This document shows, one piece after another, positions 1 through 64,000 of a stretch of DNA of 64,000 nt (the first letter of the stretch is position 1; each line of letters starts with the position of its first letter). The notes under the pieces were generated by a model. It searched no databases, was not told the DNA's origin, and worked only from the letters and a program-made list of their open reading frames with translations. The stretch is taken from contig PLCN01000024.1 in the NCBI GenBank assembly GCA_003134785.1, positions 69,216 through 133,215 on the forward strand, in the 5' to 3' direction. The position numbers and the translations under genes were made by a program. This DNA is from Spartobacteria bacterium. Lineage in GTDB: Bacteria > Verrucomicrobiota > Verrucomicrobiia > Chthoniobacterales > UBA10450.

Positions 1-3000
1 GGACAAGATGCTTCAGGGTCAGTCCGCCCAGATGGTCTACTTTAACATGGGAAGCACGAACACTGCCTTCGGCGGACACCTTCCTGCGAATGTTGACGGC
101 CCGAATTTGCCTCCAGGGGGCACACCCAGCTACTTCGCGGAAATAGACAGCTCTGCGGATACTGGCTTGGGTAACAACCTGCGAATTTGGAAATTTCACG
201 TTGACTGGGCAACTCCAGCAAACTCGACCTTCGGGAATAATGGGCAACCCAATACCATTACGCAGGTCGACGATTTTGTGCGGCCTAGTTGCACGAACTA
301 CACCGCGGGTTGCGTCCCGCAGTTAGGCGATTCTTTCCAACTGGATCCGATCGGCGATCGCCTGATGGCCCGCGTGGTCTATCGGAGGTTTACCGATCAC
401 GAATCGCTTTTGCTTAATCATACCGTGGTGGCCGATAGCGTAACGGGGCAAATGGGCCCACGCTGGTACGAAGTGCGCGATCCCGGCGGCACGCCAACGA
501 TTTTCCAACAAAGCACGTTGGGACCAAGCAGCCAGACTGATGTCTATCGCTGGATGGGTAGCATCGCGATGGATGGCTCCGGCGATATAGCTATCGGTTA
601 CAGCACTTCCTCCAGCACCACCTTTCCTTCCATCGCCTATTCGGGACGGCTTGTAACCGATACCGGGAGTACGCTAGGACAAGGGGAAGCGCAGATGTTC
701 GCAGGCACCGGTCCGCAGCATGGCGAGGCATTTCCTCCGCAATTCGGCCGATGGGGCGATTACAGCGGGCTAACCGTGGATCCTGCCGATGACTGCACTT
801 TCTGGTACACGACCGAGTATTACGCATTGGCCGATGCTCCCACCGGGAATTGGCACACTCGTATCGGGAGTTTCAAGTTCCCAACATGTGTGGCCGCGAC
901 ACCTATCGCTACGCCGACGCCCACAGCTACACCTGTTTCTACTCCTGCGCCGACAGCTACAGCTACACCTACCCCAACGCCAACGTCTACGCCCTCGGGA
1001 ACTCCGAATCCATGTGGAATTCCGGTGATATATTCGAACACCGGCACCGTCACGATTAACGACAACGCTCCTGCATCACCTTATCCCTCGACCATCGATG
1101 CGACCGTCCAGCCTGGGACAGTGAGTAAGGTCACCGTGGATCTCGTCAGCATAACTCATAATTTTCCGGATGACATTGGCGTGTTGCTCGTCGGTCCTAC
1201 GGGCGTAAAAGTGCGCTTGATGACCGACGCTGGCGGAGGCGGCACAGGCTTTTCTCTAACTGGCGCTACAATGACGTTCGACGACGCTGCGACAACGCCG
1301 GTTCCTGATGAAGGTCCAATCGTTTCGGGAACATCCTACCAACCAACACAAGGCGTAATCAACACTCTCAGCAGCCCGCATCCGGCAGACTTTGCCGCAC
1401 CGGCGCCTGCCTCGCCCTACAGCAACGTGCTCTCGAGCTTTAACGGAACGGATCCCAACGGGACGTGGAAGTTGTTCGTCGACGACGATACGGCGGTTGA
1501 TGGAGGTGTGATCCAAAATGGCTGGTCCATGACCGTTACGACCGTTTGCACAGGGGCAACGCCTACACCTACCGCAACGCCAACAGCTACTCCAAGTGCT
1601 ACTGCAACCCCGACGCCAACACCAATTCCGGGGAGCATAACCTTCAGCCCTAACTACACGACACGTGCACCCTACATCGGCCAGGATGTCGAGCCAAGCG
1701 TTCGCTGCGATAAGTTTGGCAATTGCTACGTTGCTGCGATTCGCGGTGTCCCGGGGGGCACGGACCTTTGGTACTTCGATCTGCGACCCACAATTCCAGA
1801 TCCAGGCAGCCCTGGGAGTTCCATTGCCAATCCAATGTACGACCCGTACATGCGCAATCCGCAATATCGCGGTCAGCCAGACAAGATTGCACCAGTAGAT
1901 TGCACGCAGACCACACCGCCTGCCGCTTGTGACGGCACAGTGGGGGCTGATGGCGGGGGCGACGTGGACATCGCAGTCGGCTTCAATAGCGAGGCTACGG
2001 AAAATCCAAACGCGCCGCCAACCCTGGCCTATGCCAGCCTGGTCGTCGGAAACATCTCGACCCAGAGCTCGACTGATCGCGGCGCAACGTTTATCCAGAA
2101 TCCTGGCGGTAACGTAACTGGTGGCGTGCCCGGAGATGACCGGCAGTGGCTGGAATTTTTCGGTCCCAGTACGGTGTTCCTGTTTTACCGAACGCTGGAG
2201 CCGGCCATCTCGCAAGTTCAGCAGTCGATTGATGGCGGCCTTACTTACGGACCCGCAGCCACCGCCGGAGCCGTCGGTCAGGCAGGTGGAATTGCGGTCG
2301 ATCAGAACAATGGCAACGTCTATATTAGTGGGAGTAATGGCAGCGTCTCCGTAGGTATACCACCCGCCCCCGGCCTGGCGCCCTTGACTTATACCACAAC
2401 GCTTGTCGCGAGCGCGAACGATGCCCACCTCTTCTTCACGGTGAAGGTCGCGCCGGATAGCACCGTCTACGCCTGCTATTCAGATGACCACGATGTTTTT
2501 GTCAAATTTTCAACTGATTTCGGCAGCACCTGGAGCGCCGCTATTCAGATTAGCCATGGGGCGGAGACCAAGACCGCAGTCTTTCCGTGGATGACAACTA
2601 GTCCCGTGTCCGGGACTATTGGTGTGGTTTGGTACGGCAGCGATAAACTTACTACCACAGACGACTCCGCGGATTGGCATGTCTTTTACAATCTCGTGAC
2701 GACCGTTCAAGGCATTGCCGCTTTCCATCAGGCGATAGCAAGCGACCACGTGATTCATGCAGCTAACATCTCCGAGAATGGGTTAGTCGTCGCAGGTGTG
2801 TCGCCGAATCGTAACCTGGCGGATTACTTCCAGGTGGCTTTCGATCCGACCGGTGCCGCCGTCATCGGCTACTGCGACGATCACAACGACCTTAGCGGCC
2901 ATACCTATGTCACGCGCCAGATCAGCGGACCTAGCGCCCTGGGGTCAAACGTCCCGGCGCCGGTGGAAGGCGGTGGTTTGCTACCTCCCCCGAACGAACC

Positions 3001-4936
3001 TCTTCCGAGGGCGGTAGATGTTGGTGGTATTCCAGGGTCACAGGTCACCGACTTCAGGGATGATGTGCGGCTTGGCGGTAATCCCGAACTGGGGGGAACC
3101 GCCGTCCTCGCGGGGGATGATCCGCTCGACATTCTATCTATTTTGTATTCGGCGGAGCCCGTGCCTTTTTCTCTCAACAACGAACGGATGCTTGTCGCTA
3201 CCATGAAGGTTTCGGACATGACGGCTATTCCTCCGAGTTCGAACTGGCGAGCGACCTTTACCGCCAACGCGCCGGATTCCGTTCTTAGTCCGACCAACGA
3301 ATACACTTTTGGCGTTTCTGACCGGGGAGATGGGTTCTTTGTTCGAGCAACGACCGACGCTTCCGGTACCCAAACCTTCATGTACGGGACGGCGAAGAGA
3401 AACTTTAGCGGCGGTATCGACTACGTGGATGTCGGGACGGCGGATTGTGGATTCTTCGACCAAAGCGCAAAAACAATCACGATGAAAGTGACGCTTAGTA
3501 AACTCAACGCGGCCCTACCGTCTGGTCATCCCCCGATTGATGTCGGTTCGGTCCTGGTGGGTCTGCGCGGAAGCACCTTCACCACGGCGGGCTCTGGGGC
3601 GAGCGGCAACAACAAAGCGGACACAGCTCGTGGCGGAACGCAATACACCGTCACGGTTGGCCCATCGACTCCATGCGGACCAGGGCCGACACCAACGCCA
3701 ACGCCTACCCCAACAACCACACCGACGGCGACACCAACTCCGACCGCAACGCCGACTCCGACAGCTACGGCGACTGCGACACCTACGGTCACCCCGACAG
3801 CTACACCAACGGTGACTCCGACGGCTACACCGACAGCCACACCTACGGCCACTCCGACAGTTGCGCCTACAGCTACGCCTACCCCCACGCCAACAGTGGC
3901 GCCCACGGCTACACCTACCGCCACTCCGACCGTTGCGCCCACGGCTACGCCTACCGCCACGCCAACAGTGGCGCCCACGGCTACTCCAACGGTGGCACCA
4001 ACAGCTACTCCAACGGTGGCTCCCACGGCAACGCCGATAGCAACTCCAACACCCACGGCTGCGCCAACCGCCACACCTACGGCTAGCCCGACAGCCACGC
4101 CGGCTGCTACCGCTAGCCCGACGCCGACTGCTAGCCCAACGCCGACAGCTACTCCCACCCCGGCGCAGTTACTGAATATCTCGACCAGAGCGCGAGTTCA
4201 GACCGGCGATAACATCCTCATCGGTGGCTTCATCATCACCGGAGCCGAGTCGAAGAAAGTAATCGTCTTGGCGAAGGGTCCCTCGGTGCCGGTCCCGGGA
4301 AACCTGGCCGATCCTATCCTGGAGCTGCATGATGGCAACGGCGTTCTCATGACCACGAATGACAATTGGAAAGACTCACCGCAAAGGACGGAGATAGAGA
4401 ATAGTGGCTTCGCGCCGTCCAATGACAAGGAATCCGCCATCCTGCAAACACTTTCTCCGGGCAACTACACCGCGACCGTGCGCGGGGTCGGTAACACTAC
4501 GGGCGTTGCTTTGGTGGAGGTATACGATCTGGCCACGACCTCGAACTCCCAGCTGGCTAACATCAGTTCGCGCTGCTTTATCGACACGGCGGACAACGTG
4601 CTCATCGGCGGCTTTATTACCGGCCCGGGTGACAGAGGCGAGACCGCGATCGTGGTCCGCGCGCTAGGTCCGAGCCTGAGCGGCTTCGGAGTGCCGAACG
4701 CTCTGGCTGATCCCACCCTGGAGTTGCACGATCAGAACGGCGCAACGTTCGCGAGCAATGACGATTGGCAGACCGATGCGAACGCGAGCCAGGTGCAAGC
4801 CGCTGGTCTGGCACCTAACGACACGCATGAAAGCGCCATCTATTTCAAGCAAGCGCCATCCAACTTCACCGCGATCGTCCGCGGCAAGAACAACGCCACC
4901 GGAGTCGGCTTGGTGGAGGTCTATAACGTCAAGTAG
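1..4936 (+). CDS. Giant secreted multidomain protein, 5'-partial: sialidase-fold BNR/Asp-box propeller modules, proprotein-convertase P-domain-like module, Thr/Pro linkers, twin C-terminal ~125-aa module
   Basis: ORF 8..4936. The frame stays open to the window edge (GAC AAG precedes the first ATG) and there is no signal peptide, so the true start is probably upstream. Asp-box-like motifs are [18 protein letters not shown] and [10 protein letters not shown] propeller end reads [20 protein letters not shown]. The last ~330 aa are identical to the next gene. Confidence 0.85.
3685..4163 (+). repeat. Low-complexity (ACN CCN)n region encoding a ~160-aa Thr/Pro/Ala linker
   Basis: The translation is [22 protein letters not shown]...TATPTPA. 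The antisense frame gives a spurious GVGVAVG ORF (3526..4158). Confidence 0.9.
3940..4936 (+). repeat. ~1-kb dispersed direct repeat, copy 1 (3' end of gene 1), near-identical to 8640..9639
   Basis: Fixed offset of 4703 nt to copy 2. The encoded proteins are identical from ..[27 protein letters not shown].. to the stop. The left boundary fades into the Thr/Pro linker and is approximate. Confidence 0.85.
4164..4933 (+). other. Twin C-terminal ~125-aa module (copies 1 and 2) of the first giant protein
   Basis: [65 protein letters not shown], followed by [64 protein letters not shown] and the stop. Confidence 0.8.
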
Positions 4937-5028
4937 AAACTAACAGTGACCGTGAAAATGAACCTTAACGAACCAAGATTCGTCCGTCAGATCCGTACCC
5001 GCGTCGCCTAAAAAGAAGAGCCATCCTT

Positions 5029-8000
5029 ATGCAAAAGAAATCCAACTCCGAATCCGCGCTTTTCCAACCACGCGTCTTAAGTGCGCTTTTACTTTGTTTT
5101 GCCGGGTTGCTCCTGGCGATGTTCAGCTTCGCGAAGCCGGCTCCGCAGACTGGCGTTGCCCAGGTGTCAGCGAAACAAAGCAACGCGCCGACCCCAGCTG
5201 GTGACACCCTCAGCCCGACCAGCGGACCGCTGACGTTCACGGATAGCACACCGTTGGTCCCAAATCCGACCGGCGAAGGAGTAGGCTTCAGCGCGCCAAC
5301 ATGCGCGGCGAACACCTGCAGCACTTATACCCTCACGCTCGATCCTGCTCTTTTCTTGGTTGCCGGCAGTTACGATCCGGCGCAAAACAACATTGTTATT
5401 CAAATTTCGTGGCCAGTTGCCACGACGCAGTATGGATCGTTCGTGGAGGACGCGAGCGGAAACGTGATTGCGTCGAACACGGCGGGCATCGATCCGGAAA
5501 CAATTACCATTCCGATCACGACCCTGAATCTGCAGGCCAATGGCCCATATACCATTGTCACAACAGTGGAAATCGGCACCGGTCCTTCTATAACTGGAGT
5601 GATCACGCTTGTGCCGCTTTCCGGCCCAGGAACCGTGTGCAGCGGCTGCATTCCCCCGCGCTATCAGATGTACGAAGCGCCTGCCGGCGTTTCCACTCAA
5701 TCAGGCGAACCTTCCATCGGTGTGGATTGGAATCCAAATGTTAGCAGCCTGAAACAAATCGGCCCGGGGACACTAGCGCATGGCCCGACCCTCCTTAACA
5801 CCGGCGGCATAACAATGTTTACAGCTACTTTCGATCAGTATCAGGTGGCGTTCGATGATTGCTCTTCGCCCGCGGTCAACACTTGGACGGATACTGCTTT
5901 CATCGTCCAGCAGACTACTACCCTGGATGCGATCGGATTTACCGATCACTTCACCAGTCTCCCGCTTGGCACCGGTCCTTATAGTCCCGGCAATCCGACG
6001 ACTCCAGGCCGGACCTTCCATGGCCAGCTCACCGCCGGTGATAGTAACACGTCTTACACGGATGATGATGGCGGCAGTCACACCCAGACCCAAGGTGGGG
6101 GCGTGCCCCAAGGTCCCGATCACGAAACGATCGGCGGCGGTCCTTATAATCCTAACTCGACACCGGCTCCACCTCCCAACCTGATTTACCAAAACGCGAT
6201 TTATTATTGCACTCAGAATATCGCGCCGGAAGCGGAGTGCTCCCGCAGTGATGACGGCGGCCTAACGTTTGGTCCGGGCGTTCCTATTTATACTCCGACC
6301 CAATGCACTGGGTCGATTCATGGACACGTGAAGGTGGCGCGCGACGGTACCGTTTACGTGCCGAATTATTCCTGCACTTTGTCAGGCGCAACTCAGGGTG
6401 TCGCTGTTTCGACCGATAACGGCATAACCTGGAACGAGCGCAACGTGCCGGGAAGCGGCAGTCCAAAGCCAGGCCTGGTCGATCCATCGGTAGGAATTGG
6501 TCTCAATGATGTGGGTAACACTAATCCTCCGGGTGGCGCAAATGCCATCTACTTTGGCTACATCGAGAACGATGGCACGCCGAAGATCGCCGTGTCGCAT
6601 GATCGCGGACTCACTTGGTCTACCGCGCAAAATGTGGGAGCTGCCTTTGGGATCGTGAACTCCACTTTCCCGGTGGTGGTGGCGGGAGACGACAACCGCG
6701 CCGCTTTCGGTTTTCTTGGGACTACCACTCCCGGCGATTCATCGTTGAACGCGAACTTCCCCGGAATTTGGCACCTCTACATTGCCACGACGTACGATGC
6801 CGGTGTCTCCTGGGTGACCCTCGACGCCACTCCCGACGACCCCATCCAGGTAGGTCCCGTCTGTAACGGTGGCACGACCTGTCCAACGAAACGAAACCTC
6901 TTGGACTTTAACGGCTTCGATGTGGATAACGAAGGTCGCGCAATACTCGGCCTTTCGGATGGCTGCGTTAATTGCACCAATAGCTCCACTTCGGGCGACT
7001 CCAACGCAGCCCAGGGATTAATCGCACGGCAAGCGGGCGGTCCCAGATTGTTTTCCTTCTTTGATCCTCCCGCGCACGCGGTCCCCGCGGCGCCGCAAGT
7101 TCTCTCAGCCGTGTCTCAACCAACCGGTGTCCTCGTTTCCTGGCTAGAACCCGACAATGGCGGAGATCCTATTACCGCCTACAAGATTTACCAGAGTTCT
7201 ACCAGCGGAAGCGAGACTCTAATCGCAACGGTCAGCAACGATCCGCTGAACAAACACACCAAGTACCTCGATCCGTCAGGGCTCAACACGTCAAACTCCT
7301 TTTATCATGTGACGGCTGTGAACACGAATGGTGAATCGGCCTTCTGCCAGGAGGTCAGCGTCGTTACCGTGGTTGGCACTGGTGACGCGTGCACCTACCC
7401 ATATCTCGGTGTCGCTCCGGCTGGCCACGCCGGCACCGTCCCGGCCGATCCAACGAACGGAGAACTGACCATTCAGTACGTCAATATGGGTGAGCCATTT
7501 ACCAACTGCACGGACAACTCCATCACGTTCCTCATGAAGGTTCAGACGTTAGATCCGGCGGGAACCGGAACCGCCGCTCCGCCACCAAATAGCGAGTATC
7601 AGATTCTTTTCGGGATCATCGATACTCTTGGGAATCCGCAAACGATCTTCGTGGATATGGATACGAATGGCGCGGTGCCAACACCGGAATTCAGCTACGG
7701 GAGACGTGACCCCAGCTCGACCGGCGGGACACTCGACACCACAGTGTGCACGGCCAGCACGACATCGACTTGCCCGGCGATATCGGGAAGCGTTAGTGCG
7801 GACGGAACAATCATCATTAAACTGGATGTTTCAGCTCCGCTCAATTTCCCAGCCCCGACCGCTGGGGCGACAGGTGTCACCTTTGACTGGGACGCCAGCG
7901 CACCTGGCAAAAAGCTGCTGAGTATAACTGGTAATACTATTACTCTAATCGGCGGCGCCGGGACCGGTTTGCTAGAAACTGTCCAGACAACCAGCGGCGG

Positions 8001-9639
8001 CGCCTACACCAGAGTCGGTAACATTTCCTGCGCCGGCCTGATTCCGGTGGCGGAACTCTCCGCTACTCCGAGTGCGGGTCCGTCACCGCTGTTGGTGAAT
8101 TTTGACACTTCGGCTTCGCACGAACCCGCTGGCGCGTGCGGCACGATCAACTCCTACACGCTGGACTTTGGTGATGGGAGCGCGTTCGAGACCAATGCGA
8201 CCGGCGTTTTTTCGCACACCTACACTGCTGACGGCAGCTACCCGGCGCGGCTGACTGTTTCAGATTCGGTTGGTCAGGCAAGCACTAACCAAGCTCAAGC
8301 TGTTATCACCGTGGGAACAGTACCGACACCGACTCCAACACCTACGCCAGGGGCTACAGCGACTCCAACGGCAACACCCACAGCCGCTCCAACAGCCACG
8401 CCAACAGTTGCGCCTACGGCCACACCTACGGCCACGCCAACAGTTGCGCCTACAGCCACACCTACTCCAACACCTACGCCGGGGGCCACAGCGACTCCAA
8501 CGGCAACACCTACAGCCGCTCCGACAGCTACACCAACGGTGACTCCGACGGCTACACCGACAGTTGCGCCAACGGCCACACCTACGGCCACTCCGACAGT
8601 TGCGCCAACGGCTACACCTACCGCCACCCCAACAGTTGCGCCAACGGCTACGCCGACCGCCACGCCAACAGTGGCGCCGACGGCTACTCCAACGGTGGCA
8701 CCAACAGCTACTCCAACGGTGGCTCCCACGGCAACGCCGATAGCAACTCCAACACCCACGGCTGCGCCAACCGCCACACCTACGGCTAGCCCGACGGCCA
8801 CGCCGGCTGCTACCGCTAGCCCAACGCCGACTGCTAGCCCAACGCCAACAGCTACTCCCACCCCGGCGCAGTTACTGAATATCTCGACCAGGGCGCGGGT
8901 TCAGACTGGCGATAACATCCTCATCGGTGGTTTCATCATCACGGGAGCCGAGTCGAAGAAGGTAATCGTGCTGGCGAAGGGTCCCTCGGTGCCCGTTCCG
9001 GGAAACCTGGCCGATCCTATCCTTGAGTTACATGACGGCAACGGCGTTCTCATGACTACGAATGACAATTGGAAAGACTCGCCGCAAAGGACGGAGATAG
9101 AGAACAGCGGCTTCGCGCCGTCCAACGACAAGGAGTCCGCCATCCTGCAGACACTTTCTCCCGGCAACTACACCGCGACGGTGCGCGGGGTCGGTAACAC
9201 TACCGGCGTTGCTTTGGTGGAGGTATACGATCTGGCCACGACCTCGAACTCCCAGCTGGCTAACATCAGTTCACGCTGCTTTATCGACACGGCGGACAAC
9301 GTGCTCATCGGCGGCTTCATTACCGGCCCGGGTGACAGAGGCGAGACCGCGATCGTGGTCCGCGCGCTAGGTCCGAGCCTGAGCGGCTTCGGAGTGCCGA
9401 ACGCTCTGGCTGATCCAACCCTGGAGTTGCACGATCAGAACGGCGCAACGTTCGCGAGCAATGACGATTGGCAGACCGATGCGAACGCGAGCCAGGTGCA
9501 AGCCGCTGGCCTGGCGCCTAACGACACGCACGAAAGCGCCATCTATTTCAAGCAAGCGCCATCCAACTTCACCGCGATCGTCCGTGGCAAGAACAACGCC
9601 ACCGGAGTCGGCTTGGTGGAAGTCTATAATGTTAAGTAA
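5029..9639 (+). CDS. Giant secreted protein: signal peptide, PPC-like N-domain, BNR/Asp-box propeller, FN3, unnamed beta-sandwich, PKD, ~180-aa Thr/Pro linker, twin C-terminal module
   Basis: ATG followed by a hydrophobic signal ([19 protein letters not shown]). Asp-boxes [39 protein letters not shown]3-like [24 protein letters not shown]-like [36 protein letters not shown]. Confidence 0.9.
8321..8866 (+). repeat. Low-complexity region encoding a ~180-aa Thr/Pro/Ala linker with an internal ~130-bp tandem duplication
   Basis: [29 protein letters not shown].. occurs twice (about 8325-8455 and 8456-8585). The antisense ORF 8295..8861 is spurious. Confidence 0.9.
8640..9639 (+). repeat. ~1-kb dispersed direct repeat, copy 2 (3' end of gene 2)
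   Basis: See 3940..4936. About 35 nucleotide differences over the last ~800 nt, counted by eye, all synonymous. Confidence 0.85.
8867..9636 (+). other. Twin C-terminal module of the second giant protein (protein-identical to 4164..4933)
   Basis: The amino-acid sequence is identical to 4164..4933 in the ORF track. Confidence 0.8.
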
Positions 9640-9743
9640 CAGCAGTAATCGTACGACCCGCGCTGCGACCAAGAATAGAAGTCCTATCACGCTATGAAAC
9701 AACAGTCTTCTGCCATAACAGCTCTATTAATCGAAAATCGTAT

Positions 9744-12700
9744 ATGAAAATAAGATCCTTTTCGCTAACCGCTCGCGCCGCCCTCGGCACCCTGCTCTGC
9801 CTAAGCAGCGTGGCGCTATTTTGCGCCATACCATTAAGCCGCACCCGCGCGCAAAGCCCCGCCACAGGTACAGTGGGACCGACCGGTCCCGGGTCCGCTT
9901 GGGATGGCACGATAATCGTACCCGTTGGCGGCGTGGTGAATATGGAGTCTCTCTGCCAGGATGGCGTTAATTGTGAAACTTATACGCTGACCGTCACCGG
10001 GACGCCGGCTCAGTGGGCTGGCAAAAGAGTGCAGGTTTTGTTGACGTGGACCAGCAGTACAAATGAGTACGACATCTACATTCACAAGGGCTCAAACAAT
10101 AACCCGGTGGTTACTTCAGCCGCGGCAGGACCCGGGCTTACAAATCAAGTAGCATACATTAACCCGAGCACGGACGGCGTCGGCGTCTTCACGATCCACG
10201 TGGCTTACGACACGGTGCCGGCCCCGGCCCTGGACCATTACCACGGCACGGCGACCGCAGTGCCCGAAACGCCCGCGCCTCCTCCGCCGGCGCCGCAGGA
10301 TTCAGGGCCCAAGATCGGTTACGAGAATTTCGAGGCCCCCGGCGTTCTGACGCCGGGAACATCGACCAGCTCAGGCGGAGTGACGGTGGAATACATGGGG
10401 CGTGGCGCGGGCGAACCCTCCATCGGCAGTAACTGGGCTACTGGCGTCGCGAACTTTCAGTCGGACTTGGAAACTCTGTTTATCACCTTCGACGACTCGT
10501 GTTCATTAACGAATCCGAAAGCAAGCTGGGTAAACCGCCGGGCTCCTACGTCTGTTTTTATCGACTCTGATCCTATCGGATTCACCGATCGTGGAACTAC
10601 TACAGGCCGCGTCTTTGCCTCCGAGCTCACCCTGCTCGGCCCTAATACCGTCAAGATTTCCCATAGTGACGACGACGGCCTTACCTGGATTGTGGCGCAG
10701 TCCGGCGGCCTCGCATCGGCGGTGGACCACCAGACAATCGGTGGGGGTATTTATCATACGCCGATTCCGTCAGGAGTGAACCCCCTTTACCCGAACGCGC
10801 TTTACTACTGCTCGCAGGATATCGCGGCGGCTTTGTGCTCGAGAAGCGATGATGGCGGAACTACCTACGGCCCTTCCGTCCCAATCTATAACCTGACGGC
10901 ATGCGGCGGCTTGCACGGCCACGTAAAGGTTTCCCCCAAAGACGGAACCGTTTATGTCCCGAACAGGCAGTGCGGTTCGCAATCAGCGGTGGTTGTTTCC
11001 CAAGATAACGGACTAACCTGGACCATCCGGCCTGTGCAAAACGGGTCAGTTTCTGACACCGCTGCCACTGATGATCCGGCTGTAGGTATCGATGACAATG
11101 GTCGTGTCTATTTTCTCTTCGCGAACAACGGCACCGCCGCGGGAGTCGCTACTTCTGACGACTTTGGGGCTACCTGGCAGAACATCGTCGATGTGGGGGT
11201 TCCTTTTCCGTTAAAAAATATCGCCTTCCCAGCCGCCGTTGGCGGCAGTAGCACCGGCGGCAATACCGGCCGCGCCGCGGTCGCCTTCTATGGGTCAGTT
11301 ACGGGCACAGGAGACTCTAACGCAGATACTTTTGCCGGTGTCTGGCACCTCTACATCGCGCACACCTTCGATGGAGGATTAACTTGGACGACCACCGACG
11401 CGACGCCGAATATGCCGATGCAGCGTACCGGTATCTTGCGAGGAGGCGGAGGACCCGTCACGCGGAACCTGCTCGACTTCTTCGATATCACCATCGACCG
11501 GGATGGTCGTGTCCTGGTCGGTTACGTGAACGGTTGCTCGGGTGGCGACTGTGCTCAAGCCCCGATAAATCCGGATGGTTCATCCGGTGTGACCGGAAAC
11601 GCTTACTCCGTGACCGCGACGATCGCGCGGCAGTCCAGCGGCCGAAGGATGCTTGCCAGCAAGTCAACGCCTACTACTTCCGCGCCAGGAATGCCATTCG
11701 TCACTCAACGGCGAATCGGTCCTGTCGTCCATCTGGCGTGGAGCGAAGCGGATACCGGAAACTCGCCCATCACGGGCTATCAAATATTGAGGGGCACCGC
11801 GAGCGGCGGAGAGACCCTCCTGACGACCGTGCCAGGAACTCAAACGGGTGGGACCTTTGATGACTCAACGGCCACCGACATCACCAAGACTTATTACTAT
11901 AAGGTGCTGGCGGTAAATGGCACTACAGCTCCGCTCGGAGCATCATGTGCTAACAATGAAATTGCTGCTCCCTATGTGGGCGAGCCATGCGGTAAAATGA
12001 TCATTCACACGAACGATCCGACCCATCCCGAAGCGCTTGGAGGTAGTGCGATGCAGCCGCCTACGCCTCAACTTCTCATTGACTATGTTGCGGTCGGCGA
12101 GCCGCCGTCGAGGCCGGGCGTTCTCATGTTCCAGATGAAAGTAGGTGATCTTTCGACCGTTCCACCGAACAGCAGATGGAGAATGGTCTGGGATTCGCCC
12201 GCTTCTCCAGACGAACAGTATTACGTCGGCATGACGACCGACGGAACTAGCACTGTCACCTTTGAGTACGGCACGCTCCAAACCGCATCCCTCGTCGTGC
12301 TCGGCGTTCCCACGGAAATACCGGCGGCCGGACCGCCTGATCCCGCGAGCAACTTCAACGCCGATGGCACAATCACGATTTTCCTGGCGAAATCCGCGAT
12401 TGGAAATCCTCAACCGGGAGATCTGCTCGGGGCGGTGAACGGAAGGACATTCGATACCGGGGATAGCCCTCCTATGACCTTGGAGCGCTCGAACCTGTTA
12501 GTAGATCATACTTTCGTCAAAGGAAATACCGACAATAGCTATCCTGCTGCCACCTACACAGTGGTCGGCAATGTCCCTTGCGGAGCAATACCGAACACAC
12601 GGCCCACGGCTGATCTGAAGGCCAACCCAACATCGGGGAACGCGCCACTGAGCGTGACCTTCGACGGCACTGGCTCATTCGATCCGGATTTTAGTGATAC

Positions 12701-13793
12701 GATTGCCAGTTACACCTTCAAGTTCGGCGACGGCAGTGCTGACGTCACCCAGGCCTCGCCTGTCGTTCAGCACACCTACGTCAGCGCGGGAATCTACGCC
12801 GCGCAATTAGTCGTGACCGACTCACGTGGAGCACAGAGCACAAATACGGCCGAGCAAGTGATTACGGTAACGCCGGCGACGACGCCTACACCTACTCCTA
12901 CTCCGGGAGGAACACCTACACCTACTCCGGGAGGAACGCCTACTCCTACTCCAGCGGGAACAGCTACTCCGACGCCTACGCCATCGCCCCAACCCACGCC
13001 CGCTAACATCCAGCTAGTAAACATTTCGGGCCGTGTCTTTGTTCAAGGTGGCGATAACGTCGGAATCGGTGGTTTCATCATTACTGGTTCAGGCACGAAG
13101 CGCATCATAGCTCGTGGCATGGGACCGTCCGTGAAAGTTAATGGCAACCCTGTTCCAGGAAGCTTGCAAGATCCAGTGCTCGAGCTCCACGACAGCAACG
13201 GAGGTGTCATCACCAACGATAACTGGCGCAGTACGCAGGAGGCCGAAATCCAGCAAACCGGCCTGGCGCCAGCTGACGACCACGAAGCCGCCATCGTGAA
13301 AAGGCTGCCTGCGGGCACTTACACCGCTGTGGTTCGCAGCGCCGATGGCAGTCCGGGTGTTGGTTTGGTAGAGCTATACGACCTGAGCACCGCTGACCCC
13401 GGCGAGCTGGGCAATCTGTCCGTTCGCGCTTCGGTTCAAACCGATGACAATGTTCTCATCGATGGCTTGATCCTGCAGGGCGGAGACCCAAAGCGCGTTC
13501 TCTTTCGCGCGCTCGGTCCATCGGTGCAGGTCAACGGCGCACCTGTCCCCGGCGCGTTGCAGGATCCGACGCTCGAGCTGCATGATGGGAATGGCGCGCT
13601 TCTCCTTAGCAATGATAACTGGAAAGATGCGCCGAATGCAGCGGACATCCAGGCGACCGGGTTAGCTCCTGGCGATGATAAAGAATCCGCGATCCTGATG
13701 ACGCTCGCACCGGGGAATTACACGACGGTGGTGCGTGGCGTGAATCGGACGACGGGCATCGGACTGGCCGAAGCGTACAAGCTGGATAATTAG
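9744..13793 (+). CDS. Giant secreted protein, paralog of 5029..9639: signal peptide, PPC-like N-domain, BNR/Asp-box propeller, FN3, beta-sandwich, PKD, Thr/Pro linker, twin C-terminal module
   Basis: Signal LGTLLCLSSVALFCAIPLS. Asp-boxes SHSDDDGLTW, SRSDDGGTTY, VSQDNGLTW, TSDDFGATW, HTFDGGLTW. It shares [19 protein letters not shown] with [18 protein letters not shown] of the previous gene. FN3 VVHLAWSEADTGNSPITGYQILRG. PKD LSVTFDGTGSFDPD..YTFKFGDGS..HTYVSAGIYAAQLVVTD. Confidence 0.9.
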   Translation: MKIRSFSLTARAALGTLLCLSSVALFCAIPLSRTRAQSPATGTVGPTGPGSAWDGTIIVPVGGVVNMESLCQDGVNCETYTLTVTGTPAQWAGKRVQVLLTWTSSTNEYDIYIHKGSNNNPVVTSAAAGPGLTNQVAYINPSTDGVGVFTIHVAYDTVPAPALDHYHGTATAVPETPAPPPPAPQDSGPKIGYENFEAPGVLTPGTSTSSGGVTVEYMGRGAGEPSIGSNWATGVANFQSDLETLFITFDDSCSLTNPKASWVNRRAPTSVFIDSDPIGFTDRGTTTGRVFASELTLLGPNTVKISHSDDDGLTWIVAQSGGLASAVDHQTIGGGIYHTPIPSGVNPLYPNALYYCSQDIAAALCSRSDDGGTTYGPSVPIYNLTACGGLHGHVKVSPKDGTVYVPNRQCGSQSAVVVSQDNGLTWTIRPVQNGSVSDTAATDDPAVGIDDNGRVYFLFANNGTAAGVATSDDFGATWQNIVDVGVPFPLKNIAFPAAVGGSSTGGNTGRAAVAFYGSVTGTGDSNADTFAGVWHLYIAHTFDGGLTWTTTDATPNMPMQRTGILRGGGGPVTRNLLDFFDITIDRDGRVLVGYVNGCSGGDCAQAPINPDGSSGVTGNAYSVTATIARQSSGRRMLASKSTPTTSAPGMPFVTQRRIGPVVHLAWSEADTGNSPITGYQILRGTASGGETLLTTVPGTQTGGTFDDSTATDITKTYYYKVLAVNGTTAPLGASCANNEIAAPYVGEPCGKMIIHTNDPTHPEALGGSAMQPPTPQLLIDYVAVGEPPSRPGVLMFQMKVGDLSTVPPNSRWRMVWDSPASPDEQYYVGMTTDGTSTVTFEYGTLQTASLVVLGVPTEIPAAGPPDPASNFNADGTITIFLAKSAIGNPQPGDLLGAVNGRTFDTGDSPPMTLERSNLLVDHTFVKGNTDNSYPAATYTVVGNVPCGAIPNTRPTADLKANPTSGNAPLSVTFDGTGSFDPDFSDTIASYTFKFGDGSADVTQASPVVQHTYVSAGIYAAQLVVTDSRGAQSTNTAEQVITVTPATTPTPTPTPGGTPTPTPGGTPTPTPAGTATPTPTPSPQPTPANIQLVNISGRVFVQGGDNVGIGGFIITGSGTKRIIARGMGPSVKVNGNPVPGSLQDPVLELHDSNGGVITNDNWRSTQEAEIQQTGLAPADDHEAAIVKRLPAGTYTAVVRSADGSPGVGLVELYDLSTADPGELGNLSVRASVQTDDNVLIDGLILQGGDPKRVLFRALGPSVQVNGAPVPGALQDPTLELHDGNGALLLSNDNWKDAPNAADIQATGLAPGDDKESAILMTLAPGNYTTVVRGVNRTTGIGLAEAYKLDN
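12868..13002 (+). repeat. Short Thr/Pro/Gly linker with a GGTPTPTP duplication
   Basis: [44 protein letters not shown]. Confidence 0.85.
13003..13790 (+). other. Twin C-terminal module of the third giant protein (diverged copy)
   Basis: [64 protein letters not shown], followed by [66 protein letters not shown]. Confidence 0.8.
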
Positions 13794-13916
13794 GTATCCC
13801 TTCACTTTCAGGTACGCGCCGTTTCTTCCAAGAAGCGGCGGTCTCCAGTCCGCCGTATAAAACGGTCGGCGGTTTGGAAAGCGCCGCTCCTTGCTGCGTC
13901 CCCCGAAGCGGCGGCC

Positions 13917-15230
13917 TTACATGTGGGCGATGACGTTATCGCCAAACTCGGAGCACTTGATCTCGGTCGCGCCGTCCATCAGGCGCGCGAAGTCATAGGT
14001 CACGCGCTTGCTCCCGATCGCGCCGTTCAATCCTTTCAAGATCAGGTCCGCGACTTCGACCCAGCCCATGTAACGAAACATCATCTCGCCCGAAAGAATG
14101 ACTGAGCCCGGATTGACCTTGTCGAGGTTCGCATACTTCGGCGCGGTGCCGTGCGTCGCTTCGAAGACGGCGTGGCCGGTGATGTAATTGATGTTGCCGC
14201 CCGGCGCGATGCCGATGCCACCTACTTGCGCGGCGAGCGCGTCGCTCAAGTAATCGCCATTGAGGTTCAAGGTCGCGATCACGTCGAAATCTTCCGGCCG
14301 GGTCAAGACCTGCTGAAGCGTGATGTCTGCGATTGCGTCCTTGATGACAAGGCCGGCGCCCGGTTTGCCCATCGGGATTTTGCACCACGGGCCGCCATCG
14401 ATCTCTTCCGCGCCGAAGTATTGCTTCGCGATCTCATAACCCCAATCGCGAAACGCGCCCTCGGTGAACTTCATGATGTTGCCCTTGTGCACGATGGTCA
14501 CGCTCTTGCGCTGGAATTTGATCGCATAACTGATCGCGCTATGAATCAGGCGCACGGTGCCGGCCCGGCTGATCGGCTTGATGCCGATACCCACCAGGAC
14601 TTCATCGCCTTCCGGCGCGCCGACTGTTTTCCAAAACTCCGCCGCCTTTTCCTTCGTGCCGAAACGAATCTTATCGAACGCCTTTGGAAATTCCTTCTGG
14701 ATAAATTCGAGGATCTTCCTGGAGCCTTCGCTGCCCGCGGCGTATTCAATTCCCGCATAAATGTCTTCGGTGTTTTCGCGAAAAATCACCATGTTCACCT
14801 TCTCCGGATGCTTTACCGGTGACGGCACGCCATCAAAATATTGGACAGGACGCAGGCAAACAAACAGATCGAGCATTTGCCGCAGCGCCACGTTGAGCGA
14901 GCTGATCCCGCCGCCTACTGGCGTGGTTAATGGGCCTTTTATGCCGACAAGATATTCGCGGAAGGCTTCGACCGTATCTTCCGGCAACCATTCATCGAAC
15001 TTGTCCTTCGCGGCCTGCCCCGCAAAAACTTCAAACCACGAAACTTTTTTTTCTCCGCTATAAGCTTTCTCCACGGCCGCATCGAAAACGCGCACACTCG
15101 CGGCCCAGATGTCCGGGCCTGTGCCGTCGCCGCGAATGAATGGAATGACGGGGTGATCGCCCACGTTCAGTTTACCTTGGGATGTCGAAATCTTATCGCC
15201 CGCTGGCGGAGTGAGGTTTTTGTACGGCAT
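13917..15230 (-). CDS. icd: NADP-dependent isocitrate dehydrogenase
   Basis: [13 protein letters not shown] and [27 protein letters not shown] are classic Icd motifs. I place the start at [11 protein letters not shown] (cat at 15228-15230). The 76 upstream codons of the ORF track look non-coding. Confidence 0.93.
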
Positions 15231-15351
15231 AGGGTCTGACTGTAGCGGCAGGCGCGTCGCCTGCAAAGAGATCGTCGCGGCAGGGAATTTCTGCAGCGGC
15301 GGCAAAATTATGTGCGTGACCTGCTTGGGAATTTCCGGCAGACTCGACCCG

Positions 15352-16302
15352 ATGAAATCGATGCCGGACTTGCGGTCCCGGGTCGTCGTGGCCGCTGCTC
15401 TGTTTCTCGCTGTCAACGGGATTGCGCGCGCGCAGACGATCGCCGACTTGCCCGACAACCGATTTCAATCGGTGGTGGAGAAGACCGACCTTTACGTGAA
15501 GGCGCTCAAAGCCGCGCGTAGCATTCAACCGTCCTACGATCGGTACGCATCCTGGGTTGATCTGAAGAAAGGCCCAACCGGCAAGGAGCCTGCCATCGAA
15601 CACGGTCTCTACGATATTGATAGCACCACGCTTCAAGAGTTAGTGGACGCGGGCAAGAAAGGACCGGGGCTGTGGCCACCGTTGCCTAGTCTGGATACCA
15701 CGGCGCAGAAGCTTGCCGATACGGCAACCGCCCTCGCGCCCTTGGTGAAATCGGCGTCAGACTATTACGCGCAGCACGGCTACAAGAGCGACGGAGCGAA
15801 ACGCGGCCAGGAACTGCATGTCCAAATGATGCCGCTGTTCGAACAGGTCTTTGCGTCGGAAGCGATGCTGCGGTTCGGATTGCGCGCGGTCAAAGACGAT
15901 GTCGACCGCCGAATCCTGGCGCAGTTAGAGAAGGAGCATGGGAAAAACTACGAATGGTATCTGCGCAGCTTCTTGATGGCGGCGGAAACGCTGGGAGATT
16001 TGATGCCGAACCACCTGGATGCGCCCATGATCGAAGGACCGCGCTACAAGCAGCGTTTCGCCAACGTGGAGTCGGCCTATGCTGCCTTCGTGCAATTCAA
16101 GGGTGCGCACTCGGACGAAATCAAACAGGTCCTGCTGGCAGGTGCAGTTGGGAATTCAGTCGAGGACTTTTTTGCCACGAGCAAATTTCTGCGCAGCCTT
16201 CTCGAAGCGCCTAAGCCCGACAAACAAAACTACCTGGCGAAAGTAAACGAATTCTCCACGAAATACGACGACCTCCTCCAAAAAGCCAGGTCTCCGAAGT
16301 AG
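15352..16302 (+). CDS. Secreted hypothetical protein (possibly DUF3829/YiiG-like; family recalled from memory only)
   Basis: An internal ATG at 15352 gives [28 protein letters not shown], which is a signal peptide. The helical, Lys/Glu/Ala-rich body is coding-like. Confidence 0.7.
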
Positions 16303-16659
16303 GTCACAACAGAGCGTCTTCCGCCGTCCGCTCAGAGGGCTTTCGCACATCCCTCCAACTTTCGCTACGCGCCCCCGTATCTACGCCGTCTTGCGTCCTG
16401 CCTTCCATAATCTAGGTCGTCGAGTGTAACCGATTGCGACCAGCGCCATGCGCCGCCGATCCATGCTGCTGGCTTGGGAAAAGGAACGCGCGGTCGCAAA
16501 GATTTTTTCCTGTTCGCTTGGCAGAGTCGGCGCGGGTCCGACCGCCGGACATCATTGGGAAAACCTGCGGGCGACACGCCCCACGCGGACGTCGCAGCGC
16601 GATGTCCATACCCAATAATGCTGTTCCAATCGGGGGGCGGTTGCTGTTAGATCAAGGGC

Positions 16660-18237
16660 ATGGCTTCCACTTCTCTTTGGCCGCGGTTTCAAAAGTATTT
16701 CCTGCATTATCCCGATCTCGATTTTTCGATCGATATCAGCCGGATGCGTTTTGCCGATGATTTCTTCGGCAAAATGCAGGCGCGCGTGGAGAAAGCGTTC
16801 GCCGCCATGCGCGAGCTTGAAGCCGGCGCGATCGCGAACCCGGACGAGGGACGAATGGTCGGGCATTACTGGCTCCGCGATTCCAAGCTCGCACCGACGC
16901 CGGAGCTGCGCGCGGATATCGACGAGACCAACGCGCGGATCAAACAATTCGCCGCGGAAGTGCACAGCGGAAAAATCACGCCGCAAAAAGGCGAGCGTTT
17001 CAAGCATGTGCTCCTGATCGGCATCGGCGGCTCCGCCCTCGGACCGCAATTCATCGCCGACTCGCTCGGCCACGCTACCGATCCGTGCGATATTTATTTC
17101 CTCGATAACACCGACCCCGACGGATTCGATCGCGCCTTCAACAAGATCGGCGATCACCTCGCGCACACACTCTCCGTCGTCATTTCGAAATCCGGCGGTA
17201 CGAAAGAGACACGCAACGGAATGCTGGAGGCGGCGGCGCGGTATGAGCAGGCCGGTTTGGATTTTGGGAAGCATGCGGTGGCGGTCACCGGCGTCGGCAG
17301 TGAGCTGGATAAATACGCGGAGAAAAACGGATGGCTCACGCGCTTCCCGATGCACGATTGGGTCGGCGGCCGCACCTCGATCATGAGCGCGGTAGGGCTG
17401 GTGCCGGCAGCACTCGAAGGATTCGAGATTGATAATTTTCTCGCGGGCGCCGCGGCCATGGACGCGAAAACGCGAGCGGCCGACGCCTCGCAAAACGCGG
17501 CGATGCTGCTGGCGCTGATGTGGTTTTACGCGGGCAACGGGCGGGGCGAAAAGGACATGGTCATCCTCCCCTACAAAGATCGGCTGATGTTGTTCAGCAA
17601 ATATTTGCAGCAGCTGGTGATGGAGTCGTTAGGCAAAGAGAAGGATCTCGACGGCAACGTGGTGCGCCAAGGCATTGCCGTTTATGGAAACAAGGGATCG
17701 ACCGACCAACACGCCTACGTGCAGCAGTTGCGTGATGGCGTTTTGAATTTCTTTGTCACTTTCGTTGAGGTGCGCAAGGACCGGGGAACGGAACGGTTCG
17801 AGGTGGAGAAGGGCGTGACCAGCGGCGATTATCTCCAGGGGTTTCTGCGCGGGACGCGCTCGGCGCTTTACGAGAGTGAGCGGGAATCGATCACGCTTAC
17901 GATTCCGGAAGTGAATGCGTTCAACGTCGGCGCGCTGATTGCACTCTATGAGCGCGCGGTGGGATTCTATGCCTCCATCGTGAACATTAACGCGTATCAC
18001 CAGCCGGGCGTTGAAGCGGGGAAGAAGGCAGCGACGCGGGTGCTCGAATTGCAGAAGAGGGTGGAGGAAAATTTGAGCACCGCGGGTGGGAAAAGCGCCG
18101 AGGAAATTGCGACCTCGCTCAAGGCGGACCCGGAAGATGTGTTTCATATCCTCCGTCATCTCGCGGCGAACGATCCAGCGATCCAGGTCTCGGGCGACGG
18201 CGCGGTCGGGTCGCAGAAATTTACCAGGCGTACGTAG
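16660..18237 (+). CDS. pgi: Glucose-6-phosphate isomerase
   Basis: [27 protein letters not shown] and the overall length and architecture of bacterial PGI. Confidence 0.92.
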
Positions 18238-18319
18238 CACAACCTTTGGCGGGACGTGCCTCCGAGATGGGCTGGCGCTAAACGCCGGTTGCGTTAGCGT
18301 TTGCATCGCCCCCTTCATC

Positions 18320-19036
18320 ATGTCTCCATCCGCCGAAACTAATTCAACGCCGAACCCGGACATCCAGGTTTCGATGCCGGACGTGGTGAAGTTTGTGCGG
18401 CAGCTTGGACACGATCTTCGCAACAATCTCAACGCGGCCGAACTGCAATCGGCTTACCTCGCCGAGATCGCGGTGGCTCCGGAAATGCGGGAGGAAATCA
18501 AGCGTCTGCGCGCGATGGTTTCCGAAGTGGGCGCAAGTTTGCAGCGCGTCACCTCATCACTCGGCGCGCCGCGATTGACGCTGATGTCCTATGGCGCGGC
18601 CGATTTCGTGGAAGATTTGCGCCAGAAGGTGGCGACGGATTTTTCGAACGAAAGCGCGAAAATCGAATGGAGCGTGCAATTGGGCGACGCCACCCTCGAG
18701 GTCGATCCACAATCTTTGCAATCGGGGCTGATCGAATTGTTCGCGAACGCGTTCCGGCACGGCCGCGGGGAAGGCGTCATCTCGGTGGAGGCGCGGATGG
18801 AAAAGGAACGTTTCGTTTTCACCATCCGCGAACCGAAACGGAACTTCGAACGCTCGACCGAGAACTGGGGACGCGAGCCATTGCGCACAATGGCGCAGGG
18901 TCATTATGGTCTTGGACTTCATCGTTCGCGCGCTATCATCGAGGCCCACCAGGGCCAACTGAGCGCGCGCTATGATAAAGCGGCATTATCTCTCATCACG
19001 ACGGTCGTCCTTCCTTCGGCCGATCTGGCGAAATAG
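18320..19036 (+). CDS. Soluble histidine kinase core (DHp + HATPase only, no sensor or TM domain)
   Basis: H-box FVRQLGHDLRNNLNA, N-box ELFANAFRHG, G-box GLGLHRSRAIIEAHQG. I place the start at the ATG at 18320 (MSPSAETNS). The upstream part of ORF 18086.. overlaps pgi. Confidence 0.75.
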   Translation: MSPSAETNSTPNPDIQVSMPDVVKFVRQLGHDLRNNLNAAELQSAYLAEIAVAPEMREEIKRLRAMVSEVGASLQRVTSSLGAPRLTLMSYGAADFVEDLRQKVATDFSNESAKIEWSVQLGDATLEVDPQSLQSGLIELFANAFRHGRGEGVISVEARMEKERFVFTIREPKRNFERSTENWGREPLRTMAQGHYGLGLHRSRAIIEAHQGQLSARYDKAALSLITTVVLPSADLAK

Positions 19037-19083
19037 CGCTTCGCCAGCGAGAAGTCCGCAGCGTCTACTGAATGAAAGCGTGC

Positions 19084-19101
19084 TGTTGCACGTCGATTGC
19101 T
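19084..19101 (+). promoter_or_regulatory. Near-consensus sigma54 (-24/-12)-like element upstream of the NtrC-family gene
   Basis: TGTTGCACGTCGATTGCT compared with consensus TGGCACG-N4-TTGCW. The spacing and the -12 TTGC match, but the -24 GG doublet reads TG, so this is weak. Confidence 0.25.
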
Positions 19102-19149
19102 CTTCCTGTTTGATCTTTGCGCGTGTAAATACGCGACTCCTGTAAAACC

Positions 19150-20547
19150 ATGACCGCTGAAAATAGACGCATCCTGATCATTGACGATGAGCGGACGATT
19201 CTGCTCACGCTGGAAGCGCTGCTGGGCCGTCACGGCTACCAACCCGAAACCGCGGCTACGGCGTCGTATGGATTGAAGGTGTTGAAGAGCAACCCGCCCG
19301 CCGTGGTTCTGCTCGATCTTCAATTGCCGGACGCCAACGGATTGCAGATGCTCGAGCAAATCAAGCGCGAGCATCCCGAGACGCAGGTGATCATTTTGAC
19401 CGCGCACGATTCGCTCAGCAATGCGATCGAATCGATCAAGCGCGGCGCTTATCACTTCATCAGCAAACCGTACGCGCCGGAAGAATTGCTCAGCCTGATC
19501 GAGAAAGCGCTCGAAAAACAATCGCTGCTGCGCGAAACCGAACAGCTCCGGGAAAAGACGCAACAGCTCGAGAAGCGGCTTGAGATCGCGGAGACGCGCC
19601 TGGCGCCGGTGATCAAGAGCAAGGCGATGCAGGAAATCCAGGAGTTAGTCGAAGCGATGGCACCGTCGGATGCCAACGTCCTGATCACGGGCGAGAGCGG
19701 CGTGGGCAAGGAAGTGATCGCGAACGTGATTCACAGCCGCAGCCGGCGCGCCGGAAAACCGATGGTGAAACTAAACTGCTCTGCGTTTCCTCAGGCGATG
19801 ATCGAAGGGGAATTGTTCGGCTACGTGAAAGGCGCGTTTACCGGGGCGACAAATGATTTTCCCGGCATGATCGCGGCCGCGGGCGGGAGCACGCTCTTTC
19901 TCGACGAGATTTCCGAGATGCCGCCGGAGTTGCAAACGCGTTTTCTCCGGGTGCTGCAGGAACGCGAATACCGGCCGCTCGGAAGCACACAAACGCTCAA
20001 GTCCGATTTCCGGGTGATCGCGGCGACGAACCGCCCGATTTCGCGCGCGCTTTCCGAGAATCGACTGCGCGCCGATCTGTATTACCGCCTAAATACCTTT
20101 CAAATCGAGATCCCGCCACTGCGGGAACGAAAAGAAGATATCCCTCCGCTGGTCGCTACGTTCTTGAAACGGTTCGCGCAGGAGCTGGGCAAACCAGAGC
20201 CACAAATCGGTCCAGAGGCGTTTCAAAAATTACTCGATTACTCCTGGCCCGGTAACGTGCGCGAGTTGCAGAACGCGATGGAATACGCTGTCGTGCTCGC
20301 GCGACAGGGCAAGATCAGTGTGAAAGAATTGCCGGCCGAGGTGCAACTGCCGGCGGCGTTGCAGCACGCGGAACGCAGTAATAATGATGGCACCGCCGGC
20401 GTGCAGAACCTCGACGATATGGAACGGAACGCGATCATCCAGGCGCTCGCGCAGTGCCACGGAAACAAGAAGAAAGCCGCGCAGGTCCTCGGCATTCAAC
20501 GCCCGACGCTTTACAATAAGATGAAGCGTTACGCGATCGAGTTGTGA
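19150..20547 (+). CDS. Sigma54-dependent response regulator (NtrC/AtoC family)
   Basis: REC domain (ILIIDDE..VLLDLQLPD..KP), AAA+ Walker A GESGVGKE, GAFTGA loop (KGAFTGA), and a C-terminal Fis-type HTH (GNKKKAAQVLGIQRPTLYNKMKRY). Confidence 0.92.
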   Translation: MTAENRRILIIDDERTILLTLEALLGRHGYQPETAATASYGLKVLKSNPPAVVLLDLQLPDANGLQMLEQIKREHPETQVIILTAHDSLSNAIESIKRGAYHFISKPYAPEELLSLIEKALEKQSLLRETEQLREKTQQLEKRLEIAETRLAPVIKSKAMQEIQELVEAMAPSDANVLITGESGVGKEVIANVIHSRSRRAGKPMVKLNCSAFPQAMIEGELFGYVKGAFTGATNDFPGMIAAAGGSTLFLDEISEMPPELQTRFLRVLQEREYRPLGSTQTLKSDFRVIAATNRPISRALSENRLRADLYYRLNTFQIEIPPLRERKEDIPPLVATFLKRFAQELGKPEPQIGPEAFQKLLDYSWPGNVRELQNAMEYAVVLARQGKISVKELPAEVQLPAALQHAERSNNDGTAGVQNLDDMERNAIIQALAQCHGNKKKAAQVLGIQRPTLYNKMKRYAIEL

Positions 20548-20551
20548 CCGC

Positions 20552-20635
20552 TTTGGATTTTAGATTGTGGATTTTGGATTGAGCGGAGACTTTTCCGCCA
20601 GGTCGTAATCCGAAATCCAAAATCTAAAATCCAAA
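20552..20635 (+). promoter_or_regulatory. AT-rich 29-bp-stem inverted repeat ending exactly at the glnD ATG
   Basis: Left arm TTTGGATTTTAGATTGTGGATTTTGGATT (20552-20580), right arm AATCCGAAATCCAAAATCTAAAATCCAAA (20607-20635). One mismatch and one G-U pair, with a 26-nt loop. Confidence 0.6.
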
Positions 20636-23404
20636 ATGCCGGCCTCTCGTCATCTCGAAAAAGTTCTCGCGCATGCCGAGCGTGAGCTGGCCTCGGCCCG
20701 CACGAAGGGACCGGCGGAAACTCTCGCGCTTTATAAAAAATTCCTGAAGATCGAAGAGCATCGGCTTCGACTCAGCCATCAATCGGGCGGCGGGGGCCGG
20801 GAAATTTGCGCGCTCCGGGTCGAGCTGATCGATGTCTTGCTGCGCCACATCTTTGCGTCCGCGTCGAACTTCGCGCGGCAAGAAAGAGGCGTGTCCCCTA
20901 CTCCGCTCACTGTGGTCGCGCTCGGCGGTTATGGCCGCCGGGAACTCAACCCTTTCAGTGATGTGGACGTGATGTTTCTCCACGACAAGAACAGCTCGGG
21001 CATCTCGCCCTATGCGGCCCAGGTCATCGAACAAACGCTCTATCTCCTGTGGGATATCGGATTCAAAGTTGGGCACTCGACACGTTCGATCCCCGAAGCG
21101 ATCAGCCTCGCGAATACGGATATGCTCACGAAAACCGCGATGCTGGAATCGCGCCAGCTGGCCGGCGATCCGCAGCTCGAACGTCTTTTCCGCAAGCGGT
21201 TCCGGGCCAATTGCGTGAAGGGCCGGGAAAAGGAATACGTTGAGCTGCGCATGCGGGATCAGGCAGAGCGGCACGCGAAATTTGGCGACAGCGTTTACAT
21301 GCAGGAGCCGAATCTCAAAAGCGGCTGCGGCGGGTTGCGCGACTATCAGAATCTTCTTTGGATGACCTTTTTCAAGGAAGGCGCGCTCACCACCACCCAT
21401 CTCGTGGGCAAGGATTGGCTGAGCGAAGCGGACCGGCGGCGCATCGAAGCGGCCTATGATTTTCTCCTTCGGCTCCGCACCGATCTGCATTACGCCACCG
21501 GTCGCGCGACGGACACGTTGCATTTCAACGTCCAGGACCACATCGCGCAACGGCTCGGTTACCCGCAAAAGCGTGGGACGCTGCGGAACGAAGCGCTAAT
21601 GAAGGATTACTATGAACACACGCGAAACATTTTTCGCGTGACGGAGCGAATCACGGAACAGTTCGCGAGCGGACAATCGTCGGCCAGCACGCGCAAGCTC
21701 TTCAGTTTCCTGCCGCGACCAAAAACGCGCGAAGAGCAGGTGGACCAATTCCGCGTGCGGCAGGGACAACTCCACGCGCAACGCCCGGACATTTTTGCGC
21801 GAACGCCCGAAGCCATGATGAGCGTTTTTCTTCTCGCACAGGAACGCCGCCTGGATCTGAGCCCAGACCTGGCCGATCTCTTCACTCGGAACTTGGGGCT
21901 GGTGACGCGCGCCTTCCGCAACGGGAAAGGACCGCGCGAAACGTTCCGCGCGATCCTTTCACACAAAGGCGAAGTGGGCCGCATTTTACGGATGATGCAT
22001 CGCGTCGATTTTCTTGGTCGCTATGTTCCGGAGTTTGGACAGCTCACCTGCTTAGTGCAGCACGAGTTTTTCCACCGCTACACCGCGGACGAACACACCC
22101 TGGTTTGCATCGATAAGCTCGATCAGATCATTCGCACGGAGGAGACGAAGTTTCGAATGTATCGCGAGCTATTCGGAAAACTCGAGGACCCGCTCGTTCT
22201 TTATCTCGCGCTGCTTTTGCACGATACCGGCCGGGCGGTCGGGGCGCGTCCGCATTCGGAAGCGAGCGCGCTTTTTGCGCAAGGCGCGGCGATCCGGCTC
22301 CAGCTTTCGGCCGCGCAACGCCGTTCGTTGATTCTGCTGGTGGATCATCACCTCACGCTTTCGAACATGGCCCAGCAGCGGAATCTCGATGACCCGGAAA
22401 CAGCGGTGGAGTTCGCGCGCATCGTGAAGGACCAGAAAAATCTCGACGCGCTTATGCTGCTGACGCTCGCCGATGGCCAGGGCACAAGCGCAGACGCGTG
22501 GTCGGACTGGAAGGAAACGCTGGTCTGGCAGCTCCACCGCGCGACGTCGCAATATCTATCCGACCAGGAGGCGTTCTACGAGCAAACAAAGATCGAGCGC
22601 GAGCGCTTGCAGGCGAGCGTGACGGAAAGCCTGGGCGAAAATTACGCGGAGGAAGTGGAAGCGCACTTCGAGTTCATGCCGGACAATTATTTCCGCGCCT
22701 TCGCCGTCAAGGAAATCGTGGCCCACCTCAAACTCTTCCGGCGTTTCCTGGAGAATTTGTACTGGCGCAACGAACCGCCGCTCGCTCCCGCGATCGCGTG
22801 GCAGGCTTTCGCGCAGCAGGGGCACAGCATCGCTTCTTTTTGCGCTTGGGATGGCCAGGAGTTGCTGGCGAAAATCGCGGGGTCGTTCGCCGTGGTGCCG
22901 ATTAATATTCTCAGCGCCGACATTTACACGCGCGGCGATAACGTGGTGCTGGATATTTTTCGCGTGTGCAACACGAAGTTTCGCGCGGTGACAGATGAGC
23001 GCGATCATGCGCTGGTCGAAAGCACCTTGCGCCAGGCGCTGGCCAGCGAAGAGTTCGATTTCGCGCCACTGCTCGACCGAGCGCGAAGAGAAATCGTGAA
23101 GGGCGCCGCCCGCGGTGAGATGGATTTTCCCACGCGAGTGACGGTGGAAAACAAGGCGCATCCAATCTATACACTCGTTCAAATTCAAACGCCGGATCGG
23201 CTCGGATTGCTTTACGAGTTGCTCTCTGCTTTCGGACAGGAGCGCGTGTCGATCGCGCTCTCTCGCATCAGCACCGAGAAGGGTGCGGCGATCGATACCT
23301 TCTACGTGGCGGATCGGACGACGCGGGGCAAAATCGTGGATCCATCGCGAATCGCTGCGTTACAGGAACGGCTCCATCGCGCGGCGCTGGGGGTGGTTGG
23401 GTAG
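20636..23404 (+). CDS. glnD: [Protein-PII] uridylyltransferase / uridylyl-removing enzyme
   Basis: NTase motif LGGYGRRELNPFSDVDVMFLHD, HD domain (LLLHDTGR), two C-terminal ACT-like domains, ~920 aa. Confidence 0.92.
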   Translation: MPASRHLEKVLAHAERELASARTKGPAETLALYKKFLKIEEHRLRLSHQSGGGGREICALRVELIDVLLRHIFASASNFARQERGVSPTPLTVVALGGYGRRELNPFSDVDVMFLHDKNSSGISPYAAQVIEQTLYLLWDIGFKVGHSTRSIPEAISLANTDMLTKTAMLESRQLAGDPQLERLFRKRFRANCVKGREKEYVELRMRDQAERHAKFGDSVYMQEPNLKSGCGGLRDYQNLLWMTFFKEGALTTTHLVGKDWLSEADRRRIEAAYDFLLRLRTDLHYATGRATDTLHFNVQDHIAQRLGYPQKRGTLRNEALMKDYYEHTRNIFRVTERITEQFASGQSSASTRKLFSFLPRPKTREEQVDQFRVRQGQLHAQRPDIFARTPEAMMSVFLLAQERRLDLSPDLADLFTRNLGLVTRAFRNGKGPRETFRAILSHKGEVGRILRMMHRVDFLGRYVPEFGQLTCLVQHEFFHRYTADEHTLVCIDKLDQIIRTEETKFRMYRELFGKLEDPLVLYLALLLHDTGRAVGARPHSEASALFAQGAAIRLQLSAAQRRSLILLVDHHLTLSNMAQQRNLDDPETAVEFARIVKDQKNLDALMLLTLADGQGTSADAWSDWKETLVWQLHRATSQYLSDQEAFYEQTKIERERLQASVTESLGENYAEEVEAHFEFMPDNYFRAFAVKEIVAHLKLFRRFLENLYWRNEPPLAPAIAWQAFAQQGHSIASFCAWDGQELLAKIAGSFAVVPINILSADIYTRGDNVVLDIFRVCNTKFRAVTDERDHALVESTLRQALASEEFDFAPLLDRARREIVKGAARGEMDFPTRVTVENKAHPIYTLVQIQTPDRLGLLYELLSAFGQERVSIALSRISTEKGAAIDTFYVADRTTRGKIVDPSRIAALQERLHRAALGVVG

Positions 23405-23444
23405 CACACGCGTCTCGCCAACACGCGAGACGGGTGCGCTACCC
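23399..23444. repeat. GGGTAG-armed GC-rich hairpin overlapping the glnD stop codon
   Basis: GGGTAGCACACGCGTCTCG - CCAACA - CGAGACGGGTGCGCTACCC. The TAG stop (23402-23404) lies in the left arm. Confidence 0.6.
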
Positions 23445-23585
23445 AGACAACTGACCGCACGGCGGACCAAAGTTCGAGCGCAATAATCAGACTGGCTGGC
23501 GGAGCCTTTCCGTCTACCTTCCCCGCGATCCTGTGGTTATTCATTTTTTTAAGATTCCTATGCCGACGATATTTCGAGACCAAGG

Positions 23586-23616
23586 AAAGGCGGTTTCGAA
23601 GCCGCCTTTTGTTTGG
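23586..23616 (+). terminator. Rho-independent terminator-like hairpin plus T tract
   Basis: AAAGGCGG-tttcgaag-CCGCCTTT followed by TGTTT. It lies ~180 nt downstream of the glnD stop. Confidence 0.5.
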
Positions 23617-23657
23617 GTCGGCCGCTTGGAAAGAGCCGGTTCTTTTTTGCTGCTGCC

Positions 23658-24410
23658 ATGAATGTCCTTATACTCGCCGCAGGGTACGCCACGCGCCTGT
23701 ATCCGCTCACGCTTCACAAAGCGAAACCGCTGCTCGAAGTCGCGGGCAAACCGATGATCGAGTGGGTGCTCGACCACCTCGCGGGTGTGCCGGATCTCGA
23801 AACGATTTACGTGGTTACGAACAGCAAGTTCGCGAAAGATTTTCAAACGTGGGCCGAGGATTACCAGCGGCGGAAGCCGGGACTCGCGCTCAAGATCGTC
23901 AACGACGGCTCGACCGATGACTCGGATAAGCTGGGCGCGATTGGCGACATCACCCTGGTCGTGACGCGGGAAGAGCTGGGGGCCAATGATCTAATCGTTG
24001 TCGGGGGCGATAATCTGTTCAGCGAATCGCTGGAGGATTTTGTGCAAGCAGCCGAAGGATCGGAGGCGACGCTGGCGACTTATGATGTGGGCGACCTCGA
24101 GGCGATCAAGAAGTATAGCGGCATCACGACCGATTCCGCAGGCGTCCTCACCGGGTTTGAAGAGAAGCCAGCGCAACCGAAAACCACGCTGACAGGGATT
24201 GCGCTCTATTACTTCTCGCGGAATGTCGTGCCGCTTTTTACGACTTATATCGCGGCGGGAAATAATCCGGACCAGCCGGGAAGATTTATTCAGTGGCTCT
24301 ACACCAGAAAGCCGGTGAAAACCTATCAGATCAAGGGGACTTGGTTTGATATCGGGAGCAAAGAAACGCTCGAAGAAGCGAGCGAGATTTTCGCAAAGTT
24401 CGTTCGATGA
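23658..24410 (+). CDS. Sugar-phosphate nucleotidyltransferase (NTP_transferase family)
   Basis: MNVLILAAGYATRLYPLTLHKAKPLL is the canonical N-terminal G-loop. I place the start at the ATG at 23658. Confidence 0.85.
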   Translation: MNVLILAAGYATRLYPLTLHKAKPLLEVAGKPMIEWVLDHLAGVPDLETIYVVTNSKFAKDFQTWAEDYQRRKPGLALKIVNDGSTDDSDKLGAIGDITLVVTREELGANDLIVVGGDNLFSESLEDFVQAAEGSEATLATYDVGDLEAIKKYSGITTDSAGVLTGFEEKPAQPKTTLTGIALYYFSRNVVPLFTTYIAAGNNPDQPGRFIQWLYTRKPVKTYQIKGTWFDIGSKETLEEASEIFAKFVR

Positions 24411-24413
24411 ATG

Positions 24414-24474
24414 TGGGAGGGGCCTCAGTGCCCCGACATCGAACTGTTGAATCGGGGCACTGAGGCCCCTCCCA
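24414..24474. terminator. Perfect 23-bp inverted repeat filling the gap between convergent genes (bidirectional terminator-like)
   Basis: TGGGAGGGGCCTCAGTGCCCCGA - 15 nt - TCGGGGCACTGAGGCCCCTCCCA. It lies between the stops at 24410 and 24477. Confidence 0.6.
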
Positions 24475-24476
24475 TA

Positions 24477-24896
24477 TTATTTCAAGCGCCCTTCGTCGAA
24501 TTCGATGAGGTCGAAGTAGGTGCGAATATCTTTGCGGCCTTCGCCGCCGGCTTCTTTGAGGAAGTGGATGAAGCGCGCCTTTTTCGCGGCGGTATCCGGA
24601 CAGCGCGAAATCATGGCCTCATTCCAATGTTCGATCGCATCGGCCGAATGCGCGGTGCCATTTTTCGAAATCCAATCGAGAATCCCGGCGTCGTCATCGA
24701 GGCGGTTGGCCGCTTCTTCAAACGCGTCCGGGTTCAACTTCAGAAAGGCCAGGAGATGTTTGTCGAACCCGACGGTTTTGTAATTGTAGCCGTCAAGCAA
24801 GCCTTTGCGATGGAGCTTCGCCTTGTCGATCAAACGCGGCAGATGCACGTAACCGCCCAGCCGGTCGTACGGACTGCGTGGACGCAGCTTTTGCAT
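24477..24896 (-). CDS. DUF5069-like protein
   Basis: RSPYDRLGGYVHLPRLIDKAKLH matches my memory of DUF5069 N-termini. It is the last gene of the minus-strand run. Confidence 0.75.
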   Translation of the reverse strand: MQKLRPRSPYDRLGGYVHLPRLIDKAKLHRKGLLDGYNYKTVGFDKHLLAFLKLNPDAFEEAANRLDDDAGILDWISKNGTAHSADAIEHWNEAMISRCPDTAAKKARFIHFLKEAGGEGRKDIRTYFDLIEFDEGRLK

Positions 24897-24907
24897 TCAG
24901 CCCCGAA

Positions 24908-25765
24908 CTAAGTCGCGGGCAATGGATGCGGCACCACGTCCGGCGGGATCACATCCGCGCCTGCGTCCGAAGCAGCAGCGATTGGCTTCGACTCCGGCAG
25001 CAGCTCAGCTTGAGTGAGTCCGGCGTTGCCAATGACCAACTGGCCGGAAAAGATGCCGCCTTTCTCCACGGAAATCGATTTCGCGGTCACGTTTCCATCG
25101 AGCATCGCGTGGCGATGAATGACCACCGCGCCCTCCGCGATGATCTCCCCCGTCATCCGCCCGCGAATCTCGATGCTCTTGACTCGAAGGCGCCGGAAAA
25201 ATTGCACATCGGATTTTTTCTCGACCAGGACCCGTTCCGCTGTGAGCCGTCCGGGAATTTTGCCGGTGAAATTTATCGTCGCCGTTCCGACGCAATTCAT
25301 GTTGCCGCGCATTTTCCCTTCGATCAACGCAGTCCGGCAAGTCACGCTGCTGCTGCTGAGATCTCCTTTCGCGGTGACGTGAATCTCGCCGTGAGTTTTG
25401 ATCGAGCGGCTGAAGCTTGTGACTACCTTGTAATCGCGCAGATCGATGTGCGTGCTGCACTTCGGACAAAATGTGGACGAGGCGGCGGAGCTGATTTCCT
25501 GCTTCGCCTTGCAATCGAAGCATTCGATCTCCGAGTTGTGATGCTTCGTCCAATAGCCTTCCAGTTTTCGGAAAAGCGACGGATCGGCCACCGCCTCGAC
25601 CGGCTCGTCCTTGGGCCGGAGACGCACTTCCATCTTCGGCGCGGAAGGCGCGAAATGAGCGCCGCATTGGCGGCACATCGTGCTCTTCGCCGCAGCATAT
25701 TCCATCTGCTTAAAGCCACAATGCGGACAATCCACATTGACTTTAGCAGGCGACGGCTTGGCCAC
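24908..25765 (-). CDS. Bactofilin with two N-terminal zinc-ribbon motifs
   Basis: CPHCGF..CRQCGAHF and CFDCKA..CPKCSTHI, followed by bactofilin-type beta-helix repeats (IEGKMRGNMNCVGTATINFTGKIPG..IRGRMTGEIIAEGAVVIHRHAMLDGNVTAKSISVEKGGIFSGQLVIG). Confidence 0.8.
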   Translation of the reverse strand: MAKPSPAKVNVDCPHCGFKQMEYAAAKSTMCRQCGAHFAPSAPKMEVRLRPKDEPVEAVADPSLFRKLEGYWTKHHNSEIECFDCKAKQEISSAASSTFCPKCSTHIDLRDYKVVTSFSRSIKTHGEIHVTAKGDLSSSSVTCRTALIEGKMRGNMNCVGTATINFTGKIPGRLTAERVLVEKKSDVQFFRRLRVKSIEIRGRMTGEIIAEGAVVIHRHAMLDGNVTAKSISVEKGGIFSGQLVIGNAGLTQAELLPESKPIAAASDAGADVIPPDVVPHPLPAT

Positions 25766-25789
25766 TGGTGGCGTTGGACAGGTAGCGGC

Positions 25790-26359
25790 TTAAACGCGGG
25801 CGCCGAAAGCCGACTTGGCTGGGGGCGTCGCCGGCTCTTCGTTCCGAACGATCTCTGGTTTCGCGGCCGGGGTGGCGCCTTTGCTGGCGCCGCCGCTGGT
25901 CACTTCGGATTTGCCGATAAAAGTAGCGCCCTCTTCGATCACGAGCCGCGCTGCTTTCAAGTCGCCCTGCAGCGTGCAACGCGATTTCAGCTCGCAACGT
26001 TCGCCCACGGTGATGTTCCCCTGAACCTTGCCGTAAACCGTAATCGATTTGGTTTTGATCTCGCCGCGGATGTCCGCGTTCTCACCGATGGTGAGGACGC
26101 CGTCGGAATTGATCTCCCCTTCGACTTTGCCGTCGATGAGCAATTCCTTTTGAAATTTGATGGAGCCCTTAATCTCGACGTCGCTCGAGAGGATGTCTTT
26201 GCCAGAATGTTCAGCCATATATTTTTGTGGATCGATTGTTGGTGGTGATGTTCGGGGTTGTTCGCGCTGAGCGAGCCCGTTGTTCTCATCAGTGCCCGCG
26301 CTTAACGATCCTTCTCCGATCGACGACAGGGGCTTCTGCGGGATGAATTTTTTCAGCAC
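25790..26359 (-). CDS. Bactofilin
   Basis: SSDVEIKGSIKFQKELLIDGKVEGEINSDGVLTIGENADIRGEIKTKSITVYGKVQGNITVGERCELKSRCTLQGDLKAARLVIEEGATFIGK. The start could instead be the internal MAEHSGK. Confidence 0.85.
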   Translation of the reverse strand: MLKKFIPQKPLSSIGEGSLSAGTDENNGLAQREQPRTSPPTIDPQKYMAEHSGKDILSSDVEIKGSIKFQKELLIDGKVEGEINSDGVLTIGENADIRGEIKTKSITVYGKVQGNITVGERCELKSRCTLQGDLKAARLVIEEGATFIGKSEVTSGGASKGATPAAKPEIVRNEEPATPPAKSAFGARV

Positions 26360-26390
26360 GCCCGCATTATGGTAATACCGAATGGCTCTG

Positions 26391-27992
26391 TCAATGGCTT
26401 ACCGAGGGAAAGTCATCTTTTTCCGCGGAAAGCTGGACGTGAAACACTTTGCAGGCCGTGTTTTGGGAGACGAGGTGAAGGAATTGGGGCGCCTGGCTCG
26501 GGGTGCGATCGAGCACGCGGCCGAGGGGATTTTCAGGCGGTGGCAGGCCGAGAATAGCGGGTGAATTGGCCAGGGTGCGGTCTGCGTCGTACACCAACAC
26601 CCAGGCGACCTTGCTCTTGAGCAGGAGCTCGCGCCCCGTTTCTGCGTCCGATGCGAGGAAGAAACGCGCGCTGCGTGCGATTCCATCCAGCGATTCGTGC
26701 GAAGAGCCCGCCACACCGGGCTGGCCCGACCAATAGGCGACTGCGGGCGACCACCACCACGGTGCGAGGAAAGCGGCCTCGGCCTTGCCAGCAAGCGCGG
26801 TTGCGGCGGCCCGACATTGCACGGCTTCGAGGCGGCGTTCCAAGTGAAGAGTGTTTTCAGACTCGTTAGGCCAAAGGCTTGCGTCCCAATCCAACATGAT
26901 CGGGCACAGCGAAACAACGATGGCGACCCACGCGATGGTGCGACTCTTGACCACTTTGAGCAGCGCGGGCAAAGCCACAGCAAAAATCGCGACAAAGAAA
27001 TAAGCCCAACGCGCCTGCCAAGCCGTGAGAACAAACGTCGTCATCAACAACGCCGCCAGGAAAATGGGAACCGCAAAAGTTCTCCGCACCGCGATCCAAA
27101 GAAGGGCTGGCAACGGAATGAGCAGCAGCCCAGCCCAGCGAAGCCAGATCGGATCATCGAGCGGCACGTGCTTCAGCTCGCCGATCGTCGCCGCCCAATT
27201 CGTTCGAATCGGATCTGATCCGAAACGCGGCCAGCTCGGCAGCCGCTGTTCGATCAACAATCCCAGCACGGTGATTATCCCGAGCACAGCCCAGCCAATC
27301 CGACGATGCCTCGCCGTAAAATTTTGATGAGCAAAGACAGCGTGAGAAAGAAGGACCACCAATAGCAGAACCGGCGGTTCGTAAAGCGAAACCCACAACG
27401 CCAGACCCCACGCCGCGCCATTCACCGCGCTCCATCCGCGCGATGCTTCCGTTTGCAACGTCCATTCGGAACAAACGGCGACGATCAAAAGCAGAATTAG
27501 AAACGACTGATGATCCGGCCGGCCCAGTTCCATTCCATGCACGAGGATTGGACTCACCGCGTAGATCAGCAGAAGCGCGCCCCGATATCGCAGTTTGCTT
27601 CGCCGCGCCCACCACCACAAAAACCAACCCGCCAGCAAACCGAGCAGCGGCGAAATAATTGCGCCCGCCAGATCGAGCGCTCGAGCCGTAAACGGCTTGA
27701 GCATTTCCGCCACTGCGACGATGAGATAATCAAACGGCGCGGTCGTGTGCGGTGTCGTCCCAGCGGGAAAATTCTCGAACGAATGATGCCGAACGACGAG
27801 CCCCGGATGTTCCAGACACATGCGCGCGCGCGTCATGCGCGAATAACAATCGGCGTCGGAAAAGTAGATGTCGCCCCCAACGAAAACGTCCTGATAATTC
27901 GCGCACCTCGCCGCGAGAATGAGCGCGCTGAAAACCAGGAACTCGACGACGAGAGTCGTCGCGCGCACTGCACGACGAAGCGAAGGATTCAA
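26391..27992 (-). CDS. Polytopic GT-C glycosyltransferase, STT3/AglB/PglB-like (divergent oligosaccharyltransferase homolog)
   Basis: More than 10 hydrophobic segments. Loop-1 FSDADCYSRMTRARM..FENFPAGTTPHTTAPFDYLIV, loop-2 ELGRPDHQS, C-terminal APWWWSPAVAYWSGQPGVA in place of WWDYG. The ORF-track start (28064) overlaps the tRNA, so I place the start at the TTG at 27992. The start is uncertain. Confidence 0.6.
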   Translation of the reverse strand: MNPSLRRAVRATTLVVEFLVFSALILAARCANYQDVFVGGDIYFSDADCYSRMTRARMCLEHPGLVVRHHSFENFPAGTTPHTTAPFDYLIVAVAEMLKPFTARALDLAGAIISPLLGLLAGWFLWWWARRSKLRYRGALLLIYAVSPILVHGMELGRPDHQSFLILLLIVAVCSEWTLQTEASRGWSAVNGAAWGLALWVSLYEPPVLLLVVLLSHAVFAHQNFTARHRRIGWAVLGIITVLGLLIEQRLPSWPRFGSDPIRTNWAATIGELKHVPLDDPIWLRWAGLLLIPLPALLWIAVRRTFAVPIFLAALLMTTFVLTAWQARWAYFFVAIFAVALPALLKVVKSRTIAWVAIVVSLCPIMLDWDASLWPNESENTLHLERRLEAVQCRAAATALAGKAEAAFLAPWWWSPAVAYWSGQPGVAGSSHESLDGIARSARFFLASDAETGRELLLKSKVAWVLVYDADRTLANSPAILGLPPPENPLGRVLDRTPSQAPQFLHLVSQNTACKVFHVQLSAEKDDFPSVSH

Positions 27993-28033
27993 TCTGTGGG
28001 GATTCTTTTCATTCCGAAATCCGAAATCGCAGC

Positions 28034-28106
<73 letters not shown>

Positions 28107-28143
28107 GCACGACGACCGGAATAGATCATGGCCAATCCATTCC

Positions 28144-29148
28144 TCAAAGGCTCTCTTTGCCTTTGAAAAGATAATACAAAAAGGCGAGCGACGGCAGCAG
28201 TATGACCGCGCCGAGACAGAGCGCGATCATAAGTAGTCGCAGCGTCGCGATCGGCGCCGCGGCATTAAGGAGGGTAACATCCGGTGTCACAAGATTCGGG
28301 TATTGCGCGAGACTCCAGCCTGCGAGGATGAGTGTGACTTCGGCGATGGCCGCGATCTGTGCCACGCGAAATCGCCGCAGCCAGAGACCCACCAAAGCGA
28401 TGGCGGCGAAGCAGCTCGTCACGCTCACCAGCACCACTCCCCATCCGCTCGTTAGGCCATGGAAAATATCGGGCGCCCCTGTCTTGGAGGTGATGAAAAC
28501 GCCCAACGCGACTGGGATGAGAGCCAAGCCGGACCAGAACGCGCGCAACCGGAAATCGTTTTGCACCTGCGGTTCCGCTTCGGGGTCGAGCGTGAGATAA
28601 GTGGCGGCGAGAAATCCGCATAGGCCCAGGGCGAAAAAGCCGCAGGCGAGCGCAAACGGGGTAAGCCATCCGGCGAAGAATCCTGTAGTTACGCTTCCAT
28701 TCACGACTCGAATCTGACCCGTCGCGAGCGCGCCGAGCGTGATCCCTTGGACGAAAGGAGTGAAGAAGCTGGCCGCGCCAAACATCGTGCTCCAGCGCTG
28801 TTGGACTTCGGGTTCCTTGGTGTCGTACTTGCGAAAGATAAAAGCGGAGCCGCGCAGAACGATGCCGATGAGCATGAACGTAATGGGAATGTGGAGCGCG
28901 GTCATGATCGTTCCGAAGGCAGGCGGAAATCCGGTGAAGAGAATCACGACCACCAGAATCAGCCAGACGTGATCGGCTTCCCAAATGGGACCGATGGCCT
29001 TCGTGATTGCGTTTCTTTGCGCGGCCGCGCGCGGTCCGCTCGCGAGCAAGTCCCACATGCCACCGCCAAAGTCCGCGCCACCCGTGACAGCGTAAAAGAT
29101 TAATGCGAGCAAAAGGAAAGCAGCGACGATGTGCTCGGGTTGATTCAT
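28144..29148 (-). CDS. cydB: Cytochrome bd ubiquinol oxidase subunit II
   Basis: MNQPEHIVAAFLLLALIFYAVTGGADFGGGMWDLL is typical of CydB. There is an ATGA start/stop overlap with cydA at 29145-29148. Confidence 0.9.
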   Translation of the reverse strand: MNQPEHIVAAFLLLALIFYAVTGGADFGGGMWDLLASGPRAAAQRNAITKAIGPIWEADHVWLILVVVILFTGFPPAFGTIMTALHIPITFMLIGIVLRGSAFIFRKYDTKEPEVQQRWSTMFGAASFFTPFVQGITLGALATGQIRVVNGSVTTGFFAGWLTPFALACGFFALGLCGFLAATYLTLDPEAEPQVQNDFRLRAFWSGLALIPVALGVFITSKTGAPDIFHGLTSGWGVVLVSVTSCFAAIALVGLWLRRFRVAQIAAIAEVTLILAGWSLAQYPNLVTPDVTLLNAAAPIATLRLLMIALCLGAVILLPSLAFLYYLFKGKESL

Positions 29149-30464
29149 GTCGCTGATGGATCCGGGACCGGTTCCGTCGCCTTCATGAACTCGCGGCGCA
29201 GAAGGTAGAGAACCATGAAGGAGAGGAAGAGGTAGACCACAGTGAAGGTGACGAACGGCACCGCGATCCCAGGCATCGGCGTGACGGCTTCTTCCGTGCG
29301 CATCACGTTGTAGATGATCCAGGGCTGGCGCCCTAATTCTGTCACCGTCCAACCGGCTTCGATCGCGATGAAACCGAGCGGTCCCGCGGTCACAATCGCT
29401 CGCAAGAACCATTTGCTATCGGGAACGCGTCGGTGTTTCCACCAAAGAAAGCCGGCCGCCAGCGACAGGAAGATCAACGCCAACCCCGACGCGACCATGA
29501 TGTCGAAAGACATGTGGACGACGCGCACGCTGGGCCAATTTTTCCTCGGAAATTCTTCCAATCCGGTGACCGTCGCATTTGGATCGCGCGCGACGAGGAG
29601 ACTTAAACCTTTCGGGATGGGAACAGCGTATTTGGTCGTCCGTGCGTCGTCGTTTGGAATTCCACCGATGAGGATCGGTGCTCCGGTTTGCGTCCGGTAA
29701 TTCGCTTCCATCGCCGCAAGCTTCGCGGGTTGTAAGCGGGCAACCGAGCGCGCGCTGAGGTCGCCGCTCCAAAGCTGCAAGGGAGCACTGATGCAGGCGA
29801 CGCTCAGCGCGATACCGAACGCGCTACGATGAAATTTATCCTGCCGGTCTTTGAGCAGGAAAAAGGCGTGGACGGCCGCGACTGCGAAACCGGTGCCGAT
29901 AAAGGCCGCCAGGGTCATGTGCACGACTTCGTGGAAACTCGCCTGGTTCAGCATCGCCGCGACTGGGTCGATGTCGGTAATCTTGCCGCCGATTATTTTA
30001 AAACCAGCGGGCGCATTCATCCATGCGTTCGCCGTCACGACGAAAATACCGGAAGCAATTCCGCCGATGGCAACCATGAGTCCGGACAACCAATGCCACA
30101 GCGGCGGAAGCCGATTCCACCCAGCCAGGAAAACGCCGAGAAAAATGGCTTCGGTGAAAAAAGCAAAACCTTCGAGAGAAAAGGGCATGCCGATAATGGC
30201 GCCGGCTTTCTCCATGAAACTTGGCCATAACAACCCCAGCTCGAAGGAAAGGACCGTGCCGGAGACGGCGCCCACCGCAAAAAGAATGGCTGAACCCCTC
30301 GCCCAACGTTTGGCGAGCTCGAGATAGACGGGACGACCGGTGCGAAGATACAATCCTTCCGCGATTGTCATTAGCACCGGCATTCCGATGCCGACCGCGG
30401 CAAAGATAATGTGGAAGCCTAACGACATGCCCATCTGCGCGCGGGCAAAGAGAAAATCATTCAT
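29145..30464 (-). CDS. cydA: Cytochrome bd ubiquinol oxidase subunit I
   Basis: MNDFLFARAQMGMSLGFHIIFAAVGIGMP.., plus the Q-loop region and overall CydA architecture. Confidence 0.92.
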   Translation of the reverse strand: MNDFLFARAQMGMSLGFHIIFAAVGIGMPVLMTIAEGLYLRTGRPVYLELAKRWARGSAILFAVGAVSGTVLSFELGLLWPSFMEKAGAIIGMPFSLEGFAFFTEAIFLGVFLAGWNRLPPLWHWLSGLMVAIGGIASGIFVVTANAWMNAPAGFKIIGGKITDIDPVAAMLNQASFHEVVHMTLAAFIGTGFAVAAVHAFFLLKDRQDKFHRSAFGIALSVACISAPLQLWSGDLSARSVARLQPAKLAAMEANYRTQTGAPILIGGIPNDDARTTKYAVPIPKGLSLLVARDPNATVTGLEEFPRKNWPSVRVVHMSFDIMVASGLALIFLSLAAGFLWWKHRRVPDSKWFLRAIVTAGPLGFIAIEAGWTVTELGRQPWIIYNVMRTEEAVTPMPGIAVPFVTFTVVYLFLSFMVLYLLRREFMKATEPVPDPSAT

Positions 30465-30908
30465 GCCGCAAGGTTGCCTGAGCCGAGACTAGTCCGCGGT
30501 TTAGCCGCTCGCAATCAACCACCGTCACCCGGCAAAGCGGCCGATCGTGACATCGCTCAGCGCCAGAGCGAGCATGATCGCCAGCCGAAAGGAACCGGCA
30601 CCGGCAAAAATCCACATGATCCCTCCAGGTATAAGGTCGCCAGGGCGATTGAGTTGGTTCGTTTCTCGAAGAGTTGTGGCATGAAATCGCCGGCAGCCTC
30701 CTGCTCCGCCTGTATTCAATTCGGACGAGACCTCTCCAGCAATTGCAAATCGTTCGCGAAAGCCGGCAAAGATTCTTATTTTCTCCGCGATCGATGCGGC
30801 AAATGCATCTGCGGACTAGCTGTGCGGCGAACTGATAGAAAACCAAGTATGTTTTGATGCTCAGCCAGCTTTGGGATCAAAGAGCGCGGACATAACGAAA
30901 GGCACAGC

Positions 30909-31151
30909 GTGAAAAATGAATTGGTGATTCGACGGATTATCGAAGTGGGCGCCCTCTTCCTGATCGGAGACGGGATCATGGGATTGATCAAACCGTGCTG
31001 GCATTCACGCATCTGGCATTTTGGGCCGCAGCTCGCCCAAGCCGTGACGGAGGAATTGGCGGACCACCCGAATACCGCTCGGGCGGTTTACGCCGCGGAA
31101 GTCGCCATTGGCATCGTGATCGCGTCCTGTTCCACCCCGGAGAATCAGTGA
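30909..31151 (+). CDS. Small hypothetical membrane protein (80 aa)
   Basis: Two hydrophobic segments (VGALFLIGDGIMGLI and AAEVAIGIVIASC). It lies on the same strand, 113 nt upstream of the RND gene. No recognisable family. Confidence 0.4.
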   Translation: MKNELVIRRIIEVGALFLIGDGIMGLIKPCWHSRIWHFGPQLAQAVTEELADHPNTARAVYAAEVAIGIVIASCSTPENQ

Positions 31152-31264
31152 ATTCGGCCCGAGAGGGCTGCGGAAATACCGCGCAACGAAGCGCGACGCT
31201 ACGTATCTAAGAATGTAAACGCCCGGGCGAAGGTTGGCTTCGGCGAAACGGAATTTATCAGATC

Positions 31265-34200
31265 ATGTGGATCGTTCGCCTAGCGCTGCGCCGGCCGTAC
31301 ACCTTCACGGTGATGGCGATTCTGATCGTGCTGGTCGGCATCGTAACCGTCACGCGCATGTCGACGGATATTTTTCCATCGATCGATATCCCGGTGGTCA
31401 GCGTCATTTGGAGCTACGCCGGCGTCGCGCCGGAGGAAATGGAAAAGCGCTTCGTCACCGTCTGCGAACGCGCCATGACGACGACGGTCAACGACATCGA
31501 GCACATCGAGTCGCAGTCGTATAACGGCGTCGCGGTCATCAAAGTCTTTTTCCACGAAGGCGCGAAAGTGGAGGCCGGCGTGGCGCAGATCACGGCGATT
31601 TGCCAAACGCTTCTTCGCATCATGCCGCCAGGCACGACGCCGCCGCTCATCATTCAGTACAGCGCGTCGAACGTTCCGATCCTGCAACTCGGCCTCAGCA
31701 GCCAATCGCTTTCCGAGCAGCAGCTTTACGACTTCGGGTTGAATTTCATCCGCACTCAGCTTTCCACGGTCCAAGGTGCGCAAGTTCCCCTGCCCTACGG
31801 CGGAAAAGCGCGGCAGATCATGGTGGACATCGATCCGCAAAAGCTTTTCGGCAAAGGTTTATCGCCAACCGACGTGAGCAATGCGATCAACGCGCAGAAT
31901 GTCGTTTTGCCCGCCGGCACCCTGAAGATCGGCGACCGCGAATACAACGTGCGCCTCAACAGCAGTCCCGAAGTACTCGATGTGCTGAACGATCTTCCGA
32001 TCAAGCAGATCAACGGCGCGATGGTTTACGTCCGCGACGTCGCACAGGTGCGCGACGGGTTCGCGGTGCAGACGAACATCGTCGCGCAAAATCGGATCCG
32101 TTCGGCGCTGCTCACCGTGCTGAAATCGGCGAATGCGTCGACGCTGGATATCATCAAGCGTGTGAAGGAGGCCTTGCCGCGGATCAAGTCGACGCTGCCG
32201 CCGGAGCTCGACATTACGCAGCTCTTCGACCAATCGATTTTCGTGCGGGCCTCGATCAATGGCGTGCTGCGCGAAGGCGTGATCGCCGCCAGTCTGACCG
32301 CGATGATGATCCTGCTTTTCCTCGGCAGTTGGCGGAGCACCATCGTGGTCGCGACCTCGATTCCACTTTCGATCTTGTGTTCGATCATCATCATGGGCGC
32401 GCTCGGGCAGACGCTGAACATCATGACCCTCGGCGGACTGGCGCTGGCGGTGGGCATCCTGGTGGACGACGCCACGGTGGAAATCGAAAACATTCACCGT
32501 AATCTGGCGATGAAGAAGCCGATGGTGCGCGCCATCCTCGACGGCGCCTCGCAAATCGCGGTGCCGGCGTTCGTTTCCACGCTCTGCATCTGCATCGTTT
32601 TCGTGCCGGTTTTTTTCCTAAGTGGGACGGCGAAATATTTGTTCCAGCCACTCGCGATGGCGGTGATTTTCGCGATGCTCGCGAGTTATTTTCTCAGCCG
32701 GACGGTGGTGCCGACGATGGTGAAATTCCTCCTCACCGATCACCTGGATGAACTCGACCTCGAAGAAGGCCACGGACCGGAAGATTTGAAGGATCGCGAA
32801 GACCCACGAGAGGAAAAGAAAACGCAGGCTCGGCCAGGTCGAGAAAAGGCGCGTTCCCCGAAAACGTTCTGGAGCAAGATGATCGGCCGGTTCAAGTGGA
32901 TCCACGAGAAGTTCAATCACGGCTTCGAAAAAGTGCGCGATCGTTATACGGATTCGCTCCGCTGGTCGCTCGAGCACCGCGTCTTCGTCTTCGTGGCCAT
33001 GGGGGTTGCCGTGTTACTCTCGCTTTGCCTCCTGCCGTTTCTCGGACGCGATTTCTTCCCGGCGGTCGACGCGGGCCAATTCCGTTTGCACGTGCGCGGG
33101 CCTGCCGGCACGCGCATCGAAGCGTCCGAAGAGCGCTTCTACAAAGTAGGCCGAGCCATTCGCGACGTGATTCCGCCGGAAGAAATCAAGACGGTGCTCG
33201 ACAACATTGGATTGCCCTCCAGCGGCATCAATCTCGCCTTCGGCGACAACGCGACCATCAGCTCGGCCGACGGCGAGATCCTGGTCGCCCTGAACGAAAA
33301 ACATAAACCGACCAGGGATTACATGCAGATCTTGCGGCAGAAATTGCACAGCGATTTTCCCGACATGGATTTCTATTTTTCCGCACCCGATATCGTGAGC
33401 CAGATCTTGAATTTCGGAATTCCGGCGCCGATCGACGTGCAAGTGACTGGCCGCGACAAAAAGAATTACGAGATCGCGCAGGAGATTGAGAAACGGATCG
33501 TGCAAATTCCGGGTGCGGTGGATGTGCACCTCCACCAAGTCGTGCATGGACCGGATCTCCGCGTTAATGTCGATCGCACGCGCGCGCAGGAGATCGGGCT
33601 GACGCAAAATGACGTAGCCCGCACGATGTTGATCTCGCTCAGCTCGAGCGGGCAGACGGCCCCGAATTTCTGGCTCAACTTCCAGAACGGCGTGAACTAC
33701 CAGGTCGCGGTGCAGACGCCGCAATACAAAATGGACACGCTTCAGGATTTGAAAAATACGCCGGTCATCGCGCCGAATTTACCGCGGCCGGAATCGCTCG
33801 GAAACCTGGCGACGATCGAGCATCGCGAATCGCCGGTGATCGTGAATCATTACGATGTTCAGCCGGTCTTCGACGTGCTGGCGAACGTGCAAGGCCGCGA
33901 TCTCGGCGGCGTGGCGGATCAGATCGCAAAGGTGGTGAAAGAGTTCGAAAAGAAACTGCCGCGCGGCTCTTTCCTGAAAGTGCGCGGACAAGTCGACAGC
34001 ATGAACCGATCGTTCGTCGGGCTCGGCGGCGGGATCCTGTTCGCGATCGTGCTCGTTTATTTCCTGATGGTGGTGAATTTCCAATCGTGGACCGATCCGT
34101 TCATCATCATCATGGCGTTGCCCGGCGCGCTCTGCGGTATCATCTGGATGCTCTTTCTTTGCGCGACTACGCTAAACGTTCCGTCGCTTATGGGCGCGAT

Positions 34201-34579
34201 CATGGCGATCGGTGTGGCGACGGCGAATAGCATTCTGCTGGTGACGTTCGCGAATGACGAACGCTGCGGTGAAGAGGCGAAAAGCGCGCACGATGCGGCG
34301 ATCTCTGCCGGATTTACCAGGTTGCGGCCGGTAGTGATGACAGCGCTCGCCATGATCATCGGCATGTTGCCGATGGCGCTTGGTCTCGGTGAAGGTGGCG
34401 AACAGAATGCGCCGCTGGGCCGCGCGGTCATTGGCGGATTGATCGTGGCGACGTTTGCCACGTTGTACTTCGTGCCGGTCGTTTACAGCCTGCTGCGTAA
34501 AGGCGAGTTCGTTTGCGACGATGACGAGGAATTCGAAAAGGAAGAGAAACAGGAGACGGCGAAGGAATCGGCGAAATGA
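31265..34579 (+). CDS. RND efflux transporter, AcrB/HAE1-like inner-membrane pump
   Basis: MWIVRLALRRPYTFTVMAILIVLVGI, 12-TM architecture with two large periplasmic loops, and a charged ~45-aa insert in the central cytoplasmic loop. Confidence 0.92.
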   Translation: MWIVRLALRRPYTFTVMAILIVLVGIVTVTRMSTDIFPSIDIPVVSVIWSYAGVAPEEMEKRFVTVCERAMTTTVNDIEHIESQSYNGVAVIKVFFHEGAKVEAGVAQITAICQTLLRIMPPGTTPPLIIQYSASNVPILQLGLSSQSLSEQQLYDFGLNFIRTQLSTVQGAQVPLPYGGKARQIMVDIDPQKLFGKGLSPTDVSNAINAQNVVLPAGTLKIGDREYNVRLNSSPEVLDVLNDLPIKQINGAMVYVRDVAQVRDGFAVQTNIVAQNRIRSALLTVLKSANASTLDIIKRVKEALPRIKSTLPPELDITQLFDQSIFVRASINGVLREGVIAASLTAMMILLFLGSWRSTIVVATSIPLSILCSIIIMGALGQTLNIMTLGGLALAVGILVDDATVEIENIHRNLAMKKPMVRAILDGASQIAVPAFVSTLCICIVFVPVFFLSGTAKYLFQPLAMAVIFAMLASYFLSRTVVPTMVKFLLTDHLDELDLEEGHGPEDLKDREDPREEKKTQARPGREKARSPKTFWSKMIGRFKWIHEKFNHGFEKVRDRYTDSLRWSLEHRVFVFVAMGVAVLLSLCLLPFLGRDFFPAVDAGQFRLHVRGPAGTRIEASEERFYKVGRAIRDVIPPEEIKTVLDNIGLPSSGINLAFGDNATISSADGEILVALNEKHKPTRDYMQILRQKLHSDFPDMDFYFSAPDIVSQILNFGIPAPIDVQVTGRDKKNYEIAQEIEKRIVQIPGAVDVHLHQVVHGPDLRVNVDRTRAQEIGLTQNDVARTMLISLSSSGQTAPNFWLNFQNGVNYQVAVQTPQYKMDTLQDLKNTPVIAPNLPRPESLGNLATIEHRESPVIVNHYDVQPVFDVLANVQGRDLGGVADQIAKVVKEFEKKLPRGSFLKVRGQVDSMNRSFVGLGGGILFAIVLVYFLMVVNFQSWTDPFIIIMALPGALCGIIWMLFLCATTLNVPSLMGAIMAIGVATANSILLVTFANDERCGEEAKSAHDAAISAGFTRLRPVVMTALAMIIGMLPMALGLGEGGEQNAPLGRAVIGGLIVATFATLYFVPVVYSLLRKGEFVCDDDEEFEKEEKQETAKESAK

Positions 34580-34610
34580 TATTGGTGAAGAGCGCGGCAG
34601 TGGCGGATTT

Positions 34611-34760
34611 GGGGAGCGCGCGCTTCCAGCGCGCATGTTCCGGCATCCTGCCGGAACACTCTCACGCCGAGCGAAAAGAAAAAGCGCCACGACAAGAAGC
34701 ACGCGGGAAAGAAGCTACCGGCAGGATGCCGGGCGCGGCGCGCAAGATGCGCGCGCTCCC
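34611..34760. repeat. Nested inverted-repeat (REP/MITE-like) element between the RND and adaptor genes
   Basis: GGGGAGCGCGCGCTTCCAGCGCGC + GTTCCGGCATCCTGCCGGAAC ... TACCGGCAGGATGCCGGGC + GCGCGCAAGATGCGCGCGCTCCC. Confidence 0.65.
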
Positions 34761-34769
34761 TGAGACAAT

Positions 34770-35927
34770 ATGAGCGCGCCGCAAACTCACCCGCCAACAC
34801 ACCGGCGTCACGCGCCGCGGAGCAAATATGCCGTCTGGGTCCCGCTCGCGATCGCAGCTGTGTTCGTGCTTTTGGTAATCGTCGGCATCTGGCATCGCGT
34901 CCATGCTCGCCACGAGCAGGCGGAAACTTCCAAACAAGCGGCTCAGCTTTCGGTCAACGTGATGGCGGTAAAGCGCGACACGAAAGCCAAGGATCTGGTG
35001 TTGCCGGGGAACGTCCAGGCATTTCAAGAAACGGTTATTTATCCGCGCGCGAACGGTTACGTGAAGAACTGGAAGGTCGACATCGGGGATGACGTGAAGG
35101 AAGGACAGTTGCTCGCCGAAATCGAAACGCCCGAGATCGATCAGCAACTTGCGCAAGCAAAGGCAAATTACGATTTGGCGGATGCGACGGCCACACGTTG
35201 GCGGGAAATGGCTGCCAAGAAAGTCGTGTCCGATCAGGAACGCGACGAAAAGGAAACAGCAAAGCGAACAGCCCAAGCCAATCTTGAGCAGCTGCAAAAG
35301 ACGCAGGGTTTCAAAGAAATCACCGCGCCTTTCGCCGGTAAAATCACTGCCCGAAAGGTCGACGTCGGCGCGCTCGTCTCGCCGACTACACAGCTCTTCG
35401 GAATCGCGCAAAGCGACCCACTGCGCGTTTACGTTTATGTGCCGCAGACTGACGCACCCACGATGAAGGAAGGTTTGAAGGCGAAAATTCTGGTGTCGGA
35501 ACGACCAGGCGAGGATTTCGACGGCGTCGTCATGCGGACGGCCGGCGCGCTCGATTCTTCATCGCGCACGATGCAGGTCGAGGTGCAGGTCCCTAATCAC
35601 GATGGGAAACTTTTCGCGGGCATGTACGCGGACGTAAAATTTTCATTGCCGGAGGAAAATGCGCCGATCGTGATTCCCGCCAACGCGGTCATGTTTCGAA
35701 CGGAAGGCCCGCAAGTGGCCACGGTCACGGAAGAGAACAAGATTCACTGGCAAAGCATCCGCATCGGTCGCGATTTCGGCACGAAAATGGAAGTGCTCGA
35801 CGGGCTCAAGGAAAACATGAAAGCGGTTATGAATCCGACGGATGATTTGCGGGAAGGAGTGCAAGTCCAGGTGAAACCACTCGAAAAACCGAAAGAGGGA
35901 AGCTCACCATCAGAAGGAGCGAAATAG
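34770..35927 (+). CDS. RND efflux periplasmic adaptor (membrane fusion protein)
   Basis: N-terminal TM anchor, lipoyl/hairpin motif (GYVKNWKVDIGDDVKEGQLLAEIETPEIDQQL..ITAPFAGKITARKVDVGALV), and a beta-barrel C-terminus. Confidence 0.9.
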   Translation: MSAPQTHPPTHRRHAPRSKYAVWVPLAIAAVFVLLVIVGIWHRVHARHEQAETSKQAAQLSVNVMAVKRDTKAKDLVLPGNVQAFQETVIYPRANGYVKNWKVDIGDDVKEGQLLAEIETPEIDQQLAQAKANYDLADATATRWREMAAKKVVSDQERDEKETAKRTAQANLEQLQKTQGFKEITAPFAGKITARKVDVGALVSPTTQLFGIAQSDPLRVYVYVPQTDAPTMKEGLKAKILVSERPGEDFDGVVMRTAGALDSSSRTMQVEVQVPNHDGKLFAGMYADVKFSLPEENAPIVIPANAVMFRTEGPQVATVTEENKIHWQSIRIGRDFGTKMEVLDGLKENMKAVMNPTDDLREGVQVQVKPLEKPKEGSSPSEGAK

Positions 35928-36099
35928 CCGACGAGCGCAAGCGCGACATCACCTCATACGCTCGCGTGCAACACTTCTCGTTTAACGTCCTCCAAGTTCG
36001 CAAAAGCGCGCCGCCTTTGCCACCACGCGAGTCGCGTGCGCTCCCCAGAAACGAGCTCGCAAAATGGCTCTGTAATCCCTCGTATCTCCGGCCGTCGGT

Positions 36100-37710
36100 T
36101 TAATCCAGCTTCTCATACCCCGGCAGCGTGAGGAATTCGACAAACTGATCGTCGGTCGTGATTTGGTCGAAGAGAGAACCGGCCAGATCGAATTTGCCTT
36201 TCGCATAATGCTCTGCGCCAATGCTCGACTTTATCTTTTCGAGTTCCTGGTCCAGGACGCTGCGAAAAAGTTCTTTCGTGACCTTGCGACCATCGGTGAG
36301 CACGCCGCGGGGATGGCGAATCCATTGCCAGACCTGCGCGCGCGAGATTTCCGCGGTGGCCGCATCTTCCATCAGATTGAAGATCGGCACCGCGCCGCTG
36401 CCGCGCAGCCAGGCTTCCAAATACTGCACGCCGACACTGACATTCGTGCGCAGTCCCTGCTCGGTGATCGGTTCGCTCGGACCGAACGCGAGGAGATCAG
36501 CCGCCGTCACGTTTACGTCGTCGCGTTTCTTGTCGATCTGATTCGGCGTCGGCATCAACCGGTCAAAGGCGTCGAGCGCGAGCTGCACCATTCCCGGGTG
36601 AGCCACCCAGGTGCCGTCGTGCCCGTCGGTCGCCTCGCGTTCCTTGTCGGCGCGGACTTTAGCGAAGGCTTCTTCATTCGCCTTCGGATTGTTTTTCACC
36701 GGAATTTGCGCCGCCATGCCACCCATCGCGAAAATCTTCCTGCGATGACATGTCTTGATGCAGAGCAGCGAATACGAGCGCATGAAGTGCGTCGTCATCG
36801 TGATGCAGGCACGGTCGGCGAGAAGGAAGTCGCGTTTATTGCGAAATTTCTTGATGCAGGAAAAGATGTAATCCCAGCGGCCGCAATTGAGTCCCGCGGA
36901 ATGTTCGCGCAGCTCATGGAGAATCTCGTCCATCTCGAACGCCGCCGGAATGGTCTCGATCAAAACCGTGGCTCTGATGGCGCCTTGCGGGATTCCAAGT
37001 TCAACCTGCGCGAGTTTGAAAGCGTCGTTCCAGATACGCGCCTCGAGACGGCTTTCCATCTTCGGCAAATAAAAATAGGGACCGCTGCCGCGCGCGATCA
37101 GCTCTTTTGCATTGTGAAAAAAATACAAACCGAAGTCGAATAACCCGCCCGAGATTGGCTCGCCATCGACGAGGACGTGCTTCTCGAGCAAATGCCAGCC
37201 GCGCGGACGGGGCATGATTACGGCGACTTCTTCTTTGAGTTTATATTCTTTTCCTTCGGGACTGGTAAAGGAGATCGAGCGCCGGATGGCGTCGCGCAGG
37301 TTGATCTGCCCTTCGATCATGTTGGTCCACTTCGGCGCGTTCGCGTCCTCGAAGTCGGCCATGAAAACCTTCGCGCCCGAGTTCAGCGCGTTGATCACCA
37401 TCTTGCGATCGGTTGGGCCAGTGATCTCGACCCTGCGGTCGAGAAGGTCTTTCGGGATTGGCGCACAGGTCCATTCGCTTTCACGGATCTCCTTGGTTTC
37501 CGGAAGAAAATCGAGCGTCTCGCCTAGATCGAGCGCTGCCTGTCTTACCTGGCGTCGCTCGAGACATTCCGCGCGGCGGCCGGCGAAGGTGCGTTGAAGC
37601 TTGGCGACGAACGCAAGCGCGTCGGCCGTGAGAATTTCGGCGAACGCCGGCGTCACTTCTCCCAACACGTCGATACCGGCAGGAAGTTCGCGATGAGATG
37701 AGGTGGCCAT
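36100..37710 (-). CDS. aceB: Malate synthase A
   Basis: ~535 aa. [39 protein letters not shown] is the malate synthase A signature region. Confidence 0.92.
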
Positions 37711-38209
37711 GAGTAGGTGGTTCGGGGTCGGGATCGAACCCTCAGTTGAAATTCGCAGCCGCTCATGTCGCTGCGCGGGAAGAAGTGACGTTTCATCAGA
37801 GGAATCGACGCAGCTTCATGATCGTTGCGCCACTCGGAGAAAGGCGGTAAGAGATAGTGGTTCTGGGAACTTTTGGGCGAGTGTCAAGTTCTTGACGGCG
37901 ATGGACGGCGCTCAAGGTGTGGCGCTGGCCCGCGAACATCGCCCGGACCTGATCCTGCTGGATCTTTATCTTCCGGACATCTCGGGTGAGGAGGTGCTGT
38001 CGCAATTGCGCCAAGCGAAAGAGACAGCGGAAATTCCTGTCTTCATCATCAGCGCTGACGCTACGTCAGGCCAGGCGGAGCGGCTCCTTGCAGCGGGCGC
38101 GCAAGCGTACCTGACGAAGCCGCTCGAAGTCCCGCAGTTTCTTCTAGCCATCGAACAGGCGCTAATCGGCGTTTCCAAGGGACGCAAAATCCGGCCGGTC
38201 AGTAGCTAA
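37703..38209 (+). pseudogene. Decayed or truncated orphan receiver (REC) domain
   Basis: Only the C-terminal two thirds of REC are recognisable (TAMDGAQGVALAREHRPDLILLDLYLPDISG..IPVFIISADAT..YLTKPL). The beta1/alpha1 acidic pocket is absent in this frame. A different frame shows [11 protein letters not shown]-stop where ILxVEDN would be expected. Confidence 0.45.
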
Positions 38210-38237
38210 CCGTGGATCGCGATTATCCGAATCGCTT

Positions 38238-38375
38238 CTTGGGGAGCGCAGGCTGCTAGCCTGCACGTCTCGGCAGCTTGCCGAGACGCCTCGATCGACT
38301 GCGTGAAACCGAATTACACCGCTAGGTGTTGCCGGCAGGCTGCCGACACTGCAGGCTGGCAGCCTGCGCTCCCCA
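38238..38375. repeat. Nested inverted-repeat (REP/MITE-like) element, copy A
   Basis: CTTGGGGAGCGCAGGCTGCTAGCCTGC-CGTCTCGGCAGCTTGCCGAGACG ... GCCGGCAGGCTGCCGACA-CTGCAGGCTGGCAGCCTGCGCTCCCCA. The ends are near-identical to 47169..47312. Confidence 0.8.
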
Positions 38376-38439
38376 ACGACGGTTCGGAAACCACCGCTCC
38401 CTAATTAGGGTCAGAATTCAACGGCGATCGCTGACGTTA

Positions 38440-38712
38440 TCAGCGATCATCATGCCGATCGTGGCGATCATCGTGACGGTCCTCGCGGTGATTCCGGTGA
38501 TGACCACGAACGTACTGACCGTGGACCCATTGGTGGTTGTGAGCCCAATGTCCCGGCGTCCAAGTCATCTCCCAGTCATTATCCCAGTAGGTTGCGCCGC
38601 GATAGAAAGGCTTATCGCCGATCTCGATGTTGATGCCGCTCGCGCCGCCGACCGCAGGAATAAGAGCGCCGACAAGGACGACGGCTGCGATTAAAAGTCT
38701 GTGCTTGATCAT
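38440..38712 (-). CDS. Small secreted protein with a W-x-PGHW-type motif and a His/Asp/Arg-rich tail
   Basis: Signal peptide MIKHRLLIAAVVLVGALIPAVGGA, followed by YWDNDWEMTWTPGHWAHNHQWVHGQYV and GHHRNHREDRHDDRHDRHDDR. Confidence 0.65.
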   Translation of the reverse strand: MIKHRLLIAAVVLVGALIPAVGGASGINIEIGDKPFYRGATYWDNDWEMTWTPGHWAHNHQWVHGQYVRGHHRNHREDRHDDRHDRHDDR

Positions 38713-38847
38713 AGTTAAAATGAATTCGTGCGAGATAGCCGAACGCGCGTGTTTTTCTTTTCTATTCTGCGCGCTCTAAGCCGGACGTCGTTCCGGACCG
38801 CGGCACTGGAGAACCGCGGGGGACATGCGGAAGCACCTCCCTCCGGA

Positions 38848-39708
38848 TCATTTCTCCGGATCAATCTTCACCCGACTTCTGTGAATGAAACCCGCTTTGT
38901 TCGGACCCAGGATTATGTGAACCCAATCGCCTTGCATCCCGGCAACCTCGACCCGCTCGCCGTCCCTCACTACGCCAATGATCTTGGCGTGAAGGAAAGG
39001 TTGTTCGCGCACGTTCGTGATTCCGTCGGGATCGTGCACAACACCATACACTGCTCGATGTACGGGGCCGGGCGGAGGAGTCGACACTTGGAGCGCAGGG
39101 CTCGGCGATAAGGTTGTCGGAGGCGTGGAAACGGATTGAGGCGTTGGCGAAGGGAGATCCGGCGCATTCTCATCTTCCGATCCATTGGCAGACTCGTGGA
39201 TCGGGCGGCCGGTCGCGGGCCGCAGGCCTTTCATGCTATCGATGCGCCAGGCGGCCGATTCAAAAACAAATTCGATCGGTCCTTGCCACCGCGCCTGCCG
39301 AGATGCCGGATCGGTATCCTCGAAAACCGCCGTGACGCTGGCGGTGCGTTCGCTCTTGGAGACCATCGTAGCTTCCACCACCTTCACCGGCGGCGTGGTA
39401 CCGATGGTCCGGGAATATTTTACGATCGAGAGACGCCGGCGAAAATCCGCCGATAGGAGATTGTAGGCCGCGGTCGCATTGCGCTTATTTAGCAAAGCAA
39501 AATAGCGTTGCGTCACCGCCACTGGCGCTTCGGTCTGGTCGATCTGCGCGGTGGCCGTTGTAACCGGAGTTGCGACGGGCGCGACCGTCGCGCTCGCGGC
39601 GACTTCGCTTTTCGGAGTGCTCTGGAATCGCGCTGGATTCTTTGAGATGAGAAACCAGATCAGCGCGACAACCACTGCCAGCAAGACCACGACGCCAACC
39701 CAAAGCAA
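38848..39708 (-). CDS. Membrane-anchored protein: N-terminal TM, NTF2/DUF4878-like domain, Pro-rich linker, C-terminal bacterial SH3
   Basis: TM LWVGVVVLLAVVVALIWFLI (TTG start). VTQRYFALLNKRNATAAYNLLSADF..WRIDS. SH3b-like GITNVREQPFLHAKIIGVVRDGERVEVAGMQGDWVHIIL..GFIHRSRV. Confidence 0.7.
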   Translation of the reverse strand: MLWVGVVVLLAVVVALIWFLISKNPARFQSTPKSEVAASATVAPVATPVTTATAQIDQTEAPVAVTQRYFALLNKRNATAAYNLLSADFRRRLSIVKYSRTIGTTPPVKVVEATMVSKSERTASVTAVFEDTDPASRQARWQGPIEFVFESAAWRIDSMKGLRPATGRPIHESANGSEDENAPDLPSPTPQSVSTPPTTLSPSPALQVSTPPPGPVHRAVYGVVHDPDGITNVREQPFLHAKIIGVVRDGERVEVAGMQGDWVHIILGPNKAGFIHRSRVKIDPEK

Positions 39709-39807
39709 GTTCCGCTTCGGGGGCGATGCTGGAAGCGCGACGGGTGTTGGAGGTGTTGGAACTTGATTCGGCTTCGCAATTGGAGGCGTGTTTTGAAACT
39801 TCGCTAT

Positions 39808-40200
39808 TCAGGCGGCAATTTGTTCCGCCGCTTTGACTACGGATCGGTCGCGCGAATCGCCCGTTACGGAAAGCCAGTGAACAGTAGCGAGAAGGTAGTC
39901 GAGGCTTTTTGATGGCGTCGATTCATCGAAACGAACCGGAACGATGTTGAGGCCAAACTTCAACGCGCGCTCGACCTCGCGCAGGACGTGCGAGGAGACA
40001 TTGGAGTGTTCGCTGTAAATCAGCACGAAGCAGTTCGCGCTCTCAATCGCGTTAAGCAGCGCCTCCGCGTAAGAACCGCCCGGCGGCACGTCCCTGGGGG
40101 CAACCCAACAAGGGACACCACGCTCCTCCAGCGCCTTCACGAGCGAATCGGCGGCGGCCGAATCTTCGTGGGAGTGGCTTACGAAAACGTGGCTACTCAT
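39808..40200 (-). CDS. Stand-alone TIR-domain protein (130 aa)
   Basis: HVFVSHSHEDSAAADSLVKALEERGVPCWVAPRDVPPGGSYAEALLNAIESANCFVLIYSEHSNVSSHVLREVERAL is a TIR_2-type pattern that includes the conserved Glu. The ATG at 40200 is preceded by GGGGGAGA. Confidence 0.8.
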   Translation of the reverse strand: MSSHVFVSHSHEDSAAADSLVKALEERGVPCWVAPRDVPPGGSYAEALLNAIESANCFVLIYSEHSNVSSHVLREVERALKFGLNIVPVRFDESTPSKSLDYLLATVHWLSVTGDSRDRSVVKAAEQIAA

Positions 40201-40325
40201 CCGTCTCCCCCATTCGCTGAGGTCTAACAAAGCTCAAGCTCGAGACCAGCTTTTATTGATCGCGCGCCTCTTGGCGTCGGACCAATGCGTGCGATATCTT
40301 ACTCTTTCCCCGAACCAACTCGCTA

Positions 40326-43300
40326 ATGAAAAGATTGATCCTTCTCGCCTGTGCGTCCGCTCTGGCTGCAACGGCGCACGCGCAGATCTCTCCAGTGCCG
40401 AACATCGCAGTTCCCGAGAATCTCGGCCTCGGTCTGAAGCAGTTGGCGGAACTCTCTCAACAAAATCAAAGCCAGCTCCGAACCAGAATTACCTCCTCCA
40501 GTTCGATCATGTCGGACGCTTCGGGGCGCGTGGCGGTGAACATCTATCTCGATGGAAAAATCTCCGCGGCTGACTTAACCGCAAAGTTGATCGAGCTCGG
40601 TTTGGAAATCGTGGCCGTCGACAACCAGTGGCGCAGCGGCGTCATTTCGGCGTGGCTGCCGATTGCCCAAGCGATCCCCGTCGCAAATCTGGCAGGCGTG
40701 CAAAGCGTGATGCTGGCGCCGCGACCTGTCCGTTATGTCGGAGTTGTCACAGCCGAAAGCAGCGTGGTCGAGCACGCCGCCGAGGTGAACACGCCGGGCC
40801 TGTTTAGCGCGCAAGGAATTCTTGGCCGCGGCATCAGCGTGGGGATCGTTTCGGATTCCTTCGACAGCGCACCAGGAGTCCCGCGAGCGAGCGTCGGGAT
40901 CGCGTCGGGCGATCTCCCCGGTCCGGCCAATCCCGATGGTTACACTCAGCCGGTCGTGGTCCTGAACGACGACAGCAGTGCGGGCGTAACAGATGAAGGG
41001 CGGGGCATCGCCGAGATTGTGCACGACATCGCACCCGCCGCTAAGATCTGTTTCTCGGCCGTCGGTTCCACCCAGGCCACGATGGCTTCCGCCATTCGTG
41101 GTCTTCGCACCTCTTCGGCCACGCTTTGCGACGTGATTGTGGACGACATCGGTTTCCCCGATGAGCCGTTTTTTTCCGACGGCATCGTCGCGCAGGCGGT
41201 CGAGGATGTAGCCACGAGCGCCTCGCTTCCGGGAAAAAAAGTGTCGTACTTTTCCGCCGCCGGCAACAACACTAACCGCGGCTATTCCGCGGACGCGAAC
41301 ATCATTAGCTCGACCGCCGCGCAACCATTTCGGGGAAATCTCCGCCTGACCCAGGTCCCCTCCAATCTCTACTCCGGCGGCTTCCAAAATTTAGGCTCCG
41401 ATGCCGCCCCGGCGATAATCATGCCGGTCACCATTGGCCCCGATTCGGCGCAAATCGTTTTTCAGTGGGACGATCCGCTCGGCGGCGGCGTGACCACAGA
41501 TTACAACCTTCTGGTCTTCGATCAGAACGGAAATTACCTCTCGTCGCTCAGCGGCACGGACAACAGCTTCTCCACCATGCAGCCGCTCGAGATCGTGCAG
41601 TTGAACGCGAATACAAATTACCAGCTCGTCATTAGTCTGCGCTCTGGCAATCCACCCACGGCGCGGCATTTGCGCGTGATCTCTTTTGGCCAGGGAGAGG
41701 TGACAGGACCATTCTTCACGGACAATATCATCACGCTTTTCGGACATCCCGCCGCCGCTGACGCCAATAGCGTCGCTGCCTACGTCTACAGCAGCACGCC
41801 GGGCAGTGTTCCGAATTATAACTCCAATCACAGCAACCCGCCGCCCGGCCCTTACGAACCCGCGTTGGAAAGCTTCAGCTCTCAAGGCGGGAATCTTCCA
41901 TTTTATTTTAATGCGCAGGGGCAGCGTCTCGCTTCGCCCGAGATAAGACTGAAGCCGGAGTTTGCCGCCGCAGATGGAGTCGATACCTCCTTCTTTCCTA
42001 CCGACGCCGGTTCCGATACCGACAACGATGGCTATCCAAATTTCTTTGGCACGAGCGCCGCGGCGCCAACTGCCGCAGCCATCGCTGCGTTGATGCTCGA
42101 AGCCGCGGGCGGGCCGGCCTCGCTGTCGCCCGGGCAGGTGCGCTTGATCCTGCAGCAAACGGCGGACGCGCACGATGTCGATCCGAATTTCTCCACCGCC
42201 ATTGCTTCCGGCGGAACCGCCAATGTGCAATTGACCGCCACTGGAGATGACAGCAACGAAAGCGCGACCAGCCCGACCTTCTTCAACCTCACCTTCAATG
42301 GCCAGGCCGGGGAGGCGCTCCATCAATTCACGATCGACTTGAGCACTACTCCGCTTGTCTTCGACCAAAGCGCGGACCTGGGCTTTCCATTTACCGTTGG
42401 CCAAAACGGCGGCGGCGTTTCGATCTCGCCCAGTTTCTCAGCGGACCTGCGCGTCCTCACGCTCGATTTCGGTGATAGCTTCACGCCGGGACAAACAATT
42501 TCGTTCGGAGTCGATCGCGACCTGGCTGCGATTAACGCCGGTGGAAATTCGGCCGATCTTCTCGCGGGCGCGGACATCGCAGCCGTCGTCGACGCGGGCC
42601 AAATACTCTACGGAGCGTTCGGTAATCAGCTCGGCAAGAGTTTCGTTGCGACTGACGGCTACGGTTTGGTCGACGCAAAAGCTGCGGTGCAATCTATCGT
42701 CGGCCATGGACCCGCCGCGACGGGCGTTCCCGTAAACCTTTCCACACGCGGAACGGTCGGCGCCGGTGACGACGTTCTCATCGGCGGGCTCATTATCGAA
42801 GGCGGCGCGTCGAAGCAAGTGATCGTCCGCGCCTTGGGACCTTCGATCCCCGTGCCGGGCGCGCTCTCGAATCCGACGCTCGAATTGCATGACGGGAACG
42901 GGAACATGCTCGCCTTCGACGATAATTGGCAGGACGATCCGGCGCAGGCCGCCAAAATTCAGGCGACGACGATCCCGCCGTCCGACCCTCGGGAAAGCGG
43001 GCTGGTTGAGTCGCTGCTTCCCGGCAACTACACCGCGATCGTTCGCGGCGCGGGCAACGCCACCGGGGTGGCGCTGGTGGAAGTTTACGATCTCGACTCG
43101 CAGCCGGCCCCATCGCGTCTGGCGAACATCGCCACGCGCGGCACCGTGCAAACTGGCGACAACGTAATGATCGCCGGCTTCATTCTAAATAATAATCCGG
43201 CGGCCATAGTCGTGCGCGCGATTGGTCCTTCGCTGGCCGCCGCGGGAGTGGCTGGTGCGCTCTCCGATCCCGCACTCGAAATCCGCGACGACCAGGGAAA

Positions 43301-43496
43301 TCTCCTCGCCTCGAATGACAACTGGCAGCAGGACTCTTTGCAGGCGACCCAGATCCAGGGTGTTGGCTTGCCTCCAATCAGCCCGTTGGAAAGCGCCATA
43401 ACCACGACGCTGAATGCGGGCAACTACACTGCGGTCGTGCGCGGCGCGCGCGGAACGACCGGCGTCGCCTTGGTCGAGGTTTACGATCTGCAATAG
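40326..43496 (+). CDS. Secreted subtilisin/sedolisin-fold (S8/S53) serine peptidase with the twin C-terminal module
   Basis: Signal MKRLILLACASALAATAHAQ. Ser motif FFGTSAAAPTAAAIAALMLEA. AEIVHDIAPAAKI (E-x3-D) resembles the sedolisin Glu/Asp pair more than the subtilisin HGTH motif. Confidence 0.85.
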   Translation: MKRLILLACASALAATAHAQISPVPNIAVPENLGLGLKQLAELSQQNQSQLRTRITSSSSIMSDASGRVAVNIYLDGKISAADLTAKLIELGLEIVAVDNQWRSGVISAWLPIAQAIPVANLAGVQSVMLAPRPVRYVGVVTAESSVVEHAAEVNTPGLFSAQGILGRGISVGIVSDSFDSAPGVPRASVGIASGDLPGPANPDGYTQPVVVLNDDSSAGVTDEGRGIAEIVHDIAPAAKICFSAVGSTQATMASAIRGLRTSSATLCDVIVDDIGFPDEPFFSDGIVAQAVEDVATSASLPGKKVSYFSAAGNNTNRGYSADANIISSTAAQPFRGNLRLTQVPSNLYSGGFQNLGSDAAPAIIMPVTIGPDSAQIVFQWDDPLGGGVTTDYNLLVFDQNGNYLSSLSGTDNSFSTMQPLEIVQLNANTNYQLVISLRSGNPPTARHLRVISFGQGEVTGPFFTDNIITLFGHPAAADANSVAAYVYSSTPGSVPNYNSNHSNPPPGPYEPALESFSSQGGNLPFYFNAQGQRLASPEIRLKPEFAAADGVDTSFFPTDAGSDTDNDGYPNFFGTSAAAPTAAAIAALMLEAAGGPASLSPGQVRLILQQTADAHDVDPNFSTAIASGGTANVQLTATGDDSNESATSPTFFNLTFNGQAGEALHQFTIDLSTTPLVFDQSADLGFPFTVGQNGGGVSISPSFSADLRVLTLDFGDSFTPGQTISFGVDRDLAAINAGGNSADLLAGADIAAVVDAGQILYGAFGNQLGKSFVATDGYGLVDAKAAVQSIVGHGPAATGVPVNLSTRGTVGAGDDVLIGGLIIEGGASKQVIVRALGPSIPVPGALSNPTLELHDGNGNMLAFDDNWQDDPAQAAKIQATTIPPSDPRESGLVESLLPGNYTAIVRGAGNATGVALVEVYDLDSQPAPSRLANIATRGTVQTGDNVMIAGFILNNNPAAIVVRAIGPSLAAAGVAGALSDPALEIRDDQGNLLASNDNWQQDSLQATQIQGVGLPPISPLESAITTTLNAGNYTAVVRGARGTTGVALVEVYDLQ
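42725..43493 (+). other. Twin C-terminal module on the S8/S53 peptidase
   Basis: [64 protein letters not shown], followed by [63 protein letters not shown] and the stop. Confidence 0.8.
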
Positions 43497-43574
43497 CAGT
43501 CCATTCGTTAGGCCGCAGGGAACGGACTCGCGGCGTGATCAGGCCAAAATCGGGCATCGCCTTTTAGTTCAGTC

Positions 43575-44312
43575 ATGCTAGAGATGGTCACGCGTATGAA
43601 CTACATGGCTTCCATCTCGGATTTTTTCAAAAGCCCAAAATGGCTGATGAATCTGCTGCTCGGTGGCGTGTGCTGCCTTATCCCCGTCGTTGGTCCATTG
43701 GTGTTAATGGGTTGGCTCATCACCGGATTTTGGGCGCGCGAAGATCAGCGCCCCGAGGCTTTTCCTGATTTCGATTTCAACCAATTCGGAAAATATCTCG
43801 AGCGCGGGGTTTGGCCTTTTCTCGTCACGCTGGTGGTCACTTTGGGCATGGCCTTTGTCATGTCGTTCTTGATCGTGCCGATCACACTCGTGCCCAGCTT
43901 CCTCTTCGCCGGGAGCGACGGCCACGCCAGCGGCGCCGCCGGCGCCATCATCGGGCTTTTCGTCATGATCCTGGCGATGATGTTTGTTCTCACGCCCCTC
44001 AAACTGCGGGCTTCTATCGTGCAAGACTTCGCGAAATCCTTCGATTTCGGGTTCGTAAAGAAATTCGTTACTACCATGTGGATGGAGATCGCGCTCGGCT
44101 CTCTTTTCTTGATGGTGGCCAGCGTAGTGCTGGTCTGCCTCGGCCTGCTGGCGTTTTGCATCGGCATTTATCTGGTCATGGTGCCGATTTATTTCGCCTG
44201 GGCTCACCTGCTCAAACAGCTCTACGCCCTTTATCTCCAGCGCGGGGGCGAGCCGATACCGCTCAGTCCCAAGCTGCGCGACACTCCGCCGTCGCCGATT
44301 CCTTCGGTGTGA
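43575..44312 (+). CDS. DUF4013-like polytopic membrane protein
   Basis: FFKSPKWLMNLLLGGVCCLIPVVGPLVLMGWLITGFWAR plus further TM segments. Several alternative ATG starts lie within the first 11 codons. Confidence 0.75.
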   Translation: MLEMVTRMNYMASISDFFKSPKWLMNLLLGGVCCLIPVVGPLVLMGWLITGFWAREDQRPEAFPDFDFNQFGKYLERGVWPFLVTLVVTLGMAFVMSFLIVPITLVPSFLFAGSDGHASGAAGAIIGLFVMILAMMFVLTPLKLRASIVQDFAKSFDFGFVKKFVTTMWMEIALGSLFLMVASVVLVCLGLLAFCIGIYLVMVPIYFAWAHLLKQLYALYLQRGGEPIPLSPKLRDTPPSPIPSV

Positions 44313-44410
44313 ATTCTGCGGGACGCGCGCGGCACGTCCTTTGGCAGGGACATGGGTCTGCATGTCCTCGTCGCGCCGAGGATCCTGGTCGTTAGGCCGC
44401 TTGGTCACGG

Positions 44411-45136
44411 ATGAAACCTTTTCACACGCTCGCGGAAACAATCACGCCGGATGGAGCACGGTTCACGCTCCACGAACACGACGGCGATTATTTCATGAAA
44501 CTCAACGGCCGGCAGCTCATGTGCAGCACGTCGACCGCATCGGAAATTTTGCTGGCGAAACTCGCTTGCGAGAATCTGAGCCGGCATCCGCATCCGCGCG
44601 TTTTGATCGGAGGACTGGGACTCGGCTTCTCGTTGAAGGCGGTCCTTTCGATCGTCGGAAAAAAGGCGGAAGTGCACGTCTCGGAAATACTGCCCGAAGT
44701 GGTCGATTGGAATCGCCAGTTCCTGATGAAATTAAACGGCGCTTTGCTGAACGACCATCGCGTGCAGGTTTTTACCGAGGATGTCATTGGGTTGATCCGG
44801 CGCGGGCAAAACGCGCGCTACGACGCCATCCTCCTCGATGTCGATAATGGACCGACCTCTTTTGTGCAGGCGCGAAACTCGCGGCTCTACAGCCGCCGCG
44901 GATTCAACCGCATCGCGGCTGCTTTGCAACCGGGCGGTCGCGTCGCTTTCTGGTCCGCGACCGATGAGGAATCTTTCGGTGAAGCGCTCACCCGCGCGGG
45001 TTTTCGCGTGCACGTGGTGGAAGCCAAATCTCATGAACGCGCGAAGCGTTTCGAGCATCGCATCTACGTGGGCGAAACGAAGCCGCGGCAACGCGAGCTG
45101 GCACCGCCTCCTTTGAAAGAGAACATCGTACCCTGA
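44411..45136 (+). CDS. Spermidine-synthase-like class I methyltransferase-fold protein
   Basis: RVLIGGLGLGFSLKAVL..VHVSEILPEVVDW..DAILLDVDNGP. Confidence 0.8.
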   Translation: MKPFHTLAETITPDGARFTLHEHDGDYFMKLNGRQLMCSTSTASEILLAKLACENLSRHPHPRVLIGGLGLGFSLKAVLSIVGKKAEVHVSEILPEVVDWNRQFLMKLNGALLNDHRVQVFTEDVIGLIRRGQNARYDAILLDVDNGPTSFVQARNSRLYSRRGFNRIAAALQPGGRVAFWSATDEESFGEALTRAGFRVHVVEAKSHERAKRFEHRIYVGETKPRQRELAPPPLKENIVP

Positions 45137-45374
45137 ATCGCCGACGCGCAGAGGTGTGCGGCGAACCATTCTGCTTCTGCAGCGGCGGTCTAGTCTCTCA
45201 CGCCGTAGCCTTGGCGAAGGAAGGATGACCGCCGAAGGAGTGCTTCGAAACACGCTCGCCGCGACGCCCAAAAAAGAAAGACGGCGGTCATAGACCGCCG
45301 CTACAGCGCTAGGAGAACACGCACCGCTTCCGGATTGTGCATCCCTGTCGTGATGTCTACTCTCGCCTAACGAC

Positions 45375-46661
45375 ATGACACCAGCGGTGAATCCCAAACG
45401 AACGATAGCGGAGCTGAAAGAGCTGCGAGATTTGACTGGCGACGAGAACGGCGCGCAACGGGTCGCGTTCACTCAAACCTGGGCCAGGGCTCGCGCGTGG
45501 CTGCGGCGAAAGCTGGAAGAGTTTTGCCCGGAGACTCATACCGACGAAGCCGGAAACCTTTGGGCGACTTTGCGCGGAGAATCCGAGCAAGCCCTTCTGA
45601 TTGGCGGCCACATCGATTCGGTGCCGAACGGCGGCTGGCTCGATGGCTGTCTCGACACCCTGGCCGGCGTCGAAATTCTTCGGCGCATCAACGCCCAATA
45701 CAACGGCAAGCCACCGGTGACCGTGCGGCTGGTGGATTGGGCGGATGAAGAAGGCGCGCGTTTTGGCAAGAGCCTCTTCGGTTCGTCAGCGTGCTCGGGT
45801 CACCTGGACATGAATGAAGCACGCGCGTTGAAAGACAAGGACGGCATCAGCCTTCCCGCGGCGCTCGAGCAGAACGGAATCGATTTCGAGAAGGTGAAGG
45901 AGTGCAGCAAAGAGCTGGCGAAGGCTGCGGCCTATCTCGAGTTGCACATCGAACAAGGTCCCGTGCTTCTTGATTTGGACCGGCCGCTCGGAACGGTGCT
46001 CGGAACGTTCGGCGTCGAGCGTCACGCGATCACCTTTCGCGGGCAGGGTGCGCACGCCGGCGCCACACCGATGAACAAGCGGAAGGATGCCTTTCTCGCC
46101 GCGGCAAAAATGAGTCCGGAAATTTATCGTATCACCGAACGCAACGGCGGCGTCTGCACCATCGGCTCCTGCACCACCCAGCCCGGCATCGTCACCAGCG
46201 TCGTCGAAAAATGCCGGATCGCGCTCGACCAACGACACCTCGACCCCGCCGCCCTCGCCCGCATGCTCTCCGAAGCGAAACAAGCCAGCGAACGCTTCGC
46301 TGCGGAAGCAGACGTCACCGTTTCCTGGGAACGCCTCTGGCAAATCGAGCCGATCCTCTTCCACGACGACCTGATCGCCCTTTGCGACGAAGCCATCTCC
46401 GCCGTAACGGCTGCGGAGCAACGGCCGGGCTTTCAAACCGGCGCCCAACCGCATCGCCTCCCCTCGGGCCCTCTCCACGACGCTTCCGAAGTCGCCCACT
46501 TCGGCATCCCCACGATCATGATGTTCGTCCAAAGCCTCCACGGCATCAGCCACAACAAAATCGAGGACACGAAAGAAGAGCATCTCGAATTGGCGGCCGT
46601 TGCATTCGACAAATTGGCGGACAAAGCAATGCAATGGATATCGGCAAGGCGGGGTCGTTGA
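45375..46661 (+). CDS. M20-family amidohydrolase (allantoate amidohydrolase / N-carbamoyl-amino-acid or beta-ureidopropionase type)
   Basis: DEAGNLWATLRG..LLIGGHIDSVPNGGWLDG..VRLVDWADEEGARFG..GAHAGATPM..HNKIEDT. Confidence 0.85.
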   Translation: MTPAVNPKRTIAELKELRDLTGDENGAQRVAFTQTWARARAWLRRKLEEFCPETHTDEAGNLWATLRGESEQALLIGGHIDSVPNGGWLDGCLDTLAGVEILRRINAQYNGKPPVTVRLVDWADEEGARFGKSLFGSSACSGHLDMNEARALKDKDGISLPAALEQNGIDFEKVKECSKELAKAAAYLELHIEQGPVLLDLDRPLGTVLGTFGVERHAITFRGQGAHAGATPMNKRKDAFLAAAKMSPEIYRITERNGGVCTIGSCTTQPGIVTSVVEKCRIALDQRHLDPAALARMLSEAKQASERFAAEADVTVSWERLWQIEPILFHDDLIALCDEAISAVTAAEQRPGFQTGAQPHRLPSGPLHDASEVAHFGIPTIMMFVQSLHGISHNKIEDTKEEHLELAAVAFDKLADKAMQWISARRGR

Positions 46662-46714
46662 GTCGACCAAAGAACGTTGCAAAACAGCGGGTCTAGGCTC
46701 TCTTTTCGCCCTCG

Positions 46715-47125
46715 ATGCAGATCACGCTATTAAAATCCAAGATTCACCGCGCGGCGGTGACGGGCGCCAGTTTGCACTATGAAGGCAGTCTCACCGTTTC
46801 CGCGGACATTGCCGAAATGGTGGGCCTCCTCCCTTATGAAAAGATTCTCGTTGGCAATCTTCAGAACGGAGAGCGTTTCGAGACCTATGTGATCTACGGA
46901 ACGGCGGGAATGAGTCTGATCGAATTGAATGGCGCCACGGCTCGACTCGGCGCAATTGGCGATCGTCTAACCATCATGAGTTTTGCGCGACTGACCCTGG
47001 AAGAAGCGAAGACTCATCATCCTCGCGTGGCCGTGCTCGACGCGGAAAACCGGGTCGTTCGTTGCGAAGATGCCAAGACGAAAGTCGGACGCACCGAGCG
47101 TGAGCTGACGCTGGCGGGCGAGTAA
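46715..47125 (+). CDS. panD: Aspartate 1-decarboxylase proenzyme
   Basis: MQITLLKSKIHRAAVTGASLHYEGSLTV, with the self-cleavage G-S site. Confidence 0.92.
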   Translation: MQITLLKSKIHRAAVTGASLHYEGSLTVSADIAEMVGLLPYEKILVGNLQNGERFETYVIYGTAGMSLIELNGATARLGAIGDRLTIMSFARLTLEEAKTHHPRVAVLDAENRVVRCEDAKTKVGRTERELTLAGE

Positions 47126-47168
47126 CCGCGAATCGGTTTTGGATCGCGCGTTGGTGCGTCGTGATGCT

Positions 47169-47312
47169 CTTGGGGAGCGCAGGCTGCTAGCCTGCCCGTC
47201 TCGGCAGCTTGCCGAGACGCTCGCTCGACTTACCACGTGCGAAAGCATGGAGCGTCCCCAGGTGTTGTCGGCAAGCTGCCGGCAACTGCAGGCTGGCAGC
47301 CTGCGCTCCCCA
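47169..47312. repeat. Nested inverted-repeat (REP/MITE-like) element, copy B
   Basis: The same ~65-bp left end and ~50-bp right end as 38238..38375, with an unrelated ~30-bp centre. Confidence 0.8.
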
Positions 47313-47328
47313 GAAGGAACGCGCGCGC

Positions 47329-48273
47329 TCAGTGATTCGATGTTTCCAGGCGCAGCTCGAGGCTGAACTGGGCGCTGAGTTTTTGGCCCGGAGGAATTTC
47401 CTGAATGCCTTCCTTGTTTTCGAACGCGCGCTGCTCGTGATGATCGGTCAAACCCCAGCATGGTTCGACACATAGAAACGGACCGCCATCTGACCACAAC
47501 GTTAGGTAGGGAACGCCGGTCAAATCGATCACAACGGTTCTTCCGGACGGCGGGTCCGTATAAGCGAAGACGCGATCCGGAACATCCACCAGTTCGAGAA
47601 TGTAAGAGCCTTGGAGTTTCTCCCTGGCGAAAGGCATCTCACCGCCTTCGAACCGAATGTCCTCCGTTTCGCCGCTCAGATAATTTTCAGGAGAGAAATG
47701 GCGGCGGTAAAGGCCTGCCGGCATCTGAAAACGGAACGAGTCGAACGAAGTCGAGGCAAAGCCGGGGTGCAAACCGAACCCGACATGCGCGGTTAGCTCC
47801 GGCTCGTCGTTCCTGAATTTGAACGAGACCGAAATGCGCGGGCCTTCGATTCGATAGGTCAAATCGAGGGATACCTTGAGCGGATATTCGGTTGGCGAAA
47901 AATCTTTTGGCGTGATGCGATAGGTCAGTTCGTTCTCCCGATCCGACTCGACCCGATGCCAGATCTTTCCTCGCAGAAAACTGTGCGTTCCTCCACGAAT
48001 CTCCTGACCGCGGTAGAGCGTGCGCTCGTTCTTGATGCGGTGCAGATAGTAACCCATCACGGTCGCATGATTCGCCCAGCCTTTCGCGGGCGGGCCGATC
48101 TCGTTATCGCGATTCAGGAACCCGATCCATTCGCCGGCGTTGTTTCGCCGCGCCACGCTGATCAATTCCGCGCCGAGCCGCGAAACGATGAGACGAAGTC
48201 CGTTCTCTTCGTCCGTCAGAATATCGAAGAGCCGGTCGCCCCGCTTATCTTCGCGATGCGCGAACAACTTCAT
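47329..48273 (-). CDS. Aldose 1-epimerase (galactose mutarotase-like) family protein
   Basis: GLRLIVSRLGAELISV..GFLNRDNE..HSFLRG..GFGLHPGF are pattern-level matches to the family. Confidence 0.75.
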   Translation of the reverse strand: MKLFAHREDKRGDRLFDILTDEENGLRLIVSRLGAELISVARRNNAGEWIGFLNRDNEIGPPAKGWANHATVMGYYLHRIKNERTLYRGQEIRGGTHSFLRGKIWHRVESDRENELTYRITPKDFSPTEYPLKVSLDLTYRIEGPRISVSFKFRNDEPELTAHVGFGLHPGFASTSFDSFRFQMPAGLYRRHFSPENYLSGETEDIRFEGGEMPFAREKLQGSYILELVDVPDRVFAYTDPPSGRTVVIDLTGVPYLTLWSDGGPFLCVEPCWGLTDHHEQRAFENKEGIQEIPPGQKLSAQFSLELRLETSNH

Positions 48274-48309
48274 AACTGAGGATCGGCGGTCATAGACCGC
48301 CGCTACAGG

Positions 48310-49572
48310 TCATGGGAACAAGCCGCGGGCGTGCTTCGCTTTCATGACACGCTCGACACCGATGGCCATGGCGGAGGTCCGGTGCGAAATCTTGTGCGCT
48401 TTGGCGCGCCGAATGACTTGCGTGAATGAAGATTCGAGAATGCGGAAAAGTTTGTCGGTTACTTCCGTCTCGGTCCACATGAACGCCTGCAAACCCTGAA
48501 CCCATTCGAAATAAGACACGATCACGCCGCCGGCATTGCACAGAATGTCGGGAATGACGAATAGCTCGTCCCAACGCTCGTTCAGAATGAGATCGGCCTC
48601 GGGCGTGGTCGGACCGTTCGCGCCTTCGGCCAGGATGCGGCATTTCAATTTTGCGGCATTGCCGGCGTTAATGACACGATCGACCGCGGAGGGCACGAGC
48701 ACGTCGCACGGCATGGTAAGCATTTCGTTCGGATCGATCCGATCGGCTTCGTCGAAAGCGCGCAGGTTCCCCTTCTTGATGACATGCTGCTCTGCTTTCG
48801 CGACGTCGATTCCGTTTGGGTTATAAAGCGCCACCGTCGCGTCGCTGATGCCGACGACTTTCACGCCGGTCTTGAGTGCGAGCGACAGAGCCGCGACGGA
48901 ACCGACGTTGCCGAATCCCTGCACGATCGCCGTGCATTTCTCCGGATCCATTTTCAACATGTCCATCGCACGCTCGACCAGATAAACGACGCCGCGTCCA
49001 GTCGCTTCGCGGCGGCCTTCGGTGCCACCGATCGAGACCGGTTTGCCGGTGACGATTTCGTTCACGCAATAACCCTGGTAAACCGAGTAGGTGTCCATGA
49101 ACCACGCCATGACCTGCTCGTTTGTTCCCATGTCGGGGCCCATGATGTCGGTGTGCGGGCCGACGAACGGAATCATTTCCTGCATGTAACGGCGCGAGAC
49201 GGCTTCGAGTTCGTTGCGCGAAAGCTTGGTGGGATCGCATGCGACGCCGCCTTTGGCGCCGCCGTACGGCAAGTTCGCCAGCGCGCATTTCCAGCTCATC
49301 CACATGGCGAGCGCGGCGGTTTCGCCCATCGAGAGAAAAGGCGCGAAACGCGTGCCGCCTTTGGTCGGACCGAGCGTCAAGTGATGTTGAACGCGATAGC
49401 CTTGGAAAGTTTGCGTGCTGCCGTCATCCATGTGCACCGGCAGCGTGACCGCCATGGCGCGCTTCGGGAGCATCAGCCGATCGCGATCATTTGGATTGAT
49501 CTGGAGATAATCGGCGATGACCTCGAACTGGTCGCAGGCCATCGTGAAGACTTCGTCATTGTAAATGCTCAT
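48310..49572 (-). CDS. gdhA: Glutamate dehydrogenase (Glu/Leu/Phe/Val dehydrogenase family)
   Basis: GPTKGGTRF, LPYGGAKGGV, VQGFGNVGS Rossmann motif, 420 aa. Confidence 0.92.
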   Translation of the reverse strand: MSIYNDEVFTMACDQFEVIADYLQINPNDRDRLMLPKRAMAVTLPVHMDDGSTQTFQGYRVQHHLTLGPTKGGTRFAPFLSMGETAALAMWMSWKCALANLPYGGAKGGVACDPTKLSRNELEAVSRRYMQEMIPFVGPHTDIMGPDMGTNEQVMAWFMDTYSVYQGYCVNEIVTGKPVSIGGTEGRREATGRGVVYLVERAMDMLKMDPEKCTAIVQGFGNVGSVAALSLALKTGVKVVGISDATVALYNPNGIDVAKAEQHVIKKGNLRAFDEADRIDPNEMLTMPCDVLVPSAVDRVINAGNAAKLKCRILAEGANGPTTPEADLILNERWDELFVIPDILCNAGGVIVSYFEWVQGLQAFMWTETEVTDKLFRILESSFTQVIRRAKAHKISHRTSAMAIGVERVMKAKHARGLFP

Positions 49573-49777
49573 AGAGAGAGGCCGGAAAGGTAGAATGCCC
49601 CGGCGTGAAATTCAGGTGCTATTTGCGCCGGAGGAGCGGGGGTCGTCAAATCGAATCGAATGACAGGTGGCGACGGCGCGCTGCGTCGTTCGACTGTTTT
49701 GCATTGCGCCGTTTCGCGGCGAAATTCGTCGGACGCCTCGGAGATGCGTCTCTACCTTGGTGAAAAGTAAACGCAAA

Positions 49778-50893
49778 ATGCGGATCGAGACTTTGGCGGT
49801 GCATGCCGGGCACGCCATCGACGCGGCGACGGGTGCGGTCGCAACGCCGATCCATTTGTCCACCACGTTCGAACGGGATGCGGAAGGTGGGTATCCGCAC
49901 GGATATGTCTATGGCCGCAGCGCGAATCCCACGCGCCATGCGCTCGAAGAAGGGCTCGCGGCGTTGGAAGGCGGTGAAGATGCGGCTGCGTTTGGTTCGG
50001 GGTTGGCGGCCTCGAGCGCGGTCCTGCAAGCGCTCGCGCCCGGCGATCATGTGATCGCGCCGACCGATGTTTATCATGGGATGACGAAGTTGTTGCGCGA
50101 GGTCTTCGTGCGATGGGGCCTCGACGTGAGCTTCGTCGATATGACGAAGCTCGATGAGATCAAGCAGGCGGTTCAGCCGCGAACGAAACTGTTTTGGGTG
50201 GAGACGCCGTCGAATCCGTTGCTGAAAATTACCGACATCGTGCGTGTGGCGGAGGTCGCTCACGCTGCCGGCGCCGTCTGCGTTTGCGATAACACGTGGG
50301 CGCCGATCGTGCAGCGGCCGTTTGATCTCGGAGCCGATCTCGTGGTTCACGCGACTACGAAATATTTCGGCGGCCACTCCGATGTGACCGGCGGCGTGGT
50401 GATCGCGAGAACCAAGACGGATTTTTTTGAACGAGTACGCGAAATACAAACGACCGGTGGCGCGGTCCCCTCGCCTTTCGATTGCTGGCTGATCTTGCGC
50501 GGGATGCGCTCCCTTCCGTGGCGGATTCGCGCACATTCAGAGAACGCGTTTAAGGTGGCGACCTGGCTCGCCGATCACCAGCGCGTGGAAGCGGTGCATT
50601 ATCCGGGACTGGATTCGCATGCCGGCCACGAGATCGCGGCGCGGCAGATGAGCGCTTTCAGCGGGATGCTCTCATTTGAGGTCCGCGGCGGCCGCGAAGC
50701 CGCTCTTTCCGTGGCGGCGAAGACGGAGATTTTTATTCGCGCTACCAGCCTTGGCGGGGTGGAAAGTTTGATCGAACATCGCGCCTCGATCAAAGGCGAA
50801 GACCCGCGCACGCCGCAGGGATTGCTCCGGCTTTCCATCGGACTCGAGCATCCGGATGATTTGATCGAGGATCTGGCGGAGGCGCTGGAGTAG
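49778..50893 (+). CDS. Cys/Met-metabolism PLP enzyme (cystathionine gamma-synthase/lyase family)
   Basis: MRIETLAVHAGH.., with the PLP lysine in HATTKYFGGHSDVTGGVV. I place the start at the ATG at 49778. Confidence 0.88.
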   Translation: MRIETLAVHAGHAIDAATGAVATPIHLSTTFERDAEGGYPHGYVYGRSANPTRHALEEGLAALEGGEDAAAFGSGLAASSAVLQALAPGDHVIAPTDVYHGMTKLLREVFVRWGLDVSFVDMTKLDEIKQAVQPRTKLFWVETPSNPLLKITDIVRVAEVAHAAGAVCVCDNTWAPIVQRPFDLGADLVVHATTKYFGGHSDVTGGVVIARTKTDFFERVREIQTTGGAVPSPFDCWLILRGMRSLPWRIRAHSENAFKVATWLADHQRVEAVHYPGLDSHAGHEIAARQMSAFSGMLSFEVRGGREAALSVAAKTEIFIRATSLGGVESLIEHRASIKGEDPRTPQGLLRLSIGLEHPDDLIEDLAEALE

Positions 50894-50939
50894 TAGCGCG
50901 CGCGTCTCGCAGCTGGTTTCGAAGAGTTCGAACCTCCAA

Positions 50940-52562
50940 TCAAGAACGGATTCGGGCGAACCTGGTGCGGACGAGCAGTACCACGTCGCGCAATTCCGCG
51001 ACGTGCAGCAGATAAGCGGCGCCGAAGAATGCAGCGCTTCCGACGAAGATCGTGAGTATGAGAGCGAGTAATTCCCGCCACGCGCTTGTTTCAGCCGTGG
51101 AAAAGAAAAGGAAATGCTGCGCCAGGAAGCAGATCGAGGCCAAGACAGCGCCGGCCACTAGCAGCTTGGCCAGCGTTTTGATCATCGCGCCGGTTTCGAG
51201 CCGGCCGGTGTAACCGCGCATCATCCCGTAGAGGAAGAGAAAGTTGGTGATCGCCACCAAACTCGTGGAGAGGGCGAGACCGCGATGCCCCCATCCCAAA
51301 TGAAAGGTGAAATACCAATTCAGACCAAAGTTCACCCCGATCGACGCGAGGCTGACCAACATCGGCAAGTTCCGTTTGTCGATGGCGTAAAACGCGGGCG
51401 CGAGAACCTTGACCGCGGAATAACCAACCAGCCCGATCGCATAGAAACGAAGCGCTTCAGCGGTGTGCAGCGTAGCGTCCGCCGTGAAACGGCCATGCTG
51501 ATAGATCAAGCCGATGATCGGCTGCGCCAGAATGATGAGGCCGATAGCTGAGGGAATGGTGAGCAGCATGACGAGGCGGATCGAGTGCGCGAGCGCGCCG
51601 CGAAACTCCGCTTTGTTTCCGAGCGCGGCACTGCGCGAGACCAGCGGAAGCGTAACGGTCGCAATCGCAACGCCAAAAATTCCGAGCGGCAATTGCATTA
51701 GACGGAACGCGATATTCAGCCAGGTCATCGGTCCGTCGCCGAGCGAAGAGGCGAATCCGCTGTTCACCATCACATTTACCTGGACCGCGCTCGCCGCGAT
51801 AGTGGCCGGACCCATCAAAACCAGGATTGTGCGGACACCGGGATCGCGCCAATTGAAGTCCGGCCGGAAGTGAAACCCGACGCGGCCTAACGAAGGCAAC
51901 TGGACAAGGAGTTGGAGCAGGCCGCCGATGAGTGTGGCGATGGCCAGGCCCATGAGCCCGCGCGCGCCGAAATGCGGGTGACGCCAATCAGCTTGCGGCT
52001 CGAGCCAGTAACAGAGCGCGACGCCGCCGATGATCGAGCCGAGATTGAAAAAGCTCGAGGCCATCGCCGGGACACCGAAGACGTCCTTCGCATTCAGCAT
52101 TCCCATGACGAGCGCGGCGAGCGAGACGAGCAGAATGAAAGGGAACATGATCCGGGTGAGCTGGATCGTGAGTGCTGCTTTTTCGAGCGGGAAACCCGGT
52201 GCCAGGATGTGAATGAGGACCGGTGCGCCGATGATCCCAAGCACGGTGAGCGCGCTCATGAAAACCAGCGTGAGCGTCGCGACCTTGCTGGCGAGACGCC
52301 AGGCAGAATCGTCGCCGTCGGTGGCGATGCGGCGGGAGAAGGTCGTAACGAAAGCGGTCGAAAGCGCGCCTTCGGCGAAGAGATCGCGCAACATATTCGG
52401 TGCGCGGAATGCGGTGAGAAATGCATCCATGTTGCGCGAAGCGCCGAAGAGCGATGCGAAGACGACCTCGCGAAGCAAACCGAGAACGCGGGAGCACAAG
52501 ATGGCGATGCCGACAACGCCGGTCGCGCGCGTGCTTACGCGTTTGTTTTCAGGCGACGCCAT
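50940..52562 (-). CDS. murJ: Lipid II flippase MurJ/MviN
   Basis: SRVLGLLREVVFASLFGASRNMDAFLTAFRAPNMLRDLFAEGALSTAFV is the MurJ N-terminal signature. I place the start at MASPENK (52562). Confidence 0.9.
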   Translation of the reverse strand: MASPENKRVSTRATGVVGIAILCSRVLGLLREVVFASLFGASRNMDAFLTAFRAPNMLRDLFAEGALSTAFVTTFSRRIATDGDDSAWRLASKVATLTLVFMSALTVLGIIGAPVLIHILAPGFPLEKAALTIQLTRIMFPFILLVSLAALVMGMLNAKDVFGVPAMASSFFNLGSIIGGVALCYWLEPQADWRHPHFGARGLMGLAIATLIGGLLQLLVQLPSLGRVGFHFRPDFNWRDPGVRTILVLMGPATIAASAVQVNVMVNSGFASSLGDGPMTWLNIAFRLMQLPLGIFGVAIATVTLPLVSRSAALGNKAEFRGALAHSIRLVMLLTIPSAIGLIILAQPIIGLIYQHGRFTADATLHTAEALRFYAIGLVGYSAVKVLAPAFYAIDKRNLPMLVSLASIGVNFGLNWYFTFHLGWGHRGLALSTSLVAITNFLFLYGMMRGYTGRLETGAMIKTLAKLLVAGAVLASICFLAQHFLFFSTAETSAWRELLALILTIFVGSAAFFGAAYLLHVAELRDVVLLVRTRFARIRS

Positions 52563-52686
52563 GCGCAAGACAGAACAACTGCGAGTGGCCTTCCGAAAGC
52601 AAAATCTCTGGAATGTAGAGGCACTTGGGCGAAGCGCCTGTCGTTTTGGTTTAGGCGCTTGGCACAAGCGCCTCTACATTTCGCAA

Positions 52687-55590
52687 TCAGGAATCGGACG
52701 GCTTCTTCTCTTTCGGCACGAGGAAGCGCTGATAAACGAATGACGCCACGATCAGAATAATGGCGACGCCGATGAACGCTCCAATTCGATAGAGCTGACC
52801 AAGATTCCCTAAATCATGGAGCAGGAGCTTGACGAGCGTGACGGCCAGAAGCGCGATTCCAGCGTACCGCACCCAGCGGGTTTTCTGTCGCATGCCGATG
52901 AGGAGCAGCGCGAAAGCGAAGAGCGCCCACGCGATCGAGTAAGTCATGTCGCGCGCGAAGTTGCCGGAAAAAGAGAAAGTCAGGGTCGGCCCGATGGAAA
53001 AATAATCCGCGATCTCGATGTTCAGGAGGAAAAAGCTGAGGATCGCGCCTAACGAGTAGAGAAGCGTCGGGGTCACCCGCTCGAACGAGGTTTCTCGGGG
53101 GGCGCGAAAGAGCCAGGCGCCGCCGAACAGGCAGAGAATCGGAATGCCGTAGCCGTAAAGATACCAATTCCAGATCGGAGTCGCGGTCCGTTGGTGATAT
53201 TCCAGCACCGCCGGATTCAAGGCGAGTCGAATGAAAGCAAGGCAGAGCAGACCGGCGCCGACGTAACGCAAGCCGCGATGCGGCACGATGCGGAACAACC
53301 AGAGAAGCGCGAATCCTTCAAGCGCCCAACCGACCGTGATCCATTCGCGGTCGAATTGGATCGGGAAAATGAGACTGACGAAAAAGAGGGCGACTCCACC
53401 CTGCCAGGCGAGCCGCGCATCGCCGGAGGCCGGTTCCACCTTTTTTTTCCTAACCAGGAAAGCTGTGCCGATTGCATACGGCAAGGCAAAGGCCGCCGGG
53501 ACAAATCCGTTGTGCAGGTCCGGAAATGTCGTGCGGATGATGTCGAAGATCAGGGAAAAATGCAGCGGCCCGGAAAGTGCACCAATGGCCCAAGGCAAAG
53601 ACTTGCCCTCTTCGGCTGAGAAAAAAGGATAGCCGAGAAAGATCAGGAAAAACGCAACCTGCCAGCCGAGGGCCAGCGCGCCGAAGCCACTGGTGAAATG
53701 CAAGCCCTGCCATTCGCTCTCGACGGCCCAGGTAAAAGCAAGCGCGATGAGAGCGATCCAACTCGTGCGCGACAAAACCCCGAGGGCGAGCAAGAGCACC
53801 GCGAGAAAAAATGCGGTGATGAAAAACGGCGTTGGGTTCACGATGGGCAGCTTCGCGATCGCCATGAGCAGGAGCAGGAATGGCATCGAAGCCGCGAGCG
53901 CGGGGACATTGCGCCGGGCATTCGCCGAATCGGGAAAAAGCTTTCGAGCGGCGAAGAGTGCCGCGGAGAAGAAGAAGGTCCCGGAACCTGCGGCGACGAT
54001 CAAGAATCCTCGAATATCCATTTCTGCCGGCGCGGCCAGAAGCCATAGAACAGCCGCGACGATGGTTACGACCAAGGCGATCGCGATTGCTGAAAGGGAG
54101 CGTCGCACGAACGCCACTCCCACCGCGATGAGATCAAGAACGAGGACGCAGGCCCAGACCGCCGACGAAGTCTGATTTTTCCAGACGCACAAGCAAATCA
54201 GCGCGAGCGGCAGCAACGGCAGATAACTTTGCCACGCAACGTCAGCCGGTTTTGAAACCGGCGCGTCTGATTTCGGATAGAACGCAAGGCCCGCGTGCAT
54301 GATCCCGAAGACGACGTAACCGCCGAGTCCCCACCAGAGCAGCGCATCGTTCAGATAATTTCCCGTCCAGGACGCGAGGAAGACAAAAAGGGTGAGGCCG
54401 CTGATTGGCGCGAGCGGAGTCGCTTTCGAAAACAGGATAGGGATGAGGAGCAATCCGGCCTCGGCGGCGAAGGCGAACGTGAAAAGGAAACCGGGCCTGT
54501 GCCCAAGTTCCCGATAAGTTAGAAGACAAAACGCCCACGCAAGCGCGGTGAAACCCATGGTGACCGCAGCTCGCAGCGTCCAGTTTTCCGCCGGAACGGT
54601 GCGGCGTTGGAAAGCAAAGAAAGCGAGGAATTGCGCTTCGAAGCCAAGAAAGATCGCGAGCGAAGTATTTGCCTTTGTGTAATCGAAGAACCGGGCGGCC
54701 CAACCGAACTCGATCAGCGCAGCGCCGGCCGCGGCGAGCATGACCAGATAATCCCAGCGCTTGCGCAACGCGACTGCCGCGATGCCGACGTTCAGGACTG
54801 CGATGTAACCGAAGAGCGCGGTGGGATTATCGACACCGGTGGACAACAGAACCGGCGTGAGAAATCCGCCGAGCAAACCAAGGATTACGATCACCTGCGC
54901 GTTCATGCGGACCGCCAGGTAGAAGGCCGCGCCCGTTACGACCGCCATGGCAACGAAGGCGGGAACCAGTTCGATGAGATGGTAGAAAACGTGTGCCGCG
55001 AAAATGTTTCCGTAGAGAACGAGCGCGCCGGTCGCGCAGAGACTTTGTCCCGAAACGCGATAGCGTCGCGTCGCCGTGAGCCATCCGATGACGATGAGCA
55101 CGAGGCCCAGGATGGTGCCAATCGCGACGCGCATGGGCGGCGTGATGAGATTGTTCTCGAAGGAGTACTTCACCAGAAACACGATCCCGAGGAAAAGGAT
55201 GAAGCCGCCGATCCACGCGAAAAGTTTCACGCCCAGGATCGTTTCCCAATCGATCGGCTTGGAGACTCGCGGGGCGCGAGGTGCGGGCGCAGGTTTCAGA
55301 GGCGGCAGCGGCGGCGGGGCGCTGGCTGGCATTCTCGGCAACGCAGGCTCGGGAACGAGCGGTTGCGTCGGCAACGGCGGAGGGACTGCGCGCGGCGGAG
55401 TGGGGCTCGGCGCTTTCTGAACGGCTGGCGCAGGTTGGGCAACTGCACCGTCGCGCGATTCGAGCAAACCGATCCGACGGGTCAGCTCGCGCACGGCCTT
55501 TCTGAGTTTTTGGATCTCCACCACGCCGACCACGATCAAAATGACCGGGATCGACAAAACAAAGAGGCCGAGACAAACGTTGGAATCCAT
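52687..55590 (-). CDS. DUF2339-like giant polytopic membrane protein
   Basis: N-terminal TM, then the amphipathic LRKAVRELTRRIGLLESR, a Pro-rich stretch, and more than 20 TM segments. Confidence 0.8.
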   Translation of the reverse strand: MDSNVCLGLFVLSIPVILIVVGVVEIQKLRKAVRELTRRIGLLESRDGAVAQPAPAVQKAPSPTPPRAVPPPLPTQPLVPEPALPRMPASAPPPLPPLKPAPAPRAPRVSKPIDWETILGVKLFAWIGGFILFLGIVFLVKYSFENNLITPPMRVAIGTILGLVLIVIGWLTATRRYRVSGQSLCATGALVLYGNIFAAHVFYHLIELVPAFVAMAVVTGAAFYLAVRMNAQVIVILGLLGGFLTPVLLSTGVDNPTALFGYIAVLNVGIAAVALRKRWDYLVMLAAAGAALIEFGWAARFFDYTKANTSLAIFLGFEAQFLAFFAFQRRTVPAENWTLRAAVTMGFTALAWAFCLLTYRELGHRPGFLFTFAFAAEAGLLLIPILFSKATPLAPISGLTLFVFLASWTGNYLNDALLWWGLGGYVVFGIMHAGLAFYPKSDAPVSKPADVAWQSYLPLLPLALICLCVWKNQTSSAVWACVLVLDLIAVGVAFVRRSLSAIAIALVVTIVAAVLWLLAAPAEMDIRGFLIVAAGSGTFFFSAALFAARKLFPDSANARRNVPALAASMPFLLLLMAIAKLPIVNPTPFFITAFFLAVLLLALGVLSRTSWIALIALAFTWAVESEWQGLHFTSGFGALALGWQVAFFLIFLGYPFFSAEEGKSLPWAIGALSGPLHFSLIFDIIRTTFPDLHNGFVPAAFALPYAIGTAFLVRKKKVEPASGDARLAWQGGVALFFVSLIFPIQFDREWITVGWALEGFALLWLFRIVPHRGLRYVGAGLLCLAFIRLALNPAVLEYHQRTATPIWNWYLYGYGIPILCLFGGAWLFRAPRETSFERVTPTLLYSLGAILSFFLLNIEIADYFSIGPTLTFSFSGNFARDMTYSIAWALFAFALLLIGMRQKTRWVRYAGIALLAVTLVKLLLHDLGNLGQLYRIGAFIGVAIILIVASFVYQRFLVPKEKKPSDS

Positions 55591-55730
55591 TTAAGAGCGT
55601 TCCTTTCGCGAAAACATGGATGCAAACCAAGGAGGGGCGCTTTCCAAACCGCCCATCGTCGTCATTCGTGGCGCAGTCGGCGGTTTGTAAACCGCCGCTC
55701 CTTGTGAAAGCAATCCGATGAAACGTGAAT

Positions 55731-56504
55731 TCATAATCCGGTGGGGAAATCCAAGAATTCCCAAGGTAAATCGAATCGATCGGACAAGTGAGCGGCTAAA
55801 GCTTTCACCCCAAAGGTCTCAGTCGCGTAATGTCCGCCCAGCAGCAGGTTGATTCCGAGTTCTTCGGCCGCGACCGCCGCCCAATGGGGCGCCTCGCCGG
55901 TGATGAAGGTGTCGACGCCTTCAGCTGCGACTGCGTAGATTTCGGAGCCCGCGCCACCCGTGATCAGAGCGACGGTTTGCGTTTGCTCAGGTCCGGCCGC
56001 AAACATTTTCACCGGGCCGCCTAACGAGTGTTCGAGCTTGCTCGCCAGTTCTACGCGCGAAACCTGGGCCTGCATCTTGAGCCCGACACATTGCCCCTTT
56101 TGCTCGAAAAACGGTTCGGTGTTTTCAAAACCCAGTGCTTTCGCGAGCTGCGCGTTGTTGCCCAGGACCGAATGAATATCGAGAGGCAGATGGGAGCTGT
56201 ACAGCGCAAGATCATGCTTAAGAGCGCGTTCGAGCATTCGCCGCCGGCCGCCGGTAATCGGTTGCAAACCCGGCCAGAACAAACCGTGGTGCACGATGAG
56301 GAAATTTGTCCCGTGCTCGATCGCTGCGTCGATTGCGCGCGCGGATGCATCAACCGCGGCGCCAATCCTGGTCACTGCGCCGGAATTTTCGATCTGCAAG
56401 CCATTGAGCGCATTGGGCCAATCTTCAATCTCCGCGACGCGAAGGAGATCGCGGCAATAATCCACCAGCTGCGGAATGGTCGCCATCGCGTCACTTCTAC
56501 TCAA
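55731..56504 (-). CDS. Nif3-family dinuclear metal-centre protein (YbgI-like)
   Basis: NGLQIENSGAVTRIGAAVDAS..FLIVHHGLFW..GGHYATE. Confidence 0.88.
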   Translation of the reverse strand: MSRSDAMATIPQLVDYCRDLLRVAEIEDWPNALNGLQIENSGAVTRIGAAVDASARAIDAAIEHGTNFLIVHHGLFWPGLQPITGGRRRMLERALKHDLALYSSHLPLDIHSVLGNNAQLAKALGFENTEPFFEQKGQCVGLKMQAQVSRVELASKLEHSLGGPVKMFAAGPEQTQTVALITGGAGSEIYAVAAEGVDTFITGEAPHWAAVAAEELGINLLLGGHYATETFGVKALAAHLSDRFDLPWEFLDFPTGL

Positions 56505-56561
56505 CGCGCGACGGATTGAACAGCGGCTTGTGACCGCGGCCGTGCCAATTCCTTCCGCAAT

Positions 56562-56653
56562 GGTAGGGACGGCGCGCTGCGCCGTCCGAAACGTGTTCTC
56601 GCCCCGGATCTATCAGCGACGGAGCGCGGACGCCGCAGCGCGGCGTCCCTACC
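56562..56653. repeat. GGTAGGGAC-armed inverted-repeat element
   Basis: GGTAGGGACGGCGCGCTGCGCCGTCC ... GGACGCCGCAGCGCGGCGTCCCTACC. Each arm is itself a hairpin. Confidence 0.65.
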
Positions 56654-57020
56654 CGCGAATTGTTCATTCGACGCTAAGATTGAATCAAGCTTTGGGCGGA
56701 AACGACCGCGCGTCATCCTCTTCGAGAACATCCAGCACCAGACGATCAGCGGGAAGGTTCTTGCCGCAAAAGACCTGAAACTCCACGCGAAGATCAGCGA
56801 ACAGGTGGGCCGTGGCCAGGGCCGAGCGGCGTCGTGATCTTCATCTCCACGAAGTATGGGCCCAACGATTTCGCGTTGGCATCCCTCGGTCAAATGCGCC
56901 AGTCTTCTTGACGAATGGCCTTGCCCTTGGAACGATGGCAAAGGCTGGCTAAAAAAGCGGAGGATCACTTTGGAATATACTGACGCGCCTACGATAGAAC
57001 CCGAAATCTCTGCCGACACC

Positions 57021-57377
57021 ATGAACTGTCCGCTCTGCGGACACGTGCTGCCGAAGGATGCGCAAAGCTGCGATCGCTGCGATTGGGTGCGCGCGCCCGA
57101 TACCGACACCGCGGAAGGAAAAGCGAGCGATCTGGTGGCGGTGATGTTGAGTGTGGTTCCCGGGTTGGGACATGTCTACAAGGGTTACAGATTGCTCGGG
57201 CTGCTTTTCGTTATCGGTGCGTTCGGCGCGATCCTTCTCGGGCTGCTGGCTGCGACAGCCACCGCCGGATTCGGACTCGCGCTGATTCCGATCTATTGGT
57301 TTGCGGTCATGTTCCATGTTTATGGCGTCGAAGACCGCATCGCGCCGACGGCAAAAGACGAGGGCGAGGAGTATTGA
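57021..57377 (+). CDS. Zinc-ribbon membrane protein
   Basis: MNCPLCGHVLPKDAQSCDRCDW followed by two TM segments (LVAVMLSVVPGLGHVY.., LIPIYWFAVMFHVYG). Confidence 0.65.
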   Translation: MNCPLCGHVLPKDAQSCDRCDWVRAPDTDTAEGKASDLVAVMLSVVPGLGHVYKGYRLLGLLFVIGAFGAILLGLLAATATAGFGLALIPIYWFAVMFHVYGVEDRIAPTAKDEGEEY

Positions 57378-57396
57378 GCGTCGAAGGGTTGAAGCG

Positions 57397-58455
57397 TTAC
57401 GAGGCTTTTTTTACCGCTTGGTAGATTTCCTCGACGATCTCGCGCAGGCCGTAACGAAATTTCCAGTCGGGATAATGTTCCTGGAATTTGCGCACGTCGC
57501 TGATCCACCAGATGTGGTCACCGATCCGGTTGTTCTCTTCGTATTTCCAGGTTAGGCGCCGGCCACTGATTTCTTCGCAAAGACTTATCGCCTCGAGCAT
57601 CGAGCAGTTGCTGTGGCGGCTGCCGCCGATGTTATAAACTTCACCGGCGCGCGGCGCTCGAATGAAGGCTGCGAAGGCGTCCACGAGATCGGCGCTATGA
57701 ATATTGTCGCGCACTTGTTTTCCGCCGTAACCGAAAACGCGATACGGCCGTCCAGTCACGGTGCAGATCATGAGATAAGAAAGAAAACCGTGCAGCTCCG
57801 CTCCGGCGTGGGCCGGCCCGGTGAGGCAACCACCGCGAAAACAAACGGTGGGCATTCCAAAGTAGCGGCCATATTCCTGCACCAGAATGTCCGCGGCCGC
57901 CTTCGACGCGCCGAAGAGCGAATGCTTCGTGTAATCGATGCTCATCGTTTCGGAAATGCCCGGCTCGTATTCGTGGCCGGGCTCGATTTCCCAACGCAAA
58001 GGCAGCTCGCGCAGGGGCAATCGATTGGGCGTGTCGCCGTAGACCTTGTTCGTGGAAGTGAAAACGAACGGCGCTTCCGGGCAAACTTCGCGAGCGGCTT
58101 CGAGAAGATTCAGGGTGCCGTTGGCATTGACCGTGAAATCGGTTTGGGGATCGCGCGCCGCCCAGTCGTGCGAAGGCTGCGCCGCGGTGTGGACGACGGC
58201 TGCGATCTCGTTGCGATGCTGCCGAAACAGATCGAGCACCCCCTTCGTGTCGCGAATATCGAGATCGAGATGCTGGTACTCGCGCACCGTTTCCACGAGT
58301 TGATTCCGCGTTTTTTTTGTCGAAGCCTCCGCGCCGAAGAATTGGCTCCGCATGTCGTTGTCGATCCCGAACACGCGATACCCTTCACTTGCGAAATGTT
58401 TCACGGTCTCGGAGCCAATCAGGCCCGCGGAGCCGGTGACGATAATGCTGCGCAT
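57397..58455 (-). CDS. NAD-dependent sugar epimerase/dehydratase (SDR extended family)
   Basis: [16 protein letters not shown] Rossmann motif and catalytic YxxxK (FGASKAAAD). Confidence 0.88.
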
Positions 58456-58488
58456 GGAAGGAGGTTCAAGCTGGTGCCGTGCCCAAAC

Positions 58489-59184
58489 TCACGCCTCACC
58501 TAGAATCCAGGTGAGAGCGCCGTTGGCCGGTTCCACGCGCGCCGACGGAAACTGCCGGTCGCCTCCCAGCACTTTCTGCAATAGGTCCACGTTCTTGTTC
58601 GCGTTCACCAGATAACAAACGTGCCGAGCCTGGTCGATGAGCGGAAAGGTAAACGTGATTCGCCAGGTGTTGAACTTGGGAACGAAATTGGCCACGACTT
58701 TTCTCACTTTTTCCTCAAGTGCCGCCGTGCCCGGAAACAACGAGGCCGTGTGGCCATCGTCGCCCATGCCGAGAAGAATCAAATCGTGGCGGTAAATCAT
58801 CTCACCTCGTTGCGCGGCGAGAAGATCAAGTCCGTCCTGATATTCCTGCGCTGCGATTTGCGGATCGATTTCGCCGCGAATGCGAGCAATCGATTTCTCC
58901 GGTATGGCCGCGGGGACGAAAAGCGATTCGCGGGCCATCCGGAAATTGCTTTGCTCATCGTCTGGAGAGACGCAGCGCTCGTCGCCGAAAGTAAAAAAGA
59001 CGCGGTCCCAAGGGAGGTCGCGTCCAATCCTGGCCAGTTCGGCGTAAACTGGCCGCGGCGTGTTTCCGCCGGAGAGCGCGATGCGAAATTGATCTCGTTC
59101 CGCCAGCGCGACGCGCGCCTTCTGGAGGATGAACTCCGCGGCGTCATGCACGAAATTTCTGGAACGGACAACTTCGCGCTTCAT
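58489..59184 (-). CDS. pgl: 6-phosphogluconolactonase
   Basis: FRIALSGGNTPRPVY..FGDERCV..LILLGMGDDGHTASLFPG. Confidence 0.9.
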   Translation of the reverse strand: MKREVVRSRNFVHDAAEFILQKARVALAERDQFRIALSGGNTPRPVYAELARIGRDLPWDRVFFTFGDERCVSPDDEQSNFRMARESLFVPAAIPEKSIARIRGEIDPQIAAQEYQDGLDLLAAQRGEMIYRHDLILLGMGDDGHTASLFPGTAALEEKVRKVVANFVPKFNTWRITFTFPLIDQARHVCYLVNANKNVDLLQKVLGGDRQFPSARVEPANGALTWILGEA

Positions 59185-59200
59185 GCGTGGGATGTGGCGC

Positions 59201-59677
59201 TTAGACCGCGCAATGCGTTAGGCCGCGTTTTTCGAGATAACGCTGATGGTAATCTTCCGCGGGATAAAACGTGGGGGCGGGCTCGATCTGAGTAACGATG
59301 GGCCGCTTGAAGCGGCCACCCTGGTCCAGGCTTGCTTTTGATTTCTCCGCCGCAGCCTGTTGCTCGGGCGAGTGATAAAAAATCACGGAACGATATTGAT
59401 CACCGACATCGGGCCCCTGACGATTCAGCGTGGTTGGGTTGTGATTCGACCAGAAGACATCGAGGAGCTGATCGTAACTAACGATCGCCGGATCGAATTC
59501 GACCTGCACCACTTCGGCGTGCCCGGTGCCGTGACTGCATACATCTTCGTAAGTGGGATTTTTCGTTGCGCCTCCCGCGTATCCGACCGTGGCATTGGTC
59601 ACGCCGCGCGTGGCGCGAAAGGTAGCTTCGACGCCCCAAAAACATCCGGCGCCGAATGTCGCTTTTTCTGTCGTCAT
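59201..59677 (-). CDS. msrA: Peptide-methionine (S)-S-oxide reductase
   Basis: [27 protein letters not shown]. Confidence 0.93.
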
Positions 59678-59715
59678 GGTGTCACCATGAAACGGGAAGA
59701 GCGGAGGCGCAAGAA

Positions 59716-59788
59716 GGTAGGGCGACGCTCCGCGGAGCCGTTGGTTGGGCGGACCGAATCCACCGGCTCGATGGAGTCTCGCCCTACC
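59716..59788. repeat. GGTAGGGCG-armed inverted repeat overlapping the stop codon of the upstream gene
   Basis: GGTAGGGCGACGCTCCGCGGAGC ... GGAGTCTCGCCCTACC. The TAG stop of the 59784..60416 gene lies within the right arm. Confidence 0.6.
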
Positions 59789-60416
59789 GCTTGACGAGCG
59801 TTGTGGTTTTGCTTTCCGTGCGATTGAGCGTCGAGCAATTCTCCACCAGCATTAATTCGCACGCGCCGTTGCCGGAATCTGTTCGGCTAAGGGAACTGCG
59901 CCAGGTGCCAATCTCCGGACCTGTCGCCTCGACCAGCTCGCCTTCGAGATGAACGAGTTCGCCTTGCCGGAGCGACTTGCAGAACGATGCGATGGCCGGT
60001 GTAGCCGGGATGACGTGAAGATTGGTGCTATGCGAAACGATTTGGTCACGCGGGATCGGCGGAGGCAATTGGTATTCGTACCAATAAAAACGCGTGCTTT
60101 GGCTAATCTCGATACGATCGAGCACAGCTTGATCAGACATCGGTCCCCACCCGACCGCGAGATCGACCGGCACGAGCTTCGATCCGCGATCGTAATCGTA
60201 AACCTTCCGGTGCAGAATTCGCGCATCGAGCGAAAACCGGACGAGAGCTTTCAGTTGATATTCGCCACGCGCGATCATTGGCTCTCCGTCGCCGATCGCA
60301 GTTTGCGCCGGTTCAGAATCGATCAGGACGCCGGCTGGATATGTGATCGGGCGATGTAAGTAGAAGTAACCAAAGAACGCGAGCGCGATGGCCAGGAGAG
60401 CTGAAAGGGTTTTCAT
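59784..60416 (-). CDS. Hypothetical membrane-anchored or secreted protein
   Basis: N-terminal hydrophobic segment [19 protein letters not shown], with coding-like composition. No family recognised. Confidence 0.65.
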
Positions 60417-60576
60417 TCGCGGAGCGGCCTAACGAGAGGCCGGGGAAGGAAAAGCAGGTTTGGTGCTCGTTTGGTTGCGCAGGCGCGACCGACAGCGAGA
60501 AGTATCAAGGAGCGGCGGTTTACAAACCGCCGTCGTTTCGGTTCTGCGGTCTGGAGGCCGCCGCTCCCTGGAGGAA

Positions 60577-61320
60577 CTACATCACCATCCCGCCGTCCAC
60601 GGTCAGCACTTGACCGGTGATGTAATGCGCCTCCGCGGAAGCGAGATACGCAACGGCGCTGGCGATGTCGTCGGGCTGTCCAAGTTTTCCGAGAGGAATT
60701 TTTTGCAGGATTGCCTGTCGCACCTCATCTGAAAGCACGCCGGTCATGTCCGTCTCGATCAATCCTGGCGCGATGGCGTTGACGGTGATGCCGCGGCTGG
60801 CCAGCTCGCGTGCCAGCGATTTCGTCAGCCCGATCAACCCGGCCTTGCTCGCGGCGTAATTCGTCTGGCCAGCGTTGCCGATCAATCCGATGACCGAGCT
60901 GATGTTGATGATCCGGCCACTTCGCTGCCTGGTCATCGGCCGCACCAGGGCCTGCACAAAATTGAACGCGCCTTTCAAGTTCGTGTTCAGGACGGTATCC
61001 CAATCTTCCACCGACATCCGCATGCTGAGGCCGTCGCGCGTGACGCCGGCGTTGTTCACCAAAATATCAACGCGACCGAACTCTTCCAATATCTGCGCGC
61101 CAATTTTTTGCACTGCGGCGTGGTCAGCCACATCCACGGCATAGGCCTTCGCTGCATCCGCACGTGAGGCATTGATTTCTTCAGCGGTTTTCTGAGCGTT
61201 GGTTTCGGTGCGGCTGACGGAGGCGACGCGTGCGCCTTCACTGGCTAAACGCACCGCGATGGCGTGCCCAATCCCCCGCCCTGCTCCAGTGACCACTGCA
61301 ACCTGATTTTCGAATCTCAT
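60577..61320 (-). CDS. fabG: 3-oxoacyl-ACP reductase
   Basis: VTGAGRGIGHAIA, NNAGV, and the S..YAASKAG catalytic motif. 247 aa. Confidence 0.92.
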   Translation of the reverse strand: MRFENQVAVVTGAGRGIGHAIAVRLASEGARVASVSRTETNAQKTAEEINASRADAAKAYAVDVADHAAVQKIGAQILEEFGRVDILVNNAGVTRDGLSMRMSVEDWDTVLNTNLKGAFNFVQALVRPMTRQRSGRIINISSVIGLIGNAGQTNYAASKAGLIGLTKSLARELASRGITVNAIAPGLIETDMTGVLSDEVRQAILQKIPLGKLGQPDDIASAVAYLASAEAHYITGQVLTVDGGMVM

Positions 61321-61475
61321 CCCTAAGCCGACATCCTGCGCTGCCGCGTAAAACTGTCAACGAAGGATCAGATGCGCTTCGACGCCAGCCGGAGGCCGTC
61401 GCCGCAATGACAAAATGGGTTCTGTCCAGGCTTCGGTAGATTAGTCGAGTTGCCGGCTGGTCTTACGTAGCGCGA

Positions 61476-61829
61476 CTACTTCGGCGGCTCAACCACCCAC
61501 ATTTCCTTCCAGTAGAGAAAGACCGGCTCGGCTGTTTCGCGCACGTAGAGCCGTTCGTAACCTTTCCCTTCCACCTTGGGCGCTTTTTCCAAACGGTCCT
61601 TGGTTGCATCGAGGACATAATTTGTCTTGTCGTTTTCCTTGGCGACTTGGAACGCTCCCCACGGAACCGCGACTTTGGTAGCTCCGATCCCCAGGAAACC
61701 ACCAACCTCCAAAATGAGAAATCTCACGCGCCCCGAACCTGGGTCGATGAGAACCTCTTCAATCTCGCCAAGGTCCTCGTTTTCCAGGTTCTTGACGTGT
61801 GTTCTTTTGATTTCAGAACCGGCGACCAG
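61476..61829 (-). CDS. PRC-barrel domain protein (start uncertain; no canonical start covers the whole domain)
   Basis: The ORF track starts at the GTG at 61727, but the PRC consensus (SEIKRTHVKNLENEDLGEIEEVLIDPGSGRVRFLILEVGGFLGIG..VAVPW) continues in frame upstream. The only candidate start there is the CTG at 61829. Confidence 0.55.
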   Translation of the reverse strand: MVAGSEIKRTHVKNLENEDLGEIEEVLIDPGSGRVRFLILEVGGFLGIGATKVAVPWGAFQVAKENDKTNYVLDATKDRLEKAPKVEGKGYERLYVRETAEPVFLYWKEMWVVEPPK

Positions 61830-61849
61830 GTCGGGTCCGTGATCGCTGC

Positions 61850-64000
61850 CTAAGCTACAAGAACGCTCGGCGGATGATCCACACTTTCGCGGCGTCTAAT
61901 TTCCTCCATCACATCTTCGCCGATGATCTGCAGTAAACGCTTTTCGCGTTCGGTCATTCGGCGTGGCTTGACATCGAGGATGCAGAGCGAGCCAATCGGA
62001 AGGTTGTTGCTCCGGAGCGGAACGCCGGCGTAAAAGCGCAGGCCGCGCTCTCTTAATAAGGGGTTGTTTGTAAATCTTCGATCGCGTGAAAGGTCTTCGA
62101 CCACGAGTACCGCGTCGTTTGCGATCACATGGCCGCACACCGAAAGCTCACGCGACGTCTGCTGCGCTTCAGCGATTTCCTCCGGCAGCCCGACTTGCGA
62201 TTTGAACCACTGGTGATCGCGATCGATGAACGTGATAAGCGCAATCGGTACCTCAAAAATGCGCGCCAGCTTTTTCGTGATGCGGTCGAAAACTTCTTCA
62301 CGCGTGCCATCCACGAGATGCAAACGAGCCAGCTCTTCGAGGCGGTTTTCCTCGTTGTCCGGGATCGCGCCGGGGATCATCTCATCGGCCATCGAAACAG
62401 AAAACTTCGCGAGCTGCACCACTGCTTCGGCGAGGGATACCACCACTTCGTCCGCACCGGAAGACCGCAGCCGTTCTCCCGCGCCCGCCATGTTTTCCGT
62501 GGCACCCCAGATTCCGACCACGATTTTTGCGTGTGGCAATTGAGCGCGAAGTTTCGCGCTGAGATGGCGCGCATGGATCAGAGTGGAGGGTGTGACAACC
62601 GAGATGCAAATCGCTTCGGGATCCGACGTCGCCGCCATTTTGACGAGATCGCCAATGTTTGGCGCTGCCGGGGCGTTTTCGGCATCGAAACCTTGTTGTC
62701 GAAGCAACTGCACGAGCATCGCCCCGGCGAGTTCATCACGGTAGGCCCGGGCCGGCACGCAAAGCACGCGGCACGTGGGAGAGGAGAGAGGAAAGGGAGT
62801 GTGTTCGGCGACCGCCTTGTCCGCTTCCAATTGCGACTTTGACGGCGGGGCCGATCCGAGATCTTCAATCAGATCCTGGATGTGACGATGAATCGCGGAA
62901 CGCTGTTCTGGGCCCAGCTCGTCGCGTTGCGCGTCCATTTCCGCGAGTGTGACCGTCGGGATCAGAACGGAATCGTAAAGAGAAGTGAGTGAATTTGTTT
63001 TCACGTACGCTTCCGCGAGGTCGTTCGCTTCATCCAAACCTAACGCGAGCAATCGGTGATAACATTCCTCGTGCGGAGCGAGCGCTTGCTCTTCGCTGAG
63101 GAGTACGCTCAAGAACTGCAACTTCGGCACGTGCCGGCCCATCACGGCAACGCACACGGTCAGCGGGGTCGCGAGCACAAGCCCGATTGGTCCCCAAAGC
63201 CACGTCCAGAAAACCGCCGCGATGATCAGCGCGATGGACGAGACACCGGTGCGGGATCCGTAGAGCCACGGCTCGAGCGCGTTAGTGTTAATCAATTCGA
63301 GCACGACGAAAAGACCGAGCGTCAGAAGCGGATTGAGCCAGCTCGTGGAAACTGCAAACGAAATCAGCGCAGGAATTGCGGCCGCGATCCAAACTCCCAC
63401 GTACGGCACGAATCGCATGATCGCCGCGAACGCGCCCCAGAGCGCGGCGTTCGGCACGCCGATGAAGTAGAGTCCGATCGCAACGCACGAGCCAAAAGTC
63501 ACGTTCACCAGAAGCTGCATCGTAAGGTAGCGGGCGACGCGACTCCCGGCATCGTCCATTGCCCGCGTGGTCGCGCTGATCCGGCCTTGCCCGATCAAGC
63601 GGATCATTCGGCCGCGCAGGTCCTCGCGCTTCAATAGCATGAAGATGACAAGGAATAAAACGAGGCCGGCCGTCCCGAGCGGTCCGACTAATCCGGTCGC
63701 GGTCGTTTGCAGGATTTGCGGAAGGCGGCTTTGCGATTCGACGATCCGAACCGGCATCGGCTGTTGAGCCGCAGGCGTGTTGCGAGAGCGCGCCGCCGTG
63801 GTGGCCTTCGTTTCCGGCACCGGGCCGGTCGCATTCGCCGGCGGCTCCAACGAATCCGGCAGTTGCTTTTGCAGCTCGAAAATGCTTTGCGAAAAGCGAC
63901 CAAACGCGCCGCCGGTGGGAAGTCGGATCGCGTGCAATTTGTTGTCGATGTTCGTCTGGTAATCGGGAAGCTTTGCTGCCAGGTCGATCAGTTGACTCGT
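61850..64000 (-). CDS. AI-2E (PerM/UPF0118) family transporter fused to B12-binding-like and GAF domains, 5'-partial
   Basis: The frame is open to the window edge (..LAAKLPDYQTNIDNKLHAIRL). AI-2E TM core (FVPYVGVWIAA..TPLTVCV). Flavodoxin-fold VLCVPARAYRDELAGAMLVQLLRQQGFD..IVVGIWG. GAF (VPIALITFIDRDHQWFKS..GVPLRS..IGSLCILD). Confidence 0.85.
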   Translation of the reverse strand, partial: TSQLIDLAAKLPDYQTNIDNKLHAIRLPTGGAFGRFSQSIFELQKQLPDSLEPPANATGPVPETKATTAARSRNTPAAQQPMPVRIVESQSRLPQILQTTATGLVGPLGTAGLVLFLVIFMLLKREDLRGRMIRLIGQGRISATTRAMDDAGSRVARYLTMQLLVNVTFGSCVAIGLYFIGVPNAALWGAFAAIMRFVPYVGVWIAAAIPALISFAVSTSWLNPLLTLGLFVVLELINTNALEPWLYGSRTGVSSIALIIAAVFWTWLWGPIGLVLATPLTVCVAVMGRHVPKLQFLSVLLSEEQALAPHEECYHRLLALGLDEANDLAEAYVKTNSLTSLYDSVLIPTVTLAEMDAQRDELGPEQRSAIHRHIQDLIEDLGSAPPSKSQLEADKAVAEHTPFPLSSPTCRVLCVPARAYRDELAGAMLVQLLRQQGFDAENAPAAPNIGDLVKMAATSDPEAICISVVTPSTLIHARHLSAKLRAQLPHAKIVVGIWGATENMAGAGERLRSSGADEVVVSLAEAVVQLAKFSVSMADEMIPGAIPDNEENRLEELARLHLVDGTREEVFDRITKKLARIFEVPIALITFIDRDHQWFKSQVGLPEEIAEAQQTSRELSVCGHVIANDAVLVVEDLSRDRRFTNNPLLRERGLRFYAGVPLRSNNLPIGSLCILDVKPRRMTEREKRLLQIIGEDVMEEIRRRESVDHPPSVLVA

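Follow-up and report, generated by a model that had tools for sequence, protein, structure and literature searches.

An un-named tandem β-sandwich didomain at the ends of diverse secreted proteins of the Chthoniobacterales: a possible binding or anchoring tail

The Chthoniobacterales are among the dominant, mostly uncultured bacteria of soil, and to our knowledge it is not understood how they deploy their extracellular enzymes. A 64-kb stretch of Chthoniobacterales DNA, analysed here at its full length and termed the window, raises a specific question in this regard. Four of its plus-strand open reading frames, hereafter P1 to P4, carry different N-terminal regions (heads), and their translations finish in the same tandem pair of modules of approximately 125 residues, with the stop codon directly after the second. 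What kind of domain is this tail, and what might it do for the proteins that carry it?

An earlier note on this DNA had reported the shared ending of four secreted proteins, and both the translations and a profile search bear it out. A search of the window in all six reading frames, with a profile built from the six distinct modules, matched exactly the eight known copies, at 190-206 bits each, and no further copy in the 64 kb. The pairs occupy positions 4163-4933 in P1, 8866-9636 in P2, about 13005-13790 in P3 and about 42726-43493 in P4, all in frame on the plus strand; the note had put them in the right places, with starts that fall 1-2 nt out of frame. Alignment and profile delimit module 1 of P1 (4163-4534, the position-1 type), which was also modelled with AlphaFold, and its module 2 (4547-4933, the position-2 type). 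The profile places the P2 modules at 8866-9237 and 9250-9636; profile and alignment together place those of P3 at 13011-13388 and 13404-13790, and those of P4 at 42729-43097 and 43113-43493, the second modules of P1, P3 and P4 running directly into the stop codon. The first modules of P1 and P2 are the same protein, their DNA differing at synonymous sites only, and the second modules are likewise the same protein, so that the count of six distinct copies in the note was correct; identity between modules of different proteins is otherwise 48-59%. For this synonymous-only difference between P1 and P2 (positions 3887-4933 and 8590-9636), true divergence of paralogues and a strain-mosaic assembly are both candidate explanations. 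The consensus previously read from these six agrees with our alignment, in which the GPS-loop is indeed shorter in module 1 than in module 2 for P1/P2 and P4. The proteins end in VEVYNVK (P1 and P2), AEAYKLDN (P3) and VEVYDLQ (P4), just 1-3 residues beyond the last β-strand. As the note had also stated, the four translations contain no TM helix, PEP-CTERM motif or LPXTG motif downstream of the tail, and a motif followed by a hydrophobic helix and a basic tail is absent.

The carriers themselves are large multidomain proteins, all encoded on the plus strand. P1 (2-4936), whose 5' end is lost at the window start, is a giant secreted protein with Asp-box motifs, a weak P-domain match and three Pro/Thr linkers, with one of about 162 residues (3677-4162, from the translation) preceding the didomain. 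P2 (5029-9639) and P3 (9744-13793) each combine a signal peptide, a BNR-like head and a PKD domain with a linker and the didomain. The P2 linker is rich in Pro/Thr (8299-8865), and its final 92 codons encode the same protein as the P1 linker; that of P3 is a short Pro/Thr/Gly segment (12858-12989). P4 (40326-43496) joins a signal peptide and a Peptidase_S8 head to the didomain without any Pro/Thr linker. Hence the Thr/Pro linker that had been ascribed to all four tails is present in the three giants and missing from the S8 peptidase. The description of the giants as BNR propellers also needs qualification, in that the BNR_2 matches of the P2 and P3 heads are sub-threshold and P1 displays Asp-box motifs only. 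The P2 head is a paralogue of the P3 head, with 33% identity, whereas P1 shows only a weak relationship to P3.

Does the tail belong to a family that is already named? Searches of Pfam, NCBIfam and PDB sequences returned no usable match covering it, in keeping with the note, which could not place it in a named family, and we found no paper in the literature on this module in Verrucomicrobia. A tblastn search of a plasmid collection gave no match to the tail. A PDB profile match to the WD40 protein 2ymu proved to be an artefact, the sum of thirteen stretches of 1-3 bits each. The tail is carried by 18,505 protein clusters (50% identity) at E≤1e-3 and by 9,063 at E≤1e-30, mostly from metagenome-assembled genomes of Chthoniobacterales/Verrucomicrobiota, and the carriers are called 'hypothetical' in the sources or are named for their heads. 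The didomain is an un-named, very large family concentrated in soil Chthoniobacterales. Gene callers often truncate the carriers at the Pro/Thr linker, and thousands of 'hypothetical protein' stubs of ~220 residues are the result; a first list of homologues dominated by such truncated calls was excluded from the study of architecture, for which an exhaustive search of representatives was used.

Pairing is nearly invariant in this family. Among the 150 best relatives, two module copies were found in 116 proteins, four in 24, three in eight, and five and six in one protein each. The junction within a pair measures 2-7 residues in nearly all pairs inspected, usually three, with one of 13; linkers or other domains stand between the pairs of multi-pair relatives. 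First and second modules could be told apart in 110 of 116 held-out cases, and cassettes of linker plus didomain seem to have been swapped among heads. Pairing, separable module types and the cassette comparison all agree with the earlier proposal that the didomain moves as a unit. On one related contig (L086) a second gene bears a P3-type tail, so that this contig offers no comparison of P1 with P2 tails. AlphaFold models the didomain with a pLDDT of 94.4 and a pTM of 0.88, and the single module with a pLDDT of 92.2, each module being an eight-strand β-sandwich of the jelly-roll type. As modelled, the two modules, with a joint of ~3 residues and a fixed packing geometry, make up a genuine and autonomous didomain.

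Structural comparison of these models places the fold. In Foldseek searches the single module matched best the collagen-binding domains (CBDs) of ColG (1nqj) and ColH (3jqw), the PPC domain of a Bacillus anthracis collagenase (5sv5) and the jelly roll of Tk-SP (9ues), with TMq 0.55-0.58, TMt 0.60-0.70, rmsd 3.3-3.8 Å, probability 1.00 and about 13% identity. The whole didomain matched best the tandem collagen-binding domain of ColG (5iku, E 2.4e-8), with a TM of 0.31 and an rmsd of 17 Å, values which indicate that the inter-domain geometry differs from that of ColG. The modelled module thus superposes on solved PPC/CBD β-sandwiches, the likeness being at the level of the fold only. Scanned alone against Pfam, the six window modules had no match at E≤10, and the P1 didomain scanned whole recovered only GBD_IRG7_N (PF23623, cut-off 27 bits), at E 0.046 and 14.3 bits. 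This galactose-binding-like domain was matched at E≤0.1 by 39 of 120 relatives, and PPC (PF04151, cut-off 25.9 bits) by 24 of the 120, always sub-threshold and with a best E of 6.9e-4. The relative P0030 scored 27.0 bits against GBD_IRG7_N, exactly the cut-off, and 16.7 bits against PPC over profile positions 27-69 of 70, which correspond to the C-terminal two-thirds of the module. The PPC gathering score was reached neither by the window modules nor by any of the 120 relatives. An hhalign comparison of the module profile with ColG s3b gave 0.7% probability and aligned only the 'L.PG.Y' strand, and phmmer and profile searches against the PDB yielded no true match to the clostridial CBDs; a word-indexed search with ColG s3a and s3b led to one protein, and relatives of the ColG-type CBD in the PDB comprise ColG, ColH and the B. 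anthracis protein only. The loose likeness to PPC that the note had perceived is therefore correct for the fold and for sub-threshold HMM matches. By the standard of the note, a confident match to an ordinary PPC or CBM family would refute its hypothesis; the tail goes halfway towards this, sharing the fold class without belonging to the family. It is probably a remote branch of the PPC/collagen-binding-domain group of galactose-binding-domain-like sandwiches.

Among the closest known arrangements is the s3a-s3b pair of Hathewaya histolytica ColG (5iku, 1nqj; PPC-type), in which a secreted enzyme likewise finishes in two consecutive β-sandwiches of ~115-125 residues. This pair shares the '...L.PG.Y...V...' strand logic and is the top Foldseek match for pair and single module alike; its domains serve in binding and have no catalytic role (PMC6168687). 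The present modules differ from them in the absence of a sequence-level match (~13% identity), in an additional conserved N-terminal part (N-I-S-T-R...RAIGPS), in their occurrence on many non-protease heads, and in their Verrucomicrobiota as opposed to Firmicutes hosts; collagen as a ligand in soil is implausible. PPC domains in general are C-terminal, can be tandem and occur on secreted peptidases, as is the tail of P4 and of some relatives with S8, Astacin or M23 heads. They bind protein substrates, those of ColG and ColH being collagen-binding domains (PMC3327674, PMC6168687), and the PPC domains of protease E495 do so via conserved polar and aromatic residues (PMC3327674). In contrast to PPC domains, pairing is the rule here, the module types are position-specific, the repertoire of heads is much wider and the Pfam cut-off is never attained.

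The structural matches also bring an intramolecular role into consideration. The C-terminal β-jelly roll of Tk-SP subtilisin, two structures of which (9ues, 3afg) are among our best matches, is said to bind Ca2+ and to stabilise or chaperone the attached head. The tail might similarly bind Ca2+ and act as a stabiliser or folding aid of its own head outside the cell, with no external ligand; P4 is itself an S8 subtilase, and the conserved Asp, Asn and Glu residues of the module loops (DP.LEL.D, NDNW, ES) could form metal sites, any Ca2+ dependence being conjectural. We regard this as very improbable, given that dozens of unrelated folds share a tail that is nearly the same throughout, that head-less proteins and apparent swapping of the linker-plus-didomain cassette are both seen, and that long flexible Pro/Thr linkers between tail and head rule out a packed head-tail interface.

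The heads themselves bear on what the tail might recognise. Those of the relatives include Peptidase_S8, Astacin, M23, PKD, He_PIG, Laminin_G_3, BNR_2, Beta_helix, GSDH, Copper-bind, CHRD and Calx-beta domains, an extremely diverse set that is typical of exported proteins and in which most members are not peptidases. A signal-peptide-like N-terminus is found in P2, P3 and P4 and in 91 of 119 full-length relatives. As had been claimed, secreted proteins make up the overwhelming majority of carriers and their heads are varied. A catalytic head, a Pro/Thr linker and a β-sandwich tail make up the classic design of glycoside hydrolases bearing a carbohydrate-binding module (CBM), and the sub-threshold matches to the galactose-binding-like domain, the CBM-like domains of glucanotransferases that Foldseek also listed, though more weakly, and the invariant Trp of the NDNW loop would suit an unclassified CBM directing enzymes to one environmental polysaccharide. 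However, the heads include many that lack carbohydrate activity (S8, astacin and M23 peptidases, cupredoxin, CHRD-DUF1800, Calx-beta and Ig-like arrays), and in structure the tail is matched best by protein-binding PPC/CBD domains and not by CBMs, which makes a CBM a rather unlikely identity for it. Glycoside hydrolases with a dockerin or CBM tail, whether cellulosomal or free, follow the same design principle, in which a variable head and a Pro/Thr linker precede a conserved non-catalytic tail found on many secreted proteins per organism. Unlike dockerins, the didomain is predicted to be an all-β sandwich unrelated to the dockerin pair of Ca2+-binding EF-hand segments (about 70 residues), and its heads are not mainly those of glycoside hydrolases; the window proteins had no Pfam match to Dockerin_1.

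Position within the carrier is informative as well. About 90% of pairs are C-terminal, and in ~135 of the 150 best relatives the protein stops 0-3 residues past the last strand. Very diverse cargo on the same tail, strong sequence conservation across unrelated proteins and the density of carriers (four in the 64-kb window, and more than one in 32 of 79 related loci) would likewise fit a secretion or sorting domain, in which a machine for export across, or attachment to, the outer membrane recognises the folded didomain, the tail then being cleaved or covalently attached. Such a machine might resemble the T2SS, with the folded domain as its signal, or might be a novel counterpart of the C-terminal domain system of the T9SS. 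PPC is short for 'pre-peptidase C-terminal', and protease E495 has its PPC domains trimmed after secretion (PMC3327674). The T9SS sorting domain of Bacteroidota (Por_Secre_tail, PF18962) is also a β-sandwich ending many unrelated secreted proteins of one lineage, but it is single, whereas the tail of these Verrucomicrobiota is paired and also occurs N-terminally, internally and alone; PF18962 had no match in the window proteins and none that was usable among the relatives (one at E 0.033, 14.9 bits against a cut-off of 27). Moreover, a conserved family has the order signal peptide-pair-CHRD-DUF1800, other relatives carry pairs internally or at both ends, and head-less proteins (signal peptide-pair-linker-pair) have no cargo to sort. 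Neither a sorting motif nor a TM segment follows the tail in P1 to P4. On the question put by the note, whether the module is always paired and always C-terminal, pairing is almost universal and C-terminal placement has these exceptions.

Around the carriers the window encodes housekeeping functions (Iso_dh, PGI, an NtrC-type regulator, GlnD, cytochrome bd, AcrB/HlyD, malate synthase and GDH), and no neighbour family recurs in more than 12 of the 79 related loci. Those that do recur, named by reading their sequences (a 2-oxoacid dehydrogenase, a DUF1501-like protein, a C39-ABC exporter and GcvH), look like a reflection of synteny and not of partnership. In the window and the 79 loci we found no partner, receptor, dedicated processing gene or cohesin-like scaffold of the kind seen with cellulosomes. 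Taken with the N-terminal and head-less forms, the lack of a processing gene near the carriers makes a sorting role unlikely.

We propose instead, by analogy with the tandem ColG domains and the PPC domains of marine proteases, that the tail may be a portable, non-catalytic binding or anchoring didomain that tethers varied secreted proteins to a shared target, a reading to which we give about an even chance. The carrier would first be exported via Sec; the didomain would then hold its head, be it a peptidase, a BNR-like propeller, or a lectin-like, Ig-like or redox domain, on an insoluble target common to all, for example a polymer of the cell envelope or matrix or one that is widespread in the environment, with the Pro/Thr linker supplying reach. 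The analysis shows the fold, pairing, family size, head diversity, positional flexibility and signal peptides, and from these we infer binding as the function and a single target for all carriers. The head-less and pair-cargo-pair forms suit a multivalent binder and not a tag or chaperone. Counting against binding, the C-terminal position of ~90% of pairs also fits sorting or processing, and the very high conservation across unrelated heads also fits recognition by a machine; moreover, sequence matches to PPC stay sub-threshold, and the window and related loci yielded no receptor or scaffold candidate. Of the roles suggested in the note (docking, glycan binding or export tag), binding or docking fits best, and the existence of N-terminal, internal, bookend and head-less forms is hard to square with a purely C-terminal export tag.

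A bolder version, which we hold to be possible though doubtful, is that this invariant pair addresses proteins to a Chthoniobacterales-specific surface-display or matrix-assembly system, in which dozens of secreted enzymes per genome would be held on one envelope or matrix receptor and head-less double-pair proteins would act as cross-linkers. If this were true, a PPC-like fold would underlie a new system that is functionally analogous to dockerin-cohesin or T9SS-CTD. Since a single un-named didomain sits on more than 18,000 protein clusters, it offers a simple annotation handle for the Chthoniobacterales secretome, for which a Pfam/NCBIfam model could be built straight from the alignments made here, a compact and confidently modelled putative binding scaffold for ligand search, and a testable hypothesis on how these bacteria may keep their enzymes on the cell surface or within the matrix.

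The translations of four large plus-strand ORFs, P1 (8..4936, open to nt 2 and cut by the window edge), P2 (5029..9639), P3 (9744..13793) and the S8 peptidase P4 (40326..43496), each close with two consecutive modules of ~125 amino acids (4/4 ORFs), together forming a didomain. The module is marked by the motif series N-I-S-x-[11 protein letters not shown], RAxGPS, DPxLELHD, NDNW, ESAI, PGNYTAxVRG and GVxLVEVY, and in all four proteins the stop codon lies 1-3 residues past the last tail motif, with no sorting motif after the tail. Six distinct modules align with a mean column identity of 66%, those of different window proteins being 48-59% identical to one another, and a profile built from these six recovered from all six frames of the window eight copies only, all in the P1-P4 tails. 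The twin modules that an earlier note had read on these ORFs are thus borne out by translation, alignment and profile scan, with didomain starts that it had placed 1-2 nt out of frame. The Thr/Pro linker it described before all four tails is lacking in P4, and its 'BNR' label corresponds to sub-threshold BNR_2 matches in P2 and P3 and to Asp-box motifs in P1.

The remainders of these proteins, or heads, are dissimilar: those of P2 and P3 are paralogues (33% identity), that of P1 has no more than weak similarity to the P3 head, and that of P4 matches none of the other three. Signal-peptide-like N-terminal sequences are seen in P2, P3 and P4. Two more Pro/Thr linkers lie inside P1 (window 8-1600; aa 295-333 and 515-545), on either side of a weak proprotein-convertase P-domain match (aa 374-410). 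P1 is therefore built of several modules, and no family is assigned to its N-terminal region, which the window edge truncates.

Pfam and NCBIfam cover only the heads of the window proteins (Peptidase_S8, PKD, weak BNR_2 and weak P_proprotein), the six modules scanned alone against Pfam gave no match even at E<=10, and PDB sequence searches with the tail returned nothing real, all of which upholds the earlier description of the module as unassigned. A single PDB profile match, to a WD40 protein, was rejected, its score adding up from thirteen stretches worth 1-3 bits apiece. Public annotation is equally silent on the tail: the window proteins are named 'hypothetical protein' or 'PKD repeat protein', the precomputed Pfam annotation of P4 is Peptidase_S8 alone, and relatives are named for their heads (e.g. 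'immunoglobulin-like domain-containing protein' or 'sugar lactone lactonase').

AlphaFold2 models of the didomain (120-sequence alignment; pLDDT 94.4, pTM 0.88) and of a single module (pLDDT 92.2, pTM 0.86) predict eight main β-strands and one short helix per module. In Foldseek searches the best PDB match of the didomain was 5iku, the tandem collagen-binding domains (CBDs) s3a-s3b of the clostridial collagenase ColG (E 2.4e-8), followed by the two-lobed N-terminal domain of DeCLIC; the TM-score to 5iku is only 0.31, so the predicted inter-domain geometry is unlike that of ColG. The single module best matched 1nqj, the ColG CBD s3b (TMq 0.55, TMt 0.70, rmsd 3.4 Å, 13% identity), with 5sv5 (B. 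anthracis collagenase PPC), 9ues (the jelly roll of the subtilisin Tk-SP) and 3jqw (ColH CBD) among the other best matches, and the C. perfringens enterotoxin C-terminal domain and GOLD domains appearing later. At the HMM level, PPC was matched by 24/120 relatives (best E 6.9e-4), the one with coordinates, P0030, aligning the C-terminal part of its module to profile positions 27-69 of 70, and GBD_IRG7_N by 39/120 (best 27.0 bits, exactly the cut-off). Comparison of the module profile with a single ColG sequence by hhalign was not significant; homology to PPC is therefore no more than probable. The loose PPC resemblance noted earlier accordingly stands for the DPxLELHD...ESAI...PGNYTAIVRG...LVEVY part, on Foldseek and sub-threshold HMM evidence, and does not extend to membership of Pfam PPC; this PPC-like part is preceded by an added N-terminal third (NISTR...[10 protein letters not shown]...RAIGPS).

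HMMER, run exhaustively against 1.84 billion cluster representatives, recovered 18,505 proteins at E<=1e-3 and, at the stricter E<=1e-30, 9,063; scanning one genome per species yielded >575 confirmed stretches. The best 80 matches left 79 distinct loci, 77 of them from Chthoniobacterales, 'Spartobacteria' or Verrucomicrobiota MAGs; since this list was ordered by similarity to a query of Chthoniobacterales type, it may not show the true taxonomic range. The two exceptions are a 3.5-kb 'Hyphomicrobiaceae' contig (L008, JANLYB010000142.1) and a 769-kb contig of an 'Actinomycetota' MAG (L062, CAWHHB010000015.1), the latter with many frameshift-like fragments of carrier genes; a further protein, P0148 (XOV89508.1), with four modules, lies in a 5.85-Mb 'Pseudomonadota bacterium' MAG. 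These labels could reflect mis-binning, mislabelling or true spread outside Verrucomicrobiota. Carriers are dense: the window has four, and the 79 loci together have 146 such ORFs, with more than one in 32 of the loci. The window organism itself turned up again in several metagenome sources, including a sample labelled WOOD18. Very many database entries among P0001-P0120 are ~220-aa 'hypothetical proteins' starting at an internal Met/Val within module 1; on the related contig L086 (1523-2194) the ORF stays open upstream via a Pro/Thr linker into a head, and gene callers therefore seem to truncate carrier genes, distorting censuses and annotation.

Pairing is near-universal: the 150 best representatives have two (116), four (24), three (8), five (1) or six (1) modules. 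Within the pairs inspected, the two modules are as a rule joined by 3 residues and almost always by 2-7 (13 in one case), and Pro/Thr linkers or other domains lie between pairs. Profiles of first and second modules, trained on half of the pairs, called 110/116 held-out modules correctly; since the two types are thus separable, the ancient unit is the didomain rather than the single module. In about 135/150 representatives the tail lies 0-3 residues from the C-terminus. On the question, raised earlier, of whether the module is always paired and always C-terminal, pairing is the near-universal rule and the C-terminal position is preferred and not obligatory. The exact C-terminal ending and the diversity of cargo would suit a folded secretion or sorting signal, a reading made unlikely by N-terminal, internal and cargo-less forms. 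Layouts other than a single C-terminal pair include a conserved ~940-aa family, signal peptide-pair-CHRD-DUF1800, at ten loci (L011 5902-8706, L046 5905-8736 and eight similar ones) and in P0224; P0163 (DUF642-pair-Laminin_G_3); P0121, P0128 and P0132 (pair-cargo-pair); and at least seven representatives with signal peptide-pair-Pro/Thr linker-pair and no other domain. The gene after the CHRD-DUF1800 one resembles, by its sequence, the DUF1501 type and has an apparent twin-arginine signal, an arrangement that connects the didomain with DUF1800/DUF1501, a poorly understood pair.

The heads vary widely and are of kinds usual in exported proteins, including PKD, He_PIG, Peptidase_S8, Astacin, M23, Laminin_G_3, DUF5122 propeller, BNR_2, Beta_helix, GSDH, Abhydrolase_10, Copper-bind, CHRD and Calx-beta domains, and by a crude test 91/119 full-length representatives have a basic-plus-hydrophobic N-terminus. 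Many heads are not carbohydrate-active, which renders a substrate-specific CBM quite unlikely.

Tails also appear to be exchanged between heads. On L086, 86% identical to the window in nucleotides, the ORF at 2287-6861 joins a P2-type head to a P3-type PKD-linker-didomain, the same head type in window P2 bearing a P1-type linker-didomain instead. It matches window 5029-8297 and 12592-13793, the intervening 4.3 kb (8297-12592) being missing. Either the cassette was exchanged, or adjacent paralogues recombined with a deletion, or the contig is an assembly chimera. Barring a chimera, this swap supports, together with the separable module types, the earlier proposal that the didomain moves as a unit. 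Such swapping, the long linkers and the head-less proteins make a stabilising jelly roll of the Tk-SP kind very improbable.

Over their final 349 codons (92 linker, 257 didomain; window 3887-4933 and 8590-9636) P1 and P2 encode 100% identical protein, although 33 didomain and roughly 15 linker codons differ, all synonymously. By comparison, the orthologous L086 tail has 52 codons changed relative to window P1, 8 with an amino-acid change, and about half of the aligned linker positions differ; at this 8/52 ratio, zero replacements among 33 changed codons have a chance of ~0.004. Simple gene conversion would erase synonymous differences too, and ordinary purifying selection does not explain the synonymous-only pattern. 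Unusually strong selection for identical tails, or strain-mosaic assembly, is possible.

Window neighbours of the carriers are housekeeping genes, amid which lie two ORFs (24878-26248, +, 456 aa; 26391-28064, -, 557 aa) with no Pfam match at E<=1e-3. Directly upstream of the P4 gene, in divergent orientation, is a gene for a small TIR-domain protein (39808-40230, - strand; about 130-140 aa), adjoined by an SH3_3-domain protein gene (38848-39708, - strand). The conserved partner or scaffold gene that had been envisaged was not found near carriers in the window or the 79 loci, no neighbour family occurring in more than 12/79. A more novel possibility, a lineage-specific docking or surface-display system with a putative receptor, has a low probability.

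We give roughly even odds to the didomain being an autonomous non-catalytic binding or anchoring unit, which would tether exported proteins of many kinds to a single shared target. This reading fits a highly conserved pair on many unrelated exported heads, flexible Pro/Thr linkers, C-terminal preference without obligation, multi-pair and pair-only proteins, and the absence of both a sorting motif after the tail and a dedicated neighbour gene. Parallels exist in the ColG tandem CBDs (PMC6168687) and in protease E495, whose PPC domains bind substrate (PMC3327674). Both the fold class and the design principle have been described before. The novelty lies in the family itself, which is very large and un-named, in its distinctive N-terminal extension, in pairing that is near-universal and involves position-specific module types, and in its use across the lineage on a broad secretome.

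Follow-up and report, generated by a model that had tools for sequence, protein, structure and literature searches.

Two neighboring genes in the window, the 64,000-nucleotide stretch of DNA that was analyzed, encode large secreted proteins whose bodies differ and whose C-terminal ends are one and the same protein written in different DNA. The question raised by this locus is how such an end came to be shared and what has kept it identical since. The host is a Chthoniobacterales-like soil verrucomicrobium, and the two genes, g1 and g2, belong to a tandem array of large secreted proteins (g0-g1-g2-g3). The 3' part of g1 occupies positions 1–4936 of the plus strand; the gene begins 827 nt upstream of the window and is seen at full length in L069. 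Its 1920-aa product, assigned from the ORF list and Pfam, is a secreted multidomain protein with three Pro/Thr linkers, a P_proprotein-like domain, and a terminal didomain. The 1536-aa secreted protein of g2 (5029–9639, plus strand) consists, in order, of a signal anchor, a weak BNR/sialidase-like propeller, a PKD domain, a Pro/Thr linker, and the didomain. Downstream lies g3 (9744–13793, plus strand; 1349 aa), a paralogue of g2 with 33% identity, and a fourth didomain is carried by g4 (40326–43496, plus strand), a 1056-aa subtilase (Peptidase_S8). All five products, g0 to g4, combine a C-terminal didomain with a signal-like N-terminus. The didomains of g0, g3, and g4 are only approximately 50% identical to that of g1/g2 (approximately 52% for g3 at 13011–13790 and 53% for g4 at 42732–43493). 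A promoter and terminator scan of 4800–9900 gave counts at or below the shuffle expectation. The antisense ORFs over the didomain (e.g., 4198–4464 and 4465–4716, minus strand) were regarded as by-products of G+C-rich sequence.

Extent of the shared block

The two 3' ends were compared without gaps at an offset of 4703 nt. The same protein was found over 349 codons plus the stop, namely, at 3887–4936 in g1 and 8590–9639 in g2 (both plus strand), which is slightly more than the approximately 330 identical residues that a sequence-only reading had described at this offset. The first amino-acid mismatch upstream is a P/A difference at codon 3884. Within the block, 48 nucleotide differences fall in 47 codons, and all 48 are synonymous, the TAG/TAA stop included; the exact alignment thus agrees with the earlier statement that every difference is silent. 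Forty-one of them lie within 3940–4936 and 36 within the last 800 nt, where approximately 35 had been counted by eye, and each codon pair given as an example was found in the alignment. The DNA of the two copies accordingly differs silently by 4.6%.

The 5' edge of the block lies inside the distal Pro/Thr-rich linker of g1 (3674–4162, plus strand), which was recognized from its translation and repeat families and has a 12-nt periodicity, and the 3' edge is the stop codon. The g2 copy comprises the linker end, module 1 (8866–9249), module 2 (9250–9636), and the stop. The unit had been proposed to be the linker plus the didomain; the didomain belongs to it in full, and the linker contributes only its distal 90 or so codons. 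No homology was found between the flanking intergenic DNA 3' of the g1 stop and that 3' of the g2 stop. The N-terminal bodies show hardly any relationship (23% identity over 372 aa, E=0.001), as had been noted.

The window stems from metagenome-type assemblies, in which short reads resolve repeats of approximately 1 kb and 95% identity with difficulty; strain mixing and the collapse or duplication of a repeat were therefore considered as possible origins of both copies. However, no fewer than three samples (JGI 3300050011, JGI 3300037054, and ENA ERZ19973444) yielded separately assembled contigs with the same two distinct copies, the arrangement being twice base-for-base identical, and the exact g2 protein was present on 10 contigs. 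Moreover, the copies occupy different unique contexts and have 48 fixed differing sites, and an artefact would not give silent differences only. An assembly artefact, which the sequence-only reading had raised as a concern, is thus extremely improbable, and at the assembly level the copies are real.

Strength of purifying selection

Protein identity combined with 4.6% silent divergence argues for selection and not mere recency. With the Nei-Gojobori method (S=280.5, N=766.5), 47 synonymous and 0 nonsynonymous differences were counted in the block, with dS=0.19. Only 29% of random substitutions are expected to be synonymous, in line with the earlier expectation that most neutral changes would alter an amino acid, and the probability that all 47 are silent is 7e-26. 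The codon alignment and likelihood estimate of dN/dS that had been proposed as a check gave omega=0 for g1 versus g2 (95% upper bound, approximately 0.016), and omega=1 was rejected (2dlnL=116, p=4e-27). As an internal control, four-fold third positions showed 18 transitions and 15 transversions, whereas 100 two-fold positions showed 12 transitions and 0 transversions versus 6.6 expected (P=0.001). The shared block is under very strong purifying selection, as the earlier reading had held for the unit after duplication or gene conversion. A tight interaction surface, which that reading gave as an example of a cause, would be conceivable, the fold by itself pointing to no more than a module of a binding type.

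The comparison with an orthologous locus, also proposed earlier, was run against a single contig (L067) with frameshift errors, so that a few of its 8 replacements may be sequencing errors, although three others clearly arose in the window lineage. It gave an omega of 0.045 for the didomain, against 0.12–0.18 for the gene bodies, and a mosaic pattern (p=0.009) that is taken up below. In a branch test, the paralogue tips had an omega of 0 and the orthologue branch one of 0.056 (LRT p=0.002); replacement and silent changes numbered 0/34 for the tips, compared with 8/31 for the orthologue-plus-internal branch (Fisher p=0.005). Other neighboring didomain paralogue pairs allow replacements, with omega between 0.10 and 0.17. 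The absence of replacements between g1 and g2 is stricter than in every one of these comparators. Since the constraint exceeds even that between orthologues, something beyond ordinary purifying selection may be acting on this cassette.

One possible reason is selection for sameness itself. If both proteins had to fit one partner, be it a ligand, a receptor, or a co-assembly, replacements would last only when conversion put them in both copies. The branch contrast and the looser neighboring pairs favor this explanation, as do the amino-acid changes derived in the window lineage, at least three of which (V61, D157, and G174) occur in both copies. However, the test hangs on eight replacements relative to a single error-prone orthologue contig, an equal result could come from rates that vary among sites or lineages, and the distant didomains of g0, g3, and g4 indicate that the fold tolerates much change. 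Selection for sameness is therefore considered possible but unlikely. If it were true, two different secreted enzymes would dock to one partner, and the didomain family would serve soil Verrucomicrobia and their relatives as a dedicated C-terminal module for targeting or anchoring.

Patchy divergence and probable gene conversion

The silent differences are unevenly spread along the block, with dS between g1 and g2 being, in order, 0.05, 0.39, 0.04, and 0.28. The highest value belongs to 4187–4501 (plus strand), which has 24 silent differences and no identical run longer than 26 nt. The sequence-only reading had noticed this dense stretch early in module 1, although it extends over approximately 315 nt and not 150 nt. 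The adjoining patch at 4502–4806 (plus strand) appears recently homogenized, with differences only at 4570, 4615, and 4714, and identical runs of 68–116 nt persist in the block. Over the whole didomain, the paralogues are closer to each other (dS 0.20) than to the L067 orthologue (0.31), whereas the order is reversed in 4187–4501 (0.39 versus 0.27), where g1 is no closer to g2 than to the orthologue. Counted as silent differences for g1-g2 versus g1-orthologue, the figures are 24 versus 18 in 4187–4501 and 3 versus 14 in 4502–4804 (Fisher p=0.009); an assumption-free scan statistic for patchiness was only marginal (p ~0.03–0.05). V61, a derived two-base change shared by both copies, lies within the old, highly diverged patch and fits a simple tree poorly. 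As a separate observation, the g1-derived cluster GAG CTG CAT GAT (4322–4333) equals g3 module 2, and g3 module 2 agrees with the g1 allele 8 times and with the g2 allele never.

Over 19,639 bases, an independent assembly, L070, departs from the window at just three. These are the consecutive g1/g2 diagnostic sites 4570, 4615, and 4714 in g1; at each of them L070 carries the g2 allele, which would correspond to a candidate conversion tract of 145–305 nt, although cross-talk between repeats in metagenome assembly could also yield this pattern.

These results were weighed against a single duplication or domain shuffling followed by strong purifying selection, with no later conversion and with the uneven silent density arising merely from mutation rates or codon constraint that vary locally. 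Under such a history, all differences would be silent and omega approximately 0, as observed. The orthologue agrees with g1 16 times and with g2 16 times at the g1/g2 differences, as the tree ((g1,g2),orthologue) predicts, and the scan statistic was marginal. No tract signal was seen in which copy the orthologue matches (14 runs by hand count versus approximately 17 expected). Local rate variation, however, would scale both distances together, and thus the switch of relative distance between the segments argues against it; the three L070 changes, all toward the allele of the paralogue, are likewise hard to place. A single event is accordingly unlikely. Taken together, the patchy dS and the L070 changes indicate that g1 and g2 have probably undergone repeated partial gene conversion as tandem paralogues, and the history of the block is probably one of patchy, ongoing conversion and not of a single event followed by divergence. 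Gene conversion by itself leaves unaccounted for the rarer replacements between the paralogues than on the orthologue branch.

It was also considered whether the silent divergence had itself been selected, as synonymous recoding that would curb recombination deleting the g2 body. Unique changes number 32 in the window copies versus 12 in the orthologue copy, and the identical runs of at most 26 nt in 4187–4501 are near the minimal length for efficient RecA pairing. However, the unique g1 body shows the same asymmetry (109 versus 38, with L073 as the outgroup), so that the rate effect is lineage-wide and not specific to the repeat, and the longer identical runs remain, with a conversion tract apparently still segregating. 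Selected divergence is very improbable and was rejected. Micro-conversion from other didomain paralogues was likewise set aside as a source of the silent clusters; with seven donors tested and few codon choices per site, it amounted to a hint at most.

The explanation considered best, and held with good though not full confidence, is a shared cassette subject to patchy gene conversion and very strong purifying selection. In this history, g1 and g2 have different enzymatic or adhesive bodies with the same C-terminal cassette (the linker end and two beta-sandwich modules), which would have passed from one gene to the other and since been kept similar by repeated short-patch conversion between direct repeats 4.7 kb apart. 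Conversion would still work where long identical runs remain and would have stalled in 4187–4501, where the runs are short and divergence has reached the depth of the species split. Between conversions, mutations would gather in each copy, with purifying selection stripping every amino-acid change and silent ones surviving. We infer both the conversion mechanism and the reason for the strict identity from the patterns described above.

Fold and family of the modules

Module 1 (4163–4546) and module 2 (4547–4933) of g1, both on the plus strand, were modeled with AlphaFold2 as beta-sandwiches of the same fold, with a pLDDT of 91.4 for module 1 and 90.8 for the didomain. In Foldseek, the single module matched 3afg (TMq 0.63), 5sv5 (TMt 0.68), 1nqj (TMt 0.62), and 3jqw with a probability of 1.00, and the didomain matched the ColG tandem collagen-binding domain 5iku. 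The top structural matches were the Tk-SP C-terminal jelly roll, the ColG/ColH collagen-binding domains, and the Bacillus anthracis collagenase PPC domain, aligned at 12–14% identity. According to the models, both modules share their fold with pre-peptidase C-terminal (PPC) domains and with the collagen-binding domains of clostridia. Neither the didomain nor either module matched Pfam, including PPC (PF04151), at E up to 10; thus, the module is placed by its fold and not as a member of the Pfam PPC family.

The didomain belongs to a family of approximately 19,000 clusters without a Pfam model. It is found mostly C-terminally in secreted proteins; among the 150 best family representatives, most matches run to the last residues of the protein. 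The best didomain match among 185,579 species representatives is 66%. A PDB sequence search with the didomain profile returned only spurious designed Kelch proteins. The sole curated sequence model matching the isolated didomain was NCBIfam NF038127 (DVUA0089 family; E=8e-8, 32.8 bits versus a cut-off of 29), a partial match to one module that spans only profile positions 50–112 of 150; full-length g1 and g2 gave no match to it above threshold. DVUA0089 is listed in a sigma-54 exopolysaccharide/biofilm regulon (PMC4641369), and the NF038127 family itself has no described function.

Acidic and aromatic positions are conserved in the modules, in DPxLELxD and NDNW motifs, and are at most suggestive of calcium-dependent ligand binding. 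Judged by fold and architecture, the cassette is most likely a shared ligand- or surface-binding module, and the unusual strictness with which it is conserved suggests that the ligand is shared and important. Uncultured soil bacteria possess a very large family of tandem C-terminal modules of this PPC/collagen-binding-like type that has neither a Pfam model nor a described function, and knowledge of the ligand would help explain how these abundant soil bacteria deploy their secreted enzymes.

Comparison with known systems

The nearest structural counterparts are the tandem collagen-binding domains s3a-s3b of Hathewaya histolytica ColG and the PPC domains of secreted proteases (5iku, 1nqj, 5sv5, 3afg; PMC6168687, PMC3327674). 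As in ColG, a secreted enzyme ends in a tandem of beta-sandwich modules, and, as in ColG/ColH, the didomain of g2 and g3 lies downstream of a PKD domain. Unlike in ColG, the modules here accompany BNR-like propellers and a subtilase as catalytic partners, and the likeness is one of structure at low identity, with no Pfam PPC sequence match.

A similar arrangement is found in the Caldicellulosiruptor bescii CAZyme cluster, where all but one of the CBM3 modules are >99% identical across neighboring multidomain glycoside hydrolases (PMC3082886). At both loci, large secreted enzymes that differ in their catalytic parts but share one binding module are clustered in tandem, and both imply module shuffling between neighbors. 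The modules of C. bescii are reportedly also joined by Pro/Thr-rich linkers. However, the phylum is different, the g1/g2 module is PPC/CBD-like and not a CBM3, and its protein identity comes with the silent divergence given above.

The evolutionary mechanism is already known, and g1/g2 is a further case of this kind of evolution. The tufA/tufB (EF-Tu) genes of Salmonella and E. coli evolve in concert via RecA-dependent gene conversion that is confined to the coding sequence (PMC5485169). In both systems, two near-identical paralogues lie on one chromosome, homology stops at the coding-sequence boundary, and the conversion tracts, putative in g1/g2, are short. The remaining differences between the tuf genes are likewise mostly silent, under strong purifying selection. 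Unlike tuf, g1 and g2 share only the C-terminal third of otherwise unrelated genes, their copies are close direct repeats, the unit is a secreted putative binding module and not an essential translation factor, and conversion appears partly stalled, with dS up to 0.39. The locus offers a clean natural case of concerted evolution in part of a gene, and an apparent conversion tract can still be seen when assemblies are compared.

Genes of the array

The genes g0–g3 form a tandem array encoding large secreted proteins, and a subtilase gene, g4 (40326-43496, + strand), lies farther along. In the window, g1 (+) extends from the window start to 4936 with a reading frame open at the window edge; the full gene (1920 aa) was found at 4146-9908 of the identical contig L069, which also contains the upstream paralogue g0 (4-3894, 1296 aa). 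These are followed by g2 (5029-9639, +, 1536 aa) and g3 (9744-13793, +, 1349 aa). All five genes carry a C-terminal didomain of ~257 residues, composed of two modules of ~128 residues with the motif NISTR..V.TGDN.LIGGF...DP.LEL.D..G....NDNW...ESA....L.PG.YTA.VRG...TG..LVEVY. A Pro/Thr-rich linker with 12-nt periodicity precedes the didomain in g1–g4, and g0 is without it. The three separate Pro/Thr linkers of g1 (897-1000, 1557-1633, and 3674-4162) all show this periodicity and are additional internal substrates for recombination.

The g2 and g3 proteins are 33% identical, and both bodies contain weak BNR/sialidase-like signals and a PKD domain matching that of ColH. The g1 body contains a P_proprotein-like domain and, as the sequence-only reading had stated for the N-terminal parts, is barely related to that of g2 (23% identity over 372 aa, E = 0.001). 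An N-terminal motif, FNPRVF/L.A..L...G.LLAM...A.P.PP, was common to g0, g1, and g2 (5029-5150 in g2) and may serve in export or anchoring as a signal specific to the lineage; the g3 signal peptide was unlike theirs. Elsewhere in the window, ORFs of 200-557 aa at 24878-26248 (+), 26391-28064 (-), 49646-50536 (-), 56501-57109 (-), and 59784-60416 (-) had no Pfam match at E ≤ 1e-5. Otherwise, the window consists of ordinary housekeeping genes, which encode isocitrate/isopropylmalate dehydrogenase, PGI, a sigma-54 response regulator, GlnD, cytochrome bd oxidase, AcrB/HlyD efflux, malate synthase, MurJ, and glutamate dehydrogenase.

Silent divergence of the shared block

The distal linker and didomain of g1 (3887-4936; module 1, 4163-4546; module 2, 4547-4933) aligned with those of g2 (8590-9639) at a fixed offset of 4703. 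From about 35 silent differences and an identical protein, the sequence-only reading had proposed very strong purifying selection after duplication or conversion. The exact alignment revealed the same protein across 349 codons and the stop, without any nonsynonymous difference; all 48 nucleotide differences, in 47 codons, were synonymous, including TAG/TAA at the stop. Upstream of 3887, the similarity faded to a generic Pro/Thr-linker resemblance, and the intergenic DNA downstream of the two stop codons was unrelated.

By the Nei–Gojobori method (S = 280.5, N = 766.5), the block had 47 silent and 0 replacement differences, with a silent divergence (dS) of 0.19. As 29% of random changes would be expected to be silent, the probability of all being silent was 7e-26. 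The codon likelihood model gave an omega (dN/dS) of 0 with a 95% bound near 0.016, and fixed values of 1 (neutrality, p = 4e-27), 0.1 (p = 4e-6), and 0.045 (p = 0.001) were rejected. As an internal control, the 33 differences at four-fold sites included 15 transversions, whereas the 100 two-fold sites, at which any transversion would replace the residue, had 12 transitions and 0 transversions against 6.6 expected (P = 0.001). The observation holds, and the interpretation in the sequence-only reading was essentially right.

The exact g2 protein was present on 10 contigs. Over 19.6 kb in JGI 3300050011 and 13.0 kb in 3300037054, the locus matched the window base for base, and an ENA assembly of the same locus (L070) differed at three bases. 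Since the distinct flanks of both copies were preserved in all three loci, the two copies are genuine so far as assembly evidence goes.

Mosaic history and probable gene conversion

Two related metagenome contigs served as outgroups, namely, the syntenic L067 (DNA ~86% identical, with several frameshift errors) and L068 (~79% identical). In the case of the didomain, g1 and g2 differed by 34 silent and 0 replacement changes (dS 0.20, omega 0), each differed from L067 by 48 silent and 8 replacement changes (dS 0.31, omega 0.045), and either differed from L068 by 93-100 silent and about 48 replacement changes (dS 0.81-0.93, omega about 0.1). Because dS between the copies was below that to L067, they coalesce, on average, later than the L067 split.

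The block is a mosaic along its length, with g1–g2 dS of 0.05 in 3977-4162, 0.39 in 4187-4501, 0.04 in 4502-4804, and 0.28 in 4805-4933. Paralogue versus orthologue (L067) differences were 24 vs 18 in 4187-4501 and 3 vs 14 in 4502-4804 (Fisher p = 0.009), and a scan statistic restricted to silent sites was of marginal significance (p about 0.03-0.05). The longest identical runs were 116, 98, 92, and 68 nt, and the longest within 4187-4501 was 26 nt. Homologous pairing becomes efficient only from about this length upward, which would explain why the 4187-4501 patch has escaped homogenisation.

The most direct evidence on the history of the block is L070. Across 19,639 bases, it departs from the window only at 4570, 4615, and 4714, three consecutive diagnostic sites in g1 that all carry the g2 allele; by rough arithmetic, the chance of three independent mutations falling so was about 5e-10. 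The triple change reflects either a conversion tract (145-305 nt) that is still segregating or cross-talk between the repeats when the reads were assembled.

Silent changes derived in g1 cluster at 4322-4333 (GAG CTG CAT GAT; ancestral, GAG TTA CAT GAC). The derived sequence is that of the homologous stretch in g3 module 2, which agreed with the g1 allele at 8 and with the g2 allele at 0 of the g1/g2 differences. The cluster may represent micro-conversion from a diverged paralogue inside a conserved motif.

Unique changes in 4163-4933 numbered 32 in the window copies and 12 in the L067 copy. Selected silent divergence of the repeats was considered and rejected as a cause, because the single-copy g1 body (2747-3600) was equally asymmetric (109 vs 38); the excess is thus a lineage effect. 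The approximately threefold excess in both regions points to a lineage-wide shift in rate or composition. Separately, dS to the L067 orthologue was 0.6-0.7 in the g1 body (2747-3738) and about 0.3 in the g2 body (5992-8297) and didomain, a difference of about twofold that suggests recombination between strains, with breakpoints within the array.

Strength of constraint

In the comparison of the window with L067, the g1 body had an omega of 0.16-0.18 and the g2 body one of 0.12; the g3 didomain, at 0.10, and the g1-type didomain, at 0.045, were lower. Elsewhere in related genomes, pairs of neighbouring didomains gave 0.10-0.17; silent and replacement differences numbered, for example, 52 and 23 in the L102 pair (dS 0.32) and 4 and 2 in the L001 pair. 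In a three-taxon codon model, giving the paralogue tips an omega of their own (0, with 0.056 for the rest of the tree) outperformed a single omega (LRT 9.45, p = 0.002), and replacement/silent counts were 0/34 and 8/31, respectively (p = 0.005). Therefore, the zero replacements between the copies are stricter than ordinary constraint on the module predicts, a comparison that hangs on one error-prone orthologue contig. At least three replacements (V61, D157, and G174) were derived in the window lineage, all in both copies. D157 and G174 lie inside the recently homogenised patch; V61 lies inside the old one and fits a simple tree poorly.

Apparent shuffling of modules in related contigs

In L067, the g2 orthologue (2287-6861) has its own PKD followed directly by a g3-type PKD, linker, and didomain, without the g1-type cassette, as a result of either a misassembly or the loss of ~4.3 kb, which would have joined g2 to g3. 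The 78%-identical relative L073 has a single 3032-aa ORF (1673-10771) joining a g2-like N-terminus to a g1-like body, linker, and didomain, and a changed gene order around Iso_dh. L072 carries three short didomain genes in tandem. Domain and gene shuffling appears frequent at the locus. Because a more distant syntenic contig also has a g1/g2-type didomain immediately 5' of the g3 orthologue, this arrangement is probably ancestral.

Identity of the module and comparison with known systems

No Pfam model matched the didomain or its modules, and NCBIfam NF038127 (DVUA0089 family) matched partially within one module (E = 8e-8). AlphaFold2 models were confident (pLDDT 90.8 for the didomain, 91.4 for module 1). 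With Foldseek, the module 1 model matched, each with probability 1.00, the Tk-SP subtilisin C-terminal jelly-roll (3afg, TMq 0.63), the pre-peptidase C-terminal (PPC) domain of Bacillus anthracis collagenase (5sv5, TMt 0.68), the ColG and ColH collagen-binding domains (1nqj, 3jqw), and the Clostridium perfringens enterotoxin C-terminal domain. The didomain model matched 5iku, the tandem ColG s3a-s3b. ColG and ColH have a PKD followed by tandem binding domains. From fold and architecture, the didomain is predicted to have a binding function. PPC domains of secreted proteases are reported to bind substrate and often to undergo processing (PMC6168687, PMC3327674).

The module family is large: at least 7,999 proteins were matched in one word-indexed search, and clusters at 50% identity numbered 18,986 at E ≤ 0.001 and 10,134 at E ≤ 1e-30. 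MAGs of Chthoniobacterales and other Verrucomicrobiota supplied most of the genome-scan matches, and other phyla a few; one protein match carries an Acidobacteria annotation. Of the best 150 representatives, most are matched through to the last residues of the protein, and the N-terminal domains of family matches are of many different kinds.

The size and obscurity of this family are mildly new, as is the statistical hint of stricter sameness between two modules than the module's conservation through time. The probable mechanism itself is known, namely, concerted evolution of part of a gene with strong purifying selection. Parallels are tufA/tufB (PMC5485169) and the CBM3 modules that neighbouring Caldicellulosiruptor enzymes share in nearly identical form (PMC3082886).
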